Of a DNA stretch of 64,000 nucleotides, positions 1 through 64,000 are shown one piece after another. The notes beneath the pieces were generated by a model. That model saw only the letters and a list, made by a program, of their open reading frames with translations. It searched no databases and had not been told where the DNA came from. The stretch spans positions 128,001 to 192,000 of the forward strand of contig OY762897.2 of NCBI GenBank assembly GCA_963666515.2. The letters are read 5' to 3'. Source of the DNA: Candidatus Binatia bacterium. Lineage in GTDB: Bacteria; Desulfobacterota; Binatia; UBA9968; JAJDTQ01. The translations under genes were made by a program, and so were the position numbers. The number at the start of each line of letters is the position of its first letter. Within the stretch, counting starts at the first letter, position 1.

Positions 1-889
1 CCGTGGCCGGGGTCGAGCCGGCCGCGGCGGTGAACTCCTCGGCCCGGGTCATCACCATCTTCACGGGCCAGCGGCTGTGCATCGACAGCGCCACCGCCAC
101 GGGCTCCAGCCGCGGCTCGATCTTGCCGCCGAAGCCGCCGCCGACCTTGGTGCAGATCACCCGCATGCGGCTTTCGGGAATGCCGAACAGCCCGGCCAGC
201 AGGGTCCGGAGCTGGAACACCTCCTGGCTGCAGGTCCACACCGTCACCTCGTTGCCACGGACGGAGGCCAGCGAGGCGTGGGGCTCCATGTAGGCGTGAT
301 GGATCTGGCTGGCGTGGAAGGTGTCCTCGAACACGTAGTCCGCCCGCGCCAGCGCCGCGTCCACGTCGCCCCGGTGGTGGGAGGCCCGGTGGATGACGTT
401 GGTCCCGTGCACGGGGTTCCACGACGCCAGGTACACCGAACGGGCCGGCCCCAGCTCCTCGTGGACCAGGGGCGCGCCGTCGCGCGCCGCCTCCTCGGCG
501 GTGAACACCGCGGGCAACTCCTCGTAGTCCACGTCGATGAGGGAGAGCGCCTCCAGCGCCCGCTCCTCGTCCGGCGCAGCGGCCGCGGCCACGGGCTCGC
601 CCGCGTAGCGCACCTTCTCCACCGCGAAGATCTGCTCGTCCTCGATGGCGTACCCGTAGCGCCGGTCCGGCACGTCCGCGGCGGCGATCACGGTGACGCC
701 GGGGAGCGCGCGGGCCTTCTCCAGGTCGATGGACCGGATCTTCGCGTGCGGCAGCGGGCTGCGTAGTATCTTGCCCCAAAGCATCCCCGGCTGGCTCACG
801 TCCGGCCCGTAGATGGCTTGTCCGGAGATCATCTCGGCGCCATCCGGGCGCACCACGGGAGTCCCGATTACGCGATAGTCGTCAGCCAT
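1..889 (-). CDS. Xanthine dehydrogenase/aldehyde oxidase family molybdopterin-binding subunit (N-terminal part; runs off the window start)
   Basis: Not in the ORF track because there is no stop in the window. Manual translation from ATG at 889 gives MADDYRVIGTPVVRPDGAEMISGQAIYGPDVSQPGMLWGKILRSPLPHAKIRSID, the typical a/b-hammerhead N-terminus. Confidence 0.9.
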   Translation of the reverse strand, partial: MADDYRVIGTPVVRPDGAEMISGQAIYGPDVSQPGMLWGKILRSPLPHAKIRSIDLEKARALPGVTVIAAADVPDRRYGYAIEDEQIFAVEKVRYAGEPVAAAAAPDEERALEALSLIDVDYEELPAVFTAEEAARDGAPLVHEELGPARSVYLASWNPVHGTNVIHRASHHRGDVDAALARADYVFEDTFHASQIHHAYMEPHASLASVRGNEVTVWTCSQEVFQLRTLLAGLFGIPESRMRVICTKVGGGFGGKIEPRLEPVAVALSMHSRWPVKMVMTRAEEFTAAAGSTPAT

Positions 890-975
890 GTGTTTCGCTC
901 CGTGGGCACCGTACAGCCCATGCGGGCAGTGGTCAACCAGGGGTTGGGCATCTCCAACCAAATCGCATTCCAGGG

Positions 976-1012
976 TTGACGGACCATCGGGCAGGGTGTA
1001 ATTACAATGTAA
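976..1012 (+). promoter_or_regulatory. Probable mazEF promoter/operator
   Basis: TTGACG at 976-981, then overlapping palindromes TGTAATTACA (997-1006) and TTACA-A-TGTAA (1002-1012) containing TACAAT. Overlapping palindromes are typical of MazE/AbrB autoregulation. Confidence 0.55.
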
Positions 1013-1039
1013 CACCTTTCAGGAAACGGAACCCCACTT

Positions 1040-1294
1040 ATGAAGACGGCACTGGTTCGGATCGGCAATTCTCGCGGTGTTCGAATCCCCAAGGCGATTT
1101 TGGAGGAATGCGGGCTCCAGAACGAGGTCGACCTGGAAGTCCGAGAGGATCATCTGGTGATTCGTGCGGCCACCAAGCCCCGGACGAACTGGGACGAGGC
1201 TTTTCGCCGAATGGGTGAGCGAGGCGATGATGACCTTCTCGACGAAGGCTCGCTACCACCTACCAAGTGGGAGGCCACGGAGTGGGAGTGGTAG
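1040..1294 (+). CDS. mazE: AbrB/MazE family antitoxin
   Basis: MKTALVRIGNSRGVRIPKAIL swapped-hairpin signature, acidic tail ending EWEW, overlaps the toxin start. Confidence 0.92.
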   Translation: MKTALVRIGNSRGVRIPKAILEECGLQNEVDLEVREDHLVIRAATKPRTNWDEAFRRMGERGDDDLLDEGSLPPTKWEATEWEW

Positions 1295-1611
1295 TCGCCC
1301 GGTTTGAGGTTTACCTGGTCCGCCTGGACCCCTCCGAAGGACACGAGATTCAGAAGACTCGCCCATGCGTCGTGATCTCGCCGGATGAACTGAACCGGCA
1401 CATCGCCACCGTCATCGTAGCGCCAATGACCACCACACGCCGCGCCTATCCCACCCGTGTGCCCCTGCGCTTCCAGGGAAAAGACGGGCAGATCGTGCTG
1501 GACCAGATCCGTACCGTGGACAAGAACCGGCTGGTCCGTCGCCTGGGCAGAGTCAGCGACAAGGCCGCGCGGAGCGTCGTGGCCGTGCTCAACGAAATGT
1601 TCGCGTACTAG
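1288..1611 (+). CDS. mazF: PemK/MazF family endoribonuclease toxin
   Basis: RFEVYLVRLDPSEGHEIQKTRPCVVISP and LDQIRTVDKNRL motifs; GTG start at 1288 overlaps the mazE stop. Confidence 0.92.
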   Translation: MVVARFEVYLVRLDPSEGHEIQKTRPCVVISPDELNRHIATVIVAPMTTTRRAYPTRVPLRFQGKDGQIVLDQIRTVDKNRLVRRLGRVSDKAARSVVAVLNEMFAY

Positions 1612-1620
1612 GGAGCCCAG

Positions 1621-3864
1621 TTGGAATACTACGCGCATAGTCACCCGTCCGTGGGGCGGAGGGATTGGCACAGGTTGTCGATACACCTGCAAGACACGGG
1701 CGACCGGGCGGCGGCCTTCCTCGAACGGCTAGGCTGCGCCAATCTGGGCAGGATCGCGGGACTACTGCATGATCTAGGCAAATACACGCCTGAATTTCAG
1801 GACCGACTGGCGGGGGAGGTCTCGCGTGTCGATCATTCCACGGCCGGGGCCAAGGTGGCGCTGGAGCGCTACGGGCCGAAGATCGGCAGGTTACTCGCGT
1901 TCTGTATCGCGGGCCACCACGCCGGTCTGGCCAATGGCGTGAATGGCGGGGAGACGAGCGCCTTGACCGACCGGCTGTCTGCGCCGATCCCCAGGCTTGA
2001 TGAGGTGTGGGAGACTCAGATTTCGCTTCCAGAACCTACCGCGCCGCCCGTGGTGCCGCGGGACGCCGATGCCGTTGGCTTCAGCGCGGCGTTCTTTACA
2101 CGCATGGTGTTTTCGGCACTTGTGGACGCGGACTTCCTGGATACCGAAGCATGGTTCGCTGACCGGGAGGGAGTTCGTCCACCAAGGGGAATGCACCCGA
2201 CGCTCGCGGAGCTGTCGAGCCGTCTTGACGCGCATCTGAGCCGGATCGAGACGAGAGCGGAACAAAGCGAGGTCAATGAGCTGCGACGAGAAGTGCTGCG
2301 CCACGCACGGGCGAAGGCGGCGGAGGCTCCCGGCTTGTTCACTCTGACCGTGCCGACCGGCGGCGGCAAGACCTTGACTTCCCTCGCTTTCGCCTTGGCT
2401 CATGCACTGCGCCATGAGATGGCCCGTGTCATCTACGTGATTCCGTACATGAGCATCATCGAACAGACAGCGGCCGTCTTCCGTGAGGCGCTTGGTGCCG
2501 ACGAGGCCGATCCGGTGGAATTTGTGGTCGAACACCACAGCACTTTCGACGAAGACCGCATCCGGGGGCGCGAGGCCGGGGACAAGCTGCGTTTGGCGAT
2601 GGAGAACTGGGACGCTCCGATCATCGTCACCACCGCAGTGCAGTTCTTCGAGAGTCTGTTCGCGCGCCGACCGTCGCGCTGCCGCAAGTTGCACAACATC
2701 GCCAACAGCGTTGTCATCCTGGATGAGGCACAAACGCTTCCACTCCCGGTTCTGCGGCCGTGCGTCGCCACTATCGACGAGTTGGCGCGCAATTGGCGTG
2801 CGAGCGTCGTTCTCTGTACAGCCACCCAACCGGCGTTGGGCGAAGGGGATGGTTTCGACCGTGGTTTGCCGGACCTGCGCGAACTCGCTCCCGATCCGCC
2901 GAGCCTCTACCGGCGGCTCAAGCGCACCAGGATTCATCCAAAGGGGCAATTGGCGGACGGGGAGCTGGCGGAGCGACTGCGCGAATCGCGGCAGGTGCTC
3001 TGTATCGTGAACACGCGCCGTCACGCGCGCGAGCTCTACGACTTGATCTCTGACGCCGAGGGCTCCTGCCACCTTACGACGTTGATGTGCGCGCGCCACC
3101 GCCAGGAGCGGCTGGACATGGTGCGGCAACGGCTGAGGGATGACGAGCCAGTGCGTCTGGTCGCTACATCATTGGTCGAGGCGGGTGTGGACGTTGACTT
3201 CCCGGTCGTGTGGCGTGCCCACGCCGGGTTGGAGTCGATCATTCAAGCCGCCGGACGCTGCAACCGGCATGGCCGGATGCGAGAAGGCGACGTGTTCGTC
3301 TTTGAGCCAGCGGAAGGAGAAGGACGGAAACCGCCACCTGAAATCGAGCAGTTCGCCGCGGTAGCTCGCGGTGTGATGCGGCGTTACGCGGATCCGGCAC
3401 CGCTGGATGCGATCAAGAGCTACTTCGAGCAGCTCTACTGGATCAAGGGTGACAAGCTGGACGCAAGCGCCATCCTGCGGCGACTGGATGAAAGACGCAG
3501 CGACCTGAATTTTCCCTTCGAAACCATTGCCAGGGAGTTCCGGCTCATTGAGACGCCGATGCTGCCGGTGATCGTGCCCTACTGCGGGCTGAACCAAGCA
3601 GATGGAACGGTGGACGGGTTGTTGAATGAGCTACGGTGGGTCGAGCGACCCGGCCGCATCGCACGTCGGCTTCAACCCTACATCGTTCAGATCCCGCCGT
3701 TGGCGAGGCACGCCCTTCTTTCGGCCGGAGCGGTGACGGTCATCCGTGAGGAAGATTTCGGACAGCAGTTCGTCGTCTTGGTCAATCGAGACCTTTACAG
3801 ATCCGATGTCGGCTTGACTTGGGCCGATCCCACCTTCCGCAGGGCAGAAAGCTTGGTGTTCTGA
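1621..3864 (+). CDS. cas3: Type I-C Cas3 (HD nuclease fused to SF2 helicase)
   Basis: YYAHS, LLHDLGK, DHSTAG, GHHAGL, LVDADFLDT, PTGGGKT, DEAQ, TATQP and QAAGRCNRHG motifs all present. Confidence 0.96.
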   Translation: MEYYAHSHPSVGRRDWHRLSIHLQDTGDRAAAFLERLGCANLGRIAGLLHDLGKYTPEFQDRLAGEVSRVDHSTAGAKVALERYGPKIGRLLAFCIAGHHAGLANGVNGGETSALTDRLSAPIPRLDEVWETQISLPEPTAPPVVPRDADAVGFSAAFFTRMVFSALVDADFLDTEAWFADREGVRPPRGMHPTLAELSSRLDAHLSRIETRAEQSEVNELRREVLRHARAKAAEAPGLFTLTVPTGGGKTLTSLAFALAHALRHEMARVIYVIPYMSIIEQTAAVFREALGADEADPVEFVVEHHSTFDEDRIRGREAGDKLRLAMENWDAPIIVTTAVQFFESLFARRPSRCRKLHNIANSVVILDEAQTLPLPVLRPCVATIDELARNWRASVVLCTATQPALGEGDGFDRGLPDLRELAPDPPSLYRRLKRTRIHPKGQLADGELAERLRESRQVLCIVNTRRHARELYDLISDAEGSCHLTTLMCARHRQERLDMVRQRLRDDEPVRLVATSLVEAGVDVDFPVVWRAHAGLESIIQAAGRCNRHGRMREGDVFVFEPAEGEGRKPPPEIEQFAAVARGVMRRYADPAPLDAIKSYFEQLYWIKGDKLDASAILRRLDERRSDLNFPFETIAREFRLIETPMLPVIVPYCGLNQADGTVDGLLNELRWVERPGRIARRLQPYIVQIPPLARHALLSAGAVTVIREEDFGQQFVVLVNRDLYRSDVGLTWADPTFRRAESLVF

Positions 3865-3971
3865 GTTATTGGAACCAAGACGTAAAGTGTAGTAGTTGAG
3901 CTTGGCGAGCCGTGAGCCGCACTTAGCTTAGCCGTATTTGTTGCGCGACGATCCCCGTCAATGATCGGAGC

Positions 3972-4646
3972 ATGGTCATGTCCTACGGAGTCAAGCTGCA
4001 CGTTTGGGGCGAGTACGCCTGCTTTACGCGGCCTGAGATGAAGGTGGAAAGGGTCTCCTACGACGTCATGACGCCGTCCGCGGCGCGCGGTGTGCTGGAG
4101 GCTATCCATTGGAAACCGGCCATCCGCTGGGTGGTTGACCGGATACACGTCTTGAAACCGATCCGTTTCGAGAACCTGCGCCGGAACGAGCTGGGCAGCA
4201 GACTGCCCGCGGCCAACGTCGCCAAAGCCATGAAGGCGGGCAGAACCGAGGGCTTGTATACCTTGATTGAGGAAGACCGTCAGCAGCGTGCCGCGCTCCT
4301 GCTGCGTGATGTGTCCTACGTCATCGAGGCCCATTTCGTCCTCACGGATCATGCAGACCCTGCCATTGAGGCCAAGCACTTGTCGATTTTCAACCGGCGT
4401 GCCGCCAAGGGTCAGTGTTTCCACCGGCCGTATCTGGGCACACGCGAGTTTGCGGCGGATTTCGCGTTGGTGGAGGGGGCCTTGCCGCCTTCCGAGCTTC
4501 CTTCTGACCAGCGGGACCGCGACTTGGGTTGGATGTTGCACGATATCGACTACGGGAACGATATGTCTCCGCGCTTCTTCCGTGCGGAGTTACGCGACGG
4601 CGTCATTGAGGTGCCGGCCACCGATGGCGCCGAGGTAAGGGCATGA
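3972..4646 (+). CDS. cas5c: Type I-C Cas5 (Cas5d, crRNA processing)
   Basis: WGEYACFTRPEMKVERVSYDVMTPSAARG, IHWKPAIRW and RPYLGTREF signatures. Confidence 0.96.
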   Translation: MVMSYGVKLHVWGEYACFTRPEMKVERVSYDVMTPSAARGVLEAIHWKPAIRWVVDRIHVLKPIRFENLRRNELGSRLPAANVAKAMKAGRTEGLYTLIEEDRQQRAALLLRDVSYVIEAHFVLTDHADPAIEAKHLSIFNRRAAKGQCFHRPYLGTREFAADFALVEGALPPSELPSDQRDRDLGWMLHDIDYGNDMSPRFFRAELRDGVIEVPATDGAEVRA

Positions 4647-5065
4647 GCATTCTTCAGGCCCTGTTTGGACACTACAGGCGCCTTGAGTCCGAATCTACAA
4701 GCGATCTTCCCCGGTACGGGTTTTCGCGTGAGAAGATCTCCTATTCCATCGTCTTGTCCGTCGATGGCGACGTGGTGGATGTCGTCCCCCGGCTCGATAC
4801 GTCCGGGAAGACGCCGAGGCCGTCGCTGATCCCTGTACCCCAGCCATGCGGCCGGACATCAACGCTGAGTGGCGCGGTCACTTTGCGTGATGACGCGCGA
4901 AAGACGGTCTTGATTGCCTACCAGGAGCGCAAGAAGGACGAAATCATGCATCCCTTCCTCAAGGAAAAAACCACTTTTGGCTTGGTTCCGTTCGTCCAGG
5001 CGATGCTCATGGCTCGGTGGCTGCGCAACGAACTGGACGGCTACCCGCCATTTCTCTGGCGGTAG
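4643..5065 (+). pseudogene. In-frame cas8c'::'cas1 deletion fusion
   Basis: First ~73 aa (MSILQALFGHY...GFSREKISY...PVPQPCGRTS) match the Cas8c/Csd1 N-terminus. Last ~67 aa (GAVTLRDDARKTVLIAYQERK...HPFLKEK...QAMLMARWLRNELDGYPPFLWR) match the type I-C Cas1 C-terminus. Junction near 4861. Confidence 0.88.
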
Positions 5066-5076
5066 GGGAAGCGCTT

Positions 5077-5367
5077 GTGTTGATGCTCGTGACCTACGAT
5101 GTCGCCACCCGCGATTCTGCCGGGCGCCGCCGCCTACGTCGCGTCGCCCGTCTTTGTCAGGACTTCGGCCAACGGGTTCAGTATTCGGTGTTCGAGTGTG
5201 AGGTAGACCCAGCGCAATGGACCGCCTTGCGAGCGCGGCTTATGGAGGAGATCGACCAAGGCGCTGACAGCCTCCGCTTCTACAGGCTTGGGGCCAACTG
5301 GCACTCGCGAGTCGAGCACGTCGGGAACAAGAAGACGTACGATCCCCATGGCCCGATGGTTCTATGA
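5077..5367 (+). CDS. cas2: CRISPR-associated Cas2
   Basis: MLVTYDV...RRLRRVARLCQDFGQRVQYSVFEC...DSLRFYRLG; start at GTG 5077 or ATG 5083. Confidence 0.95.
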   Translation: MLMLVTYDVATRDSAGRRRLRRVARLCQDFGQRVQYSVFECEVDPAQWTALRARLMEEIDQGADSLRFYRLGANWHSRVEHVGNKKTYDPHGPMVL

Positions 5368-5549
5368 GATGCGCGAACCTGTAGTGCCCGCATTTTTGTC
5401 AAGGGGTTCGCGCGCCCTGCAAGTTCGCGGGTCTGCGATGGAATGGTTTGAAGTTGGTGCCGTAGGCCGCCTGAGCTTCTTGGCTTCGATCCCGGGTTCG
5501 CGTAAACGGTCCGTTTTCTTATTGTCTCACGAGTAGTTCGGGCATCGCA
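5368..5549 (+). promoter_or_regulatory. Type I-C CRISPR leader
   Basis: Lies between cas2 and the first repeat. Inverted pair GCGCGAACC (5371-5379)/GGTTCGCGC (5405-5413) and further GTTCGCG copies at 5423-5429 and 5496-5502, motifs typical of I-C leaders. Confidence 0.8.
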
Positions 5550-6177
5550 GTCGCCCCCCGCGCGGGGGCGTGGATTGAAACTTGCCGGAACGGGCCTTCT
5601 CCAACTCACGGGCGGTCGCCCCCCGCGCGGGGGCGTGGATTGAAACAAGAACAAGCTGAGGACGGTGGCTCGTTACACCGGTCGCCCCCCGCGCGGGGGC
5701 GTGGATTGAAACGACATGAGTCATGGCCATGTAGTCGGCCTTGGGGGGTCGCCCCCCGCGCGGGGGCGTGGATTGAAACCCTACAATGATGATCAGATGA
5801 GGAAGGTTGTCGGTCGCCCCCCGCGCGGGGGCGTGGATTGAAACTGGAGCGGCAAGACGATTGACGAGGCCAAGGCCGGTCGCCCCCCGCGCGGGGGCGT
5901 GGATTGAAACCGCAGCGGCCGGCGGCGCGATCAGCGAAGTGGCCGGTCGCCCCCCGCGCGGGGGCGTGGATTGAAACGCCATATAGAAGTTGTGGTACTC
6001 AAACCGGGAGGTCGCCCCCCGCGCGGGGGCGTGGATTGAAACACCGCGAATCGCTGGTGCTCCAGACCTCGCGCCGGGTCGCCCCCCGCGCGGGGGCGTG
6101 GATTGAAACCGCAAGTCTGGCGGGTCCGGACGCGCTGGCAACTCGGTCGCCCCCCGCGCGGGGGCGTGGATTGAAAC
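5550..6177 (+). CRISPR. Type I-C CRISPR array: 10 identical 32-bp repeats and 9 spacers of 33-36 bp
   Basis: Repeat GTCGCCCCCCGCGCGGGGGCGTGGATTGAAAC starts at 5550, 5615, 5681, 5748, 5813, 5879, 5946, 6011, 6078 and 6146; internal hairpin and ATTGAAAC end. Confidence 0.99.
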
Positions 6178-6375
6178 AAGAGCTTGTCTATGAACTTTAT
6201 TCAATATATTCTCTGTAGACAGCGCCGGGCAGCACGTAGGTCAGGTGCTGTTGGCGCCGCGACGGTACGTCTGTGCCGATCTGGTCTGTGTGACCGACGA
6301 CAATATCCCCAAGCGATGAGCGAGGCGTGCGGATCGAAACGGACCGGACTTCACTCACGCGACGCTCCCTTCGTC

Positions 6376-6750
6376 TCAGGCGACGAGCTTCTTCAACAAT
6401 ACCGCCGGTAACCGCTTCAGTTCTTCGTTACGCGGATCGACCTCGAATCCACCGGACTCCAAGGCCGTTACGCCCAGCAACGGCTCTGCGCCGTCATCAC
6501 CGTAGACGATGGTCCCGCCGACCACTTCTCCCTCAAACTCGATCTCGGCGATGGTGACGTCAAAGACCACGGGTTTCCCGTCCGCGAGTACGTAGTCGCG
6601 TCGTCCCCTCGGTTGAAGTCCGATTTCTTCGAGGTGCCGCCTCGGTACCAGCGAGTCGAATGCCCCGGTGTCGACCAGGAATTTCCCGGTCCAGCTTCGT
6701 TGCAGGTCCGCGGGATTGCGTATAGTGACGTCAACATAGGTTGTGCCCAT
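6376..6750 (-). CDS. Clan AA (retropepsin-like) aspartic protease
   Basis: FLVDTGA catalytic motif and PLLGVTALE C-terminal motif, 124 aa. Confidence 0.85.
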   Translation of the reverse strand: MGTTYVDVTIRNPADLQRSWTGKFLVDTGAFDSLVPRRHLEEIGLQPRGRRDYVLADGKPVVFDVTIAEIEFEGEVVGGTIVYGDDGAEPLLGVTALESGGFEVDPRNEELKRLPAVLLKKLVA

Positions 6751-6901
6751 TGATCATTCTCCTTTCTCGCACGACGGGCACGAGAATCCTTGGCCCATTC
6801 ATCCCGATCCACAAATCCCCTTCGGGGGTGTCTTCAACAGGTTAGACCTGGGGCGGTCCAAAGTCCACTCGCCGGACCGGGTGGGGCCGAGCCCTGATCT
6901 G

Positions 6902-8329
6902 TCAGATTTCACATAACTCGGGCCAGCGCTTGCGGATGCGCTCCTTCAGCGCGGGGCTGGCCTCCGCGACCTTGGGGAACGTGTCCCGTTGGTTCCAGGG
7001 GCGGCAGGCGTCGATGAGCATCCGCTTGTTGAGGTTCCGGCGGTCGGCGGGGTAGGCCATGGGGTCCAGGGGGCTGCTCCAGCAGTTGCGTACGATGTCG
7101 AGATCGGTGTCCGGGTCCAAGCGCGTGCACATGGCCCACAACACCGCGTCCGCGTCGGTGGGATCGATGTCGTCATCGACGATGACGATCATCTTGTTGA
7201 GGTAGGATCCCGCGTAGGAGCCTGCGGCGGCCATGGCGGCCTGTTTCGAGTGGCCCTGGTACAACTGGGTGATGGCGATGGTGATGAACATCTGGCTGCC
7301 GCAGCCCTCGTGGTTCCACACGCCCTTGATGCCGGGGACCCCCGCCGCCTCCATTTGTTCCCAGATGGCCGAGCTGCTCAGGAAGCTGGAAATGTAGGTG
7401 TCGTCGCTGGGAGGCTTGCGCGGCGGGGTGCCGAGGATGATGGGGTCGTTCCGGTGCATCAGCGACGCGACCTCGATGACCGGCTGTTTCTCGCGGCCCC
7501 CCGCGTAGTAGCCGGTCCACTCTCCGAACGGGCCTTCGGGCTCGAAGCGCCCCGGCGGGATGTGACCCTCGACGGCGATCTCGGCGGTCGCCGGAAGCGG
7601 CAGATTCGTGACCGGGCCGTGAATGACGTCCACGGGCTCTCCCCGGATTCCCCCGGCCACGTCGTATTCACAGACCCCGGAGGCGGCGTGGAGTCCGGCC
7701 ATAAGGTAGATCAACGGGTCGTGCCCAAAGGAGACGGCGACCGGGCAGGGTTCGTTCCGGCTCCAGTATTTCTCCATGATGAGCCGGCCCTGCTTTCCCC
7801 CGGTGATCATGATCCCCAGGGTGTTCCGGTCGTGGACGGCTACCCTGTAGCAGCCCACGTTGACCCAGTCGGAGTCCGGGTCCTTCATGATGACCGCGCA
7901 GCCTGTTCCCAGATAGCGCCCGCCGTCGTCCTCGTGCCAAGTGGGGGTGGGGAAGCGGAGCATGTCGATGTCCGCCCCCGTGGCGACGTTCTCAAGCAGC
8001 GGCCCGGTGTCTACCACCCGCGGCTCGATGCCGGGCAGGGCGCCGTGAAACCGGCGGCAGTGCTCCACCATCTCCCGAAGCGACAGGTTCCGCGGGATGC
8101 CCAGGGTCACGGCCACGCGCTCGGGCGCCGTGGTGACGTTGGAGAGCACGCGAAAACCCGGCGGATAACTTGGTATGCGGTCGAAGAGCAGCGCCGGGCG
8201 GCCCACCTTTTCCATGTAGAGGTCGGTGAGGCCGCCGATGCCCTCGTCACAATCGGCCCCGTCCACGCGGCGGAGCTGGCCCAGGCCGTCGATACGGTCG
8301 ATCCAGTCACGCAGATCGTTTACGGGCAT
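6902..8329 (-). CDS. UbiD family (de)carboxylase
   Basis: True start MPVNDLRDWI at 8329; DGGRYLGTG, NVGCYR, EGPFGEWTGYY and IVDDDIDP motifs. Confidence 0.93.
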   Translation of the reverse strand: MPVNDLRDWIDRIDGLGQLRRVDGADCDEGIGGLTDLYMEKVGRPALLFDRIPSYPPGFRVLSNVTTAPERVAVTLGIPRNLSLREMVEHCRRFHGALPGIEPRVVDTGPLLENVATGADIDMLRFPTPTWHEDDGGRYLGTGCAVIMKDPDSDWVNVGCYRVAVHDRNTLGIMITGGKQGRLIMEKYWSRNEPCPVAVSFGHDPLIYLMAGLHAASGVCEYDVAGGIRGEPVDVIHGPVTNLPLPATAEIAVEGHIPPGRFEPEGPFGEWTGYYAGGREKQPVIEVASLMHRNDPIILGTPPRKPPSDDTYISSFLSSSAIWEQMEAAGVPGIKGVWNHEGCGSQMFITIAITQLYQGHSKQAAMAAAGSYAGSYLNKMIVIVDDDIDPTDADAVLWAMCTRLDPDTDLDIVRNCWSSPLDPMAYPADRRNLNKRMLIDACRPWNQRDTFPKVAEASPALKERIRKRWPELCEI

Positions 8330-8358
8330 GCGCGTTCGCTCCGTTTTTCGGTACAGGT

Positions 8359-9828
8359 TCAGTAGAGGAACCGGCTGCCCGGCGTGCGCGGGATGTAGCG
8401 GCCCTTGCCGGTGGCAACGATCCGGGACTTGGGCTCTCCCTCGGGCCATTCCGTCAGCACCTCGCCCCTCAGGATCGTCATGACGGGCCAGCCGGTCATC
8501 TCGCGCCCTTCGAGGATCGTCCATCCCGGACGGGTGTGGACCAGATCGTTGGTGACGGTGACCTTGCGCTTCAGGTCGACGATCACCACGTCGCCGTCGG
8601 AACCGACTTGCAGGGAGCCCTTGCGCGGGTAGAGCCCGAAGATCCTCGCGGGCGCTTCGCACATCATCTCTACCAGCCGTTGCAGCGTGATTCTCCCCTT
8701 GTTGATCCCCTCGTCGAGCATCAGCGGCAGCATCATCTCGACCCGCGACGGGAAGCCGCTGGTGGTCTTCCACACGTCGCCCGGCACCTCCATCTCCGCG
8801 CGGGTTCCGTGCGAGACCACGTGGTCCGACCCCAGGGAGTCGATCTCGCCGTTCTTGCAGGCTTCCCACAGCAGCTCCATGGTCTCCGGGTACCTGAGCG
8901 GCACGTTGATCTTCCACGTGCCCGCGGGCAGGCAGAGATACACGGGATTGCTCTGGGCATATATCTCGACGCCCTCTTCCTTTGCCTGGCGGATGGCCAG
9001 CAACGACTCGCCGGTGGTCGTGTGCTGGACGTACATGGGGCATTTGGTGATCTTGGCCAGGTAGGCGTACTGGCGGATGTGATGGGCCTCGACGAAGTCC
9101 GGGGAACGGTCCGTCCATGCCTCCATGTCCATGCGCCCCGCGTCCATCAGGCGCTGGGAAAAGACCCGGACGATCTCGAAGTTCTCGGGATGGAAGGAGA
9201 CGATCCCCGGCGGTCCGATCCTGGCGACGTTTTCCAGGGTCTTGTACACCACCCCGTCGTCGAATCCCGTGGCCAGGCCGGAGCGGTAGACGTACCAGAG
9301 CTTGGCGGCGATGTGCGGATGTTTGGCGTGGCAGTAGAACTTGTACGATGTGACGCCGTACTTCTCCGCGTACTCGACGATCTCTTCGGCCTGCTGGTCC
9401 GTCTCGAGTTGCGGCGTGAAGTAGAAATCCGTGATGCAGTTCTCCTCGCCGGTCTTGATGGCGATGTCCATGACGTCGTGAAACGAAACCACGTCCTCCG
9501 GTCTCGTGTCTTGTACGAACGGCTTCTTCCCCATCCGGGGGCTCGGGTCCTGGATGCCCCAGGTGGTGACGCCTGCGGCGGCCGCGGCCGGCGATTCGGT
9601 CTCGAAGTCGATGTCGAGAGGGAACGAGTGGCCCGGATGACCCTCGGGATCGACGAGGCCCGGCAGGACATGCTTGCCGGCGGCGTCGATGACGCGGGCC
9701 GCGTCGATCTCGAGTCCCGGTTGGAGGATGGCCGCGACCTTTCCGTCCTTGATGGCCAGGTTCGCGGGACGGGTCCCTTCACGGAAGACGACGTTTCCGT
9801 TGGTAATCAAAAGATCGACACGTTCCAT
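8359..9828 (-). CDS. Dihydroorotase/allantoinase/hydantoinase-like cyclic amidohydrolase
   Basis: IDAAGKHVLPGLVD, SYKFY, HPEN, INVPLR, LGSDH and PARIFGLYPRKGSL motifs. Confidence 0.85.
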   Translation of the reverse strand: MERVDLLITNGNVVFREGTRPANLAIKDGKVAAILQPGLEIDAARVIDAAGKHVLPGLVDPEGHPGHSFPLDIDFETESPAAAAAGVTTWGIQDPSPRMGKKPFVQDTRPEDVVSFHDVMDIAIKTGEENCITDFYFTPQLETDQQAEEIVEYAEKYGVTSYKFYCHAKHPHIAAKLWYVYRSGLATGFDDGVVYKTLENVARIGPPGIVSFHPENFEIVRVFSQRLMDAGRMDMEAWTDRSPDFVEAHHIRQYAYLAKITKCPMYVQHTTTGESLLAIRQAKEEGVEIYAQSNPVYLCLPAGTWKINVPLRYPETMELLWEACKNGEIDSLGSDHVVSHGTRAEMEVPGDVWKTTSGFPSRVEMMLPLMLDEGINKGRITLQRLVEMMCEAPARIFGLYPRKGSLQVGSDGDVVIVDLKRKVTVTNDLVHTRPGWTILEGREMTGWPVMTILRGEVLTEWPEGEPKSRIVATGKGRYIPRTPGSRFLY

Positions 9829-9848
9829 GCGCGACTCCTTTCACTGAA

Positions 9849-10838
9849 TCACAGGCAGCCAAATTCCTTGTAGTAGCGCTCGGCCCCGGGGTGCAGCGGC
9901 ACGACGCATCCGGTGCACAGATGTTCCGGCGTGATGGGGACCTCGATGTCCCTCAAATGAGGCGGCAGGTCCTTGTAGGGGGCGGCGATCCGGTCCCTGC
10001 GCTCCATGCTCGTCCGCGCCAGCAGATAGGCGATCTCCTCCGGAAGATCGGCCCGGCAAAACAGCAGCCAGCCGCCGAAGCTCAGGGTCAGAAGGTCGCG
10101 CTCGATTCCCTTGAGGCGGCCCGCGGGGATGATGGCCGGATCGTATCCGTAGGTCTGCTGCATGTGCGCCACGGCCCGCGGGTCCAGGGGCAGGGCGCGC
10201 ATGGGCCTAGCGTTGGCCAGCTCTTCCCAGGATTCGTCGTGGACGCCTTCCTGGAAGACCGCGTTTCCCTCGCCGCGCTTGACCATGGGCACGCCGACGA
10301 CGGCGGGGCCTGGGAACAGCACCTGGCCTCCCCAGGAGTTGATGTCGTCGTAGCTGAAACCGTACCACTTCATGACCTGCTCCACGGTCCACGTCAGCGT
10401 GTCCGGGCCCGTGGGCCCAACCCGCCCCGACACCAGGGTCATGGCCGGCTTGCGCGCCGCGATGTCCTCCATGGAGTGGATGCCGAGCTCTTCCGCCACG
10501 AGCCAGAAGATGTAGTCGGGTTCGGGGAATCGCGCGATGGCTCGCAACTCGCCGACGCTGGCATGGAACAACCCTTTCCCCTCAGTGGCCATCCTCGCAT
10601 TCACGGGCGGGTTGGTGATGCCCACGTCGGCCAGCCCGGCGCCCACGGTCTTGGGGTTCTCCAGGGACCCGAGCCCGAACCGGCCCGTGAAGACGCCGAC
10701 GCTCGCGATCAGTCCCGGTTCTTCGCGATAGCCGTTCAAGCCTTCGGCCAACTCGTCGGTGATGCGCCACCAGGGATGGGACGGGGAATGGGACGCGATT
10801 CTGAGGATGTAACCGCCGCTGTGATCTTTCTCGGGCAT
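9849..10838 (-). CDS. TAXI-family TRAP solute-binding-like protein
   Basis: GSLENPKTVGAGLADVGI, LRAIARFP, RADLPEEIAY and C-terminal VPLHPGAERYYKE signature. Confidence 0.75.
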   Translation of the reverse strand: MPEKDHSGGYILRIASHSPSHPWWRITDELAEGLNGYREEPGLIASVGVFTGRFGLGSLENPKTVGAGLADVGITNPPVNARMATEGKGLFHASVGELRAIARFPEPDYIFWLVAEELGIHSMEDIAARKPAMTLVSGRVGPTGPDTLTWTVEQVMKWYGFSYDDINSWGGQVLFPGPAVVGVPMVKRGEGNAVFQEGVHDESWEELANARPMRALPLDPRAVAHMQQTYGYDPAIIPAGRLKGIERDLLTLSFGGWLLFCRADLPEEIAYLLARTSMERRDRIAAPYKDLPPHLRDIEVPITPEHLCTGCVVPLHPGAERYYKEFGCL

Positions 10839-11091
10839 TCGGTCGTCACCCTCCTTCGGGTGTGATTCGGGGCCAGGGAGCCCGTTTCCGGCCCGGACAA
10901 TAGCATCGGCTTTTTTCCCAGGTCAAATACGCCGGGGCCGCCTATGGAACAGTCTTGCGCGGACGTTCGTGTCTGCCCTATACAGGGCGAGTGGGTGGAT
11001 CGGAGGTGCCCGGCAGACGGTATGTCCCCAGGAAGCCGGGCCGGTATTTGTATCCCGTGTGAGGACGGTCGGAGCGCGAAGGGATACGGAG

Positions 11092-12537
11092 ATGGAAGAG
11101 CGGGACCTGGAAGCACTGACGATTTCACGGTTGGCCGGGCGGATCGAGAGCCGGGAGGTATCTCCGGTCGATCTGACGAATCTCGTGTTCGAGCGGATCG
11201 AACGGCTGAATCCCGTCCTGAACGCGTACGTGACGCTGACGAAGGAGCAGGCGCTCGCCGATGCCGGCGCCGCGGCCAAGGAGATCGAGAGCGGGCACTA
11301 CCGCGGCCCGCTCCATGGAGTCCCCGTTTCCATCAAGGACAACATCGCCATCCAGGGCGTTCGCACCACCGCGGGGTCGAAGACGCTTTCCGACTGGAAG
11401 CCCGATCACGACGCAACGGTGGTGACCAGGCTCAGGGCCGCGGGCGCCGTGATCCTGGGCAAGACCCACATGCACGAGTGGGCCAAGTCGAGCCATACCA
11501 ACAACGTCTTCTACGGTCCCAGCCGCAATCCCTGGGACGTGACCCGCGCCACCGGCGGGTCGAGCGGCGGCTCCGCGGCCGCGGTGGCGGCGAGCCTGGG
11601 CTTGGCGTCCATCGGCACCGACAGCGCCGGCTCGGTGCGGAATCCCGCGGGGCTCTGCGGCATCGCCGGTCTGAAGCCCACCCACGGGAGAGTGAGCATG
11701 TTCGGCGGCGTCCCCGGCACGGGGCCCGCTGCCATCAATCACTTCGGCGTGCTGGCCAGGACGGTGGAGGACTGTTCGCTGGTGCTGAACTGCATCGCCG
11801 GCGTGGACCCGCAGGATCCCGTCAGCGCCGACGTGCCCGTGCCGGACTATTCCGGCGGCATCGGGAAGGACGTCGGCGGACTGAAGGTGGGACTGATCCG
11901 GGACTACTTCGACGGCTTGATGTTCGACGAGGTCCGGCAGGTCTTCACGGAGGCCGTGGCTTTCCTCGGCTCCATCGGACTCGCCACCGAGGAGGTCGAG
12001 GTCCCGCACATGGAGCTTCTGCCGGCGGCGCAGGCGTGCATCGCCCGGGTGGAGGACATGCCGGACCACGACCACTACCTGCGCACCCGGCCGCGGGACT
12101 ACAGCCCGGGGATGCTGAGGAACCTCATCGGATCGCTGCTGATATCCGGCAGCGCCGTCAACACCGCGCACCGGGTGCGGCGGCTTGTCTACGAGGGATT
12201 CGAGCGGGCCTTCGAGCGCGTCGACGTGATCGTAGTCCCCACCACCGCCTTTCCCGCGCCCACCATCGAGGAGCTGGACCGGGGCTCCGCCCGCATCGAC
12301 GGGCGGGACGTCCGGCTCTCGGACCACCGCGGCAACCTGTTCACGCTGTGCACGATCCCGTTCAACCAGACCGGGCTGCCGGCCCTCAGCGTGTGCTGCG
12401 GCTTTTCCTCCTCGGGCCTGCCCATCGGCATGCAGATCGTCGGCAGGCCCTTCGACGAGGAGACGGTCCTGCGCGTCGGCCACGTCTACGAGCGCGCCGC
12501 GGGGTGGTACAAGAGGACACCGGAGCTGCCGGGATGA
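11092..12537 (+). CDS. Amidase signature family enzyme
   Basis: GPLHGVPVSIKDN, GGSSGGSAAAVAA and GTDSAGSVRNPA; likely start MEERDLE at 11092. Confidence 0.92.
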   Translation: MEERDLEALTISRLAGRIESREVSPVDLTNLVFERIERLNPVLNAYVTLTKEQALADAGAAAKEIESGHYRGPLHGVPVSIKDNIAIQGVRTTAGSKTLSDWKPDHDATVVTRLRAAGAVILGKTHMHEWAKSSHTNNVFYGPSRNPWDVTRATGGSSGGSAAAVAASLGLASIGTDSAGSVRNPAGLCGIAGLKPTHGRVSMFGGVPGTGPAAINHFGVLARTVEDCSLVLNCIAGVDPQDPVSADVPVPDYSGGIGKDVGGLKVGLIRDYFDGLMFDEVRQVFTEAVAFLGSIGLATEEVEVPHMELLPAAQACIARVEDMPDHDHYLRTRPRDYSPGMLRNLIGSLLISGSAVNTAHRVRRLVYEGFERAFERVDVIVVPTTAFPAPTIEELDRGSARIDGRDVRLSDHRGNLFTLCTIPFNQTGLPALSVCCGFSSSGLPIGMQIVGRPFDEETVLRVGHVYERAAGWYKRTPELPG

Positions 12538-12563
12538 AGGACGTGATGGCGACATATCGAACC

Positions 12564-12599
12564 CGTCATTCCGGCGAAAGCCGGAATCCAGGGGTGGAG
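12564..12599 (+). repeat. REP-like palindromic element, copy 1
   Basis: CGTCATTCCGGCGAAAGCCGGAATCCAGGGGTGGAG with a GAAA-loop hairpin; 34/36 identical to the copy at 41504-41539. Confidence 0.8.
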
Positions 12600-12652
12600 G
12601 GGCCGAAGGGGTAGCTCCGTGAGTTGAGTTGATTCCCGTCAGGGAGGTGACC

Positions 12653-13495
12653 ATGCCGCGCGTAGCGGTCGCACAGTTCAGCGGGAACGTGGATTGGCGG
12701 GAGAACATCGCCGCGGTGCGCCGGCTCGCGCGGCGCGCGGCCGAGGCGGGCGCGGACATGGTCTGCTTCCACGAGGTGGCCAGCACCATCTATCCCGCGT
12801 TCACCAACGACCCGGAGTTCTTCCGGCTGGCCGAGCCCGAGGACGGCCCGTCCGTGACGGAGGCCCGGAACATCGCGCGGGAGGCGGGTCTGGCGCTGGT
12901 CTACCCGTTCTTCGAGCGGGAGGGGGAGCACTACTACAACAGCGCGGTGGTGTTCGGCCGCGACGGCGGGCGGCTCACCAAGTACCGCAAGAACACGATT
13001 CCCAGCGGACTCGGGCGGCTGGTGGGCACCACCGGCAGCGAGGAGTACTACTTCCGGCCGGGGGACCTGGGGTTCCCGGTGGTGCAGACGGACCTGGGCG
13101 TCAAGCTCGGCCTCAACATCTGCTACGACCGGAACCTGCCGGAACCGGCCCGGTGCGCGGCCCTGAACGGCGCCGAACTGCTGTGCGTGCCGGTGACCAG
13201 CACCCAGCGGGCGCGCTCGCGCTGGGAGATGCTGCTGTGCGCGCGGGCGGTGGAGAACGTCATGTACGTGGCGGCGCCCAACCGGGTGGGCGTGGACCGA
13301 GGCGGGGCGCCCGAGTTCTATTTCGGCGAGAGCCTGATCATCAACCCGCGCGGCGAGATCGTCGCCCACGCCAGCGCCACCGAGGAAGACGTGGTGTGGG
13401 CCGACCTGGACCTCGACCTGCTGGAGAGCCAGCGCAAGAACTGGATATTCTTCACGGACCGCAGGCCCGACCAGTACGCGGCCATCAGGCGGTGA
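12653..13495 (+). CDS. Carbon-nitrogen hydrolase (nitrilase superfamily)
   Basis: E-K-C triad in CFHE, YRKN and NICYD; RAVEN and DRRPDQY motifs; GGAGGT RBS before ATG 12653. Confidence 0.9.
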   Translation: MPRVAVAQFSGNVDWRENIAAVRRLARRAAEAGADMVCFHEVASTIYPAFTNDPEFFRLAEPEDGPSVTEARNIAREAGLALVYPFFEREGEHYYNSAVVFGRDGGRLTKYRKNTIPSGLGRLVGTTGSEEYYFRPGDLGFPVVQTDLGVKLGLNICYDRNLPEPARCAALNGAELLCVPVTSTQRARSRWEMLLCARAVENVMYVAAPNRVGVDRGGAPEFYFGESLIINPRGEIVAHASATEEDVVWADLDLDLLESQRKNWIFFTDRRPDQYAAIRR

Positions 13496-13542
13496 CTCAG
13501 GACGTTAGAGGCAGGACCCGAGTCGAAGTCACGGAGAACCAC

Positions 13543-15645
13543 ATGGAGTACAACCTGGGCGTGGATATCGGCGGCACCTTCACCGACTGCGTGGTCGTGG
13601 ACGAAACCGGCGAGCTGACCGTGGGCAAGTCGCTGTCCACGCCGGACAACTTCGCTCTCGGGGTCCTCAACGCGGTGCGCAATGCCGCGGAGCACCTGGG
13701 CATGACCGGCGAGGAAGCGCTGCTGCACACCGCCAGGCTCTTCTTCCACGGCTGCACGGTGGGGGACAACACGCTGCTCACGCGTTCGGGGGCCAGGACC
13801 GGGCTCATCACCACCAAGGGGTTCGCCGACAGCATCTACATGATGCGCGGGCGCATGACCGAAGGGCTCACCGAGGCCGAGACCGCCCATTTCTACGCCC
13901 TCACCAAGCCGGACCCGCTGGTGCCCCGGAGGCTCATCGGGGAGGTGAAGGAGCGCGTCGACTACAAGGGCGCGGTGGTGGTGGAGTTGGACCTCGACGA
14001 GGCCGCGGCCGTGGTGGACCGGCTGGTGGCCGAGGGGGTGACCGCGGTGGCCGTCTCGCTGCTGTGGTCCATCGCCAACGACAGCCATGAAAGGGCGCTG
14101 GAGGAACTGATCAAGGCGCGGCATCCCCACCTGTTCGTGAGCTTGTCCTCGGAGGTGGCGCCTTACCTGGGCGAGTACGAACGCACCATCACCACCATCT
14201 TCAACTCCTACATCGGCCCTACCATCTCGTCGTACCTGTCCAACCTGCGCGAATCCCTGTCGGCCAAGGGGCTGCACAACGCGCCGCTCATCATGCAGGC
14301 CTACGGCGGCGTGCTCGACAGCGACGCGTGCGTGCGCCGGGGCGTGGGCCTGGTGGAGTCGGGGCCGGCCGCGGGCGTGGTAGGGGGGCAGTACTTCTGT
14401 GACAAGATCGACGAGCCCAACATGCTGGTCACCGACATGGGCGGCACCACCTTCAAGGTGGGGCTGGTGCGGGAAGGCCGCATCGAGAAGAACTACAGCC
14501 CGGTGATCCTGCGCCACGCCGTGCTGGCCACCAAGATCTGGGTGGAGTCCATCGGTGCCGGCGGCGGCAGCATCGGCTGGGTGGACGAAGAGAAGGGACT
14601 CATGAAGGTGGGACCCCAGGGGGCGGGCGCCAAGCCCGGGCCGGCGAGCTACGGTCTGGGCGGCACCGAGCCCACGGTTTCAGACGTCGACCTGGTGCTG
14701 GGGTATCTGAACCCCGATTATTTCCTGGGCGGGCGCATGACGCTCGACCGGGAGGCGGCGGAGCGGGCCATCCGGGAGAAGGTGGCGGACCCCTTGGGCA
14801 TGAGTCTCACCGATGCCGCCAGCGGGCTCTACCGCATCACCAACGCCCAGATGGCGGACCTGATCCGCCGCGCCACGGTGGAGCGCGGCCACGATCCCCG
14901 GAACTTCGTGCTGTTCGTGGAGGGCGGGGCCGGGCCGGTGCACTGCGGGCGGTACGCCGCGGAGTTGGGGATCCAGGAGGTGGTGGTGCCCATGACCTCG
15001 TCGGTGCACGGCGGCCTGGGCCTTTTGGCTTCGGACGTGGTGTTCGAGTACGGCAAGGCGGAACGGCTGGTGTATCCGCCGGACCCGGCCGCGGTCAACG
15101 CCACCTTCGCGGGGCTGCTGGACAAGGCCCGCGCGGACCTCGAGAAGATGGGGTTTGCGGGCGAGGAAATCGCCGTCATCCGCAGCCTGGACATGCGCTA
15201 CCGCTTCCAGTGCCACGAGTTGAACGCCGAGTTGCCGCCGGGGACCGCCGAGTTGGGCATGGAGGACTTCCAGTGGCTCGACCAGGCCTTCGACGATCTG
15301 TACGAGAAGTCCTACGGTCCGGGGTCGGGCTACCGTGAGGCGGGCAAGGAGATCATCACCTTCCGGCTGCGCGCGGTGGGCAAGATCCAGCACCCCAACA
15401 TCAAGCGGTACGCCATGGGCGCCGCGGACCCCGGCGACGCCTTCAAGGGGAAGCGCGACGCCTACTTCGAGCAGGAACGGGATTTTCTCCCCGCCGACAT
15501 CTACGACTTCGACCGGCTCAAGCCCGGCATGGAGATCCGGGGCGCCGGGATCGTCGAGAGCCCGGTGACCACCATCGTCGTCGGCCCGGGCGACACCGCG
15601 GTGATGGACGAGTACCGCAACATCAGGATGCACGTGCAGGTATGA
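13543..15645 (+). CDS. Hydantoinase/oxoprolinase A subunit (ATP-binding)
   Basis: True start MEYNLGVDIGGTFTD at 13543; SGPAAG, TDMGGTTF, IGAGGGSI and AGAKPGPASY motifs. Confidence 0.92.
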   Translation: MEYNLGVDIGGTFTDCVVVDETGELTVGKSLSTPDNFALGVLNAVRNAAEHLGMTGEEALLHTARLFFHGCTVGDNTLLTRSGARTGLITTKGFADSIYMMRGRMTEGLTEAETAHFYALTKPDPLVPRRLIGEVKERVDYKGAVVVELDLDEAAAVVDRLVAEGVTAVAVSLLWSIANDSHERALEELIKARHPHLFVSLSSEVAPYLGEYERTITTIFNSYIGPTISSYLSNLRESLSAKGLHNAPLIMQAYGGVLDSDACVRRGVGLVESGPAAGVVGGQYFCDKIDEPNMLVTDMGGTTFKVGLVREGRIEKNYSPVILRHAVLATKIWVESIGAGGGSIGWVDEEKGLMKVGPQGAGAKPGPASYGLGGTEPTVSDVDLVLGYLNPDYFLGGRMTLDREAAERAIREKVADPLGMSLTDAASGLYRITNAQMADLIRRATVERGHDPRNFVLFVEGGAGPVHCGRYAAELGIQEVVVPMTSSVHGGLGLLASDVVFEYGKAERLVYPPDPAAVNATFAGLLDKARADLEKMGFAGEEIAVIRSLDMRYRFQCHELNAELPPGTAELGMEDFQWLDQAFDDLYEKSYGPGSGYREAGKEIITFRLRAVGKIQHPNIKRYAMGAADPGDAFKGKRDAYFEQERDFLPADIYDFDRLKPGMEIRGAGIVESPVTTIVVGPGDTAVMDEYRNIRMHVQV

Positions 15646-15698
15646 CGTGCAGGGCGCGGCCGCGGTGAATCGCGGGACCGCCAACCGGGGAGCATTCC

Positions 15699-17849
15699 AT
15701 GGCTGAACCCAAGCTGTCCGTCGATCCGGTCACCTTCGAGATCCTCTCGCACCGGCTCTACCAGATCACCCAGGAGATCGGCACCACCCTGGAGCGGGTC
15801 GGAGGGACCGTCAACACCACCCAGATGCGCGACTACCTGGCGGGCCTCTACCAGCCCAACGGCGATGTCCTGTGCGCGGGCGACGCCATGGCCTGGCACG
15901 TGGGCTGCGCCGGGGTGGCGGTGCGCCGCATCATCGAGCGCTTCACCGACGAGGGCGGGATCTTCCCCGGCGACATGTTCCTGATCAACGATCCCTACCT
16001 GGCGGCCATCCACCAGCCGGACATGTACGTGGTGTCGCCCATCCACGTGGACGAGCGCCTGATCGGCTGGAGCGCCACCTTCGTGCACGTGGCCGACGTC
16101 GGCGCCATGTCCCCCGGCGGGAACTCGCCGGGCGCCACCGAGATCTGCCACGAGGGCATCCGCATCCCCGGCCTCAAGCTCATCGAGCGCGGCAAGATCC
16201 GCCGGGACGTGTTCGACACCATCACCAACATGACCCGGCAGCCGGTCATGGTGGGCCTGGACTTCAAGTGCGAGATCGCCGCCAACAACGTGGGCCGGGC
16301 CAGGATGCAGGAGCTGTACCGCCACTACGGCGTGGAGCTGATGGAGAAGGTCACCAGCGAAATGCTCGACCACACCGCCAGCGTGCTGCGCCGGCGCCTC
16401 CTGGAAGTGCCCGACGGGGTCTGGCGCGCCCAGGGCAACATCGAGGCCGGCGACAACCTCTGGAACATGGAGGTGCAGCTCACGAAGAAGCGGGACCTCC
16501 TGACCTTCGACTTCACCGGCACCGACAAGCAGGCGCCGGTGGGCATCAACCTGCCCTATCACGCCACCGTGGGCGCGTGCTTCGAGTCGCTGCTCCAGAC
16601 CCTGGGATACGACCTCCCCAAGAACCACGGGCTGTTCCGCGTCATGGAGGTCATCGCGCCCGAGGGCACCATCGTGAACCCCACCTATCCGGCGCCGGTA
16701 TCCCTCAACACCACCTCCGGCGGCGCGGTGGCCCGTTTCCTGGCCGGCAGCACGCTCATCCAGATGATCGGCACCAGCGAGAAGTGGTCGAAGGAGGTCA
16801 CCGCTCAGACCCTGGGGACGCGGCTCGCGCGCCACGCCGGGGTGAACCAGACCGGAGGGTACTACGTGTCGACGCTCGTGGGGCTCGGCGGCATCGGCGC
16901 GCGCTCCTGGGGCGACGGCATCAACACCGCCGGCATCGAGATGGGCCGGCCTTCCACCGTGCACAACGTCGAGTGGGTGGAGGCCAACTTCCCGCTGCTG
17001 TACCTCTACCGCCGCCACCTCCAGGACGGCGCGGGCGCGGGCAAGTACCGCGGCGGCGCGGGCGAGGAGTCCCTGCTCATGACCCACGACGCCCCGGAGG
17101 CCAAGATCCAGATCGTCGCCCTGGGGGTCGCCGGCTTGAGAAACTCGGGGTTCGGCATCTACGGCGGCCATCCGGGCGCCCCCAGCATCCTGGTGCACGT
17201 GGAAGACAGCGACGTGCAGAAGGCCGTGGCGGACGGCACCCTTCCCGACGAGCTGGCAGAGGCTGGCGGCACCCACAACCTGCTGGGCTACCGCGACCTC
17301 CGCCTGAGCGCCGACGATCTGCTCTACCTGCGCTGCGCCAACGGCGGCGGCTACGGCGATCCGCTGGAGCGGGAACCGCAGAGCGTGGCCGAGGACGTGG
17401 TGGATGGCTTGGTGTCGCGGGAAGCAGCGGAGTCCATCTACGGCGTCGTGTTCGCCCCGGGTGACGGCGTGGATGACACAGCCACCCGCGAGAAGCGCGA
17501 GTCCCTCAAGCGCGAGCGGCAGGCGGCGGTCACCCGCACGACGGCCGTTGCCGAGCCCCCCGCCGTGGGAACGGGCGCGGTCCGCCATCCTCTCCAGGAA
17601 TCCCTCGAGTTGTGTGACCTCGGCGACCGCGCCTGGGTCCAATGTGCCCGGTGCGGCCATCTCCTGTGCGAGAGCGACAGCGATTGGCGGGAAGCCTGTT
17701 CCCTGGGCGCAGCCCCGCCCACCCAGGCCGGTCCCCTGATGGACCTGCTGTTGGACCAGTACGAGTTCCAGCGTTGGTATTGCCCCGGTTGCGGCGTGCT
17801 GCTCGATTCGGAGATCGCGGCGGTCAATCTTTCCGACCGCAACCAGTAA
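15699..17849 (+). CDS. Hydantoinase/oxoprolinase B subunit with C-terminal Cys-rich domain
   Basis: [12 protein letters not shown]...[24 protein letters not shown] and [10 protein letters not shown] motifs; C-terminal CARC...CPGC. Confidence 0.92.
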
Positions 17850-17857
17850 GGGACGAC

Positions 17858-18355
17858 ATGACCATCAAGACTCGTGTGCGAAGCCTGGCCGGTGGCGATG
17901 CGGCGCTCTTTCGGCGTTTACTCGACTTGTTCGGCGACGCATTCGAGGCGTCGGAGACCTATCGCGCCCGTCAGCCGGACGATGACTATATCGAGCGGTT
18001 GCTGGCGAAGGACCACTTCATCGCGCTGGCAGCGTTCGATGCCGAGGACCAGATGACAGGGGCTCTTACCGCCTATGAACTGCAAAAATTCGAGCAGGCG
18101 CGCAGCGAGATCTACATCTACGATCTCGCGGTCCGCGCCGAGAACCGGCGGCAGGGCGTAGCGACCGGCCTGATCCGCCATCTTCAGGACTTGGCGGCCG
18201 AACGCGGGGCTTGGATGATCATCGTGCAGGCCGACCCCGTGGACGAACCGGCGGTCGCTCTCTACACCAAGCTCGGCAGGCGGGAAGACGTGCTTCACTT
18301 CGACATAGATGTGCCGAGCATCGCCGACGCTGCCGCCCGCCCTCCTGCTTCGTGA
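17858..18355 (+). CDS. AAC(3)-I-like GNAT acetyltransferase
   Basis: [40 protein letters not shown] and [28 protein letters not shown] are the AAC(3)-I family signatures. Confidence 0.85.
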
Positions 18356-18399
18356 CCGCCGAGGCTGAGGTGGTCCTCCGTGAATGCGGCACCCGGCGG

Positions 18400-18693
18400 T
18401 CAGGCGGTGGCGAACCTCCTGACCTCGACCGGCTTGCGGTCATGCTGCGCGTGCCAGAGGTCGTACTGCATCTGCTGGGTCAGCCAGCTTTCAGGGCTGC
18501 CGCCGAAGGCCTCCGACAACCGGATGGCCATCTCGGGGGATATGCCGAGGCGGCTGTTGAGCAGCATGGACAGCGTGTTGCGCGATACCGCGAGCCCCCT
18601 CGCGGCCTCGGTCACCGTCAGGCCCAAGGGTTCGAGGCACTGGCGCCGGATGAATGAGCCCGGATGGGGCGGATCGTGCATGAGCATGGGCAT
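18400..18693 (-). CDS. higA: HigA family antitoxin (HTH)
   Basis: MHDPPHPG...[12 protein letters not shown]...[29 protein letters not shown]; GGGAGG RBS upstream. Confidence 0.9.
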
Positions 18694-18700
18694 TGCCTCC

Positions 18701-18762
18701 CTAGCGGTAGTCCAGGTAGTCGACATCAGCGGCGTGGCCTTCGTCAAAACGGAAAATAAGGC
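18701..18762 (-). pseudogene. higB: 3' remnant of a higB toxin gene
   Basis: Minus frame reads [19 protein letters not shown], matching the HigB C-terminus (FRF...DVDY.DYH), directly upstream of higA; no N-terminal part is visible. Confidence 0.65.
18721..18748 (+). repeat. 28-bp direct repeat, left copy
   Basis: CGACATCAGCGGCGTGGCCTTCGTCAAA, identical to 33174-33201. Confidence 0.95.
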
Positions 18763-21700
18763 TCCGTCCAACCCCGCATCATGTGCACTTCCTTCGACAA
18801 TCATTGCCGTTGAAATTCAGTTGATGCGACGCGAAATCCGGTCGCGGAGGTCGGGCGGGGAAGACGCAGTGAGATAACGCCTGCCGTCGGAGGTGAGGCT
18901 CCGTCCGCCTGGGCCGACGCGGATCAGGTTTAGACGGGTCAGATACTCCGACACGATCACGAAGTCCGCCCTGTTCGAGATTCCCAGTGCCCGGCGAATT
19001 TCTTCCTCCGCCGAAGCGCCCCGTGTTCTCAGCAGCTTGAGATATTCGACATGTTCCGAGGTAAGGCCGTTGCCGTCGATGCCTTGTGTATCAAACCACC
19101 GCGCCACGGCGGTTACGTTCATCAGTTCCGCCACTTCCTCCCTGGTAGGCACGCGTCCCAGCCTGTGCTCCGCCGTGCCGTAGAAGCTCGCTACCAGTGG
19201 CTCAAGGATGTTGACGCTTGGTCGCGGACTGCATTGCATGCGCGCCGCAATTTCAATGCAGGTCTCTCGACTCAGGCCGGCTTGCCCGAGCTTCTCCACG
19301 GAGCGGAGCCAGACGATCCCGGCCATCTCCTCAAGCGTGTAGGACCGCAGGATCGTCTTGTCCGGTCGGCTCTGAAACGCTTCCGATAGCCTGCCAGGAT
19401 CCGTTGTTGCCAGAAGAAAGACGACGTCTTCGAAACTATAGACCACGTTGCCGATCGTGGTGTCGCGCCGCTCGTCCAAGGCGCTGAGCAGCACCGTGGA
19501 AACCGGGCTTGCCACCGCATGCACCTCGTCGATGAAGATCAGGCAGGGATCGACGGTAACGGCGTCCGACGCGTCCGCCGGCAGTTTGCCAGCCTCCACC
19601 AAGCGCTCGACGATCATTTCCGGTCGGCGAAGATCGGCGCCGTTGAATGTAATCGGTTCCAACTGAAGCAATCGTTCGGCGATCCGGCGAGCGAGCGTCG
19701 TCTTGCCGACCCCGGCGGGGCCAACGAACAGCTTGTCGAGGAACCGCTCACCCCAACCCTTGGCCTTGCGCGCCTGATTGTCCAGTTCCTGGGCGATCTC
19801 GTGCTGGCCAACCATTCCCAGCGCATTCACCTGCGGCGGCCAGACCCGTCCCTCTCCCGACCCTTCTTCTGCTTCACCCGCTCGGTCGAACGGCGTTGAC
19901 GTCACCGACGCGTCCGTCCCATCCGGACGGTCGATCCCGGTCGCCGCATCGGCGACGGGCGACGACGGTTCATCCCCGGCCACTACAGTCGTTGTTCTCT
20001 CGGTTCTGCCGCTATTTCCCGATCCCGACGCCGCTCCGGAAGCACCGTCGGTCGGCGACGTCACCTCTTTCGCCGGAGCCGCTACGGGATCGCCGCTCGA
20101 ACGCTGCGCACCCCTGTCTTCTCCATCCGAAGCCTCTCCATCCGCACCGTCGTCTTCCGGCGGAGCCTTCGTCACGAAATCACTGCCAAACAGTTCCTCG
20201 GCTGCGCTTTCCGTGATTGTCCTGACCGTGATCGGGATCTGTTTCCCCTGGAGCGGCTTCACCCGGGCCGTTTCCGTCGACCGGAGCTTCACGACAACGA
20301 TCTCGCCATCGACCCGCAGGGCCGGCGGTTCAGCACTGTCGCCGAACAGGTCCTTGAGCAGCGGCCCCCAAATCTTGCGTTGCGCAACGTCGTCCTCATC
20401 TGCACCCCAGCGGTTCGATGCCGCCCTGACCAGGACCTCTTTCAGCATCTCCGACCGCGGTGCCGCAAACGGTCCGGCGCCACTGACCGCGCTCGACAAC
20501 ACCGCCGCCGTCTGCTCGATCTGATCGGCCGCATGACCGATCAGCTTGGCCTCGTCGGACAACGCCGCTCCTCCCGTCGTCTTGACTTCGATACAGGTCA
20601 ACCGGAACGACCCGTCTCCCGCTCGGCGAACCGCGATCAGGTCGCAGCGCTTGCCGCCACCCGCCGGTCCCAGCTTCAGCCAGAGGCGCGCGATCTTGTC
20701 GTCCACCGAAGCCACCAGCGCATCCGGATCCTCGCTTCGCACCTGGCGCGCGGCGAGCAACATACCGACGAACCCAAGCACCGACGCATTGTCGGGCAGT
20801 CCGGACCGTTTCTTGATCATGTCGAGCAGTCCTGCACCGACCAGGTTCACGCCCTGCCGCAGGACTTGGCCCAGGCTCTCGTTCGTGATGGTCAAATTGC
20901 AGTTGCTGAACGCGGTACGCATCAGGGTCGCCAACCGACCATAGTCCGCCGCGCTCAGCAGCACCTGGCGATGCCCTTCCTTGTGCCGCAGAAGCCGGAT
21001 CGACTTCATGCCGTTCTCCGGCGGCAAGGCGCGATCCGCGAGCAATACCCAGTACGCCGGCGGTCGATCTTCGAGCAGCAGGCGGTCGATCGTCGAGCGC
21101 AGCCGATCGGCGTCCGCGGAAGCAATCATCGTGCTGTCGCGCTGCTCCTGCTCGAATTCGTGAATCATCATCACGAAATCGGAAAAGGGCGGTTCACCCG
21201 GGTGCGGGCTCAGACTGATATCGCCCAGCATACGATCCACGACGATCTCGTTGCGCACGCAGAACGGACTCATCGGCAGCAGGCTCTCGACACGTCGACG
21301 CCGGACCGAAATCGCGGATTCATCGAAGATCGCGATCAGGTGCTGAGGTCGTTTCGACAGATCCTCTCGTACCAGCCGATCGAGGTTCTCATGGCTATCG
21401 CGTGCGACGCGGATATCGAGCCTCCCGGCAGAAACCTTCTCGTAGACCAAGTCCTGTGCCCTGCCTTCGAGGGTCGATGCCGCGATCAGCCGGTCTCTGT
21501 GCCCCGCCGTAGCGACGATCGTCACATCGAGCGCCGCAAGGCGCCGCGGCGTGTTCCGCCGCTCGTTCAGGAACTTTGTCAGCCGCTCCAGTAGCCGCGC
21601 CGCTTCCGGCGGGTTGACGAGCGTCAACCGAAGCGGCCGCGGATGGTTGGGGTAGAGCATCACAAAGTGATCGAGCGCCAGGACCAGCGTCTCCATGCCG

Positions 21701-23391
21701 TCGGCGCTACTGATCGCGTTATGCAGGTTCTCGAACGTTGCGAGACCGCAAATGGTGTTTGCGACGGGCAGCAGTTGATTGAGTCCCCGGCCTTCCGGTG
21801 TGGCGCCGGTCCTGATCACGCCGACAAAATGTTCCGGCCGGCGTAACTCTTTGATTACGACCTTTCTGTCGCTCTCGGACATCGGCCCGGCATGCGAGAG
21901 ATCGCGCAGGATTTCACCGAAGCGCTGATACCGCCACAAATGCAGAGGATGCAGCGGCAGCATCACCGCCTTGGCGCGGACCCCGCCGTCCGGACCCGCC
22001 ATGCGGACCTGTACTAGGTCGAGCGTCAGAATCGCGTCCAACGTCGCCTGAGCCCACTCGCGCGACTGGTCCCAGACGGCGCGGTAATTCTTCTGGACGG
22101 CCCCGTAGAGTTCGGTTGCCACTGCAAGATAGCGTGCGCAGTTCGCACACGTTTCAGGATGCGTGTCGAGCCACTCGCGCGGATGGATGAGAAGCGGCCG
22201 CACCATGTCCGCCAGGGACGCGCGCGCAGCGACGAAGTCGCGCCACATCTCGGCAATCGGGCGTCGGCAGGCTTCGGCAACCGCGTCCACCTCGTCCCAC
22301 GCTTCCAGCAGTGCCTCGATCGAATAGGCGACCCCGTCGTGTTTCCAGACCGCCTCCGGGTTCAGGAACACGGGATCGAACTCGGCATGGCGCGCCAACG
22401 CCTGCGGCAGGTCGTCAACGTCGACTTCCATGAACCCGCCGAACCGGTCCGTGTCGCAAAAGGCCGTAACCCAGTCGATGATCTTGGAGTCTACCCGTTC
22501 GTCGAGTCTGGCGGTGCCTTGGCTTGTCTCCTGATTGGACGCGAGCCGATCTCCGTTCTGCTCGAATTCCTCCCACGCCGCCTCGAGCGCCTCGCCTAGC
22601 GCGGCAAGGTCTTCCTCCCGCCCCTCAAGCAGCGCGTCCACCGCCATGTCATGCAGATCGGGCTCGTCCTCCTCCTCAGTGTCATCAGCCTCGTCATCGG
22701 GTTCGTCGTCAACTTCCGGATCATCGGGCTCCGGGCCGTAAGGGTCCGGCTTGTCGGGGGGCAGGGTTACGATTTGCTCTGCATCCTCAGGGGTCAGACC
22801 TGCATCGGGGCGGCCGCGTCGATATGCCTCCAGCCGGTCGAGTGCCCCGCTCAGCCGTTCCGCCGTCGCCGCGTTGCTGTAACGGGTCGCACGCTCACGC
22901 CGCTGCCTGATATCCCCCGGCGACATGCTGGTGACGCGCTCGCCGATCCGCAGATTGTATTCGAGCCGCTTTGCTAGGTCATCCGCCTCGAACAATCGAG
23001 GGTCGCGCAGCAGTCCAAGGGCGGGAAGAACGTCACGCGGCCTGCCTATCGTCCCGTCTCCGACATCGCTCCATTCGGCGAGAAAGACCGCGATGCCCTC
23101 CAGGGACCGAATCGAGCTCAGCTCCCGCGCCTCGCGTAGCGTCTCGAGCAGCACCCGATGCTGCGGCGTCGCTGTGAACTCGGGTTCGTTTTCCGCCCAA
23201 CGCAGCAGAATGGCCGCGAGCTCTCCCGAAGAGGCACGAGAGAAGAAGCGCAGACCGTGGACGCTCGGATTGTATCCGCGCGCTAGCGCGACAATCCTCG
23301 GATGCCGTTCCCGATCGTTGCGCCACTCGGTGGCGACGTGGAGATCAAGCGTCAGGCCAGCCAACTCGTCGAGCCCTTTTGCTTCCGCTAA

Positions 23392-25463
23392 CCCAAGTTT
23401 AACAAGGGTATTTGAAAGTCGTTATAAATTGTGGGGTTAGCGGGGCGATTTTGGTCTTCTGGCACTACATTCTGGAGTTTTAACGGATAATTCTGGAGAG
23501 TTCAGACGGTCAACTTTTTGGTACCGCCGGGTGCAGGATTGAGGCCGAGAGCGTTGTAGATTTCAATCTGCTGGAGTTCGGCCTGGGTGGCCTTGCGGAC
23601 ATGGAGGGTGCGGCCGTTCTTGCGGCGGAAGGTGGCGGTGACCCGGTGTTGGCCCTGGAGTATGCGGCGCAAGGTGGTCCAACTAGCGGTCTCGCCCAAG
23701 GCGGCGAGGCGGCGGCGGATAATCTGCACGAGTTGGTAGGCGATGACGGTGATGAACAAATGGCCGTCGGAGCGGTGCTGCTTGTGGTGGAAGATGGGAC
23801 GCAGGCCGAGTTCGGACTTGAGGGAGCGGAAGACGGCTTCGAGATCGGTGAGCATGGTGTAAGTGTGCCAGAGGGTTTGCGGGTCCGAGTCGCCGAGGTT
23901 GGTGCGCAGACAATAGACGCCGGGATGAGTGAGCATGGTGCCCGGGCGGGGCTGGCGCTTCCAGGTGACGGCCACGGCCTTGTCGCCTTGGATGTCGGCC
24001 ACGACCTCGACCTGGTAATGCTGAGCGGCCCCTCGGCTTTGCTCCTGGATGCGCCCGATGCGCTGCCAGACATGGTCGAGGGCCTTGCGGGTGCGGGGGC
24101 GGGAGAGCCCCTCGTGGAGTTTTTGCAAGGCGCCTTCGAAGCGTGCGGCAAAGCGTTCGGCGATGCCTCGTTCTTTTTTGGCGCGAGCTTCGGAGTAGCA
24201 GTAAAGCCGCACCTCGTCGTGGTCGTCGTCGACGACCCGGTGCAGGTGAACCTTTTGGTGGGAACGGGTCTCGATGGCGGTAGCCAGTTCGGGATCGAAC
24301 AGCCGGGTGCGTTGGCGGCTGACCACCAGATAGCGGTAGCCGTGGCTGCGCAACCAGGCGATGTTGTTCTCGGTGGCAATGCCTGCATCCATCACCACCA
24401 CAGAATCGGCGGGTGCCTGGAGGGTTTCAAGCATGGATGCCAGTGTCTTGTCTTCGTCGGCATTGCCGGCAAACACTTCCGAGCGGCGCACGAAGCCGGA
24501 ACCGTCCAGCACCAGTCCCAGGGTGAGCAGCGGGCAGTCGCTGCGCTTCTCTTTCGAGTGCCCCCGCCTGGCCTTGGGCTGGCCTTGAGCTTCGCCCTCA
24601 AAGAAGGTGTTGGTGAGGTCGTACAGCGTCACCGTGTGCCTCAGGCTGAACAACTCCGTCACCCGATCAAACAGGTGATTTTCGATGGCCTCGCGATGGG
24701 CCATCAGCGTATCCGAGGCACGGTAGAGCCGCATCAGGCTCAGGCTCTCGAAGTCCACGCCGAGCAACTCGCCGAGAGCGCTGCGGTTGCACAACCACCG
24801 CCAAGTGGCCCGTTCCGATCCGGGCTGTGCCATGCGCCCGATGATCAACGCCAAGGCTGCTGCCCTTTGCCGACCGTTGAACCCCAGCCCCTCCAGAAAC
24901 TCATCCAGGCCGACCTGCCCCATAGCCCACAGTCCTACATGCTCCACCCCCACCGAGCGCGGGCGCACTAACTCCAACGAGTCCACATCCACCGCCTGCA
25001 CATCCCCTCCGCCGCCTTCCGCCCGAGGCGCCCGGCTCACCAGTTGCATGGCGATCCGTTGGGCCTCCCGTTCCACCTCTTCCGAACACCCCAACTCCAC
25101 CAGCACCGCTTGCGGGTCGATCAATTGTTCGATGCGCGTACACAACACCGCCCAATGTTCCAGCGCCACCGCGAAGTCACTGCCGAGATTGAGCAGGGTG
25201 CGCTGCCGCACCCGCCCGCCGGTGCGCTCGGAGCGCACCAAGCGGTGGGTGAAGTAGCTCTTGCCCCGGTCGGCGCCGCGGGTCTGGGTGCGGCGGATGA
25301 ACATGGGTGCAGGATATCAGAGGGCGGAACGAGAATCAACAGAATATTTCAATTATGGCACTACATCAGGCTCCCCAAATCCCTACCTCAATAAATACAA
25401 CAGCTTAGAAGCTACAGCCGTGCCCAAATACCCCAAAATCCCCACATTCATGTTAAAGATGGG
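23392..25463 (-). mobile_element. IS1634-family insertion sequence
   Basis: Imperfect terminal inverted repeats CCCAAGTTTAACAAG / CCCATCTTTAACATG (reverse complement), flanking duplication CTAA (23388-23391 and 25464-25467; possibly GCTAA), AT-rich ends and one transposase ORF. Confidence 0.9.
23502..25304 (-). CDS. IS1634-family DDE transposase
   Basis: RVRQRTLLNLG, LYDLTNTFFEG, RGHSKEKRSD, VVMDAG and LEAVFRSLKSELGLRPIFH motifs; 600 aa, apparently intact. Confidence 0.93.
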   Translation of the reverse strand: MFIRRTQTRGADRGKSYFTHRLVRSERTGGRVRQRTLLNLGSDFAVALEHWAVLCTRIEQLIDPQAVLVELGCSEEVEREAQRIAMQLVSRAPRAEGGGGDVQAVDVDSLELVRPRSVGVEHVGLWAMGQVGLDEFLEGLGFNGRQRAAALALIIGRMAQPGSERATWRWLCNRSALGELLGVDFESLSLMRLYRASDTLMAHREAIENHLFDRVTELFSLRHTVTLYDLTNTFFEGEAQGQPKARRGHSKEKRSDCPLLTLGLVLDGSGFVRRSEVFAGNADEDKTLASMLETLQAPADSVVVMDAGIATENNIAWLRSHGYRYLVVSRQRTRLFDPELATAIETRSHQKVHLHRVVDDDHDEVRLYCYSEARAKKERGIAERFAARFEGALQKLHEGLSRPRTRKALDHVWQRIGRIQEQSRGAAQHYQVEVVADIQGDKAVAVTWKRQPRPGTMLTHPGVYCLRTNLGDSDPQTLWHTYTMLTDLEAVFRSLKSELGLRPIFHHKQHRSDGHLFITVIAYQLVQIIRRRLAALGETASWTTLRRILQGQHRVTATFRRKNGRTLHVRKATQAELQQIEIYNALGLNPAPGGTKKLTV

Positions 25464-25678
25464 CTAACGCACGCAACTCCTTTTCCGTTGTGTCAACTCC
25501 CACCAGCGCTAACGAGAATCCTCCGGCCGGCAGACCTCCCGCCGACAGCGCTTGCAGCAGGCACGGAATATCGAACTCCGGAAGCCCCTCCCGTGCGAAA
25601 TCGTTTTCGTCTTCTAAGCGCGAGAGTATCCAGGCTGCCAAGGCCTGGCTGACTAGCGATGCAGCCGTACGCGGCATC

Positions 25679-27013
25679 TCAAATAAGCTCCTCTGCATCA
25701 ATGGCTACCAGCGTCAGACCGTCGGACGGTTCGACCGCCAGCCCCAGCCTGACAAGGAGTGCCTGAAAGGCAGTTGCGTTCGGAAGCAGGTCTTCATCCT
25801 GATCGAGAGGCCCGAACCGGTTTGCGCGCAGGTTGTCGCCATCCGCCGCGTGGGCCCCGACCACGACCGACCAGGTCGTTCTGAGCTGCGCCGCGAATTC
25901 CGGCAGCGTCATCACTTGATCCTTCTCGAGCAGGCTGTATGCCAGAACCCGAAGCGTGTCCGCCTGCAACTCGACATGCTTGTGCTTCGCGACCGCCGAG
26001 CGGGGCTGCACGATGCCGATCCGTACGCCCAGGTCCCGAAAGTGCTCGTCCAGCACCTGCCGCGCTTCGGCGGAACTAGCGAACACGGTCCAGTCGTCTT
26101 CCTGGATGGCCGAACCATTGTCGTCCTCGAATGCCCGGTCATAGCTGAACGAGAAGAGATCCAGCGCCCGGGTATAGGTCGCACGGCTCTGTGCGCGGAT
26201 CCTGGGATTGCTGCCCTGCAGTGCGTCGACAAGCAGAAGCGGTGAGTCGCTTCCCTGGCGCATCATGTAGGCAAACAGCCAGCAACAGAGCCCAATCACC
26301 ATGTAGCGCATCGAATAGTTGGACTGCAGCCGCTCTAGATTCGCCGCAAGCCGGCCGACCGCAATCGTGCAGTCTTCCATTCCCGACCCGATCCGCGCCA
26401 GCCGCTCCGGCTTGATTTCTCCATAAAGCTCGTCGTGTTTGTCGCACCATTCTTCGGCCACGTCGTCGAGCAGCGGCTCGCCAAACGCGGCCAAGGGCGG
26501 CGGCGGTAGCTCCAGCAGCCTCCTGATTCCTTCGAGCGTCTCTCTTCCCGCGGCGGTCGCTTCCAGGACTGAAAGGACGAAGCTTCCCGAGTACCCATGA
26601 TTCTTCGACCGGTGCGAGATGTAGCGGGTTGAGGGGGCGCTGTAGTCCGCGCCGAACGTCGAATAGGGAGGGTAAACGGCCGACAGTGCCGACCCGTCGT
26701 TGTTGTATGCCGCGTTCAAGTGCGCGCGCAACGTGCGGAACGCCTCCAGGTCGACCGACTGATCCAATATGCCGCGTTCAACCAGCAACGGATGAAGGCG
26801 GTCGGCGGGATACTCGTCGCGAACTCTTGGACCGTCCTTCGGCGCCGTCTTCGGCACCGACGCCTTGTTCAGGGATTCCAGCCGGTAGTAGCGGCCGGTC
26901 AATGCCAGAAGAAAACTCGTGGCGAAGTGGACGGGCTTCATGCGGAAGGGCTGATAGCCGAGGATGGCCCCATGCACGCGACGCACCGCATCTGTATCCC
27001 GTGCCCTAGCCAT
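25679..27013 (-). CDS. Hypothetical 444-aa protein, third gene of the operon (DndG/DptG-like position)
   Basis: Start MARARDTD at 27013 overlaps the upstream stop. C-terminus L.RLGLAVEPSDG resembles the DndG-type C-terminal SD motif as I recall it. Confidence 0.7.
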   Translation of the reverse strand: MARARDTDAVRRVHGAILGYQPFRMKPVHFATSFLLALTGRYYRLESLNKASVPKTAPKDGPRVRDEYPADRLHPLLVERGILDQSVDLEAFRTLRAHLNAAYNNDGSALSAVYPPYSTFGADYSAPSTRYISHRSKNHGYSGSFVLSVLEATAAGRETLEGIRRLLELPPPPLAAFGEPLLDDVAEEWCDKHDELYGEIKPERLARIGSGMEDCTIAVGRLAANLERLQSNYSMRYMVIGLCCWLFAYMMRQGSDSPLLLVDALQGSNPRIRAQSRATYTRALDLFSFSYDRAFEDDNGSAIQEDDWTVFASSAEARQVLDEHFRDLGVRIGIVQPRSAVAKHKHVELQADTLRVLAYSLLEKDQVMTLPEFAAQLRTTWSVVVGAHAADGDNLRANRFGPLDQDEDLLPNATAFQALLVRLGLAVEPSDGLTLVAIDAEELI

Positions 27014-28616
27014 AGCTGCGTACCCGCTCGAAGCGGCTTCTGTCCGCGCTGAGGTTAACTTGAATAAGCTCAAGGTTTTCGAGGTGGATAGACCAGACCG
27101 AGTCGCGCTCGCCGACCGTGCCCGCACTGAGCTTCTGGAGGAAGGCGTCCAGGCGGTGAATGTCCCGCTCCGGAATCAGCTTCCGCGGCAGGCCACGCGC
27201 CAAGCGGCAGAGCGTCCGCCAAAGCGGGAAATCGATTCTCAACCGCGGTGTTCCGGAGAGCCGGCGGGCCGTCAATGCGATGTGATCTGAGCGATAGTCG
27301 AAGCATCTCTCCAACCGCGCCGGCAGTCGAGGCACCTCGGTGACGAAATCATCCGTCGCCACGCGTTCAGTGGCGACGAAGGAGCGTGAGGGCTGCTCGT
27401 GAAAGCGATGACCGTTCCACAGGTACAGGTGCTGGTCCCGCGAATCGAAGTGGCGCGGGCAGTACGCAGCGTTGATGGCATCGACGAGATTTGCGACCAG
27501 CATCCGACCCGATCCTTTTCTGCCCTGCACGAGATCCTCGAACTCCTTCGCATCTGCATCGGCCAAGTCGAACACCTCCTCGCCCTTCTCGTGCTCGAAA
27601 TAGAACCGGCGCTTGAGCGCAGCGAAATTCTCCCAGTCGAGCATCGGATGTGGCGTCGGCACTGGGGCCTGCAGCACCCATCCTTCGCGCACCTCGGGCG
27701 CGCGAGCATCGAGCGCGGCGTCCCATACGGGATGGCTGCAACCTGCAGGATCGACTGCCTGCAAAGCCTCCGTCAAGTCGAAGCGGTCGTCCCGTTCAAA
27801 CAGGGCCTCCGAATACCAGTCCATGCGCTGATACTCGCCGTGCTCCTCCGTTCCGAACACCATTCGCGCGAACAGGATCCACAGCTCCCGCACCGTCGCC
27901 CGATGGCCGAGCGCCACCATGCGCTCGGCAAGCGCCCTCAGCCGCGCCCGCACCTGGGGATGGGCGAGACGTTCGACGTTCCGACGGACAACAGCCTCCC
28001 GCGGACTGGCCAAGGCCGTCTTCACTCCTTCGTCGTCAAGCAGCCTGTCCAGCATAGAATCGAAGAATTCGCCGCCCAGCGGGTTCCGAAGACTGAGGTC
28101 GATCACCACTACGTTGCCGGCGCACCCGGTGGTCTCATCGTCCCCGTAAGCCAGACGGTCCTGACACTGCCGCCCGACTTCCACCAAGTGTGGGGCTGAC
28201 ACATCGGCCATTCGCAACTGGTAAAGCGGATATTCGTTCGCGGCCAAGCAAAAGGGCCGCCCGCCCTCGATGGCCTCGCGCCACTTCTTCAGGATCGGAC
28301 CCGGATCGTCGCCGCGCATCTCGGCGGTCGCGTCCTCGACCACGACAGCGCCGACGCTTTCAAGGTCATGCTTCACGCGCCGCAGCAAGTGCGTTTTCCC
28401 ATCGCCGGCATTTCCGGTCACGACGACATTCCTGCCCGCCCGCACCTGCTCGCCGAGAAACCGTTCGATTCCGCTTTCGATATGCAGTCGGTCGAAATCT
28501 TCTTCGGTCAGCGCTTCCGCGATGGCTTCCCTGCCTGCCGCGGCAAGCGTGCGCCACAACTGACTGCCGTCTCGTACGCCCTCTGCCTTTGCCGTGCTGC
28601 CTCCCCCTTCACTCAT
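27006..28616 (-). CDS. P-loop NTPase, DndF/DptF-like, 536 aa
   Basis: VVVTGNAGDGKTHLL Walker A, VVEDATAE, LAANEYPL, VIDLSLRN and TVRELW; ATGA overlap with the upstream gene. Confidence 0.75.
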   Translation of the reverse strand: MSEGGGSTAKAEGVRDGSQLWRTLAAAGREAIAEALTEEDFDRLHIESGIERFLGEQVRAGRNVVVTGNAGDGKTHLLRRVKHDLESVGAVVVEDATAEMRGDDPGPILKKWREAIEGGRPFCLAANEYPLYQLRMADVSAPHLVEVGRQCQDRLAYGDDETTGCAGNVVVIDLSLRNPLGGEFFDSMLDRLLDDEGVKTALASPREAVVRRNVERLAHPQVRARLRALAERMVALGHRATVRELWILFARMVFGTEEHGEYQRMDWYSEALFERDDRFDLTEALQAVDPAGCSHPVWDAALDARAPEVREGWVLQAPVPTPHPMLDWENFAALKRRFYFEHEKGEEVFDLADADAKEFEDLVQGRKGSGRMLVANLVDAINAAYCPRHFDSRDQHLYLWNGHRFHEQPSRSFVATERVATDDFVTEVPRLPARLERCFDYRSDHIALTARRLSGTPRLRIDFPLWRTLCRLARGLPRKLIPERDIHRLDAFLQKLSAGTVGERDSVWSIHLENLELIQVNLSADRSRFERVRSYG

Positions 28617-30673
28617 CCGTTCGAGTCTCCCACCACTGGCTCTTCAGCCTCGCCCAGCGGTACAAAAACGTCCCGCGGCAAGGCGGCCATGCTGGACTGA
28701 TGACGAAGCCGACTGGCAAGCCAACGCCGGCGCCAGAAGGCCGCGATACGTTCCGTGGCGTCCTCGTATCCGTCCGGTGCCGCGACATAGCCTGGCAACT
28801 CCGTTACGCGCTCCTGCAACCAATCCCGCGCCTTCGGAAAGAGCGGAGCGCCGTAGATCAGGCGGTGATGTCGATGCTGGATCAGCTTGTCGGGATCGAA
28901 TCCCAGCTTGCGAAGACCCATCTTCACCTTGCGTAGCTTCGGACTCGTCCCTTCCCCGAAGACGCTGTTCACCTCCTTGAAATCGCGTTCGTAAGCGAGA
29001 TAGGCATCGATCGCCCTACTTGTATCCGGCGAGAATTGAATCGTCCCGAAGCCCGAAGTCTGACCGATCGCGTTGTAAGGGATGCTTTCCTGCTCCGGGG
29101 CGATCGTGCCCGCAGGCAACTGCAGCCGATTGTATTGACTGGAGCCGTGCACGTAGAGGCTGGTCGTGCCAAGATAAACAAGTGTGCTGTCGCGTATGAC
29201 GCGACGGTTTTTCATCTGCGACGAGATGATAGACGGACTTGCATATCGGCGTCGGTAGTCGGCGCTGACCTGCGGGCTAAGCATCAGCAGAGCGACCAGC
29301 TTACCACCAAGAATTCGATTGTACGGCGCGATCGCACCGCATGTCGTGATTTCAAGCAGATTGGCGCCGGCCCGTCGCCCCTTAAGCGCCTCCAGCACGA
29401 TATTGATGGCGCTTCCAACCTTGTCTTTCCCAAGCGCTGTACACGCGAGGTCAGGGTCGGTGAGTTCCTCCCGGTGCTGTGCGATGACGAGCCGGGCCGA
29501 GAGCAGGCGTGACAGTGCCAGGGCTCGCTTCTTGGCCACGAGCTGCTTGCGGGCGGCATGCATGCGCGCGTCGACGGACGCCTTGGCCTCCAGTTTAAGG
29601 ATGTCGTCATCGACCGGAGGAGCTGTTGCATCGTTCCAGAGATCGGCCTCGAATTGATCCTGCGTAGAACCGGCGACCTCCCTGAGCAGAGTTTCCCGCA
29701 ACTTCGAGAATTCTTGGCTGCGCAGTGCGAGCCGACGAACCACCGCATCGTCGGGAGATTCCACTTCTTCCGCAGTTACGAGATTGGTCCAATCGATTTC
29801 CGCGAGCGACGTCTCGAGTTGGTGTTCCAGCCACCGAACTTCCTCTCTCAGCGCCGCCTTGCCGTTGGCTGCGGCCCCGATGAACCGTTCGACGATAGCT
29901 GCGAGGTGCCATCCGATGTATCGCTCGCGCTTCTCGCCCATTTCGAGAGGACAATTGTTCAGCGCGGCGATACCGATGACTGGATGCGCCCGATGCGCGG
30001 CGTCTCTCACAAGGTAAAGGAGCTGCCGTCCCGGGGTCGACACTTGCGGTATCGACCAAGTGTATCGGAAATAACGCCAAATCTCGCGGAGCTGCCGTCC
30101 GGTCGTCGGATCCACACTCCCGTCCGCTTCCTGAAGATACGGCTTGATGGCGTCGCCCAGAGCCGCCACCTTTTCATCGCCTTCAAGGTCGCGTGCAGGC
30201 GCGAGCCTTGCTGCCAGCTCCGCTCCGTCCGCCGTGAGCAGTCGCACACTACGCCGACCTGAACGGTCTTCTCTTTCCATCCTGGCAATAAAGTCCAAAA
30301 CGGCAGGGTGCCGTTTCTGCTCATCGACAATGGGCTGCAACTCACCGCGTAACATCTTCTTGCTGGCTATAATCTCCGATGTTGGCCGTCCACCGACCCG
30401 TTCCTTGCGATTCTCCAGAGCGAATCCGTAGCCTTGTTCGGCGATACGCCAGCGCAGCCGCGCGAGATCGGACAGAACCCTGATACACGCTTCATAGGCC
30501 AACACGTTTTCTTCGCTGCACTTTGCTGATTGGCACCAATTTATCTCTTCCTCCAATGCACCACTAATGTCGTTCGCGTTGCGCGCACGCTGGGCACACG
30601 CGAGTCTCATTGCAAACGCATGAAACCGCTCAGCGGATTCTCCATCCAGGGGTGGAAATATCGGTACGATCAT
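28613..30673 (-). CDS. DruA (DUF4338)-family protein, 686 aa
   Basis: IWRYFRYTWSIP..STPGRQLLYLVRDAA..HPVIGIAAL, CGAIAPYNRILGGKLVALL, TTSLY..GSSQYNRL, GQTSGFGT and FGEGTSPKLR are signatures of long DruA/DUF4338 proteins. Confidence 0.8.
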   Translation of the reverse strand: MIVPIFPPLDGESAERFHAFAMRLACAQRARNANDISGALEEEINWCQSAKCSEENVLAYEACIRVLSDLARLRWRIAEQGYGFALENRKERVGGRPTSEIIASKKMLRGELQPIVDEQKRHPAVLDFIARMEREDRSGRRSVRLLTADGAELAARLAPARDLEGDEKVAALGDAIKPYLQEADGSVDPTTGRQLREIWRYFRYTWSIPQVSTPGRQLLYLVRDAAHRAHPVIGIAALNNCPLEMGEKRERYIGWHLAAIVERFIGAAANGKAALREEVRWLEHQLETSLAEIDWTNLVTAEEVESPDDAVVRRLALRSQEFSKLRETLLREVAGSTQDQFEADLWNDATAPPVDDDILKLEAKASVDARMHAARKQLVAKKRALALSRLLSARLVIAQHREELTDPDLACTALGKDKVGSAINIVLEALKGRRAGANLLEITTCGAIAPYNRILGGKLVALLMLSPQVSADYRRRYASPSIISSQMKNRRVIRDSTLVYLGTTSLYVHGSSQYNRLQLPAGTIAPEQESIPYNAIGQTSGFGTIQFSPDTSRAIDAYLAYERDFKEVNSVFGEGTSPKLRKVKMGLRKLGFDPDKLIQHRHHRLIYGAPLFPKARDWLQERVTELPGYVAAPDGYEDATERIAAFWRRRWLASRLRHQSSMAALPRDVFVPLGEAEEPVVGDSNG

Positions 30674-31122
30674 TGGCCCGCAACACTCTTCGATCCGCGA
30701 GGATTCTTACTTTCGCTCCATGCACCAAGACTTCGGCGAGCGCCTCGAACAGGCTGTTCACCAAGTCCTCGCCGCGGCCTTGGTCATTCCTGTCGGACTG
30801 GCGAGCTGATTGGCGATCCCCGTTGTTCGTGGCTTCCGCTTCTTGACCCGGCGGCAGCATGGCGCCGTTCCCTGACGGCTGATCGCCCCAATCATCCGTT
30901 CGACTACCACGAATCGCCATCGGTTGCGATGCTCGGGGTCCCCTTGTGAGGTGGTCTCACTTCGGTGGACAGGTAGGCGGCAGAAATGAGGTATCTTCCG
31001 GGTGGTCGATCATGCCGCTAGGGTCCTGTTTCCATGAAATAAGTGTGAACGGTCAGCGTCCGGGCCAGACGGCAGGGCACTTTTCTTTGCGTCTGATTTG
31101 CAGTATGATTGCAATATAGCCA

Positions 31123-32346
31123 ATGTACTATACGCGCACTCTTGAATCGTACTGGCTGGAGGTCTCGCGGCAGTTCCCCGTGCTGCTGCTGACCGGCCCA
31201 CGTCAAGTCGGGAAGACTACGCTTCTGCGGCACCTTGCGGAAGACGCTCGCCGTTATGTCTCCCTCGACAATCCGGTGCTGCGTGATCTGGCGAATGACG
31301 ATCCGGCGCTCTTCTTGCAGCGGTACGAGCCGCCGGTGCTCATCGACGAGATTCAGTATGCTCCCGGACTATTGCCGCTGATCAAGGTGATCGTGGACGA
31401 CAATCGCCAGCCGGGGCTGTTCTGGCTGACGGGGTCGCAGCAGTTCCAGGCCATGAGGGGCGTTTCCGAGTCCTTGGCGGGGCGGGTCGGAATCATCAAC
31501 CTGCTGGGCTTCTCCTCCCGCGAGCGACATCAACGTGATGCCGCCGTGTCTCCTTTTCTGCCGACGCGGCCCATTCTGGCCGAGCGCCAGCCGGCGCTTC
31601 GCATGAGCGGCCTCGACGAGGTGTACCGCGATATCTGGACTGGTGGATTTCCCGGGCTTGTTGCCGGCCCGATCAACGACCGCGAGCTGTTCTACAGTTC
31701 CTACTTGCAGACTTACCTTGAACGAGACCTCCGCGCCCTGTCACAGGTCGGCAATGAAATGGCGTTCCTCCGCTTTCTCAAGGCATGCGCGGCGCGAACC
31801 GCTCAGATGCTCAATCTGTCCAACTTGGCCCGCGACGCCGACGTAAGCGTCAACACCGCGAAGAACTGGCTCTCGATCCTGCAGGCGAGCCTCCAGGTCG
31901 AGCTGCTTCAGCCGTACCATGCCAATGTCACGAAGCGTCTGGTCAAACGGCCGAAGCTGTACTTCCTCGACACCGGCTTGTGCGCGTATCTGACGGAGTG
32001 GACTTCCCCCGAGACCCTGGAGGCCGGCGCCATGTCGGGAGCCATGTTCGAGACCCACGTGGTGGCGGATATCCTGAAGAGTTGGTGGCACAGGGGGAGA
32101 AGGCCGCAGTTGTACTACTACCGCGACAAGGACGGCCGGGAGGTGGACCTGCTGTTCGTCGCCGATGGGACCCTTTATCCGGTCGAGATCAAGAAGTCGG
32201 CTTCGCCCCGGAGATCCTGGTTGCCGGCCTTCGCCGCTCTACGGCGGCTGGACATGCCGGTGGGCGAGGGGGCGGTCGTGTGTCTCTGTGACCAGCCGGT
32301 CCCCTTGGACGACCATGTCAATGCTGTCCCGGTCGGGCTGGTGTAA
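31123..32346 (+). CDS. AAA_14 ATPase with DUF4143 (restriction-endonuclease-like) C-terminus
   Basis: LTGPRQVGKTT, IDEIQYAP, LTGSQ..ESLAGR, KLYFLDTGL and EVDLL...PVEIKKS. Confidence 0.9.
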   Translation: MYYTRTLESYWLEVSRQFPVLLLTGPRQVGKTTLLRHLAEDARRYVSLDNPVLRDLANDDPALFLQRYEPPVLIDEIQYAPGLLPLIKVIVDDNRQPGLFWLTGSQQFQAMRGVSESLAGRVGIINLLGFSSRERHQRDAAVSPFLPTRPILAERQPALRMSGLDEVYRDIWTGGFPGLVAGPINDRELFYSSYLQTYLERDLRALSQVGNEMAFLRFLKACAARTAQMLNLSNLARDADVSVNTAKNWLSILQASLQVELLQPYHANVTKRLVKRPKLYFLDTGLCAYLTEWTSPETLEAGAMSGAMFETHVVADILKSWWHRGRRPQLYYYRDKDGREVDLLFVADGTLYPVEIKKSASPRRSWLPAFAALRRLDMPVGEGAVVCLCDQPVPLDDHVNAVPVGLV

Positions 32347-32427
32347 CGGGTTTCGTGTTCGCGTTGTGGGACCGGTGTCCTTCGTGAATGCCGGGTCCGC
32401 TAAGGCGGGTACGGACAGACCGCAGGC

Positions 32428-32456
32428 TTGATTTTCGGCGCCTGGAGGTCTAGAGT
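32428..32456 (+). promoter_or_regulatory. sigma70-like promoter
   Basis: TTGATT (32428-32433), 17-bp spacer, TAGAGT (32451-32456). Confidence 0.6.
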
Positions 32457-32462
32457 GTCGAC

Positions 32463-32521
32463 AATACCCCCTGCGGTTTCGACCGCAGGGCGCGGGGCCT
32501 CTTCGGAGGCCCTTGCTTTTT
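32463..32521 (+). ncRNA. Candidate ~60-nt structured RNA or attenuator upstream of the NYN gene
   Basis: Hairpin CCCTGCGGT-TTCG-ACCGCAGGG (32469-32490), then GGGCCTC-TTCG-GAGGCCC (32495-32512) followed by TTGCTTTTT. Confidence 0.55.
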
Positions 32522-32533
32522 CTACGGGCGTTG

Positions 32534-33157
32534 ATGCGTACCTTCGTCTATGTCGACGGGTTCAATCTGTACTACGGAGCACTCAAGGGCACGTCATGGA
32601 AATGGCTGGATCTGCCTGCTCTGTTCGCGAAGGTGCTGCAGCCGCACCACGACATCCTGACGGTCAAATATTACACAGCGCGAGTGTCTGCCACGCCCGC
32701 CGACCAGTCGAAACCCCAGCGACAAGACGTCTATCTCCGCGCCCTTCGGCACTATCGACCCGAGGTTGACGTGTATTTCGGGCATTTCCTGAGTCACGCG
32801 GTGCGAGCACCCCTCGCTCGTCCGGTGGGGAACCGGCGTGTGGCAGAGGTGATTCGCACCGAGGAGAAGGGCTCGGACGTCAATCTCGCAGTTCATCTGC
32901 TCAATGACTGCTGGCTGGACGCGTACGACTGCGCAGTGGTGGTCAGCAACGATAGCGATATCGCGGAAGCGATGCGCTTGGTAAGGCAGTATCACGCCAA
33001 GCGGATTGGTCTGGTGACGCCGGGAAGCAGCAGACCGTCGCGCCAACTGATGGCACATGCGGATTTTTCGAGGCGTGTCCGGCCCAATGCCCTGCGGGAC
33101 TCGCAACTGCCGGACCCGATACCGGGCACCAACATCCGAAAACCCGCAGGCTGGTAG
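32534..33157 (+). CDS. NYN domain (LabA/DUF88, PIN-like) RNase
   Basis: MRTFVYVDGFNLYYG, EEKGSDVNLA and VVSNDSDI catalytic acidic motifs. Confidence 0.9.
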   Translation: MRTFVYVDGFNLYYGALKGTSWKWLDLPALFAKVLQPHHDILTVKYYTARVSATPADQSKPQRQDVYLRALRHYRPEVDVYFGHFLSHAVRAPLARPVGNRRVAEVIRTEEKGSDVNLAVHLLNDCWLDAYDCAVVVSNDSDIAEAMRLVRQYHAKRIGLVTPGSSRPSRQLMAHADFSRRVRPNALRDSQLPDPIPGTNIRKPAGW

Positions 33158-33173
33158 CGGGGCGCGACCGCGC

Positions 33174-33201
33174 CGACATCAGCGGCGTGGCCTTCGTCAA
33201 A
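33174..33201 (+). repeat. 28-bp direct repeat, right copy
   Basis: Identical to 18721-18748. Confidence 0.95.
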
Positions 33202-33228
33202 CAGATCGGCGTCCGCGATCACGAAGTT

Positions 33229-34695
33229 TCAAACCCGCCTGCCTGATTCAGTAACCGTCGAAGCCGCCTCCAGGTACTCTTCCTCGGCGGCGCGGAGGCG
33301 TTCGGCAATTTCTGGACTGCTCTTGCGGCCGGTCCACTGTTCTCTTGCTTGCGCCACCCTTTCCGCTAACGCCGCGGCTTGGCGGTCCAGCGCGGCCTCG
33401 TCGATGTGCGGGCTTACGCCGTCTTGTAAGACGACCTCGCCGCTCACCAGCACAGTATCGACGCTACGCCCGTTCTCCGAGTAGACAAGGCTCTGCACGA
33501 GGTCCGCGGCCGGCCACATCCGTGTGCCGGGTTTCAGGACGCAGATGTCGGCCAGATGGCCCGGAGCAATCCTGCCGGTTCGCAGCCCCAATGCCTTGGC
33601 GCCGCCGGTGGTGGCCATGGCAAGGCTTTCCGCCGCACTGATCCAGGCGTTGAAGTCCGGCTCGCTCGGGCGCCGCATGAGCGCCGCCATCTTCATCTGA
33701 TCGAACACGGAGTAGCCGTCGCTGGTGTCGCCGCCGTCGGAGCCCAGGGCCACGGTGATGCCGCGGTCCAGCATCTCGCGGATTCGGGCGATGCCGCTCC
33801 CGAGCTTGGCGTTGCTGCACGGGTTGTGAACCACCGCCGGCTGCCTGTCCTTGAGGACATCGAGCTCCCGGTCGGTGAGGTGCACCGCGTGGGCAAGGGA
33901 GGTCCCGGGCCGGAGCAGACCGAGCCGTGACGCCCGCTCCACCGTGGTTTCGCCGGTGACGGTGCGCTGCGTGGCTTCGACCCGAGTTTCCAGGAAATGG
34001 GTGTGCATGAGCAACTCCCTGTCCTCGGCCATGGCCAGACACCGGCTCAGGAAGTCGTCGGTGCAGGTGTGCGGCGAACTGGGCGCGACCACGCCCTGGA
34101 CGTTCGCCGGTCCGCCGGCGATCAAGTCCAGGGCCTGGGTCAGCCGATCCAACTCTTCAAGGGCGGCGGCGGACGCCTCATGATCAGGCACCACGCGCCG
34201 CCAGCCCGCGTCGGCCACCGATGGTGCGATGAAGGTACGGATGCCGATGCGCTCGGCCGCGTCGATGCACGCGCGGATATCCTCCAGGTCGATGGCGCCG
34301 CGCCGCGAGAGGTGGTGCAGCACCGTGGTGGTGCCGTGCTTGAGGTTCTCCAGCAGCGCGATGTGGTTGGCCGCCAGCAAATCGTCGTAGCCCGGTTCCA
34401 GGATGTCCTCGATGCCGCGCCTCTCCGGCAGCCACACCTCGAAGGGCACCCGGTCCCGCAAGCTCCGCTGCAAGGCTTCGGTGTGATGGCAGTGGGTGTT
34501 CACCAGGCCCGGTATCACGACCTTGTCGCGCGCATCGATGATGAGTGCTTCAGCCGAAATCTCCAGGGGCTGGCCCGGCAGGGGCTCGACGCTCTCGATC
34601 AGCTCTCCGCGGATCCGGATCAAACGGTCCCGGAGCACGGGCTCGAAGGCCGCGCCCACCAGCGTTCCCGCCAGGATGACCTTGTCGTCGTTCAT
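33229..34695 (-). CDS. AtzA/TrzA/MTA-deaminase-like amidohydrolase
   Basis: IPGLVNTHCH, HTHFLE, LAHAVHL, HNPCSNAKLGSG and LGSDG motifs. Confidence 0.88.
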   Translation of the reverse strand: MNDDKVILAGTLVGAAFEPVLRDRLIRIRGELIESVEPLPGQPLEISAEALIIDARDKVVIPGLVNTHCHHTEALQRSLRDRVPFEVWLPERRGIEDILEPGYDDLLAANHIALLENLKHGTTTVLHHLSRRGAIDLEDIRACIDAAERIGIRTFIAPSVADAGWRRVVPDHEASAAALEELDRLTQALDLIAGGPANVQGVVAPSSPHTCTDDFLSRCLAMAEDRELLMHTHFLETRVEATQRTVTGETTVERASRLGLLRPGTSLAHAVHLTDRELDVLKDRQPAVVHNPCSNAKLGSGIARIREMLDRGITVALGSDGGDTSDGYSVFDQMKMAALMRRPSEPDFNAWISAAESLAMATTGGAKALGLRTGRIAPGHLADICVLKPGTRMWPAADLVQSLVYSENGRSVDTVLVSGEVVLQDGVSPHIDEAALDRQAAALAERVAQAREQWTGRKSSPEIAERLRAAEEEYLEAASTVTESGRRV

Positions 34696-34771
34696 GGGTT
34701 CTTCTCCGGTGTGGTGGACGGGGACGGTCGCGGCGTCGGCGCGAACCCGCGGCCCCTGATGCCGTGCTCCC

Positions 34772-36082
34772 TCACAGCATGTTCGGCAGCCACAACGCGA
34801 TGCCCGGAAACGCGATCAGCAGGACCAGCACCACCAGGTCGCAGGCCAGGAAGGGCAGGGCGGAGACGTAGACGTCGCGCATGGTGGTGTCGGGCGGCGC
34901 CGCGGCCTTGACGGCAAAGAGGCTCGTGCCGAAGGGCGGGGAGGTCAGCGCCATCTCGGCGTTGAGGAGCATCAGCAGCCCGAACCACACGGGGTCGTAG
35001 CCCAGCGCGATCACCACCGGCAGGAAGATCGGGATGGTGACCATGAAGATGGTCACCACTTCCATGATCATGCCCAGTATGAGCACCACGATCATCATGC
35101 CGATGATGATCAGGATGGGCGCCACGTCGAGGCCGGCGACGAAGCCGCTGATTCCCCGGGTGATGCCGGCGAAGGCCATGATCTGGCTGAAGGTGGCCGA
35201 GGAGGCGAAGATCATCAGGATCATGGTGGAGACCCGTACGGTGCCGCGCAGCGACACCAGCACGAGGTTCCAGTCGAGCTTGCCGTAGACCCCGGCCAGG
35301 ATGAACGCGCCGAGGGCGCCAGTGACCGCGGACTGGGACGGCGTCGCCACCCCGAGGAAGATGAGGCCCAAGGTGAGGAAGACGATCAGCCCCAGGGGCA
35401 CCACGTACACCAGGGTTTCGTACACGCGCCGCGCCAAGGGCGGCCGCTCCACCGCGTACGCGGGAGCGAGGTCCGTCTGGATGGCCGCGCGGGTGACGAT
35501 GTAGATCATGTAGAGGGCGGCGAGCATGAGCCCGGGGACGGCCCCGCCGATGAGGATCTTGGCTACGGATATCTTGGCGATGGCCGCCAGGATGATGGCG
35601 AGCCCGCTGGGCGGGATCATCATGGCGAGTCCGCCGCCGCCGAGGATGGGACCCAGGCTCATGGGTTTCTTGTACCCCTGCTTCTCCATCTCGGGGGTAA
35701 GCACGGTGGCCATGACCGTGGAGCTGGCCAGGGACGAGCCGCTCATGGTGGCGAACAGGGTGGCGAAGGCGATTCCCAGGATCGACAGCCGTCCGGGTAT
35801 GCTGCCGAGCCAGTCGCCCAGCACCCGGAGCATGGTGTTGCCCATGCCGGAGTGGAAGATCACCATGCCCATGAGCGTGAATTCCACGATGGCCAGCAGC
35901 GTGAAGGTGGACAGCGCGGTCTGCATGTTGAGCACCACCAGCTCCATGCCCGGGCCGCCGCCCCAAAGGGTCAGCGCCCCGCCGGCGGTCACCAGCATGA
36001 AGACGAAGGCGATGGGCAGGCCGGTCATCAGCAGCACGACGATGACCGAGAAGAAGGTCAGCAGCAGGAGCGGCCAATCCAT
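34772..36082 (-). CDS. dctM: TRAP transporter large permease
   Basis: Polytopic membrane protein with MSGSSLA, MMIPPS, GVATP and LTSPPFG motifs. Confidence 0.92.
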   Translation of the reverse strand: MDWPLLLLTFFSVIVVLLMTGLPIAFVFMLVTAGGALTLWGGGPGMELVVLNMQTALSTFTLLAIVEFTLMGMVIFHSGMGNTMLRVLGDWLGSIPGRLSILGIAFATLFATMSGSSLASSTVMATVLTPEMEKQGYKKPMSLGPILGGGGLAMMIPPSGLAIILAAIAKISVAKILIGGAVPGLMLAALYMIYIVTRAAIQTDLAPAYAVERPPLARRVYETLVYVVPLGLIVFLTLGLIFLGVATPSQSAVTGALGAFILAGVYGKLDWNLVLVSLRGTVRVSTMILMIFASSATFSQIMAFAGITRGISGFVAGLDVAPILIIIGMMIVVLILGMIMEVVTIFMVTIPIFLPVVIALGYDPVWFGLLMLLNAEMALTSPPFGTSLFAVKAAAPPDTTMRDVYVSALPFLACDLVVLVLLIAFPGIALWLPNML

Positions 36083-36115
36083 GGCGTTAAGGGTTCCAGG
36101 CGGGAGACCGGGCGC

Positions 36116-36646
36116 TCATCTCCGGTCCTCGGATGTTGCCTTGGCGTCTTGCCAGCGCCGGTAGTAGCCGCAGGTCCTACGCATGAACTGGATGCACAGC
36201 GAGGCCGCGCCGACGGGGATGGGGATCAGGAGCGGATACAGTGGCGGCTTGAGGGGACTCTCGTACATCTTCGTGCCGGCCATGTACTCCATGATGGTGG
36301 TGGTGGTGGCGTAGTAGGCCAGCACCCCGGTCACCAGCACCCCGACGGCAGAGGTCATCACCCCCAGGAACGCTTGGCTCCTGGGGCCCAGCACTTCCAC
36401 GACCACCTCCACCTTGACGTGGCCGTCCTCCCGCAACAGCCATGCCGCGCCGAAGAAGGCCAGGTAGAGGAGGCAGTACTCGGCGATCTCGATGGCCCAG
36501 CCCTGAGCCGAGGCAAAGAACTGCCGGCTTGCGATGTCGGAAAGGGTGAGCAGGGAGGCCAGGACCACCGCCACCGCGGAGATCAGCATGGAGACGTCCA
36601 GGAAACGGTCCCAGGCCGCCCCGAGTTTCGTAAGGAATACCTTCAA
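36116..36646 (-). CDS. dctQ: TRAP transporter small permease
   Basis: Four hydrophobic helices, WAIEIAEY and LLREDGHVKVE; lies between dctP and dctM. Confidence 0.88.
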   Translation of the reverse strand: MKVFLTKLGAAWDRFLDVSMLISAVAVVLASLLTLSDIASRQFFASAQGWAIEIAEYCLLYLAFFGAAWLLREDGHVKVEVVVEVLGPRSQAFLGVMTSAVGVLVTGVLAYYATTTTIMEYMAGTKMYESPLKPPLYPLLIPIPVGAASLCIQFMRRTCGYYRRWQDAKATSEDRR

Positions 36647-36653
36647 CGCCGGG

Positions 36654-37631
36654 TCACCGGCTCATCATGGGTCGCATCTTGTCAACGAGCTCCTTGCCGA
36701 CGCTCTTCTCGACCCGCGCCCAGGACTTCGTCATGACGTCGTTGAAGAAGCCGTCGTTGACGTCCTTGGGCCAGTCGATGCGCACCATGCCGTTCTTCTT
36801 GGCGACCTGCCAGGCCGCGTCGAACTCCTTTTTCTTGAGGGCGACGAGGCCCTTCTCGGTCTCCGCCGCGGCATCGACCAGGGCTTGCTGCAGGTCGGCG
36901 GGCAGGCTGTTGAACTTCTTGAGGTTGACGCAAAGCACCGTGTTCTGTGCCGTGAAGAAGCCGGGGCCCACCCAGTACTTGAGCACTTCATAGAGCTTCC
37001 CGTCCACCACGGTCGCCATGGGCGCCGGTCTCACGTCGATCAGGCCCCGTTGAAGGGCCGAATAGACTTCCGGACTCGCAACCCGTACCTTGCGCCCGCC
37101 GGCCCGTTCGATGATCGGCTCGTAGATCCCGGAGGTCCGGAATCCCAATCCCTTGAGATCCTCCGGCTTCTCCGCCTTCTTGGTGCTGACGAGCACGTAA
37201 GGCGTGGCCGTCGAGGTCCGTCCCAGGTAGCGGAACCCGTTCTTCGCGAACTCCGCCACGAGAAAGTCGTAGAGTCCGCTCTTCCGCTCCTCCGCCGGGG
37301 TGAGCTGGGAGAGGTGTATCACCTGCGCCGCCTTGACGTGGAGCACGTAGGCCCACGCCACGCTCATGTCGAGCACGCCCTTCTGGACCGCGGCGGGCTG
37401 CTTCCTGCCCGGCGTGATCTCCGGTCCGCCGATCCAGTCGATCTTGAGCTTGCCCTTGGACTTCTCTGCCACCAGCTTGATGAACGTGGGAATGGCAGAC
37501 AGGGTGACCGCCGTCTTGGGGTCATAGGTGGCGAGCTTCAACGTGGTTTCAGCCGCGGCAGGATTCCAGCCAGAGAATGCCAGCACTACGGTCAGGATCA
37601 GGCCCGGTACGAAACCCTTTGCATGCTTCAT
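36654..37631 (-). CDS. dctP: TRAP solute-binding protein
   Basis: Signal peptide, PEDLKGLGFR and EVYSALQRGLID. Confidence 0.9.
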   Translation of the reverse strand: MKHAKGFVPGLILTVVLAFSGWNPAAAETTLKLATYDPKTAVTLSAIPTFIKLVAEKSKGKLKIDWIGGPEITPGRKQPAAVQKGVLDMSVAWAYVLHVKAAQVIHLSQLTPAEERKSGLYDFLVAEFAKNGFRYLGRTSTATPYVLVSTKKAEKPEDLKGLGFRTSGIYEPIIERAGGRKVRVASPEVYSALQRGLIDVRPAPMATVVDGKLYEVLKYWVGPGFFTAQNTVLCVNLKKFNSLPADLQQALVDAAAETEKGLVALKKKEFDAAWQVAKKNGMVRIDWPKDVNDGFFNDVMTKSWARVEKSVGKELVDKMRPMMSR

Positions 37632-37738
37632 GGCGATACCTCCTCGATACGTCCTTGAAGATTCGTTGGGCGCCCGGAAAACGGCCCGACGTTACTCGCA
37701 ACGCCGAAAGCTTGTCAAGCAGGGTTTCCTGTCGCTGA

Positions 37739-38878
37739 CTACCCGCTGAACTCGAGAACGTCGAGCCCGCACAGCCGGTCCAGCAGGTACAGCCGGCCAT
37801 TGGACCGGTCGAGAAAAATGTCGTTGCTCTGGACGATGGACTCCCCCTGGCCGGGCTCGGGCATGTAGTAACCGATCTCCCGCGGGCTCCAGGGATCGCT
37901 GATGTCCACGGCCCGGAGTCCCCCCGCGAACCAGGTGACGAAGATGGTGTTGCCCTGGACCTGTTCCTGGGGCTGATGGGAGCCGAACCATTCGTCGGGA
38001 TTGAACGGCTCGTCGTTGGGCACCCGGAAGGTGGCGATGGGCACGGGTTGGGTCTCCTCGGTGATGTCGACGATCCACATGAAGGCGTTGGGCGCCGGCG
38101 TCAGCCGGTCCACCACCTCCTCGTCTGTGACCACCAGCAGTCTCCGGCCCTGGATGGTCTGCGGGATCGGCAGCGCGGTGTGGGTGGGGCAGGGGTAGGG
38201 CGGGCTCCAGTCGAGGCCGCCGACCCTTTGCGGGCGGGCCATGTCCGATATGTCGAGGATGACGAAGCCGCCGTGCCAGTAGCTGGTGTACAGCCGGTCG
38301 CCGAGCCGGAGCGGATGGTGGCAGCGGTGCCGGACGCCCTTCCACGTCGGCGTTTCACCGCCCGCGGTCCACTGCCCGGGCATCCACCAGCGCCCCACCT
38401 CCTCGGGCCGGGTGGGGTCCTTCAGGTCCAGGATCATCATGATGTTGCCGACGTAGCCCTCCACCTGGGGCGAGAAGTAGGCGTAGTCGCCGTCGAAGTC
38501 GAAGCGGTGGACGCCGGTGCCCCCGGCCCGGTAGAAGCCGATCTCGCGCGGGCGGGCCTTGTCGGCGACGTCGTAGATCCTGAGCCCGCCCTGAAAGCCG
38601 TTCTTCGCCACGCCGCCGTAGCGTTCGTTGTTGACCAGCATGACGTCGCCGTGGACCCGGACCTTGTGCGAGTGGGTGCCTTCGGGGACCTCGACGTGGG
38701 AGACCACCTTGAGATTGTGCGGGTCGGAAACGTCCACGATGGTCGTGCCGTGGGGCGGTTCGATGTGTCCGACGTAGGCGTAGTCCCCCTGCACCACCAC
38801 CTGGCCCCCGCCCGGGACGTCGATGTGCCCCAGTTGCCTGAAGCCCTTGCTGCTGCCGTAGGGTTCGCGTTGCGTCAT
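37739..38878 (-). CDS. LVIVD-repeat beta-propeller protein
   Basis: Repeated IVDVSDP, IYDVADK, ILDLKDP, ILDISDM and AVDISDP motifs; His-rich. Confidence 0.85.
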   Translation of the reverse strand: MTQREPYGSSKGFRQLGHIDVPGGGQVVVQGDYAYVGHIEPPHGTTIVDVSDPHNLKVVSHVEVPEGTHSHKVRVHGDVMLVNNERYGGVAKNGFQGGLRIYDVADKARPREIGFYRAGGTGVHRFDFDGDYAYFSPQVEGYVGNIMMILDLKDPTRPEEVGRWWMPGQWTAGGETPTWKGVRHRCHHPLRLGDRLYTSYWHGGFVILDISDMARPQRVGGLDWSPPYPCPTHTALPIPQTIQGRRLLVVTDEEVVDRLTPAPNAFMWIVDITEETQPVPIATFRVPNDEPFNPDEWFGSHQPQEQVQGNTIFVTWFAGGLRAVDISDPWSPREIGYYMPEPGQGESIVQSNDIFLDRSNGRLYLLDRLCGLDVLEFSG

Positions 38879-38918
38879 GACGAGCCTCCGTTGGGTGTAT
38901 GCGATGCGTGTAATGACG

Positions 38919-40022
38919 TCAGGCCTTGCGCGCCAGCGCGGCCACCACGCCGCCGCTGGCCGGGCCCTGGTGCTCGGCGCCTGCGGAGACGTAGCACATG
39001 GTGTCGCCGGTGACCGAGGCCACCACCGCGTTGACCGCGCCGCGGATGTGCCGCGTGTAGTTGATGTCCGAGTCCTCGAACACGACGTGCCGCCGCCCGC
39101 GGGTGTTGCCCGACGGATCCGGCTCGCACTTGACGAACATGTTCACCAGCCGCTCCTGGCCGGGCTCCGACAACTCGCCGTTGACCTCCAGGCCCACCTT
39201 GCGGAGCGCTTCCCGCACCGCCGCCGCGTCGATGGCGTCCTTCATCACCGCGTGGTCGATGATGAGGCCGCTGGTGGAGCGCGGCGAGTTGCCGAGGACG
39301 ATGACCTCGCAGTTCATCAGCTCGATGCCGGAAGAAGCCGAGGCCACGTTGGAGAAGACGGCGAGGTCCTGCCCGATGACCGCTTCGCTGACGTTCCCCT
39401 CCGCGATTTCGCCGGTGGCCATGCCGATGCCGAGGGCGGCCACGCTCCGGGCGTAGGACATGGACTTGTAGGTGTCGGTGGTGACGACGCGCGCGTTGCG
39501 CGACCAGGCGTCCTTGATCCGCTCGGTGGTGAGGGCGCCGGTCTTGATCTGGACGAAGTGGATGTCCGAGGGATCGTCGATGCCGGCGTCCTCGATGGCC
39601 GCCTTCACGCCCTCGGCCGCGGACTGCACGTGGGTCATGGTGCCGAACTCCTCGGGCGTCATGTCGCGGGTGTAGGCGGTGCCCACGGTAAAGCCCTTGC
39701 CCTTGCCGCCGCCGTCGCCGTCCGGATCCTTCACGAAGATGGTGGCATGGGGGCTCATCAACCCCTCGGTGCCGCCCGACCAGATGATCGGCACCTTCCG
39801 GGCGATGTCGTCCATGGTGAGGCCCGACTTCTCCGCGATCAGCAACTGGAAGCACTGGGTAGCCAGTGCCCGGGTGTAGTCGTTGACGCCGCCGTTGCCC
39901 TCGGTCTTGCCCAGGATCGCCGCCACGTGCTCGGCCTTGAACGCCCCCGAGTCCAGCAGCCTCCGCCCTTCCGACACGTCGTCGGGTGCGCCCATACCCA
40001 CCTTGTACGCGCTTACGTTCAT
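38919..40022 (-). CDS. Cyanuric acid hydrolase/barbiturase (AtzD) family ring-opening amidohydrolase
   Basis: ILGKTEGNGGVNDYTR, WSGGTEG..SPH, HFVQIK, SMSYAR, ASASSG and YVSAGAEHQGP; start MNVSAYKV at 40022. Confidence 0.92.
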   Translation of the reverse strand: MNVSAYKVGMGAPDDVSEGRRLLDSGAFKAEHVAAILGKTEGNGGVNDYTRALATQCFQLLIAEKSGLTMDDIARKVPIIWSGGTEGLMSPHATIFVKDPDGDGGGKGKGFTVGTAYTRDMTPEEFGTMTHVQSAAEGVKAAIEDAGIDDPSDIHFVQIKTGALTTERIKDAWSRNARVVTTDTYKSMSYARSVAALGIGMATGEIAEGNVSEAVIGQDLAVFSNVASASSGIELMNCEVIVLGNSPRSTSGLIIDHAVMKDAIDAAAVREALRKVGLEVNGELSEPGQERLVNMFVKCEPDPSGNTRGRRHVVFEDSDINYTRHIRGAVNAVVASVTGDTMCYVSAGAEHQGPASGGVVAALARKA

Positions 40023-41464
40023 GAGGGGACTCCTTGTCGGGTTGTGAGTTCGCCGTCTTCCCGAAGCCGTCGAGCCAATGCGGCGACGGCCTGTTCCATG
40101 CACGCCAGCGGCGCCCGGGTGACCCCGGCGCCGATCTGGCCGATGCCCGCTTCACGGTGGGCGATGCCGGTATTGATGACCGGCGCGATGCCGGTGTCGA
40201 CGCACTTGCGCACGTCGATGCCCGCGGGTGTGCCCTGGAAATCCAGGATCGGCAAGGTCCACGCCGGGTTCCTTCCCAAGGTGATGTGGCCCATCTCGGC
40301 GGTGGCGCCGAGGGCGTCGGCCGCGGCGCCGCCCACGAACCTGACGATGGCCGGGGAAGCGGCCATGGCGAAGCCGCCGATGCCGGCGGTCTCGGTGATG
40401 GCGCTGTCGCCCAGGTCCGGGGCGGCATCCTCCACGTCGTATCCGGCGAAGAAGAGTCCCCGGACCCGCGGCGCCGGGGTGCTGAACCAGGCGTCGCCGG
40501 TGCCGCTGACGCGGATGCCGAACTCCACCCCGTTGCGCGCCATTGCGGTGACCATGCTGCTGCCGGGAACGCCGTGGGCCGCTTCCAGCATGGCCTTGCA
40601 GGCGGCCATGGAGAGGTTGAGGAAGAAGTGGTCGTTGCCGGTGATGAAGCGCACGGTTTCGGCGATGCGGGCCTGCGGAGCGGCGCTCTCCAGCAGGGCC
40701 GGCAGCAGCGCCCGCAGCAGCAGGGAAGAGGCGGCGACGTTGCGGTTGTGGACCTCGTCGCCCATGTGCAGCGCCTGGGCCATGAGGGGCTTGAGCGGCA
40801 GTCCTTCCCGGTGCTCCAGCGCGGCCTTCAGGGTGGGCGCCAGCACGCCCTCCATCCACCGGAGCCGCTCCAGCACCTCGGGCGCATAGGCCCCCATGCG
40901 CAGCACCTTCCCCAGCCCCTCATTGAGGTTGCAGTAGGCGGTGCGGCCGTGCTCGGCATCGCGCACGATCCACACCGGCATGGACGGGCTCGTGACCCCT
41001 GCCATGGGCCCGACGCAGGCGTGATGGTGGTTGGGTTCGAAGATGATCCCGCCGCCGGCCGCCAGCGCCCGGGCGCCGTCCGGGTCGCCGGCCCATCCCT
41101 CCAGCAGGATCGCTCCGGTGACTGCCCCCTGCATGGGCCCGCACATGCGCTCCCACGTCACCGGCGGGCCGGCGTGGAGGATCATGCGCTCGCCCATTCC
41201 GGGGATGTCGTCTCCGGCCGTGCCGATCCCGTCCAGCACCGGCTCGGCGTTCAGATATGCGGCGAACGCGCGGCCGTTGGCCTGCTCCACCGCCGCAAGG
41301 TTCACGATGGACGCGAGCGCCGCGCCGATTTCCCTGTTCCCGCCGGCGGGCGGACGCCAGTCGGTCCGTTGCACCTCGCCGCCAGCGGTGTCGATGGAGT
41401 CCGCAAAGCTCTCGAGGCCTACGTTGACTACCCGCAACTCTTCGCGGAACAAACGCTCAATCAT
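40019..41464 (-). CDS. DUF1116 (YlbE/AllG/YahG-like) protein
   Basis: ILHAGPP, GPMAGVTS, NEGLGKVLR, MGDEVHNRN, PDLGDSAITE and PVINTGIAH...GQIGAG. Confidence 0.9.
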   Translation of the reverse strand: MIERLFREELRVVNVGLESFADSIDTAGGEVQRTDWRPPAGGNREIGAALASIVNLAAVEQANGRAFAAYLNAEPVLDGIGTAGDDIPGMGERMILHAGPPVTWERMCGPMQGAVTGAILLEGWAGDPDGARALAAGGGIIFEPNHHHACVGPMAGVTSPSMPVWIVRDAEHGRTAYCNLNEGLGKVLRMGAYAPEVLERLRWMEGVLAPTLKAALEHREGLPLKPLMAQALHMGDEVHNRNVAASSLLLRALLPALLESAAPQARIAETVRFITGNDHFFLNLSMAACKAMLEAAHGVPGSSMVTAMARNGVEFGIRVSGTGDAWFSTPAPRVRGLFFAGYDVEDAAPDLGDSAITETAGIGGFAMAASPAIVRFVGGAAADALGATAEMGHITLGRNPAWTLPILDFQGTPAGIDVRKCVDTGIAPVINTGIAHREAGIGQIGAGVTRAPLACMEQAVAALARRLREDGELTTRQGVPS

Positions 41465-41503
41465 GGCTTCCCTGTGATTCCCCGCCCCGGCCGATGCACC
41501 CCT

Positions 41504-41539
41504 CTCCACCTCTGGATTCCGGCTTTCGCCAGAATGACG
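41504..41539 (-). repeat. REP-like palindromic element, copy 2
   Basis: Reverse complement reads CGTCATTCTGGCGAAAGCCGGAATCCAGAGGTGGAG. Confidence 0.8.
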
Positions 41540-41587
41540 ATTTCGAGCCGTCGATGTCCTCACCTGATGAATCAGACACGATACTGC

Positions 41588-43150
41588 CTATTCGTGCCGG
41601 TCGTCGCACGCAAGCACCAACGCCATCCGGACGGCGTCGGCGTTGCTGCGGCCCAGGATCACGCCTGCGTCCTCCAACTTGCGTTCCTGTTGCGGCGCGT
41701 TTTGCGGATCGTCGGGGGTTCCGCACACGGACGCCACGAACTCGAGCCGTCTGCCGGCCCGCTCCGCTGCCTCCCCGGCTTTGCGGATGACCGGCGCCAG
41801 CGCCCCCGCGGGATCGTCATGGGCGCCGTAACCCAGCACCACGTCCAGGAGGATCACGGCCACCTCCGGGTCGGCGGCTTCCCGCAGGATGCGCTCGCCG
41901 CGCAGCCGCGGATCGATCATCGGATGCGGGCGTCCCCGCGTCAGCCGCGCGTCGCCCAGGTCCACCACGGCGTTTCCCTGACTCTCCCAGATATCACTCA
42001 GGAACGGCGGCATGGAAGTGTTGCTGTAGACAAGTCCTACCGCCTCACGCATGAGCAACACCGCCTCGGCGGCCAGCGTGCCGCCGCTGTAGAGGCCGCG
42101 GATGAACCGTTGGCTGGGCGCTTTCGGGCGGCCTGCGTCCGCGAGCCTGTCGTCCGGTTCGGTCCGGTGTTCGGGCGTGGTGTCGCGCGAGAACGCAACG
42201 CCTTGGGACAGGGCCACCGCCGCGCGGGCGGCCTCGTCCAAGGTCCGCGCCACGACGAGACCCGGCGCCGGTTGGACGTCCGGGGCCGCCCCGACAAAGT
42301 TCACCACCACGGGCTTGCCGGCGCGCCGGGCCCGTTCGAGGACCCGCTTGGCCACCTCCGGGTCCGGGGGCTTGGAGACCAGCGCGATGACGCGCGTCGC
42401 CGGGTCCTGGGCCAGGGCGTCCAACGCCTGCAAGGTGGAGAGGCCGCCGACGCCCCGTGACAGGTCCCGTCCGCCGGTCCCGATGACCTGGGACAGACCG
42501 CCGCCGTACTGATGGATGAGCGTGGTCACTTCCTGAAGGCCGGTGCCGGCGGCGCCGATGCAGCCGATGTCGCCGCGCCGCACCGCGTTGGCGAAGCCAA
42601 GCGGTATACCGTTGATGATGGCCGTGCCGCAGTCGGGACCCATCACCAGCAGACCGTTGGCGTTGGCATACTGCTTGAGCGCCACCTCGTCCGCCTCGGA
42701 TACGCCGGCGCTGAACAGCATGACGTGAAGCCCCAGGCGCAGGGCCTTCAGGGCCTCGGCAGCCGCGTAGTCACCCGGCACCGAGATGAGCGCCAGGTTG
42801 GCGGGCGTCTCCTCAAGGCTCATGGCCAGGCTGCGGGGCAGGGCGGCATTCGTGCTCGCGGCAGCGCGGGATGCCGGCGTGTCCCGACTCAACTCCTCCT
42901 CAACCGCGGCGAAGACCTGCTCGATGATCTCCCTGTCGTCGCCCCGAACCACCACCAGCATGTCGTTGGCCCCGGCATCGGCTTCACCGGCGAAGAGACC
43001 CGCGTCGCGCAACAGCGCGCGGTTGCCGTCGGTCGCCATCACCACGGCCGCGGCGTCCACTCCCGAGGTCTCGGCGGCCCGCGCGGAGAGCTGCATGAGC
43101 GACAGGGAGTCGTGGTAGCAATTGGGGATGACTCTCGTTAGCGTGATCAT
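41588..43150 (-). CDS. fdrA: FdrA (AllF/YahF-like) acyl-CoA synthetase-fold protein
   Basis: YHDSLSLM, LISVPG, VMGPDCGT, IGTGGRDL, GLYSGGTLA and GRPHPMIDP. Confidence 0.92.
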   Translation of the reverse strand: MITLTRVIPNCYHDSLSLMQLSARAAETSGVDAAAVVMATDGNRALLRDAGLFAGEADAGANDMLVVVRGDDREIIEQVFAAVEEELSRDTPASRAAASTNAALPRSLAMSLEETPANLALISVPGDYAAAEALKALRLGLHVMLFSAGVSEADEVALKQYANANGLLVMGPDCGTAIINGIPLGFANAVRRGDIGCIGAAGTGLQEVTTLIHQYGGGLSQVIGTGGRDLSRGVGGLSTLQALDALAQDPATRVIALVSKPPDPEVAKRVLERARRAGKPVVVNFVGAAPDVQPAPGLVVARTLDEAARAAVALSQGVAFSRDTTPEHRTEPDDRLADAGRPKAPSQRFIRGLYSGGTLAAEAVLLMREAVGLVYSNTSMPPFLSDIWESQGNAVVDLGDARLTRGRPHPMIDPRLRGERILREAADPEVAVILLDVVLGYGAHDDPAGALAPVIRKAGEAAERAGRRLEFVASVCGTPDDPQNAPQQERKLEDAGVILGRSNADAVRMALVLACDDRHE

Positions 43151-43317
43151 GGTTCGGATCAGCGAGGGAGGGCGTTCTCCGACTTGGGATGGACGCCGGC
43201 CTCTTCCGTAGTCCCGCGGGGACTCTACTACGAAACCCGTGGAGGGTCCATTTCGGTTGGATTTTGGTCGGATATCGCCGAAACTTGCCCTGCAATCCCA
43301 AACCACCGGGAGCAACT

Positions 43318-44550
43318 ATGAGCGAACCGTTCGATCTCTTGATCCGGAAGGCGCGGCTGCGGCGCCGGCCGGAAGCGTTGTACGACATCGCCGTGCGCGC
43401 GGGACGAATCGAGGCCATCGACGAATCGTCGGACCGGTCGGCCGCGGTCGTGCTGGACGCGGCCGGGGGTCTCGTCACCGAGCCCTTCGTCAATCCCCAC
43501 CTGCATCTCGACAAGGTCTACACCCTTCAGCGGCTGGACGAGGAGTCGTCCCTGCGCGCCTATCACGGCGAGGGTATGGGCAGCGCCATGAAAGCCATCG
43601 AGGCGGCGTCGCGGGTCAAGGAATCGTACAGCCAGGACTGGATCGTGGAAAACGCCAGACGGGCGCTCCGCGCCGCGGCGGTGCACGGCAACACCCACAT
43701 CCGGGCGTTCGCCGACGTGGATACCAAGGCGCGTCTGGAGGGCGTCAAGGCGCTGCTCCAGGTGAGGGAGGAGTTCCGCGGCATCGTGGAGTTGCAGGTG
43801 GTGGCGTTTCCGCAGGACGGGGTTGTGCGGGAGCCCGGCGCCGCCGAACTGGTGCGCGAGGCCGTGGCGCTGGGCGTGGACGTGGTGGGCGGCATTCCGT
43901 GGATCGAGTACACTGACGCCGCCGCGCGTGAGCACGTGCGCCAAATGTTCGAGATCGCCGTGGCCAACGACAAGCCCGTTTCCATGCTGGTGGACGACGC
44001 CGGCGACCCGGGCCTGCGGACGTTGGAGATGATGGCGGTCCACGCCATCGAGAACGGTTGGCAGGGACGGATCCTGGCGCATCACGCGCGCGCCATGGCG
44101 CTCTACCCCGAGCCCTATTTCCAGAAAGTGGCGGCGCTCCTGCGGCAGGCCGGCATGCCCGTGGTCACCGACCCTCACACCGGGCCGCTCCACGCCCGCG
44201 TCCGTGACCTCCAGGCCGCCGGCGTCCGTGTCTGTCTCGGGCAGGACGACATATCCGACGCCTACTACCCCTTCGGCCGCAACAACATGTTGGAAGTCGC
44301 GTTCCTGGCCTCGCACCTGCTGTGGATGACCACCGAGGACGACATGGAACGCCTCTACGACATGATCACCGTGGACGCCGCCCGCGCCATGGGCCTCGAC
44401 GACCTGCGCCTGGAGGTAGGCGCCCCCGCGGACATGGTGGTGCTGGGGGCCCCGTCCGTGCTGGAAGCCCTGCGCGACCACCGGGCGCCGGTGCACGTCA
44501 TCCGCGGCGGGAAGGTGGTGGACATCGAGATGCTGAGTGATCCCGGATAG
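43318..44550 (+). CDS. Cytosine deaminase-like amidohydrolase
   Basis: FVNPHLHLDK, LQVVAFPQDG, VVGGIP and LGQDDISDAYYPFG. Confidence 0.88.
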   Translation: MSEPFDLLIRKARLRRRPEALYDIAVRAGRIEAIDESSDRSAAVVLDAAGGLVTEPFVNPHLHLDKVYTLQRLDEESSLRAYHGEGMGSAMKAIEAASRVKESYSQDWIVENARRALRAAAVHGNTHIRAFADVDTKARLEGVKALLQVREEFRGIVELQVVAFPQDGVVREPGAAELVREAVALGVDVVGGIPWIEYTDAAAREHVRQMFEIAVANDKPVSMLVDDAGDPGLRTLEMMAVHAIENGWQGRILAHHARAMALYPEPYFQKVAALLRQAGMPVVTDPHTGPLHARVRDLQAAGVRVCLGQDDISDAYYPFGRNNMLEVAFLASHLLWMTTEDDMERLYDMITVDAARAMGLDDLRLEVGAPADMVVLGAPSVLEALRDHRAPVHVIRGGKVVDIEMLSDPG

Positions 44551-44659
44551 CTTGATCCTTTAGGGGTGCGAGTGAGAAGGGAGCCGGTGCCCCAGGCGGG
44601 CAGCGACGTGTTCTGACGCCAGTTGACAACAGATCGGGGTTCGGTCTATCCCGATTGCC

Positions 44660-44932
44660 ATGCAAGTCTTCGCCGTCTTCAATATCTCCCACCGGGACAT
44701 TGTTCTGGAGCGCCTCAAGGAGCACTATCCCCACCAGCACACCGAAACCAACCGCGAGGCTTTCTTCGTCGCCACAGTCGGGGAGACTTCGCAGCAGGTG
44801 GGGGAGAAACTCGGCTTCGGTGCGGACAACCTGTCGTCCGGGATTGTCGTGCCGGTGACGGCTTACTGGGGACGCGCCAATCCGAATCTGTGGGAATGGA
44901 TACAGGCGAAGATGGACGCCAATGGCAAGTAA
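44660..44932 (+). CDS. Small hypothetical protein
   Basis: 90-aa protein-like ORF ending YWGRANPNLWEWI; overlaps the next ORF. Confidence 0.65.
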   Translation: MQVFAVFNISHRDIVLERLKEHYPHQHTETNREAFFVATVGETSQQVGEKLGFGADNLSSGIVVPVTAYWGRANPNLWEWIQAKMDANGK

Positions 44933-45194
44933 CGGCGATACCAACCCCGAAGCCCAAAGAGAGATTCCGCCAGATCGCCCCACGGGAGAACTGGGCTGGA
45001 TCAGAGAAGCTCTCAACAGGCTGGACGCGCGGTTTGATAAACTTGATACAAGACTGGATGGCCTTGAGGAGCGACTACGCAAGGTGGAGAACAGGATATA
45101 CTGGATCGGCGGAATCATCACCGCCCTGGTGCTCTTGGTCGGCGCCCTCCAGATACTGATGCGGGTAGCTGACATATCGATCACCCTCAAATAG
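44922..45194 (+). CDS. Small coiled-coil protein with C-terminal membrane helix
   Basis: Heptads LNRLDARFDKLDTRLDGLEERLRKVE, then hydrophobic IYWIGGIITALVLLVGAL. Confidence 0.65.
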   Translation: MASNGDTNPEAQREIPPDRPTGELGWIREALNRLDARFDKLDTRLDGLEERLRKVENRIYWIGGIITALVLLVGALQILMRVADISITLK

Positions 45195-45405
45195 GTGAAC
45201 CCGCTACGTCCCTTGAGGCTTCGGGAAGCATCCGACTTCTCACGTCCGGCCCCCGCCAGCACCCGCTCCGGCAGGTCGTCCACTGCCTTCATCGGATACG
45301 TCTCCGCCTTGTCCTTCAGGAGCAGCAGTTCGCCAACGAATCAGCCCGCCTTCCAGTTCGCCGGAATGCTTGACACCCATCACCCCGCAGTCCTATGTAG
45401 TCCCC

Positions 45406-46482
45406 ATGCCGGTCATCGACGCAGACGCCCACGTGGACGAGACCGAGGATACCTGGGGTTACATCGACGAGGCATACAAGCGGTACACCCCGGTCACGGT
45501 GATGCAGGATCCCGCCAGCTCGGGCGGCACGCAGCCGCGGGGATACAACCGCTACTGGTGCGTGGACGGCCGTTTTCTGGTGCGGCGCATCCGGGACGAC
45601 AAGCGCACCGAGACGACGGTGGAGACGCGCGAGCTGCTGGACGTGCCGGCGCGGCTGCGCCACATGGACGAGCTGGGCATCGACGTGCAGGTTTGCTACC
45701 CGACCACGTTCCTGCTGCGCTGGAGTCCGCGGGACGACATCGAGCACGCGCTGCGCAGATCCTACAACCGCTGGATGGCGGACCGGTGGAAGCTGAGCGA
45801 CAACCGCCTGCGCTGGGTCTGCCTCCTGCCCATGGGCGACATGGACGAGGCCGTGAAGGAGATGCGCTTCGCCCGCGAAAACGGCGCCTGCGGGTGGATG
45901 AAGAAGGGGATCGAGTGCGGCAACAGGCGCGCGGGCGACCCCTACTTCTTTCCGCTCTACCAGGAGTCGGAGGCTCTGGACATGGCCGTGTGCGTCCACA
46001 CCGGCACGGGCGACCCGGCCCTCACCGACGCCGACGCCACGATCCTGAGCCTCCACAACATCACCGCTCCGGTCATCGACGCCTTCACCTCCCTGGTCAT
46101 GGCGGAGGTGCCGGCGAAGTTTCCCAGGTTGAGGGTGGGTTTCATCGAGGCCATGGCCTCTTGGGTGCCGTTCGCGCTGGCGGAGTTGCGGGCGCGTCAC
46201 GAGCGTTCCCGCTGGTTGTTTTCGTTCGACCTGACCAGGAACCTGCTCAAGGAGTCGCGGTTCTACGTGGCCTGCCAGACGGTGGAGGACCTGCCGTACA
46301 TCATCCAGCACTGCGGCGAGGACAACCTCGTCGCCGGAACCGACTACAGCCACGCGGACCAGTCCGCGGAGATCCGCACCCTGAGCGTGCTGCGGGAGAT
46401 GGGGGAGGAAGGCGTCATCACGGGCCGTCAGGCGGAAAAGATCCTCAACGACAACCCGGCGGCGTTGTACGGCATTTCGTGA
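45406..46482 (+). CDS. Amidohydrolase_2 family protein
   Basis: VIDADAHVDE, MDELGIDVQV.YPT, CVHTG, FIEA and GTDYSHAD. Confidence 0.9.
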   Translation: MPVIDADAHVDETEDTWGYIDEAYKRYTPVTVMQDPASSGGTQPRGYNRYWCVDGRFLVRRIRDDKRTETTVETRELLDVPARLRHMDELGIDVQVCYPTTFLLRWSPRDDIEHALRRSYNRWMADRWKLSDNRLRWVCLLPMGDMDEAVKEMRFARENGACGWMKKGIECGNRRAGDPYFFPLYQESEALDMAVCVHTGTGDPALTDADATILSLHNITAPVIDAFTSLVMAEVPAKFPRLRVGFIEAMASWVPFALAELRARHERSRWLFSFDLTRNLLKESRFYVACQTVEDLPYIIQHCGEDNLVAGTDYSHADQSAEIRTLSVLREMGEEGVITGRQAEKILNDNPAALYGIS

Positions 46483-46556
46483 GCGGCCGGCGGGTTGCCC
46501 GGACGCTTCGGGCGGACGCGGCGCCATGATCCAGGTTCACACAGGAGGTCCAAGAC

Positions 46557-47357
46557 GTGCCTTTTCTGAAACGCGATGACGTAGAACTCCATTACGAGGT
46601 GACCGGCGAGGGCCGCCCTTTCGTCTTCATCAGCGAGACCGCGTGCGACGGCGAGGTGTGGAAGATGTACCCGGTGCCGGAGTTCTCCAGAGACCACATG
46701 TGCATCACCTCCGACTACCGCGGCACCGGGCAGTCCGGGAAGCCGTCCATCCCCTATACCACCGACATGTTCGCGGCGGACATCGCCGCCATCATGGACC
46801 ACGTGGGGGCCAGTGACGCCGTCGTCTGCGGGCATTCCATGGGCGGCCGCGTGGCGCAGCTCCTGGCCCTGGACCACCCCGGGAAGGTGAGCAAGCTGAT
46901 CCTGGCCTCCAGCGGCGCCTCCTTCCCCAACACCAAGGGCATCCCCCTCAAGCTGGCCAAGGAGATGGTGGAGATGGGCTACGAGCGCTACGTGAGCGAC
47001 AGCTCCGTCGCCGTGGGCTTCACCGACGCCTTCGCCAAGGAACACCCGGAGCGCGTCCAGGCCTACCTGGACGTCCGCATGGCCAACCCGTGCCCGCCGG
47101 AGTTCTACCTGCGCCACGTCATCGCCCGCCAGGAGCACGACACCAGCCACCGGCTCAAGGACATCACCGTGCCGACCCTGATCCTGGTGGGCGAGGACGA
47201 CCGTAGCGTCACCAGCGACATGGACCACCGGACCTCCGCGGACATCCTGGCCAACGGAATCCCCGGCGCCCGCTTGGTGATCCTTCCGGGCGAGCGGCAC
47301 AGCTACTTCTTTGCCAACCCGGAAGCGTCCTTCAAGGCCATCCGGGACTTCCTGTAA
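46557..47357 (+). CDS. Alpha/beta hydrolase
   Basis: DYRGTGQS, GHSMGG, LVGEDD and ERH. Confidence 0.9.
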   Translation: MPFLKRDDVELHYEVTGEGRPFVFISETACDGEVWKMYPVPEFSRDHMCITSDYRGTGQSGKPSIPYTTDMFAADIAAIMDHVGASDAVVCGHSMGGRVAQLLALDHPGKVSKLILASSGASFPNTKGIPLKLAKEMVEMGYERYVSDSSVAVGFTDAFAKEHPERVQAYLDVRMANPCPPEFYLRHVIARQEHDTSHRLKDITVPTLILVGEDDRSVTSDMDHRTSADILANGIPGARLVILPGERHSYFFANPEASFKAIRDFL

Positions 47358-47395
47358 AGCGAATCGGTTCTCACCATCATCCGGAGGAGGCATCC

Positions 47396-47917
47396 ATGGC
47401 GGATTTCACCGTAGCGCAGTTCAGGGACGTATCCGGCGGCCTGCAGGAGGGCCAGTTTGCCATCGGCGAACGGAGCAAGGCCGCGAGCCTGGAGGACCTG
47501 GACCCTACCTACAAGCAGTTGCTGGACATGCCGATAACGGTCACGCTGGGTCTCACGGGTCCGGACGGGCGGGTGAATCTCACGCCCATGTGGTTCGACT
47601 ACGATGGCGACAAGGTGCTGGTGAACACGGCCTCGCACCGGGCCAAGTGCGGCTGGATCCGCAAGAACCCGCGCCTCACCATGCTGCTGGTGAATCCCCA
47701 GAACCCGTACCACTGGATGAGCATCAAGGCCACGGTGGTGAACGAGATTCGGGAGGGCGAGCCCGGCGGCGAAAGGGCCGCCGAGCACATCGATAAGATG
47801 TGGACCAAGTACACCGGCCAGGAGCCGCCCTACGGCCTCAGGGATCCCATCATCGACGAGAAGCGCGTGTTGTTCGAGTGCCGGGTGGACCGGGTGGCCA
47901 CGTTCGGAACACCGTGA
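47396..47917 (+). CDS. Pyridoxamine 5'-phosphate oxidase (PPOX/F420-dependent-like) family protein
   Basis: GPDGRVNLTPMWFD, VNTASHRAK and NPRLTML..PQNPY. Confidence 0.8.
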   Translation: MADFTVAQFRDVSGGLQEGQFAIGERSKAASLEDLDPTYKQLLDMPITVTLGLTGPDGRVNLTPMWFDYDGDKVLVNTASHRAKCGWIRKNPRLTMLLVNPQNPYHWMSIKATVVNEIREGEPGGERAAEHIDKMWTKYTGQEPPYGLRDPIIDEKRVLFECRVDRVATFGTP

Positions 47918-48004
47918 TCGTCGCGGTTTGAAAGAAGCAAGACCGATGGTCCCGGGCCCGACCCCATCGGGCCCACTCCACGAACCCGAAAGGAGCGTGT
48001 CACG

Positions 48005-49078
48005 ATGCATTTCACCGTAGTGCAAAAGAGATTGGCATGGGCCGTGGTGCTGGGCGGGCTGCTGGTGCTGACGACGCTGGCCGGGTCGGCGTCCGCGGCC
48101 GACAAGCCCTTCTACTCGGGCAAGACCATCAGGGTGATCGTGCCCTTCAGTCCCGGCGGGGGCACGGACAACTACGCGCGTTTCGCCTCCAGGCATTGGG
48201 TCAAGTACATTCCGGGCAATCCCAAAATCCTGGTGCAGAACATGCCGGGCGGCGGCGGCGCGCTGACCTTCGGCTACCTCTACTCCAAGGCGTCCAGGGA
48301 TGGCCTGACGCTTGGGGTGGCCTCCGAAGGGATTCCGGTCCGCCGCCTCTTGCGGCGCCCCGGCCACACGTACAAGTTCACCGAGATGTCGCTCATCGCC
48401 TCGGCCCCCAGCTCCACCACCCACTTCGCCGGCAAGAGTCTGGACATCAAGGAACTCAAGGACCTCAAGAAGACCAGCGGAAAGATCGTCGCCGGAGACA
48501 CGCAGAAGGGATCCACCGTGGCCATCGTCTCCGGCCTGATCTTCGAGCTTCTGGGGCTCGAGTACCGTCAGGTCTATGGCTACAGCAGCTACGGCGAGGC
48601 GCGGCTGGCGCTGCTCAAGGGCGAGGTCAACATGACTGGCGGGGACGCGTTCAACTACGCGCTGGTGGTGAAGCCGCTGGAGGAGAAGGGTGAGGTCACC
48701 ATCCTCTTTCAGTCCGGGCTCCTGGACAGCAAGGGGAACGTAGCTCGGCATCCCGCGATGCCGCACCTGCGCACCGTCCGGGAAGGCTTCGTGGAGTTGT
48801 TCGGCAAGGAGCCGTCCGGGACCGTCTGGGAAGCCATCAAGGGGATCATCGCCGTGAATACCTTGGGCAAGTCCGTCTGGGCTCCTCCCGGCGTGCCCGA
48901 GGCCCGGATACGCGACCTTGAGGACGGGTTCCGCAAGATGGTCGCCGACCCGGCGTTCCAGGCGGATGCGGTGAAGGTGATGGGCGGCAAGAACGACGCC
49001 GTCATCGGCAAGGACGCTCAAGCGGCGCTGAAGCAGTTCTTCGGCCTGCCGGAGGACGTGGTCAAGCTGTATCGTTGA
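48005..49078 (+). CDS. tctC: Tripartite tricarboxylate transporter substrate-binding protein
   Basis: Signal peptide, FYSGKTI..IVPFSPGGGTD and VQNMPGGGG. Confidence 0.9.
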   Translation: MHFTVVQKRLAWAVVLGGLLVLTTLAGSASAADKPFYSGKTIRVIVPFSPGGGTDNYARFASRHWVKYIPGNPKILVQNMPGGGGALTFGYLYSKASRDGLTLGVASEGIPVRRLLRRPGHTYKFTEMSLIASAPSSTTHFAGKSLDIKELKDLKKTSGKIVAGDTQKGSTVAIVSGLIFELLGLEYRQVYGYSSYGEARLALLKGEVNMTGGDAFNYALVVKPLEEKGEVTILFQSGLLDSKGNVARHPAMPHLRTVREGFVELFGKEPSGTVWEAIKGIIAVNTLGKSVWAPPGVPEARIRDLEDGFRKMVADPAFQADAVKVMGGKNDAVIGKDAQAALKQFFGLPEDVVKLYR

Positions 49079-49142
49079 AAGGTGGCGGCTCGGTTTGAAG
49101 CCTCGTTCAACCGAGCCGCTACCCGCTGAATCGACGCGGGGC

Positions 49143-50654
49143 ATGCTTGAATCGCTGCTGACCGCCCTGGGGGTGATCTTCTCCCCCTACCATCTTCTGC
49201 TCCTGTTCCTCGGCGTGCTTCTGGGCATCCTCCTCGGGGCGGTCCCGGGTCTGGGCGGCATCGTCGGCCTCACCATCGTGCTGCCCTTCGTCTTCGAGAT
49301 GTCGCCCTCCGAGGCCATGGTCCTGCTGGTGGGCCTGGTGGCGGTGGTGACCTCTTCCGACAGCATTCCCGCGGTGCTGTTCGCGGTCCCGGGCACCGCC
49401 GCGGCCCAGGCCACCATCATGGACGGCCATCCCATGGCCAAGAAGGGTGAGGCGGGCCGGGCCTTCGGCGCCATCTACAGCGCTTCCATGATGGGCGGCG
49501 TCTTCGGCGCGCTGGCGCTGCTCCTGGCCATCCCCATCATGCGTCCGCTGGTGCTCTCGGTGGGTTCCCCCGAGCTGTTCATGCTGGGGATCGTGGGCAT
49601 CTCCATGGTCGGCGTGCTGAGCGGCCGGGCGCCGCTCCAGGGGCTCATCGCCGGCATGGCTGGCGTGCTCGCCAGCATGGTGGGAATGGATCCGCAGACC
49701 GGGGTGCTGCGCTGGACCTTCGGGGCCCTCTATCTCTGGGAAGGCCTTCCCCTGGTGCCCGCGGTCATGGGCGTGTTCGGCATTCCCGAGATCGTCGAGA
49801 TGGTGATTCGCCGCAGGAGCATCGCCGACGTTCCCCGTCACGCCATCAAGGGTATTCTCGTCGGCATCGGCGACACCTTCCGCCACTGGTTCCTGGTGCT
49901 CCGGTGCAGCGTCCTCGGCACCTGGATCGGCCTGATACCGGGGCTCGGCTCGGACGTGGTGGACTGGTTCGCATACGGCCACACCGTGCAGTCGTCACGT
50001 CCTCGCGAGAGCTTCGGCAAGGGCGACGTCCGCGGGGTCATCGGCCCCGAGAGCGCGGCCAACGCCAAGCTCGGGGGCTCGCTCATCCCCACCATCGCCT
50101 TCGGGATTCCGGGAAGCCTGCAGATGATCATCCTGCTGGGCGCCTTCATGATCCTGGGTCTGAGACCTGGCCCGGAGATGCTTACCGACAACCTGGATGT
50201 GACCTTCACCATCGTCTGGAGCCTGGTGCTGGCCAACGTGTTCGGGACGCTGATCCTGCTTCCCCTCACCGGCCAACTGGCGAAGCTCGCCCTGGTGCGC
50301 ATCCAGGTTCTCGCCCCGGTGATCATCAGCATCCTGTTCCTGGCTTCGTTCCTCACCACCCGCGACTACGGCGACCTCATCGTGCTCATCGGTTTCGGCC
50401 TGTTCGCCTGGGTCATGAAGCTGGCGGGTTGGCCGCGCCCCCCGCTGGTTCTCGGTCTGGTGCTCGGTCCCATCATCGGCAAGTACCTGTTCATCTCGAC
50501 CCACGCCTACAACGGCTTCGGCTGGCTTGCCCGGCCCGGAGTGATATTGCTGTTCCTGGCCATGGTCGCGAGCGTCGCCTTCGGGCTGGTGCGGGAAAGG
50601 CGGGGCGAAACGGCCCCTGAAGGAAGCGTTGCCGGAGGACCCCATGAAGCCTAG
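49143..50654 (+). CDS. tctA: Tripartite tricarboxylate transporter large permease
   Basis: GAVPGLGG, VPGTAAAQAT..DGHPMAKKG, GPESAANA and PTIAFGIPG. Confidence 0.92.
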   Translation: MLESLLTALGVIFSPYHLLLLFLGVLLGILLGAVPGLGGIVGLTIVLPFVFEMSPSEAMVLLVGLVAVVTSSDSIPAVLFAVPGTAAAQATIMDGHPMAKKGEAGRAFGAIYSASMMGGVFGALALLLAIPIMRPLVLSVGSPELFMLGIVGISMVGVLSGRAPLQGLIAGMAGVLASMVGMDPQTGVLRWTFGALYLWEGLPLVPAVMGVFGIPEIVEMVIRRRSIADVPRHAIKGILVGIGDTFRHWFLVLRCSVLGTWIGLIPGLGSDVVDWFAYGHTVQSSRPRESFGKGDVRGVIGPESAANAKLGGSLIPTIAFGIPGSLQMIILLGAFMILGLRPGPEMLTDNLDVTFTIVWSLVLANVFGTLILLPLTGQLAKLALVRIQVLAPVIISILFLASFLTTRDYGDLIVLIGFGLFAWVMKLAGWPRPPLVLGLVLGPIIGKYLFISTHAYNGFGWLARPGVILLFLAMVASVAFGLVRERRGETAPEGSVAGGPHEA

Positions 50655-51132
50655 TGTCGGCCGGGGGCTGAACCTGTTCATGGCGGGGCTGTTCGTTGCC
50701 GCCATCCTTTCCGCCACCGAGTGGCCGGTGCACAGCCGCGCGTTCGTGATGGCCATCGCGTTCCCAGGGCTGCTCCTGACGGTGGTGCTGTTTGTCCGCC
50801 AGCGCTGGTGGCCAGGTACGGAAGCGACGGCGGCCTCTCCGGGCCTTGGCGACACGCCGTTGGATGCCGACCTGCCCCCCGCCCTGGCGCGCCGGCGCAT
50901 GGTGAACGTCTTCGGGTGGATTTTCGCCTTGTTCGGGCTGATCTGGCTTGCGGGCTTCGAGATCGCGGTGCCGCTCTTCACCTTCGGCTACCTGAGGTTT
51001 CAGGCGCGGGAAAGCCTCGTCGTGTCGGGATTGGCCGCGGTGGTCATGGTTGCGTTGATCGTCGGGGTCTTCAACTGGATCCTGCACGTGCTCTGGCCGC
51101 AGGGAATGCTGCAAGGCTGGCTCGGGCTGTGA
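50644..51132 (+). CDS. tctB: Tripartite tricarboxylate transporter small subunit
   Basis: Four to five hydrophobic helices, C-terminal LHVLWPQG, overlaps tctA. Confidence 0.8.
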   Translation: MKPSVGRGLNLFMAGLFVAAILSATEWPVHSRAFVMAIAFPGLLLTVVLFVRQRWWPGTEATAASPGLGDTPLDADLPPALARRRMVNVFGWIFALFGLIWLAGFEIAVPLFTFGYLRFQARESLVVSGLAAVVMVALIVGVFNWILHVLWPQGMLQGWLGL

Positions 51133-51178
51133 GGCGCGGTTCCGCACCCGCCGCTGACCGATGGATGGCCGCTCTTGA

Positions 51179-54067
51179 TTATTCCCGCGGCGGGAACTCG
51201 AAGGTGACCTTGCCGGCGTCGTCGGTCGTGAGCCAGGCGGCGAAGGACCGGCCGGACTTGGACGAGACGAAGTTCGGCAGGAGATCGGTCTTGCCCTCGG
51301 CCAGGAGTTTGGCCATCTGGGCGCGCTCCAGGGGCTGCTCCAGGATCACCTTGCCGGCCTTGAAGCGGCACGGTTTCTTCTCCGCCTGGAACTTCTCGCA
51401 CACGTACTGCGAGTTCCACTCGAATACCCGGCCGCCGCAACGGGGGCACTGGCCCAGGGGCTCCTGGCCCGAGAAGTCCGCCTTGACCGCGGCTGGCTTG
51501 TCGCGGGCGGCCGCGGCGTTCTTCCTCGCGGGCCGCGGCTCGAACTCGAACCCGACTTTGCCTTCCTGCATCACCAGGAAGGCCTTGAACGAACGGCCGG
51601 TACGCGACGACACGAAGCCCGGCAACAGGTCGGTCTTGCCTTCCGCGAGCAGTTTCACCATCTGCTCCCGCGCCACTTCCTGCCGCAGGATGATCCTGCC
51701 GGAGCTGAACTCGCACATCCGTGCGTCGCCCACGGCGTTCTCGCAGACGTAGCGCATGGGCAGCTCGAACACGCGCCCGGCGCACCGGGGGCACTGCCCC
51801 AGCGGTTCCTGGCCGTCGAAGTTAGCGGCCGGCTCGGCTTCGCCGTCGCCGTTCCGGGGCTCGTTGCCGAAGTCGAAGGCGATCCGGTATTCCGGGGACA
51901 GCTTCAGCACCGCGGCGAACGGCCGTCCCTGGCGGCTGCGGAATCCCTGCAACGGACCGAGTTGGCCGTCTTCTATTAGCTTCTCGATCTCCTCCGCGCT
52001 CAGCAGGCGTCCGGCGAGGATCTTGGGCAGGCTCACGTCGCAGTTCACGCACTGGTAGTTACGGTAGCGTTCATGCACCTCGCCCCCGCACTTGGGGCAC
52101 GGCGCGGAGAGGGAGCCGAAGTCGCCGGGAATGGTGTCGTGCTCGTACTGCCGCGCCCGGTCCACGATTTGCCGGGTCATCTCGGCGATCTCGCCCATGA
52201 ACTCGTCGCGGCTCTTCCGGCCGCCCTGCATCTGGAAGAGCTGGTACTCCCAGTTGCCGGTAAGCTCGGGCCTGGTCAGTTCCCGGACGCCCAGGCCGTT
52301 CAGCAGCTCCATGAGCATGAACGCCTTGGAAGTGGCGTGAAGCTCCTTGCCGTCGCGGATGAGATAGTCCTCGTCCAGGAGCCCCTCGATGATGGACGCC
52401 CGGGTGGCGGAGGTGCCGAGCCCCTTGCCAGCCATGGCCGCCCGCAGGTCCTCGTCGGTGACGAGCTTGCCGGCGCCTTCCATGGCGCCCAGGAGCGTGG
52501 CCTCGGTGAACCGCGCCGGCGGCCGGGTCTCGTTCTGCTTGACCTCGACGCCGAGGGTCTCGACCGCTACGCCGCCGTCGTCGACCCGCGCGCCGCGGTC
52601 GCCGGCCGTCGCCGCTGCGTCTCCGCCCGCGCCGGTCCCCGGGGCCGCCGCCGTGTCTTCGGCCGCCCGGGTTCGTAGCGGCGCCAGCGTCTCGTCGCCC
52701 TGCTTGTCCCGGCCGTGGACCTCCAGCCAGCCCGCCTTGACCAGGACCTTGCCGGTGGTCTTGAAGGGCTCGTCTTCCACCCGGGTGATGCGGGTGGTCT
52801 CCAGGAATTCGGCCGGCGGGTAGAAAATCGCCAGGAAGCGCCGGGCCACCAGGTCGTAGATCTTCTGCTCGATCTCGCTCAGCCGCCTGGGCGCCTCGGT
52901 GGTGGGGATGATTGCGAAGTGGTCCGACACCTTGGCGTCGTTGAATATCCGCTTGTTGGGCGTGACCCAGCCGTTCTCCAGGATGGCGCCGGCGAACCGT
53001 GCGTAGTCCGTGCCCGTGAGCATCCGCATCGAGTCCTTGACCGTGTTCACGTAGTCTTCCGGCAGCGCCCGCGAATCCGTGCGGGGGTAGGTGAGGACCT
53101 TGTGGCGCTCGTACAGCGCCTGGGCGATCTGCACGGTGCGGTTGGCGCTCAGCCCGAAGCGGGCGTTGGCCTCCCGCTGAAGGCTCGTGAGGTCGAACAG
53201 CGGCGGCGGCGCCTGCCGGGTGGGCTTGCTCTCCTCCGTGGCGCTACCGGGCTTGCCCAGGCATTTCTCGCGGATGGCCTGGGCCGCGGCCTGCTCCCAG
53301 ATGCGTTCGGCGCGGGCGTGGGGTTCGCTGTCCTTCTTCTTGAACCCCTCGTCGAACCAGCGCCCCTCGTACTCGCCGCCCTCGGCCGCGAACCTGGCCG
53401 TCACCTCCCAGTAGGGCTCGGGCTTGAAGTCCCGGATGGCCGCCTCGCGCTCCGCCACGATGGCCAGGGTGGGCGTCTGCACCCGGCCCACGGTGGTCTT
53501 GTAGAAGCCGCCGGGCTTGGAGTTGAACGCGGTCATGGCGCGGGTGCCGTTGATGCCCACCAGCCAGTCGGCCTCGGAGCGGCTCAGCGCGGCGTCCGCC
53601 AGCGGCTGCATCTCGTCGTCCTCGCGGAGCCTCACGAAGCCGTCGCGGATGGCGTCGGGGGTCATGGACTGGAGCCACAGCCGCTTGATGGGCTGCTTGG
53701 CCTTGGCGTGGCGCACGATGTTGCGGAAGATCAGCTCGCCCTCCCGCCCGGCGTCGCAGGCGTTCACCAGCGCGTCCACGTCCTTGCGCTTGATCAGCTT
53801 GACCAGCGCCTTGAGCCGGGTGGCGGTCTTCTGGATGGGCTTGAGGTCGAAGTAGGGCGGTATCACCGGCAGGTTGGCGAAGCTCCACTTGCCGCGCTTG
53901 GCCTCCACTCCCTCCGGCGGGGTCTGCTCCAGCAGGTGCCCCACCGCGGACGACAGCACGTACTCGTCGCTCTCGTAGTAGTCCTGGTGCCGCTTGAAGC
54001 CGCCCAGGGCCCTGGCCACGTCCGCAGCCACGGACGGCTTCTCCGCGATGATCAGCGCCTTACCCAT
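51179..54067 (-). CDS. topB: DNA topoisomerase III
   Basis: IIAEKPSVA, NACDAGREGELIF, GRVQTPTL, catalytic LTYPRTDS, Zn ribbons and C-terminal repeats. Confidence 0.95.
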   Translation of the reverse strand: MGKALIIAEKPSVAADVARALGGFKRHQDYYESDEYVLSSAVGHLLEQTPPEGVEAKRGKWSFANLPVIPPYFDLKPIQKTATRLKALVKLIKRKDVDALVNACDAGREGELIFRNIVRHAKAKQPIKRLWLQSMTPDAIRDGFVRLREDDEMQPLADAALSRSEADWLVGINGTRAMTAFNSKPGGFYKTTVGRVQTPTLAIVAEREAAIRDFKPEPYWEVTARFAAEGGEYEGRWFDEGFKKKDSEPHARAERIWEQAAAQAIREKCLGKPGSATEESKPTRQAPPPLFDLTSLQREANARFGLSANRTVQIAQALYERHKVLTYPRTDSRALPEDYVNTVKDSMRMLTGTDYARFAGAILENGWVTPNKRIFNDAKVSDHFAIIPTTEAPRRLSEIEQKIYDLVARRFLAIFYPPAEFLETTRITRVEDEPFKTTGKVLVKAGWLEVHGRDKQGDETLAPLRTRAAEDTAAAPGTGAGGDAAATAGDRGARVDDGGVAVETLGVEVKQNETRPPARFTEATLLGAMEGAGKLVTDEDLRAAMAGKGLGTSATRASIIEGLLDEDYLIRDGKELHATSKAFMLMELLNGLGVRELTRPELTGNWEYQLFQMQGGRKSRDEFMGEIAEMTRQIVDRARQYEHDTIPGDFGSLSAPCPKCGGEVHERYRNYQCVNCDVSLPKILAGRLLSAEEIEKLIEDGQLGPLQGFRSRQGRPFAAVLKLSPEYRIAFDFGNEPRNGDGEAEPAANFDGQEPLGQCPRCAGRVFELPMRYVCENAVGDARMCEFSSGRIILRQEVAREQMVKLLAEGKTDLLPGFVSSRTGRSFKAFLVMQEGKVGFEFEPRPARKNAAAARDKPAAVKADFSGQEPLGQCPRCGGRVFEWNSQYVCEKFQAEKKPCRFKAGKVILEQPLERAQMAKLLAEGKTDLLPNFVSSKSGRSFAAWLTTDDAGKVTFEFPPRE

Positions 54068-54292
54068 TGTTGATGTCTCGACCCGGAGGAACCCCGCAAG
54101 GCCATGGCCTCAGTTCCTTCCGAGCGTGCAGCGTGAGCGTTTGAACAGTGCATATGTCCAAATTGAGGATACCTGTCAAGACGGCGGGGGCAAGCCGTTA
54201 GCGGTGAGGGATGAATACGTGTAATAAGTTGACCGTTGTCTCACGCCTTACCGGAAGGCTGATTCCCCGCCCCTTCAAGGAGGATCGAACCC

Positions 54293-55120
54293 ATGCCCAA
54301 CGTGAAGCTTGCCACCGGCGTCGACCTTTATTACGAGACCCACGGACAGGGCGAGGCCCTGGTCTTCGTGCCCTCCACCGCCTATTCGGGCGAGGTCTGG
54401 AAGCCCTCGCAGATGCCGCTGGCCGACGATTTGAACCTCATCTTTCATGACCCCCGCGGTTGCGGGCGCTCGGTGGCCCAGCAGAGCGTCTACACCATCG
54501 AGCTGATGGCCATGGACATCGTGGCGCTGATGGACCACATCGGCTGCCCGTCGGCCCACTTCATCGGCCACTCCATGGGCGGGCGCATCGCGCTGTCGCT
54601 GGCGCAGAACTTCCCCGGCCGGATCAAGAGCCTGATCATGGCGGCCGCGGGATCGGGCACCGCGGGCCGGGCCGGGCCGGACTGCGTTCCGGGCCTGCCG
54701 CACCAGCTCGTCTACGAACTGGTGGAGATGGGCTTCGAGAAGTTCGTGCGCGAAGAGATCGTCGACTCCGACACCTTCTTCACCGCGGACTACCGGGCCA
54801 GTCACCGCGCCGAGGTGGAGGAATTCTTCAAGCTGGCTTGGGAGACCCACGCCAAGCTGCCGGAGTTCGTCCACCTGGTCATGGCGCGCCACAGCTTCGA
54901 GGGCACCCACCGTCTCCAGGACGTCAAGTGTCCGACCATGGTGCTGATCGGCGACGGCGACACCGTGGGCAGCAACCACGTGGCCCAGGCCCAAGTGCTG
55001 GCCGACCGCATCCCCGGCGCCGAGTTGAAGGTGCTGGAAGGGCAGACCCACGGGTTCTTCTGGCAGGACCCGGACCTCACCAACGACGTGATCCTGTCCT
55101 GGGTGAAGCGCCACGCCTGA
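54293..55120 (+). CDS. Alpha/beta hydrolase
   Basis: DPRGCGRS, GHSMGG, IGDGD and QTH. Confidence 0.9.
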   Translation: MPNVKLATGVDLYYETHGQGEALVFVPSTAYSGEVWKPSQMPLADDLNLIFHDPRGCGRSVAQQSVYTIELMAMDIVALMDHIGCPSAHFIGHSMGGRIALSLAQNFPGRIKSLIMAAAGSGTAGRAGPDCVPGLPHQLVYELVEMGFEKFVREEIVDSDTFFTADYRASHRAEVEEFFKLAWETHAKLPEFVHLVMARHSFEGTHRLQDVKCPTMVLIGDGDTVGSNHVAQAQVLADRIPGAELKVLEGQTHGFFWQDPDLTNDVILSWVKRHA

Positions 55121-55177
55121 CGGCGCCGCGGGCCGCAAGCCGCCGGTAACGACTCCACCCCGGAACACCGAACCTTC

Positions 55178-56446
55178 ATGCCGGATCAGGCTAGGCCGAG
55201 TTTCTGGACGCGCACGTTCATCCTGCTGAGCGCGTCGCAGTTCCTGGCCTACGGGCATCACGCCGTCCTTACGCCCACCCTGCCCCTCTACCTGGACCAC
55301 CTGGGCAGCACGCCCTTCATGGTGGGGCTGCTGCTGGCCTGTTTCAGCGCCACCAGCGTGGTGATCCGGCCGCTGGTGGGCACCTGGGTGGACTCCGGGG
55401 GAGAAATCCGGATCCTCACCCTGAGCTGCATCGGCCTGTGCCTGACCGTGCTGATCTTCGTCGTCCCCAACGTCGAAGGCGCCTTCACGGCCAACATCCT
55501 GCGGGGGTTCTGTTGGGCCGGAATCAACACCAGCGGCTACGCGTTCCTGGCCGCGGTGGTGCCCGACGACCGGCGCGGCGAAGCCAGCGGCTACTACTCC
55601 GGCATCCAGAGCAGCGCCTCCCTGTTCTTTCCCCCGGCGGCGCTGTGGATCATAGGTCTTCCAGCCGGTGGCTACGTCGCGGTGTTCGCGCTGTCGAGCG
55701 CGGTGGCGCTCCTGGCCGCGGTCCTCGCCCAGGTATGCGGCAGGGGGGTCAGGCGGGCGCCCTCGTCCCTCTCCCCGCCGACGGTTCCGACTCCGCCGCC
55801 CGTCCCGAGCCCGCCTCCGCCCCGGGGCGGGACGCTGCGCGGCCGCTTCCGCGACAATTTGCGGACCTACTCCCGCACCTACTTCGACCGGGGAATTCTG
55901 TTCACGGCCCTGCTGCTCTTCTGCATGAACCTGCCGTGGTCGGGCCTCAACTCCTTCATCGTCCTCTACGCCCGGGAGGTGGGCATCGAGAGCCTCGGCT
56001 GGTATTTCGCGGCCATCGGACTGGCCAGCGTCGTGGGCCGGCCGCTTCTCGGCCGTGTATCTGACCGGATCGGCCGGGCGCCGGCGGTGGCGGCGTCGTA
56101 CGTGCTGGAGATCGCCGGCATCGCGCTGGTGTTGCTGGCCTCCGACATCACTCTGATGATGGTCGCCGGAGCGTTGTATTTCTTCGGCTATGCGCTGGGC
56201 GTCTCGACCACGCTGGCGCTGGCCATCGAGCGCGGCGACCCCAGGCGCCGGGGCGTCACCATGGCGACCTTCTCCATCGCTTTCCCGCTGGGTTCGGGGT
56301 TGGGATCGGCGCTCTCGGGCGGTGTCATCGCGCTGGCCGGCTATCGCGGCATGTACGTGAGCCTGATCGGCGTGCTGGCGACGGGGCTGCTGCTATCGCT
56401 GTTCAACCGGGCGGGCCTGACCACGCCGGTGCGCGGAGCGGCATGA
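55178..56446 (+). CDS. MFS transporter
   Basis: About 12 hydrophobic segments, GRVSDRIGR motif and a Pro-rich central loop. Confidence 0.88.
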   Translation: MPDQARPSFWTRTFILLSASQFLAYGHHAVLTPTLPLYLDHLGSTPFMVGLLLACFSATSVVIRPLVGTWVDSGGEIRILTLSCIGLCLTVLIFVVPNVEGAFTANILRGFCWAGINTSGYAFLAAVVPDDRRGEASGYYSGIQSSASLFFPPAALWIIGLPAGGYVAVFALSSAVALLAAVLAQVCGRGVRRAPSSLSPPTVPTPPPVPSPPPPRGGTLRGRFRDNLRTYSRTYFDRGILFTALLLFCMNLPWSGLNSFIVLYAREVGIESLGWYFAAIGLASVVGRPLLGRVSDRIGRAPAVAASYVLEIAGIALVLLASDITLMMVAGALYFFGYALGVSTTLALAIERGDPRRRGVTMATFSIAFPLGSGLGSALSGGVIALAGYRGMYVSLIGVLATGLLLSLFNRAGLTTPVRGAA

Positions 56447-56544
56447 GCGGAAGGCTTTTTTCATGGGGCGGGGGGTTGTGTTAGCCTGTCGGCTGGTTTA
56501 AGACGGCTATCTTTATGCAAACCAATCAGACGAAGGAGGTATTC

Positions 56545-57645
56545 ATGTTTGCAGAGGCGTTAAAGAGAAAGAGCGCGTCGCTTCGACTCTTCGGCGGACT
56601 GTTCGCCGGGGTGCTGGCGGTGTCGCTGCTGGTTCCCTCCGGCGCGTGGGCGCAGCGCTCCGACGCGGAGTTGAAGAAGCTCTTCGAGTCCAAGCCGGTG
56701 AACATCATCGTCGGCTCGGCGCCGGGCGGCGGCTACGACACGTTCTCCCGGCTGGTGGCCCGTTTCGTGGGCAAGTTTCTGCCGGGCAACCCGTCCTTCA
56801 TCGTCCGCAACGTTCCCGGAGCCGGTCAGCTTCGCGGCCTGCGCCGGGCCATGAAGGCCAAGCCCGACGGCATGACTCTGGGACTGCTTCACCCCCGGTT
56901 CGTCCAGCGCGAGCTGGCGGGCAAGGACGTGCCGGACTTCGACCTCAAGACCGTACGCGTGCTGGGAAGCCCCAGCGCGGGCGAGGTGCCGCGCATCTGG
57001 TGCGTTCGCCGCAGCATCGGCACCACCTACGCGGACCTGGTGAAGCGCGGCAAGCCCGTGACCAACGGCGGCAACGCTCCGGGCGCGGCCTTCGGCATCG
57101 GCCCCCAGTTCGTGCAGGAGATGGGCGGCCCGGTCAAGATGGTCTACGGCTACGGCGGCACCTCCGAGATCATGGCGGCCTTCGACCGGGACGAGGTGGA
57201 AGGCGTCGACCGTTGCGTGGAGGAGAACGTGCCCCGGCTGTTCCCGAAGTGGATCACCGACAAGAAGGTGGCGCCCATCTTCTGGTGGGAGAAGGAGCCC
57301 TCCAAGGACTGGATCGGCAAGCTCGGAGCCACCAAGGTGCCGCACCTGTTCGACGTGGTGAAGTCCACCGAGGAGCAGCAGAACGCCTTTCTCGTGGCTC
57401 AGAGGTTCAATACGTTCAGCCGGATTTACGTGCTTCAGCCCAAGGTGCCGGATGACATGTACAACGCGTGGAAGAAGGCTTTCGAGGCGACCACCAAGGA
57501 CGCCGGCTTCCTGAAGGCCGCGGGGGTGGCGGGCTACGAGGTCGCGCTCGGCACCGCGGAAGACTTCAACGATGGGCTCAAGCGCTACCAGTCGCTCACG
57601 CCGGACGGTGAGAAGCTCCTGAAGAGGCTGATGGGCATCAAATAG
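56545..57645 (+). CDS. tctC: Tripartite tricarboxylate transporter substrate-binding protein
   Basis: AGGAGGT RBS, signal peptide, IIVGSAPGGGYD and VRNVPGAG. Confidence 0.88.
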   Translation: MFAEALKRKSASLRLFGGLFAGVLAVSLLVPSGAWAQRSDAELKKLFESKPVNIIVGSAPGGGYDTFSRLVARFVGKFLPGNPSFIVRNVPGAGQLRGLRRAMKAKPDGMTLGLLHPRFVQRELAGKDVPDFDLKTVRVLGSPSAGEVPRIWCVRRSIGTTYADLVKRGKPVTNGGNAPGAAFGIGPQFVQEMGGPVKMVYGYGGTSEIMAAFDRDEVEGVDRCVEENVPRLFPKWITDKKVAPIFWWEKEPSKDWIGKLGATKVPHLFDVVKSTEEQQNAFLVAQRFNTFSRIYVLQPKVPDDMYNAWKKAFEATTKDAGFLKAAGVAGYEVALGTAEDFNDGLKRYQSLTPDGEKLLKRLMGIK

Positions 57646-57646
57646 G

Positions 57647-57673
57647 GTAGGGGCGACCGCCGGTCGCCCCTAC
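57647..57673. repeat. GTAG-type REP-like perfect palindrome
   Basis: GTAGGGGCGACCG-C-CGGTCGCCCCTAC immediately after the tctC stop. Confidence 0.7.
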
Positions 57674-57712
57674 GGGAGCCCGCCGTGGGTAGGCTCCCAA
57701 GGGTTCTAACGG

Positions 57713-57753
57713 GAAACGGCCATCCGTCATGGACGGATGGCCGTTTCATTTTT
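57713..57753 (+). terminator. Intrinsic terminator between convergent genes
   Basis: 16-bp stem GAAACGGCCATCCGTC/GACGGATGGCCGTTTC with a 3-nt loop, followed by ATTTTT. Confidence 0.8.
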
Positions 57754-57755
57754 CC

Positions 57756-58301
57756 TTATCCCCAGAACAGCCTGAGAAACGGCGGGTCGTGCCAGGTGGC
57801 GTTCAGGAACCGGTCGTAGACCCCCACGATCAGCGCCAGGAACAGGAGCCCCAGGATCGCGGACCAGATCCACCCGGCGCGGCCCCAGACCTTTACGTAG
57901 AAGAAAACGCCGAGGGGGATGGCGATGTGGAAACCCACCAGCCAGATGGCGGCGTAAAGGCCCACGATGTAGAGACAGATGCGGGCGAAACGCAAGCGTT
58001 CGCCGCGGGGGTCGGCGCCGGTGCGAAAGCCCAGGTCCATGATCATGTCGGACGAGGTTTCCCGCGTGCTGCGGACCAGCGCGACCAGACGCGCGACCCA
58101 GAAGGGCGTGCCTATCACGATGGCGATACGCGGCATCAGGGCCGAGCCGGTAGGCCAGGAGAAGGACTCGATGAACATGTAGAGGAAGAGGGCGCCGACG
58201 ATAGCCAGCAGGATGATCTCCCCCACCACCTCAAGGGAGAAGCCGCGCCGCGCCGTTCCCGCCGGATCGTTGCCCGGGCTCATATTCTCGCCTCCGTCCA
58301 T
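57756..58301 (-). CDS. tctB: TctB-like small membrane subunit
   Basis: Hydrophobic helices; translationally coupled downstream of tctA. Confidence 0.78.
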   Translation of the reverse strand: MDGGENMSPGNDPAGTARRGFSLEVVGEIILLAIVGALFLYMFIESFSWPTGSALMPRIAIVIGTPFWVARLVALVRSTRETSSDMIMDLGFRTGADPRGERLRFARICLYIVGLYAAIWLVGFHIAIPLGVFFYVKVWGRAGWIWSAILGLLFLALIVGVYDRFLNATWHDPPFLRLFWG

Positions 58302-59836
58302 CAGTCGTCATCCAGGTCAGCTTCCTGCCTTCCGCCCGTGGACTCCTCCGCGGCCCTCTTGGCGCCTTGCTGCATCCGCAGGCTCACCACCATCACTGCG
58401 ATCATGATCACGACGATGGACAGGAACTGCGGGCGCGAGAACATGGACCAGCCGTAGGTGTTGGCCGAAAGCCACAGGTACTTCTCCACGATGTCGGCCA
58501 GCACCACCGCGATGAGGATCGGCGGGCGGGGCCAGCCGTAGCGCTTCATGAACAGGCCCAGCACGCCGAAGGCCAGGACCAGGCCCAGGTCCTCCATGGA
58601 ATAGGTGGCCTGGAACGCGGCCAGGGTCACCAGGCCGATGATGATGGGCGCGAGGATGTTGGGGGAGATGGCAGCGACGCGCGTCAGGTAGGGCGCGAAA
58701 TAGAGCATGATGGGCACGACGATGACGTTGCCCAGCACGATGGTGTAGACCAGGCTGACGGTGAGGTCGAGGTTCTCGGTCAGCATGGCCGGGCCCGGCT
58801 GCACCCCCGAAAGCACCAGGATCGCCAGCAGGATGGCCATGCCGCCGCTGCCCGGTATCCCGAACACCACCGTGGGGATCAGCACGCCCCCGTCCACCGA
58901 GTTGTTGGCCGAGTCGGCCGCGATGACGCCGCGCACGTCGCCCGTGCCGAAGGTCTCCATGGCGCCCTTCTCGGTATGGCGCGCCTGGGCGTAGGCGATC
59001 CAGTGAGCCCCGGAGGAGCCGATGCCCGGCATCATCCCCACGAAGGTGCCGATGAGCGACGAGCGCACCAGCAGCCACTTGTTGTTGAGGGCTTCCTTCA
59101 TGCCCTTGTAGACGTCCTTGTCCGCCTCCTTCAGCATGGTCTCCAGGCGTTCGCGGGCGATGGGGGTGTTGGACACCACCAGGTCCACCACCTCGGGCAG
59201 GGCGAACAGGCCGATGACCACCGGAGCCAGGGGGATGCCGTCCCAGAGGTAGTCGATGCCGAAGGTGGTGCGAACGTTGCCGCCGATGACGGAGAATCCG
59301 ATCATGGAGATGGCGAGCCCGAAGCAGGCCGTCAGCATGCCCTTGACGAAGGCGCCCGAGCTGACGATGGCCACGCACATGAGGCCCAGCAGTGACAACA
59401 GGAAGAATTCGGCGGCGCCGAACAGCCTCAGCAGCTCACGGGAGATGGGCAGGGCCAGCAAGAGCGCCATCGCGCCGATGATGCCGCCCACCAGCGTGCA
59501 CATGTAGCTGGCGCCCAGGGCCACGCCCGCCAGCCCCTTGCGCGCCAGCGGGTAGCCGTCGAGGATGGTCGCCTGGGCCGAGCGGGCGCCGGGAATGCCC
59601 ATGAGGATGGAGGGGACGGGCTCGGTGATGTCGCTGGCCGCCAGGAAGAAGACCACCGCGGTCACGGTGATCCACGGGTCCACGTACCCGGCGAACCCCA
59701 GCAGCACCACGGCGACCGGCAGGTTTCCGCCGGGCATCAGCCCCGACACCAGCGCGATGGGCAGCATCAGCAGGATCACCAGCAGCGGCCCGAGGGAAAA
59801 CAGCTTCTCCGCCGCCTCTATGGACGCTTCCCACAT
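58301..59836 (-). CDS. tctA: Tripartite tricarboxylate transporter large permease
   Basis: GIPGARSAQATILDGYPLARKG, ADSANNS and PTVVFGIPG. Confidence 0.9.
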   Translation of the reverse strand: MWEASIEAAEKLFSLGPLLVILLMLPIALVSGLMPGGNLPVAVVLLGFAGYVDPWITVTAVVFFLAASDITEPVPSILMGIPGARSAQATILDGYPLARKGLAGVALGASYMCTLVGGIIGAMALLLALPISRELLRLFGAAEFFLLSLLGLMCVAIVSSGAFVKGMLTACFGLAISMIGFSVIGGNVRTTFGIDYLWDGIPLAPVVIGLFALPEVVDLVVSNTPIARERLETMLKEADKDVYKGMKEALNNKWLLVRSSLIGTFVGMMPGIGSSGAHWIAYAQARHTEKGAMETFGTGDVRGVIAADSANNSVDGGVLIPTVVFGIPGSGGMAILLAILVLSGVQPGPAMLTENLDLTVSLVYTIVLGNVIVVPIMLYFAPYLTRVAAISPNILAPIIIGLVTLAAFQATYSMEDLGLVLAFGVLGLFMKRYGWPRPPILIAVVLADIVEKYLWLSANTYGWSMFSRPQFLSIVVIMIAVMVVSLRMQQGAKRAAEESTGGRQEADLDDD

Positions 59837-59974
59837 TGGTTCCTCATGAGTTCTCGTTCAGGGAGGTCTTGAAATGCCTGGAATGTGAAGTGCTGACTTG
59901 CCATGACCGGCGTGCCGTGTCAACTTCCCGGCGATGCCGGCGATCCATGTTCGCCTGCGTCCGTTGGGAAAGAG

Positions 59975-60844
59975 ATGTCCGCCGAACTGCTCGCGCTCCT
60001 CACCGCCTTGTCCTACGCCACGTCGAACATCTCGGCCCGGTGGGGGATGCGGTATTCGACACCCAATACCGCGACGCTTTTTTCGTTGTCGATTCACGCC
60101 GTCGGGCTGCCCGCGATCGTGTTGATCACCCAGGGGCTCCCGGCCGTTCCCGGCACCGCGCTCTACCTGGTGGCCGCCACCGGCCTGTTGCAGGCGGTGC
60201 TGCGCACCTGCCACTACTTGGCCATTTCCAAGGTGGGCGTGTCCCGGGCCGTCACCCTGCGCAATACGCACCCCATGCTCACGGTGGTGATCGGCGTCAC
60301 GGTGCTGGGGGAGCAGACCAATGCCCTCAATCTCGCGGGCGTGTTGCTGATCGTCGGCGGCACGGCGCTCACCTCATGGAGAATGGACGAGCAGATCCCC
60401 AACTTTCGTCCCTGGTACCTGCTGTTGCCGGTGGCGACCTCGGTCATGACCTCCACCGTGCATCCCATCCGGCGATACGCCATGCTCCTGGCCGACGAGC
60501 CCCTCTTCTTCGCCGCGCTGGTGGGGATCGTCTCCCTGGGCTGCTTCACCACCTATCTGGCGCTGCCGCTGCCGCGGGACCCCATCGTCTGGCACCGCAA
60601 GGCGATGCTCCCCCTCGCCATCTCCGGCGCCTGCGAGACCCTGGCGATCCTGCTCCTGTTCTTCGCCCTGGCGGCGGGCCCGACGGTGGTCGTCTCGCCC
60701 ATGACCGCCACCTCGCCGGTATGGACCGTGCTCCTGGCCAGCATCGTGCTGCGCCGCATCGAGAACACCACCCCGGCCGTGGTCTTCGGCACGGTGCTGG
60801 TGGTGGGCGGCGCCATCTGCGTGACCCTCGGACGGCACTGGTAA
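59975..60844 (+). CDS. EamA/DMT family transporter
   Basis: About 10 hydrophobic segments in two EamA-like halves (GVSRAVTL; GPTVVVSP). Confidence 0.85.
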   Translation: MSAELLALLTALSYATSNISARWGMRYSTPNTATLFSLSIHAVGLPAIVLITQGLPAVPGTALYLVAATGLLQAVLRTCHYLAISKVGVSRAVTLRNTHPMLTVVIGVTVLGEQTNALNLAGVLLIVGGTALTSWRMDEQIPNFRPWYLLLPVATSVMTSTVHPIRRYAMLLADEPLFFAALVGIVSLGCFTTYLALPLPRDPIVWHRKAMLPLAISGACETLAILLLFFALAAGPTVVVSPMTATSPVWTVLLASIVLRRIENTTPAVVFGTVLVVGGAICVTLGRHW

Positions 60845-60869
60845 GGGAGGCGGCCTGACGAGACGCCGG

Positions 60870-61529
60870 TTACACCGCTGTCAGGTGTCCGGTCTTGGTG
60901 TAGAAGACGCACCCCGCGTGGGTGCGAAGCGCGTACGAACTGCCCGGAGGGTTTCGAAGCCAAGTTCCCTTGGGGTGGGCGCCGTCGTCGTCCTCGAGGA
61001 CGCCTTCGAGCACCCAGATCTCCTCGCCGGCGGGATGATGGCGCCGCTCCAGGCGGGTTCCGGCCTCAAGCTTCGTCAATGCCACGGTTTCGGACTCCGA
61101 TGAGTGAAGCGGCATGACGAGAAGCCCGGGTTCGCTTCCCGGAGCCCACGGTGTGCCGGCGGTATCGACGCGCACGAACTGGCGCTCTTCCATGTCCATC
61201 TGCCGGAGCTTCACGAACAGCGTGCAGCCGTCGCGGCTGTGGGGACTGTGCCGGGAGCCCGGCGGGTTCCGCACGTAGGTGCCGGTGGGATAGTCCCCAT
61301 GCTCGTCGGAGAACACGCCGTCGAGCACCAGGAACTCCTCGCCCAACCCGTGGGAGTGTGCCGGGAAGCGGCTTCCGGGCGCATAGCGGACGATGCTCGT
61401 GGCCCGCGCCACCTCCTCGCCGTCGCGCTCCAGCATGCGCCGCTGGACCCCAGCAAGCGGCGAGTCGGTCCACGGCATGTCCTCCGTGTAAAGGACCACG
61501 CGTCGCGATATGTCCGCGTTCAGCAGCAT
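60870..61529 (-). CDS. ChrR-like double-cupin protein
   Basis: GVQRRMLERDGEEVARATSIVRYAPGSRFPAHSHGLGEEFLVL...YVRNPPGS. Confidence 0.88.
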   Translation of the reverse strand: MLLNADISRRVVLYTEDMPWTDSPLAGVQRRMLERDGEEVARATSIVRYAPGSRFPAHSHGLGEEFLVLDGVFSDEHGDYPTGTYVRNPPGSRHSPHSRDGCTLFVKLRQMDMEERQFVRVDTAGTPWAPGSEPGLLVMPLHSSESETVALTKLEAGTRLERRHHPAGEEIWVLEGVLEDDDGAHPKGTWLRNPPGSSYALRTHAGCVFYTKTGHLTAV

Positions 61530-61646
61530 GTCGGTGGTTCCCGTATCGCAGGCCGCCGGTTGACCTGTCCGGCCGGGTCATATTAACTTTCGTGGCTCAA
61601 TACAACCTTCGACACCAAGTCGGCACGACGATACAGGAGGAATCCG

Positions 61647-62714
61647 ATGGCCAAAGCCAAAGTGTTCATATTCGCTCCCAACGATGAGAAGGGGGACTCC
61701 CACAGGAAGCTCGAGAGCAACGGCTGCGAGCTGGTCCTGGGCAAGGCCGGCTGGCACACGCCCCAGGGTGACAACGAGGCGGAGATGGTCGGCATGGCCC
61801 AGGGAGCCCACGCATTGGTCGGCACGTCCATCCGCAGCTCTCCCATCAGCCAGACCATCATGCAGTCCTCCAAAGATCTCCGGGTGGTGGCCAAGTACAC
61901 CATCGGCGTGGACGACGTGGACGTGGACGCGGCCACGGAGATGGGCATCATGGTGTGCCACGCGCCTACGGAGTCCAATTGGGGCGGCGTCGCCGAGGGC
62001 ACCATCACCGGCATGCTGACCATGCTCAAGCGTACGCGCGAGCGCGACCGGCACCTGAAGTCGGGCGGCGAGTGGCGCGACTTGAGCCACCAGGGAACCT
62101 ACGTGGGGTCCCGCGAGATGGACGGCTACCCCGGCATCGTGCTGGGCATCATCGGCCTGGGGCGCATCGGCACCCGCGTGGCCAAGCTCATGAAGCCCTG
62201 GGGCATGCGCATGATCGCCTGCGATCCCTACGTGCCCGACGAGAAGTTCGCCGAGGCCGGCGTCGAGAAGGTGGACCTGGCGACGCTGCTGCGCGAGTCC
62301 GACGTGGTGACGCTCCACGTCGTCCTCACCAAGGAGACCCGCCACATGATGGGAATGGCGCAGTTCTCGCAGATGAAGAAGGACGCCATCTTCATCAACA
62401 CGTCGCGCGGCTACTGCTGCAACGAGCCGGACCTCGCCGAGGCGCTGGAAAACGACGTCATCTCGGGCGCGGTCCTCGACGTCTTCGAGGACGAGCCCCT
62501 GTCCATGGACAGCCCGCTACGGAAGCTCGGCGACAAGGTGATCCTGTCGCCCCACATGGTCTCCTCCAACAAGGGCAGCGGACTCCATCCCGGCGTGGTC
62601 TGGGCCACCGAATCGGTCCTCACCGCGCTCCGCGGCGAGGTCCCGGACAACGTCTACAACAAGGAGGTCATCGAGCAGTGGAAAAGCCGCTTCGGCGGCA
62701 AGAGCCTGCTGTGA
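61647..62714 (+). CDS. D-isomer-specific 2-hydroxyacid dehydrogenase
   Basis: GIIGLGRIG, FINTSRG, LDVFEDEP and LSPH. Confidence 0.9.
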   Translation: MAKAKVFIFAPNDEKGDSHRKLESNGCELVLGKAGWHTPQGDNEAEMVGMAQGAHALVGTSIRSSPISQTIMQSSKDLRVVAKYTIGVDDVDVDAATEMGIMVCHAPTESNWGGVAEGTITGMLTMLKRTRERDRHLKSGGEWRDLSHQGTYVGSREMDGYPGIVLGIIGLGRIGTRVAKLMKPWGMRMIACDPYVPDEKFAEAGVEKVDLATLLRESDVVTLHVVLTKETRHMMGMAQFSQMKKDAIFINTSRGYCCNEPDLAEALENDVISGAVLDVFEDEPLSMDSPLRKLGDKVILSPHMVSSNKGSGLHPGVVWATESVLTALRGEVPDNVYNKEVIEQWKSRFGGKSLL

Positions 62715-62796
62715 GGGTGGGTTGACCGGTCAGGTGCCAGGAGCCTGCGTCGCATTGCTACGGCGCCAAAGACAGGTTGAGATTGCTGTGGCCCGG

Positions 62797-63104
62797 TTAT
62801 TGGTCAAGTAGTCCCAACTTGTCTGCAAGTCGCCGTGCCAGTTCCTGGTCATGTTCGGCGATCATGGCGATATCGCCGCTGTCCATATCCGCGACATTGG
62901 GGAAGTCCTCACCCGGAACGCCGGACTGGACCCAGACGATATAAGCCCCATTATAGCAATCCAGGTGAGAGCGTATTGTGTGGATATTGTCGCCGTTGGC
63001 CTGTTTCGTGAATAGATGAACCTCGCCTTTTCAATGGCCAGTTCGCAAGAGTCGCACGGGTAACTCTTGCCTGCCCTCCTCTCTTCCTGTGTCAGGATTT
63101 CCAT
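62797..63104 (-). pseudogene. Frameshifted small Zn-finger protein
   Basis: Adding one A in GAAAAG (63027-63032) gives a 102-aa ORF: RRAGKSYPCDSCELAIEKGEVH...HLDC...LGLLDQ*. Confidence 0.55.
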
Positions 63105-63207
63105 TCTCCCGATGCCCTTCCCCCTAATCGACTCGCTGGGAGAAACCTCATAGCATCAAGTCCATTAATGAGCCAACGAAAGTACTGGGTGTAGTGGAGG
63201 GCGACGC

Positions 63208-63894
63208 ATGTCGAATGGGCAGCCATGGAATTGGGATGAGATAGTCCTCGTGCTAGAGGCCCACCTGTCAGGGGCAGTTCCCACGGAGAAAGACCAACGA
63301 GTGGTTGAATTAACCCAGCTTCTTCCTCACTCATCTGGCAGCATCCGTGCGCTGCTCAGGAATTTTCATTCGCTCGATCCAGAAAAGACAAGCGGCGCTC
63401 CCCATGGATCAAGGACTACTAAGCAGGTATGGGATGAGTTCTCCAACGACCGGCCCCGCCTCGGGTCTGTCGCCGCCACCTTACGAAAAGAAGCCAAGGA
63501 AATGCGAGGGTCCGGCGGGTCGCTGGATACGGAGCTAATAGATGACGTCGCTGAGGCGCCTGAGGGAAGAATCGCCACGCGGGTTCATATGGTCCGTGAA
63601 CGCAACCAGGGACTGGTAAAGCGCAAGAAGCAGCGCGAACTCAAGAAAACTGGTCGGCTGGTTTGTGAGGTGTGCCGGTTCGATTTTGCAGAACGGTATG
63701 GAGAAAGAGGCAAGGAGTTCATCGAGTGCCACCACACCAAGCCTTTGAGCGACCTAAAGCGCGAAACCAAAATTCCTCTGAGGGATTTGGCGCTGTTGTG
63801 TTCAAACTGCCACCGGATGATTCACGTAAGACGGCCATGGTTAGAGGTGGCGGATCTCATAAAGCTGATCAATAGTCCTCACCCGTCTTCCTGA
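63208..63894 (+). CDS. HNH endonuclease, McrA-like
   Basis: EGRIATRVH..RERN, CEVCRFDF...YG..GKEFIECHH.KPLS and LCSNCHRMIH. Confidence 0.88.
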   Translation: MSNGQPWNWDEIVLVLEAHLSGAVPTEKDQRVVELTQLLPHSSGSIRALLRNFHSLDPEKTSGAPHGSRTTKQVWDEFSNDRPRLGSVAATLRKEAKEMRGSGGSLDTELIDDVAEAPEGRIATRVHMVRERNQGLVKRKKQRELKKTGRLVCEVCRFDFAERYGERGKEFIECHHTKPLSDLKRETKIPLRDLALLCSNCHRMIHVRRPWLEVADLIKLINSPHPSS

Positions 63895-64000
63895 CTCCCT
63901 GTAAGGACCGTCCGGCGGTAGTCGCAGTTAGGGAGACTCCGATCGCAGTAGGTTCCGGCCGGGTCACATAGCGCCGGTGCTTGTCGCGGCCCCCAGAGGA

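Follow-up and report, generated by a model that had tools for sequence, protein, structure and literature searches.

A probable DndFGH-family restriction locus with a DruA module and a RuvB-like motor in a Candidatus Binatia bacterium

The stretch of Candidatus Binatia DNA analysed here (64,000 nucleotides of contig OY762897.2, called the window below) carries on its minus strand, at 18817-30673, a cluster of four co-oriented overlapping genes, found from the ORF list and by sequence reading. We think that this locus is probably a divergent, stand-alone DNA-restriction system of the DndFGH/SspFGH family on a horizontally acquired island; the defence role of the subfamily would follow from homology and neighbourhood. 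Within the literature searched, its new element is the motor of the DndH-like subunit, which is of the RuvB type. The G+C content of the island was 0.59-0.64, lower than that of the flanks (0.66-0.68). The listed minus-strand frames were 28613-30673 (686 aa), 27006-28616 (536 aa), 25679-27127 (482 aa), and 18817-23364 (1,515 aa). Genes 1 and 2 share a 4-nt ATGA overlap (28613-28616), genes 2 and 3 overlap by 8 nt (27006-27013), and sequence reading put a 1-nt gap at 25678 between gene 3 and gene 4, whose ATG is at 25677, so these coordinates confirmed the four co-oriented, tightly coupled genes of the original prediction, which had been made from the sequence alone. Gene 3 is 482 aa long from its GTG and 444 aa long from the ATG at 27013. 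We then took the 49 related loci in which the sequence upstream of the gene 4 homologue extended for at least 5.1 kb, and the order gene 1-gene 2-gene 3-gene 4 was kept in 46 of them, the other three being deleted remnants, which means that the arrangement is not due to chance. The conserved order spans Bacteria and a haloarchaeal plasmid, and the annotation of this Haloplanus plasmid reads DruA, hypothetical, hypothetical, FtsK.

Gene 4 is interrupted by an IS1634-family insertion sequence (23394-25463, minus strand; Pfam DDE_Tnp_1), whose transposase at 23502-25304 matched the NCBIfam IS1634 family NF033559 with an E-value of 2e-87. The element has imperfect terminal inverted repeats and lies between two copies of a 6-bp direct repeat, GCTAAC (23388-23393 and 25464-25469), and three further copies with 92-94% identity were found in the same genome. 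The 5′ piece of gene 4 (25464-25677, minus strand) holds the first 71 codons, ends in one copy of the target duplication by sequence reading, and could be aligned to the N-termini of intact homologues. When it was joined with the 3′ piece (18817-23393, minus strand) by removing the IS and one repeat copy, the frame check gave 4,785 nt without any internal stop, which encode a DndH-like protein of 1,594 aa, exactly the approximate length that had been predicted. The repaired protein had 86% identity (1,373 of 1,592 positions) to an intact 1,592-aa homologue.

The DndFGH/DptFGH restriction module is known from E. coli B7A and Salmonella, and the original prediction had proposed a DndF/G/H-like triad for genes 2-4. 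Comparison with canonical DptF/G/H from Massilia, Aliivibrio, Priestia, and Bacillus plasmids supported this for genes 2 and 4, and a fold comparison with DndG supported it for gene 3; the F-G-H order, similar sizes, and a C-terminal ring ATPase on H are shared as well. Gene 2 (27006-28616, minus strand, 536 aa) encodes a DptF/SspF-like P-loop (kinase-like) subunit. Its family (37 sequences) was aligned by hhalign to seven canonical DptF proteins with a probability of 98.7% (E 1.5e-16, 474 columns), and a single-sequence comparison with DptF still gave 91.4%. The PADLOC SspF model matched all 37 family members (best E 1.8e-20) and the DndF model matched 27 of them, with weak DndF matches for the gene 2 of the window. 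In the Walker A motif TGNAGDGKTH, T67, G68, N69, G71, G73, K74, T75, and H76 were invariant, and A70 and D72 reached at least 90% in the 37 sequences. Homology and modelling thus identify gene 2 as a DptF-like P-loop subunit.

Gene 3 (25679-27013, minus strand, 444 aa) encodes a DndG/SspG-like DNA-binding subunit. Its AF2 model (pLDDT 91.4, pTM 0.92) aligned to PDB 7exx (“The structure of DndG”) with a Z-score of 14.5 over 320 residues (rmsd 5.8), which placed model residues 13-440 on chain residues 14-441, while the next chain had a Z-score of 3.4; by this comparison the fold is that of a DndG-type (triple winged-helix) subunit. At the sequence level there was no signal against canonical DptG (hhalign 0.2% with the alignment and 0.3% with a single sequence). 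The PADLOC SspG model matched 19 of 48 family members (best E 1.4e-8), and the gene 3 of the window was not among them. Binding between the products of genes 2 and 3 was predicted with ipSAE values of 0.88, 0.85, and 0.88 in three runs, compared with 0.00 for the best control; at least 90% of the contacts were common to the runs, and partner pLDDT was at least 88. For comparison, 58 of 80 solved complexes reached the ipSAE mark used here, as did 2 of 110 mismatched pairs. On the basis of fold homology and modelling, gene 3 encodes a DndG-fold DNA-binding subunit that is predicted to bind the gene 2 product.

For gene 4, a 60-sequence core profile from which the motor columns had been removed was compared with six canonical DptH N-terminal regions, and hhalign gave 97.8% (E 9.2e-13, 543 columns), while all six cross-control pairs stayed at or below 4.2%. 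Only this wide profile detected DptH, and a narrow 10-sequence profile did not (0.4%). The first approximately 430 residues lie outside the hhalign match to DptH, and the core had no PDB match by Foldseek at E ≤ 1e-3. The AF2 model of residues 1-1146 (pLDDT 87.5) contains a class-I methyltransferase-like Rossmann domain at residues ~630-886 (20944-21714, minus strand), which falls within the DptH match. VIA-align gave 41 alignments of this domain to SAM methyltransferases with a Z-score of at least 10.0, and in these the Z-scores were 10-12.3 over 142-207 aligned residues. The domain is probably inactive, because no GxGxG loop is visible in it. It is followed by a PD-(D/E)xK nuclease core at residues ~960-1040 (20482-20724, minus strand) with the motif D987 ... 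E1005-V-K1007. Among 60 diverse homologues, D987 was invariant and E1005, V1006, and K1007 were at least 90% conserved, and hhalign aligned this motif to the EVK of canonical DptH. Taken together, homology and modelling show that the DptH core, including its methyltransferase-like and PD-ExK parts, has its homologue in the first approximately 1,150 aa of gene 4, and that gene 4 encodes a DndH-like effector.

The C-terminus of gene 4 is different from that of DndH. After a low-complexity linker of approximately 115 aa, residues ~1263-1582 (18856-19815, minus strand) form a RuvB-like AAA+ ATPase with a C-terminal winged helix, as indicated by Pfam (AAA 5.5e-17, RuvB_N 2.6e-7, RuvB_C 3e-4), NCBIfam, and alignment to RuvB structures, and no FtsK or HerA match was found on gene 4. 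The RuvB-like rather than HerA/FtsK-type motor that had been predicted from the sequence was recovered by three kinds of comparison. In the structure alignment, GPAGVGKTT, IFIDEVH, ATT, and SR were all in place, and judging from these residues the motor is intact in its Walker A, Walker B, sensor, and arginine positions. Its scores against the RuvB models NF000868 (E 7.5e-19, 67.8 bits, cut-off 282) and TIGR00635 (56.5 bits, cut-off 299) fell far below the orthologue cut-offs, so by its sequence it is RuvB-like but not RuvB. It shares with the Holliday-junction branch-migration motor the AAA+ fold, the RuvB_N/RuvB_C signatures, the catalytic motifs, and an expected function as a hexameric double-stranded-DNA pump, but it lacks a RuvA/RuvC context and follows, in one protein, a 1,150-aa core with the nuclease and a disordered linker.

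Relatives of the core carry other motors. When 1.84 billion representatives were searched with the core by hmmsearch, 390 proteins passed E ≤ 1e-3. In 16 long distant relatives picked from these, the Pfam match was FtsK_SpoIIIE in 10 and HerA/DUF87/TrwB in five, with none in the remaining one and AAA in none of the 16. The C-termini of the distant relatives matched the PADLOC SspH or DndH models, and for FtsK-type relatives of gene 4 the SspH match reached an E-value of 7.6e-88, but in none of the relatives scanned did either model match the first approximately 1,100 aa. The same core is thus found with HerA-, FtsK-, or RuvB-type motors, and the core tree requires at least five motor changes. 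A “HerA/FtsK capture” by DndH has been described (PMC10853773), and our relatives agree with it, since one core is joined in them to HerA- and FtsK-type motors of different origin; the difference is that an AAA+ of the RuvB type was captured here. A literature search, which for Rakesh et al. covered the main text, returned no RuvB-type motor on a DndH-like subunit; the main text of PMC10853773 contains no occurrence of “RuvB”, and the seven of its nine occurrences of “AAA+” that were checked concern other proteins. Within the scope of this search, the RuvB-type motor on a DndH-like subunit is a new element.

The sequences have diverged so far from DndFGH/DptFGH that standard models recognise little of them. 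None of the NCBIfam matches to genes 2-4 at E ≤ 0.01 was a Dpt-named model, PADLOC DndG and DndH did not match genes 3 and 4, and SspH did not match gene 4. The likeness to SspFGH of Vibrio (Wang et al., mBio 2021, PMC8092258) was seen with PADLOC models, of which SspF and SspG were the best matches for the gene 2 and gene 3 families; in contrast, the gene 4 core has no SspH match, SspH models match only the FtsK part of the relatives, and no sspABCD-type partner (no DndC-like gene) is present in the genome. No DndC was found with TIGR03183 in the genome, which is 98.35% complete and has two PAPS-reductase-fold genes more than 3 Mb from the locus. The sole MZB/DUF1998 match in the genome is a 687-aa frame approximately 236 kb from the end of the window, and both results agree with the earlier statement that DruE and the dnd modification genes are missing from the window. 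DndFGH is often decoupled from dndABCDE according to Rakesh et al. (PMC10853773), so a dndABCDE partner may not be a defining feature.

The locus also differs from DndFGH/DptFGH by an extra module. Gene 1 (28613-30673, minus strand, 686 aa) encodes a full-length DruA/DUF4338 protein, an identity that the original prediction had right: Pfam DruA PF14236 matched with an E-value of 1.9e-29, and PADLOC DruA1 PDLC00001 matched with an E-value of 2.8e-126, aligning residues 42-666 to model positions 44-649 of 675. The quoted motif CGAIAPYNRILGGKLVALL (residues 445-463) is present and largely conserved in 37 sequences, as is the Walker A motif of gene 2 that had been quoted with it, and at 104 residues of gene 1 the conservation in 37 sequences was 95% or more. 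DruA was fused or adjacent in 46 of 46 complete loci, and in 35 of 48 related loci the homologues of genes 1 and 2 lie in one stop-free frame, which makes the separation of DruA in the window a local split and no new coupling. As read from these frames, gene 1 corresponds to the N-terminal module of the F subunit, which in the clade of the window has split off as a separate gene and remains translationally coupled through the ATGA overlap. A DUF4338(GNAT)-DndF N-terminal fusion has already been published (Rakesh, Aravind & Krishnan, NAR 2024, PMC10853773), differing from the window's clade in that the latter has two overlapping genes, and the description of the whole as an undescribed system could not be kept. 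Section 20 of PMC10853773 treats DUF4338/DruA as GNAT-like, in agreement with the earlier guess, and groups the fusion with HEPN, NERD, and kinase domains as variable N-terminal effectors, for which protein targets are proposed.

It had also been suggested that the locus is restriction-modification-like, so that DruA would mark self DNA or self protein by acyl transfer and F-G-H would attack unmarked DNA. The GNAT-like assignment, the presence of DruA in all 46 complete loci, the conserved residues of gene 1, which suggest an active enzyme, and the lack of DndC or any other modification partner in the genome would fit such a role, but we regard it as unlikely. DruA and F form one polypeptide in 35 of 48 loci, which is a better fit to a co-effector or sensor domain, and the published grouping with effector domains directed at proteins points the same way. 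Furthermore, the flanks of 22 loci held no modification enzyme conserved beside the system, which left the self-marking module unsupported. Acyl marks on DNA are not known.

In the stand-alone restriction system that we prefer, F, G, and H would form one complex, in which DNA would be chosen by G together with the DNA-binding parts of H, and F may sense a nucleotide or an invader cue. Because DndFGH is reported as a nickase plus translocase (PMC11662687), we propose that the AAA+ ring would pump double-stranded DNA and that the PD-ExK site would nick or cut it, with the RuvB-like motor in the position that HerA or FtsK occupies in the relatives. DruA may act as an acyltransferase-type co-effector or regulator. 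Since no phosphorothioate-making gene is present in the genome, self/non-self discrimination would not be phosphorothioate-based.

HerA/FtsK and RuvB motors also work in DNA transfer and recombination, and the operon might instead serve a mobile element in DNA processing, segregation, or exclusion, with the motor pumping the integrative element's own DNA. This would be in line with copies of 71-91% identity in different phyla and with the flanks of the 22 loci, which often contained integrases, resolvases, transposases, Toprim, ArdC, and a T4SS coupling protein. But each of the 22 loci has its own set of such mobile genes, with none conserved alongside the operon. In addition, restriction has been published for DptF/G/H, to which the subunits are homologous, and attack explains a conserved PD-ExK nuclease better than transfer does, so we give this explanation only a slight chance. 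The same flanks also contained the defence-type genes Cap15, patatin, AbiEii-like, and Fic, and this mixed mobile and defence neighbourhood speaks for the restriction system on an acquired island as well. A Druantia type I (DruABCDE) variant anchored on DruA, which the strong full-length DruA match and the PGAP name of the haloarchaeal gene 1 homologue (“Druantia anti-phage system protein DruA”) might suggest, is hardly credible, since genes 2-4 are DptF/G/H homologues without any PADLOC match to DruB, DruC, DruD, or DruE, and the only MZB/DUF1998 match lies far outside the window.

With gene 4 split by the IS after codon 71, the proposed restriction system is almost certainly inactive in its own genome. 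Several relatives' copies were broken too, which would fit a system that is costly or one in decay.

The original prediction described a four-gene locus whose last gene reads through once an insertion sequence is taken out, and all details of what it observed were borne out. The operon is on the minus strand, where gene 1 (28613-30673, 686 aa), gene 2 (27006-28616, 536 aa) and gene 3 (25679-27013, 444 aa counted from its ATG) are followed by gene 4, whose start at 25677 lies one base past the gene 3 stop. Gene 4 is split after codon 71 by a 2,070-bp IS1634-family element (23394-25463), and without this element its frame had 1,594 aa and zero stops. The transposase frame of the element was intact (600 aa; E 2e-87 against NF033559) and its ends, read from the sequence, were flanked by a clean 6-bp target duplication, GCTAAC, so the insertion looks recent. 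Owing to this insertion the system is almost certainly non-functional in its own genome, which carries three further copies of the element on C1 near 1.46, 1.62, and 3.12 Mb with 92-94% identity, one of them spanning only about half of the element length. The G+C content was 0.59-0.64 in the stretch of the operon versus 0.66-0.68 outside. Hydantoinase and GNAT genes lie on one flank, and a DUF4143/AAA_14 ATPase, a NYN-domain gene, and an amidohydrolase on the other. The DUF4143/AAA_14 ATPase (31123-32346, plus strand) and the NYN-domain (RNase-like) gene (32513-33157, plus strand) adjoin the operon within the same low-G+C stretch and may be further cargo of the island.

Gene 1 matched DruA over its whole length (PADLOC DruA1, E 2.8e-126; Pfam PF14236, E 1.9e-29). 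Taken alone, gene 2 had PADLOC matches to SspF and DndF that were confined to its N-terminus; across its family, SspF was matched in all 37 members and DndF in 27, and the family profile aligned with seven canonical DptF over 474 columns (hhalign 98.7%, E 1.5e-16). Gene 3 by itself gave zero family matches in Pfam, PADLOC, or NCBIfam, 19 of 48 relatives matched PADLOC SspG, and nothing was found against DptG at the sequence level (hhalign 0.2%). Its AF2 model (pLDDT 91.4) was matched by structure: a Foldseek search of the PDB ranked DndG first at E 0.081, and VIA-align then settled the match, laying the model end to end on the DndG crystal structure 7exx with Z 14.5 over 320 residues (runner-up Z 3.4). 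Sequence searches of PDB chains with single proteins and profiles of genes 1-3 and the gene 4 core returned only P-loop noise, and a weak Hsp104 stretch (E 0.0012) was judged to be chance. The predicted interface between the F and G subunits (genes 2 and 3) had ipSAE values of 0.88, 0.85, and 0.88 in three runs versus 0.00 for the best of three controls, with at least 90% of contacts common to the runs and partner pLDDT of at least 88. Among solved complexes 58 of 80, and among mismatched pairs 2 of 110, attained the ipSAE mark of this pair; these counts hold only roughly because our own alignments were used.

The product of gene 4 has a long core, a low-complexity linker (residues ~1147-1262), and a C-terminal AAA+ ATPase motor (residues ~1263-1582) that is nearest to RuvB. 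All of the Walker A, Walker B, sensor-1, arginine, and sensor-2 positions are present in the motor, which scored far under the RuvB family cut-off and is therefore RuvB-like and no orthologue. No family match was obtained for the first ~1,146 residues. The core was modelled with a 60-sequence alignment (pLDDT 87.5), which placed a class-I methyltransferase-like Rossmann fold at residues ~630-886 (Z 10-12.3); a PD-ExK motif, D987...E1005-V-K1007, lies within residues ~960-1040 and is invariant or nearly so in 60 homologues. The V(N/D)PP stretch (residues 662-665) was rejected as a methyltransferase catalytic motif, as it sits after the first Rossmann strand, at the motif-I position and not at strand 4, judged by the secondary-structure string of the model alone. 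Foldseek of the core against the PDB gave no match at E≤1e-3 and returned weak methyltransferases only.

The core was linked to DndH by profile comparison, for which the motor columns were taken out of both sides. A wide core profile matched the N-terminal regions of six canonical DptH at 97.8% (E 9.2e-13, 543 columns), starting at the LHPLHLWRY motif, spanning the methyltransferase-like domain, and ending at the EVK nuclease motif, with the first ~430 residues of gene 4 outside the match. Six cross-controls with non-cognate subunit pairs all stayed at or below 4.2%, and a narrow 10-sequence core profile missed DptH (0.4%). The canonical DndH sequences were taken from plasmids, as the DndH model PDLC02684 was useless as a source: among 401 genomes from the phylum of the window it matched in 15, solely from model position ~1108 onward, where its nuclease and HerA part lies, and it had no match in the window's own genome.

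A Druantia reading of the locus was rejected because genes 2-4 are homologues of DptF, DptG, and DptH; a single DruA was present in the own genome, and a DruE-like gene was not found there. No DndC was found in this genome, which is 98% complete, and its two PAPS-reductase-fold genes are both more than 3 Mb away.

A gene 3 scan of one genome per species gave 12 loci with 39-91% identity, from Alphaproteobacteria, Rhodospirillales, Vicinamibacterales, Pseudomonadales, Lamprocystis, Competibacteraceae, and an unclassified Gammaproteobacteria genome. A second scan, of metagenomes with the core (14-sequence alignment), added 79 loci, and the loci were sorted with HMMs built for this analysis. Upstream sequence of 5.1 kb or more before the core was available for 49 loci; 46 of them had the order gene 1-gene 2-gene 3-core, and the remaining three (L039, L043, and L092) had deleted remnants. 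In 35 of the 48 loci having both, genes 1 and 2 formed a single frame without stops; they were separate only in the window's close clade, so the ancestral form is a DUF4338-DndF fusion, an arrangement listed in section 20 of PMC10853773 among N-terminal additions to DndF. DruA is thereby tied to a second system, where it is physically fused to the nucleotide-binding sensor subunit. No gene 3 homologue was detected at E≤1e-10 in 400 sampled other genomes of the window's phylum, which together with the high cross-phylum identities points to horizontal transfer. A gene 3 tblastn against 72,556 plasmids had no match; the same four genes are present on a Haloplanus plasmid, where they are labelled 'DruA', two 'hypothetical protein', and 'DNA translocase FtsK'.

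This is a rare but widespread four-gene system of Bacteria and one haloarchaeon. Current annotation offers no more for its genes than 'DruA', 'hypothetical', and either 'AAA family ATPase' or 'FtsK', and the defence-gene models used here therefore miss it or call it Druantia. FtsK-type versions were seen on haloarchaeal plasmids, namely L108 (Haloplanus sp. GDY1) and the hits H2, H3, H8, and H10. The L108 system is followed by a DUF262 gene, and PGAP calls its gene 1 a Druantia protein, by which automated counts of defence systems would be misled.

Related copies were often damaged. In L007, gene 1 contained a transposase, and gene 3 and the AAA+ part had insertions; in L008, genes 1-3 had frame breaks and the motor was interrupted by 3.7 kb of inserted sequence; the frame of gene 1 was broken in L006; and L043, L078, and L092 were deletion remnants. 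Such frequent damage may mean that the system is costly to its host. Alternatively, if the genomes were assembled from long reads, the frame breaks could be errors of assembly.

Then, the motors on gene 4 homologues were compared. Ten of the genome loci had a RuvB-type motor and two had lost the motor to a contig end. In the metagenome loci there were 41 RuvB-type, 17 HerA-type, and 4 FtsK-type motors and 17 cut off or absent, shares that are biased because the scan patterns came mainly from RuvB-type sequences. A profile search of 1.84 billion representatives with the core found 390 proteins at E≤1e-3; among 16 chosen long distant relatives, the motor was FtsK_SpoIIIE in 10, HerA/DUF87/TrwB in 5, without Pfam match in 1, and AAA in none. 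The C-termini of these distant relatives matched the PADLOC SspH or DndH models and their cores were unmatched. A FastTree phylogeny of 54 cores (38 RuvB-type, 12 HerA-type, and 4 FtsK-type; another 36 loci were excluded because their core was broken or their motor not visible) requires at least five changes of motor type, the exact number being uncertain given the method and the long branches. RuvB-type L039, L049, and L048 were nested within a HerA clade with local support of 96-100%. HerA-type and RuvB-type motors, which are different ATPase classes, have been repeatedly exchanged on the same nuclease-bearing core, which suggests that any ring-shaped double-stranded-DNA pump suffices or that the choice of DNA structures to attack is tuned by the motor. 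Natural motor-swap pairs on closely related cores exist in the family, for example in the clade with L039 and L049 (AAA+) and L047 and L038 (HerA).

Stand-alone DndFGH systems, F subunits bearing GNAT or DUF4338, and motor 'capture' are known in kind. The main text of PMC10853773 (Rakesh, Aravind and Krishnan 2024) explains DndFGH-type systems by 'HerA/FtsK capture', in which the motor would set where invading DNA is intercepted (during segregation, conjugation, or packaging). A RuvB-type AAA+ on a DndH-like core was not found in the published literature searched, which for PMC10853773 covers the main text; there 'RuvB' does not occur, and the seven of nine 'AAA+' passages covered all concern other proteins. 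In the parts covered, the BREX-diversity preprint contains neither 'RuvB' nor 'DruA', and the YprA preprint none of 'DruA', 'DUF4338', and 'GNAT'.

The flanks of 22 loci were analysed through 104 ORFs (10 of 114 selected were dropped for size, including all of L074). Genes of mobile elements were present (integrases, resolvases, transposases, a T4SS coupling protein, ArdC, and a group II intron), as were other genes of defence type (Cap15, patatin, AbiEii-like, and Fic). None of the flanking genes was conserved alongside the operon, and neither a methyltransferase nor a dnd/ssp modification set recurred in these flanks. A HATPase_c_3 protein of ~770 aa was found in four of the 22 loci (L036:13112-15436, L059:13657-15951, L072:13872-16178, and L017:15776-18079), immediately downstream of the operon in three and two genes downstream in one; HATPase_c was matched as well in L036, L059, and L072, and not in L017. 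It accompanies both RuvB-type and HerA-type versions and could represent either a second module linked to the operon or a separate defence system next to it.

Established for the locus are the homologies listed here, catalytic motifs of the nuclease and AAA+ domains that read as intact in the sequence, and an F-G interface predicted by modelling. DndFGH is described as a nickase and translocase in the part of PMC11662687 covered, and from this and the section 25 model of PMC10853773 a mechanism was extrapolated. F, G, and H would assemble as one complex, in which G and the DNA-binding parts of H would pick the DNA and F would bind a nucleotide cue; the ring ATPase would translocate duplex DNA, and the PD-ExK site would cut it. 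By analogy, DruA is probably an acyl-transferring co-effector or regulator, and the self-marking role that had been proposed for it was not supported by the results obtained. We consider it unlikely that the RuvB-type motor is non-neutral and aims the nuclease at branched or recombining DNA while the conserved DruA acyltransferase provides a new self-protection or trigger. Under this improbable joint reading the branched DNA would be replication forks or Holliday-type junctions of phage or plasmid DNA, and if it were true, this would be a stand-alone restriction system reading DNA structure and an acyl mark instead of base or backbone modification.

Other defence systems were touched by the relatives of genes 3 and 4. 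PADLOC mad8 matched the HerA/FtsK parts of gene 4 relatives, and the language-model neighbours of gene 3 included a cluster with 24% of members in PF26611 MAD7. These matches hint that the MAD7-MAD8 module of MADS is possibly related to G/H-type subunits; the part of the MADS literature covered states no link to Dnd or Ssp. The FtsK-type relative P0165 (1,760 aa) had a Lon_C protease domain added at its C-terminus (Pfam E 5e-47); this domain, which matched PADLOC BrxL too, is a BREX-like addition to a DndH-like protein.

What the first reader, a model, noticed from the sequence alone, without database searches (positions are those of the whole stretch)
18817..20650. Complete RuvB-like motor fused behind a PD-(D/E)XK motif
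Seen: the last ~340 aa (about 19842-18817) align by eye with RuvB throughout: MVGQHEI (IGQE.V), GPAGVGKTTLA (GPPGLGKTTLA), IFIDEVH (LFIDEIH), LATTDPGRLSEAFQSR (GATT.AG.L..PLRDR, Arg finger), EIAARMQCSPR (EIARRSRGTPR), GIDGNGL (GVD..GL) and EYLTRLNLIRVGPGGRSLT (PYL...GFL.RTPRGR..T, winged helix). The RuvA-contacting beta-hairpin looks shortened (ERRDTTIGNVVYSF). A ~100-aa low-complexity linker separates it from RCDLIAV...IEVKT (about 20578-20650). Inference: a RuvA-independent ring translocase carrying its own nuclease, possibly acting on branched phage replication or recombination DNA.
Basis: partly seen in the sequence, partly recalled or inferred. Interest (0 to 1): 0.85.

Follow-up and report, generated by a model that had tools for sequence, protein, structure and literature searches.

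The report
Defence nuclease with borrowed RuvB-like motor
The RuvB-like motor and nuclease motif are the tail of a giant, transposon-broken gene in a four-gene anti-phage-type cassette related to DndFGH, in which the usual FtsK/HerA DNA pump has been replaced by a RuvB-like one.

Summary
The last ~345 codons (18820-19848, minus strand) are a complete RuvB-like AAA+ module, and RuvB is the best match in Pfam, NCBIfam and PDB. Every score is far below the RuvB family cut-offs. The D..ExK motif at 20578-20649 is invariant in the family.

These features are only the C-terminal third of a 1594-codon gene. In this genome a 2070-bp IS1634-family element (23393-25462, 6-bp target duplication) splits the gene after codon 72.

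The gene is the last of a conserved cassette: DruA (DUF4338), a DndF/SspF-like P-loop protein, a 482-aa unknown, and this giant protein. All three upstream genes are present in 31 of 35 related loci with enough upstream DNA. The layout, the F subunit and weak collinear profile matches tie it to DndFGH.

On a tree of the N-terminal 1100 residues, the C-terminal motor changes repeatedly between RuvB-like and HerA/FtsK-class types. The RuvB-like module is therefore best read as an interchangeable ring dsDNA pump feeding a restriction-type nuclease, not a Holliday-junction enzyme.

I rate this a new variant of a known kind.

The parts
28613..30673 (-). Gene 1: DruA-like protein (DUF4338), 686 aa. 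The literature calls this domain GNAT-like.
   Evidence: PADLOC DruA1 2.8e-126, aligned 42-666 to 44-649 of 675; Pfam DruA 1.9e-29. It is the only DruA match in the genome. In 24 of 37 related loci it forms one ORF with gene 2.
27006..28616 (-). Gene 2: F subunit, a DndF/SspF-like P-loop protein of 536 aa. Its ATG overlaps the DruA stop by 4 nt.
   Evidence: PADLOC SspF 3.9e-13 and DndF 5.9e-4. hhalign against 21 Bacillota DptF: probability 95.9%, E 5.8e-9, 441 columns; cross-controls gave P 0.45 and 0.93.
25679..27127 (-). Gene 3: G-position protein, 482 aa as listed. The start is uncertain because the listed GTG start overlaps gene 2 by 122 nt.
   Evidence: No Pfam, NCBIfam or PADLOC family. 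Conserved in this position in related loci. No similarity to DptG by hhalign, P 0.4.
25463..25677 (-). 5' fragment of gene 4 (H): codons 1-71 plus two bases of codon 72. Its last 6 nt are the upstream copy of the target duplication (25463-25468).
   Evidence: The translation equals residues 1-72 of the intact 1594-aa homologue P0002 and then reads HL-stop inside the IS. The own-genome search gives 99% identity to residues 1-73.
23393..25462 (-). IS1634-family insertion sequence, 2070 bp, with transposase ORF 23502-25304. Not part of the system; it inactivates gene 4.
   Evidence: NCBIfam IS1634 transposase 294.3 bits (cut-off 100). Terminal inverted repeats found as pair I1. The 6-bp direct repeat GTTAGC lies at 23387-23392 and 25463-25468. 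There are 4 matching places in the genome. Contigs of public runs bridge both junctions with no differences.
18817..23386 (-). 3' fragment of gene 4 (H): codons 72-1594 plus the stop. It is listed as a 1515-aa ORF from an internal TTG at 23364.
   Evidence: 97% identical to P0002. It keeps all 492 of the 492 family-invariant positions it covers.
20242..20784 (-). Putative restriction-endonuclease (PD-(D/E)XK-type) region of H. The core motif RCDL...IEVKT lies at 20578-20649.
   Evidence: D, E, K and a downstream Q are invariant in 31 of 31 diverse relatives and in 30 of 30 rows of alignment A5. hhalign lays the motif on the D..EVK..Q motif of bona fide DptH, local P 0.0018; controls gave 0.12-0.78. 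The fold was not tested.
19849..20175 (-). Low-complexity linker, 109 aa.
   Evidence: Composition. Length is 67-111 aa and the composition is P/A/S/E/T/G-rich in 41 RuvB-type relatives.
18820..19848 (-). RuvB-like AAA+ module: ATPase domain, lid and winged helix. Walker A lies at 19699-19722, Walker B at 19519-19539, and the winged-helix match at 18871-19071.
   Evidence: BLASTP against the genome's own RuvB: 4e-12, 27% identity over 252 aa.

Best explanation
The finding is the C-terminal third of the effector (H) subunit of a four-gene DruA / F / G / H cassette. This cassette is a DndFGH/SspFGH-like anti-invader system.

H (1594 aa when intact) has three parts:
- about 1100 residues of family-specific N-terminal domains;
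- a restriction-endonuclease-type D..ExK domain;
- after a 67-111-aa flexible linker, a ring-forming DNA motor.

In this lineage the motor is a RuvB-like AAA+ module, where relatives carry HerA/FtsK/TrwB-class pumps.

Proposed working (inferred): the complex recognises foreign DNA through the F, G and N-terminal H modules. The tethered RuvB-like modules assemble into a ring on duplex DNA without RuvA and pump it. The REase domain then nicks or cuts it.

In this genome the gene is split after codon 72 by an IS1634-family element, so the system is very probably inactive here.
For: Shown by tool results:
1. RuvB is the best family for the motor, with end-to-end alignment. Walker A, Walker B, sensor-1 region, Arg finger and sensor 2 are intact and conserved.
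2. The gene is IS-split.
3. The cassette is conserved. 13 of 16 first-round loci have DruA, F and G hits, and the other 3 are cut by contig ends. 31 of 35 loci with at least 5.6 kb upstream have all three genes. 3 of 3 haloarchaeal plasmid loci examined are annotated DruA/DUF4338, hypothetical, hypothetical, 'DNA translocase FtsK'.
4. F is homologous to DptF (hhalign 95.9%, E 5.8e-9) and to SspF (3.9e-13).
5. The H N-region aligns collinearly with DptH. The HPL motif and the D..EVK..Q motif fall on each other, with local P 0.0046 and 0.0018 against controls of 0.12-0.78.
6. Motors are swapped. Among 50 distinct loci, 31 are RuvB-like, 15 are of two HerA/TrwB-like types, 1 is FtsK/SspH-type and 3 are truncated.
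7. On the N-region trees the RuvB label needs at least 3-5 changes. An AU test rejects a single RuvB-type clade, p 2.2e-5.
8. The neighbours match PADLOC defence candidates: PDC-S01 4.2e-108 and HEC-09 7.4e-44. GC is lower here than in the flanks.

From the literature:
- DndH is described as DNA-binding domains plus REase plus a HerA/FtsK domain 'captured' from six clades. DUF4338 is described as a GNAT sometimes fused to DndF (PMC10853773; sections 20 and 21 read in full, plus passages).
- The DndFGH complex has nickase and translocase activity (abstract of PMC11662687, seen in the listing).
Against: - No curated DndH/DptH/SspH model matches the protein.
- The SspH and DndH hits of its distant relatives cover only their C-terminal motors.
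- The overall hhalign probability against DptH is only 2.6%, E 0.018.
- G shows no similarity to DptG.
- The REase-region profile finds nothing in PDB sequences at E<=10, and no structure could be predicted, so the nuclease fold is unverified.
- Of the DNA-contacting arginines reported for T. thermophilus RuvB (R297/R300/R302, and R101 next to Walker B), only the G-R of the wing is conserved. The position after Walker B is not Arg (preprint 10.1101/2022.09.22.509074, passages).
- No experiment exists for any member of the family.
- No DndC is found in this genome, and none scores over the cut-off in 5 related genomes. Any coupling to phosphorothioation is therefore unlikely, and how self is spared is unknown.
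Confidence: 0.6

Rival explanations
1. Same cassette and same protein, but the RuvB-like AAA+ module is not a processive dsDNA pump. It would act as an ATP-driven switch, clamp or remodeller that licenses or assembles the nuclease, in the way McrB-type or Lon/BrxL-type ATPases do in other systems.
For: The module scores far below the RuvB cut-offs. It lacks the Arg next to Walker B and two of the three wing arginines that contact DNA in T. thermophilus RuvB (preprint passages). One distant relative (P0159) adds a BrxL/Lon_C domain behind its motor, which shows that non-pump modules also occur at this end.
Against: The modules it alternates with are all HerA/FtsK/TrwB-class, which are ring DNA pumps. 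RuvB is an AAA+ motor solved with duplex DNA in its central pore (preprint 10.1101/2022.09.22.509074, passages). The winged-helix G-R and a following G-R-R-Y are near-invariant.
Confidence: 0.2
2. One reading: a RuvA-independent branch-migration motor with its own nuclease that acts on branched phage replication or recombination intermediates.
For: RuvB is the closest family. The RuvA-binding hairpin is truncated. Relatives of DndH are proposed in the literature to bind replication intermediates (PMC10853773, passages).
Against: The motor position is freely exchanged with FtsK/HerA/TrwB-type pumps that are not branch-migration enzymes. No junction-binding partner or domain was detected. The nuclease aligns with a type II restriction-like domain of DptH rather than with a resolvase.
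Confidence: 0.1
3. The cassette is a form of Druantia type I, defined by DruA, and H replaces the DruE helicase.
For: There is a strong, nearly full-length match to PADLOC DruA1, 2.8e-126. RefSeq names the haloarchaeal homologue 'Druantia anti-phage system protein DruA'.
Against: Genes 2-4 have no DruB, DruC, DruD or DruE match. The only DUF1998/MZB match in the genome is a 687-aa frame about 270 kb away. F is homologous to DndF/SspF.
Confidence: 0.03
4. A housekeeping RuvB paralogue for recombination repair.
For: Only the family resemblance, and the names given by one source: 'Holliday junction resolvasome RuvABC ATP-dependent DNA helicase subunit'.
Against: The canonical ruvB lies elsewhere in the genome and scores 440.8 bits. 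This module sits on a 1594-aa protein in a patchily distributed, horizontally spread cassette. The gene is dispensable here, since it is IS-broken.
Confidence: 0.01

Closest known systems
DndFGH / DptFGH restriction module, as re-analysed by Krishnan et al., NAR 2024 (PMC10853773)
   Same: Three co-directional genes with similar sizes for G and H, and an F core that is homologous. H is a giant protein with an REase motif followed by a C-terminal ring motor. The motor is of varied origin ('capture'). A DUF4338/GNAT domain is sometimes fused to the N-terminus of DndF, which is what 24 of 37 related loci show here. The module is often uncoupled from dndABCDE.
   Different: The motor here is a RuvB-like AAA+ module, not HerA/FtsK. 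'RuvB' occurs 0 times in that paper's main text; its supplements could not be opened. The N-region of H is only marginally similar to DptH, and G is not similar at all. Curated DptH, DndH and SspH models do not hit. In the window's clade DruA is a separate gene.
SspFGH (PMC8092258, passages)
   Same: F has its best PADLOC match to SspF, 3.9e-13. The H-type protein carries a C-terminal DNA-translocase-like domain. All three genes of that system are needed for defence.
   Different: SspH carries an FtsK-like motor. There is no match of H or G to the SspH or SspG models. No ssp or dnd modification genes lie nearby.
RuvB, the AAA+ motor of RuvAB Holliday-junction branch migration
   Same: Three-domain layout (ATPase, lid, winged helix). 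IGQ motif, Walker A/B, sensor 1, Arg finger and sensor 2 are present, as is the G-R of the DNA-contacting wing.
   Different: 23-27% identity to the genome's own RuvB. 56-68 bits against cut-offs of 282-299. The hairpin that docks RuvA domain III is 7 residues shorter. There are extra inserts between Walker A and Walker B and before the winged helix. The module is fused behind a nuclease and is not linked to ruvA or ruvC.
Druantia type I DruA (DUF4338)
   Same: Gene 1 is a nearly full-length homologue.
   Different: No DruB-E are present. The partners are DndFGH-like.
MADS MAD6-MAD7-MAD8 core (preprint 10.1101/2023.03.30.534895 and PMC13662399, passages)
   Same: It has a mandatory three-gene core that includes an ATPase-nuclease pair. 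The PADLOC mad8 model hits the HerA/FtsK motors of 22 of 31 distant relatives of H. An ESM Atlas neighbour cluster of G carries Pfam MAD7 on 24% of its members (a lead only).
   Different: F, G and H here have no significant mad6, mad7 or mad8 match. The mad8 hit of H is 0.0028 and covers the P-loop only. No methyltransferase is present in the cassette.

Membership tests
RuvB (NCBIfam TIGR00635 / NF000868) | Score above the curated family cut-off | tested here: not met
   56.5 bits against 299.05, and 67.8 bits against 282. In the genome search it scores 60.6 bits, against 440.8 for the canonical ruvB.
RuvB (NCBIfam TIGR00635 / NF000868) | Three domains: AAA+ ATPase, lid, C-terminal winged helix | tested here: met
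   Aligned to model positions 6-304 of 305. RuvB_N is above the Pfam cut-off (31.0 against 27). RuvB_C is just below (21.1 against 24.7). AAA_lid_4 is not reported at E<=0.01. This rests on alignment only; there is no structure.
RuvB (NCBIfam TIGR00635 / NF000868) | Catalytic motifs: Walker A, Walker B, sensor 1, Arg finger, sensor 2 | tested here: met
   All align with the genome's own RuvB and are invariant or near-invariant in the family.
RuvB (NCBIfam TIGR00635 / NF000868) | Full-length beta-hairpin that docks RuvA domain III | tested here: not met
   There is a 7-residue deletion at the hairpin tip in HMM and MAFFT alignments. The role of the hairpin is taken from preprint 10.1101/2022.09.22.509074 (passages).
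RuvB (NCBIfam TIGR00635 / NF000868) | Stand-alone protein of about 330 aa in a recombination context (ruvA/ruvC) | tested here: not met
   It is the C-terminal module of a 1594-aa protein in a defence-type cassette. Shorter database hits are fragments of the same family.
DndFGH / DptFGH | Homologue of DndF (P-loop kinase-like core) | tested here: met
   hhalign 95.9%, E 5.8e-9, 441 columns, with controls at P 0.45 and 0.93. PADLOC DndF 5.9e-4 and SspF 3.9e-13.
DndFGH / DptFGH | Homologue of DndG | tested here: not met
   hhalign P 0.4 against 21 DptG. No family match. The position and size do match (482 aa against 459-483 aa).
DndFGH / DptFGH | DndH multidomain N-terminal core | tested here: inconclusive
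   No DptH, DndH or SspH model hit. hhalign gives a collinear alignment of 1237 columns, but E 0.018 and probability 2.6%. Two local segments score P 0.0046 and 0.0018 with shared motifs.
DndFGH / DptFGH | HerA/FtsK-class ATPase at the C-terminus of H | tested here: not met
   The module is RuvB-like AAA+ instead. Sister lineages with the same cassette do carry HerA/TrwB-like motors.
DndFGH / DptFGH | Pairing with dndABCDE phosphorothioation genes | tested here: not met
   DndC (TIGR03183) has 0 matches in the window's genome, which is 98% complete. 0 of 5 related genomes score over the cut-off. The literature says this pairing is often absent (PMC10853773, abstract). SspD was not searched.
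PD-(D/E)XK nuclease superfamily | Conserved D ... (D/E)xK catalytic motif | tested here: met
   D, E and K are invariant in 31 of 31 rows and 30 of 30 rows.
PD-(D/E)XK nuclease superfamily | Alpha-beta-beta-beta-alpha-beta core fold | not testable with these tools
A sequence profile against PDB gives 0 hits at E<=10.
Druantia type I | DruE (DUF1998 helicase) and DruB-D next to DruA | tested here: not met
   Only DruA matches. The single MZB/DUF1998 hit lies far away, in a 687-aa frame.
IS1634 family insertion sequence | Family transposase, terminal inverted repeats, short target duplication | tested here: met
   294.3 bits against a cut-off of 100. Inverted-repeat pair I1. The 6-bp repeat GTTAGC flanks the element.

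The most novel reading that the evidence does not exclude
The C-terminal motor of DndH-type effectors is a plug-in cassette that evolution exchanges across two different classes of P-loop ring ATPases, HerA/FtsK and AAA+. The RuvB-like version would then be the first RuvB-family motor working outside Holliday-junction branch migration: a RuvA-independent dsDNA pump serving an immune nuclease. If so, the only requirement at this position is a ring that threads duplex DNA, and the natural RuvB/HerA sister pairs (for example L021/L023 against L022) are ready-made chimeras for testing it.
Probability: 0.4. Interest if true: 0.7.

Novelty: new variant of a known kind. Interest (0 to 1): 0.55.

Why it matters
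- It extends the published 'HerA/FtsK capture' picture of DndH-type defence effectors to an AAA+ motor. Non-homologous ring pumps replace each other on nearly the same body, which is strong comparative evidence for what the motor is for.
- It identifies a RuvB-family module that must act without RuvA. That is useful for understanding what RuvA contributes to RuvB.
- It corrects annotation. Members of this family are named 'Holliday junction resolvasome RuvABC ATP-dependent DNA helicase subunit', 'AAA family ATPase' or 'DNA translocase FtsK'.
- It links DruA/DUF4338, known from Druantia type I, to DndFGH-like systems in bacteria and haloarchaea.
- For this particular genome the finding is a pseudogene created by an IS.

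Tried and rejected
No model, no fold search, and no test of the nuclease or RuvB fold was possible.
- **Complex prediction**, with two copies of the C-terminal module plus ATP, was queued after three failed hand-ins and returned 'no answer', score 0.00. I treat this as no evidence either way.
- **ESM Atlas** on the REase region found only unnamed fragments. On G it gave only a weak MAD7 lead.
- **PDB sequence-profile searches**: the REase region gave 0 hits at E<=10. DruA gave one spurious hit at E 0.36.
- **Pfam** on the 1064-aa N-region at E<=1 gave only two spurious hits.
- **A search for DptH (TIGR03237)** in 301 genomes of the phylum found nothing, and the controls did not ring either, so it is uninformative.
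- **A search for stand-alone versions of the motor** returned 169 shorter proteins (120 listed). The 19 checked by BLAST all align to the C-terminal part of P0002, 7 of them reaching back into the N-region, so I read them as fragments or internal-start calls of the same family.
- **The promoter/terminator scan** of 18300-31200 was at chance level: 3 found against 2.3 expected, and 11 against 10.4.
- **The search for related loci** with the very diverse alignment A2 failed for lack of a conserved stretch and was replaced by A4.
- **An early reading I withdrew**: that the SspH/DndH PADLOC hits of distant relatives showed N-region homology. Those hits cover only the motors.
- **Read laying**: no contig joins across the IS, so no IS-free form was seen. 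Contigs cannot show absence, and all four runs come from one study that may be the source of the window.
Full report
**1. What is at the coordinates**

The finding (18817-20650) lies inside one minus-strand ORF, 18817..23364, of 1515 codons.
- RCDLIAV at residue 906 and IEVKT at 925 (nt 20649-20578).
- A 109-residue low-complexity linker at 1064-1172.
- From residue 1173, a module with Walker A (1215), Walker B (1276), an SRP Arg-finger motif (1332-1334) and an SPRP sensor-2 motif (1379-1382).

About 135 conserved residues separate IEVKT from the linker, so the linker does not directly follow the nuclease motif.

**2. Is the tail RuvB-like?**

Yes, at the level of profile alignment.
- Pfam: AAA 5.5e-17; RuvB_N 2.6e-7 (31.0 bits, above the cut-off of 27); RuvB_C 3e-4 (21.1 bits, just under 24.7). 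AAA_lid_4 is not listed at E<=0.01.
- NCBIfam: the RuvB models align end to end (1183-1500 to 26-326 of 330) with E 7.5e-19. That is ten orders better than DnaX or FtsH. The scores are 56-68 bits against cut-offs of 282-299.
- PDB: a family profile and the single sequence both put RuvB first. 3pfi scores 7.8e-10 and 6.6e-9, the top 8 phmmer rows are all RuvB, and T. thermophilus RuvB aligns over 14-314.
- The window's genome has a canonical ruvB elsewhere (440.8 bits). The tail of this ORF is the second-best RuvB match in the genome (60.6 bits), and the third scores 36.4.
- Direct comparison with that RuvB gives BLASTP 4e-12, 27% identity over 252 residues, and 72 identities in 319 aligned positions by MAFFT.

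That alignment shows the following:
- The IGQ motif, Walker A/B, the ATT sensor-1 region, the Arg finger, sensor 2 and the G-R of the winged-helix wing are conserved.
- There is a 7-residue deletion exactly at the tip of the beta-hairpin. The same deletion appears in the HMM alignments.
- There is an insert of about 13 residues between Walker A and Walker B, and another insert before the winged helix.

According to passages of preprint 10.1101/2022.09.22.509074, that hairpin docks RuvA domain III. The same source reports that R297/R300/R302 of the C-domain hairpin, plus R101 next to Walker B, contact DNA. Here only the wing G-R, and a following near-invariant G-R-R-Y, are kept. The residue after Walker B is not Arg.

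The module is therefore RuvB-like but not a RuvB orthologue.

**3. The gene is much larger, and broken**

Close homologues are about 1590 aa. P0002 is 97% identical and 1594 aa. Its first 72 residues are encoded at 25677-25463, directly after the stop of the upstream gene. There the frame then runs into foreign sequence and stops.

Between the two pieces lies a 2070-bp element (23393-25462) with these features:
- An IS1634-family transposase, 294.3 bits against a cut-off of 100.
- Imperfect terminal inverted repeats (pair I1).
- A 6-bp direct repeat, GTTAGC, at both ends.

The two fragments minus one repeat copy add up to exactly 1594 codons. The genome search finds the two pieces at 97% and 99% identity and no second copy of the gene. 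The IS matches four places in the genome: itself, one full copy at 93% and two partial copies.

Contigs of four public runs from one study, possibly the source of the window, cross both junctions without a difference. With at least 31 letters on each side, this holds for X18, X19 and X20 at 23392/23393, and for X19, X20 and X21 at 25462/25463.

The rest of the gene is undamaged. It has no stop or frameshift, 1470 of 1514 residues are identical to P0002, and all 492 of the 492 family-invariant positions it covers are kept. The insertion therefore looks recent. The '1515-aa ORF from TTG' is a listing artefact.

**4. Context: a conserved four-gene cassette**

Upstream on the same strand lie three genes:
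- A 686-aa DruA/DUF4338 protein: PADLOC DruA1 2.8e-126, nearly full length.
- A 536-aa P-loop protein: SspF 3.9e-13, DndF 5.9e-4.
- A 482-aa protein with no family match.

In the first 16 related loci, 13 show all three genes in the same order. Two are cut by the contig end after G, and one starts at H.

A second scan with more distant relatives brought the total to 50 distinct loci. Of the 35 with at least 5.6 kb upstream, 31 have DruA, F and G. The exceptions are:
- L021: no DruA hit.
- L024: no G hit at 1e-6.
- L042 and L051: H shortened at the N-terminus and only DruA seen.

In 24 of the 37 loci where both are seen, DruA and F form a single ORF of about 1200-1380 aa. They are separate genes in 13 loci, among them all 11 loci of the window's own clade with data.

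Three of three haloarchaeal plasmid loci examined are annotated DruA/DUF4338 (705 aa), hypothetical (519 aa), hypothetical (about 500 aa), 'DNA translocase FtsK' (about 1530 aa).

Around the window's cassette lie a DUF4143 ATPase matching the PADLOC candidate PDC-S01 (4.2e-108) and a NYN protein matching HEC-09 (7.4e-44). GC is 0.59-0.64 across 18-32 kb, against 0.66-0.68 in the 10-18 kb stretch and 0.67 at 34-36 kb. The setting is a small defence-type island. It is not a prophage: no phage record holds the protein, and the 5 records that match do so only through the AAA+ part.

**5. Relation to DndFGH/SspFGH**

The gene order, and the sizes of G (482 aa against 459-483 aa for DptG) and H (1594 aa against about 1720-1820 aa for DptH), parallel DptF/G/H. 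The 536-aa F aligns to the C-terminal 520 residues of the 572-787-aa DptF.

I fetched annotated dptFGH from two Bacillaceae plasmids and 19 genomes, plus 120 listed DptH proteins. Profile-profile comparison gave these results:
- F against DptF: probability 95.9%, E 5.8e-9, 441 columns. Cross-controls gave P 0.45 and 0.93 (an earlier two-row profile gave 95.1%).
- G against DptG: nothing, P 0.4.
- H against DptH: a collinear alignment of 1237 columns, but E 0.018 and probability 2.6%.

Within the H/DptH alignment, the family's LPLHPLHLWRY motif falls on TPFHPLMVAFK of DptH. RCDL...IEVKT...Q..T falls on DDLL...VEVKI...Q..T with top confidence digits. Scored alone, these two segments give P 0.0046 and 0.0018. 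Three unrelated DptH segments give 0.35, 0.46 and 0.12, and a reversed template gives 0.78.

I read this as probable distant homology of the H bodies, not as proof. Curated DptH, DndH and SspH models do not hit the protein.

I first took the SspH hits (12 of 31) and DndH hits (9 of 31) among distant relatives as body homology. That was wrong. The matches cover only those proteins' C-terminal HerA/FtsK motors.

The literature agrees with the placement. Krishnan et al. (PMC10853773; I read sections 20 and 21 in full and passages elsewhere; supplements were closed) make these points:
- DndH is a series of DNA-binding domains, an inactive methylase, an active REase and a HerA/FtsK ATPase 'captured' from six clades.
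- DndF is a P-loop kinase-like sensor.
- DUF4338 is a GNAT domain sometimes fused to the N-terminus of DndF.
- DndFGH is often uncoupled from dndABCDE.

Consistent with the last point, DndC has no match in this 98%-complete genome. None scores over the cut-off in 5 related genomes.

**6. The motor is a swappable part**

A search with the N-terminal 1040 residues alone found 256 representatives at 50% clustering. The full-length ones are nearly all 1500-1630 aa.

Of the 51 listed representatives of at least 1400 aa, 8 have the RuvB-like tail. Most of the rest carry a P-loop with FtsK-type TQRP or HerA-type signatures. Pfam confirms FtsK_SpoIIIE, TrwB and DUF87/HerA in the 31-member sample A2.

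Among the 50 loci the motors are:

| Motor type | Loci |
|---|---|
| RuvB-like | 31 |
| HerA/TrwB-like (P0130 type) | 4 |
| Second weak HerA/TrwB/AAA_10 type (P0133 type) | 11 |
| FtsK/SspH type | 1 |
| Truncated | 3 |

The loci were drawn by pattern scans, so the counts are not frequencies. All three main types sit behind the same DruA-F-G genes.

The trees of the N-terminal bodies give the following:
- FastTree, 77 rows; I left out 14 truncated or duplicate rows: the RuvB label needs 5 changes, at least 4 of them forced by starred branches.
- IQ-TREE, 30 rows, chosen to span the groups: 5 changes, at least 3 forced.
- L021 and L023 (RuvB-type) nest within the P0130-type clade next to L022, with 100% SH-aLRT support.
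- An AU test rejects a tree that holds 15 RuvB-type rows together (delta lnL 307, p 2.2e-5). I left the long-branch row P0150 out, and I named the group after seeing the tree.

A tree of the RuvB-like modules themselves largely mirrors the body clades. It also joins the L021/L023 modules with those of L026/P0127 at 95% support. RuvB-like modules therefore seem both inherited and re-acquired between cassettes. Direction cannot be inferred without a root.

The RuvB-type proteins occur in many groups: Alpha- and Gammaproteobacteria, Acidobacteriota, Verrucomicrobiota, Planctomycetota, Actinomycetota, Bacillota, Cyanobacteriota, Gemmatimonadota and a Methanomicrobiales MAG, going by record titles and source names.

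**7. How it most likely works**

Shown:
- The domain content and its conservation.
- The cassette.
- The F homology.
- The motif-level match of the nuclease to DptH.
- The exchange of motors.
- The IS disruption.

Inferred:
- H is the effector of a DndFGH-like complex.
- Its tethered C-terminal modules form a ring on duplex DNA and pump it. The linker of 67-111 P/A/S/E/T/G-rich residues in 41 relatives would allow six tails to meet.
- The REase domain nicks or cuts the DNA.

The inference rests on two things. The DndFGH complex is reported to have nickase and translocase activity (abstract of PMC11662687, seen in the listing). And every alternative occupant of this position is a ring dsDNA pump, while RuvB itself was solved with duplex DNA running through its central pore.

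The truncated RuvA-docking hairpin and the separate canonical ruvB argue that the module works without RuvA.

Several questions stay open:
- What triggers the system.
- How self DNA is spared without a modification module.
- What the GNAT-like DruA does. Krishnan et al. propose a back-up co-effector.

In this genome the system is very probably dead.

**8. Novelty**

Three full-text searches returned no paper combining the two themes: DndH with RuvB, 'RuvB-like' with DndFGH, and the term RuvB within PMC10853773 (0 occurrences). The only paper found that links DUF4338 to Dnd is PMC10853773. Its supplements, which I could not open, may list such variants.

The system as a kind (DndFGH with GNAT-DndF fusions and captured motors) is published. 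An AAA+ RuvB-like motor in that slot, and its repeated exchange with HerA/FtsK-class motors, appears not to be. I therefore rate it a new variant of a known kind, of moderate interest.

Noticed in passing
window 23393-25462: An IS1634-family element of 2070 bp with a 600-aa transposase, imperfect terminal inverted repeats and a 6-bp target duplication. The genome holds one more full copy at 93% identity and two partial copies at 94% and 91%. Public-run contigs over its interior show higher depth and many variant letters, as expected for a multi-copy family.
   Followed up: yes
window 18400-18804 (-): A HigA-family antitoxin-like HTH protein (98.7 bits, cut-off 47.7) lies 13 nt downstream of the H stop. 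No HigB-like ORF was noted beside it, but none was specifically searched for. It has no hit in any of the 16 first-round related loci, so it is not part of the cassette.
   Followed up: partly
window 31123-32346 (+) and 32513-33157 (+): A DUF4143/AAA_14 ATPase matches the PADLOC defence candidate PDC-S01 (4.2e-108). A NYN-domain protein matches candidate HEC-09 (7.4e-44). Both lie just upstream of the cassette and suggest a small defence island.
   Followed up: partly
P0159 (1760 aa; distant relative of H): This relative has an FtsK/SspH-type motor followed by an extra C-terminal BrxL/Lon_C-like domain (residues 1599-1759; BrxL 6.8e-18). It is a third kind of module at this end of the protein.
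   Followed up: no
loci L020-L053 against L001-L011 and the window: DruA and F form one ORF of about 1200-1380 aa in 24 of 37 loci. In the window's clade they are two genes with overlapping stop and start, so this clade seems to have split a fusion, or the others fused two genes.
   Followed up: partly
L059, L079, L080 (haloarchaeal plasmids): The same four-gene layout occurs with an FtsK-type H. In two of the three loci it is followed by a hypothetical gene and a DUF262 protein. RefSeq names the first gene 'Druantia anti-phage system protein DruA' although no other Druantia gene is present.
   Followed up: partly
window 22630-22780 (-), residues about 196-245 of the ORF: A second low-complexity stretch, extremely acidic (runs of D, E and P), lies in the N-terminal region of H.
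   Followed up: no
window 27006-27127: The listed GTG start of the G-position ORF overlaps the end of gene F by 122 nt. The real start is probably further downstream.
   Followed up: no
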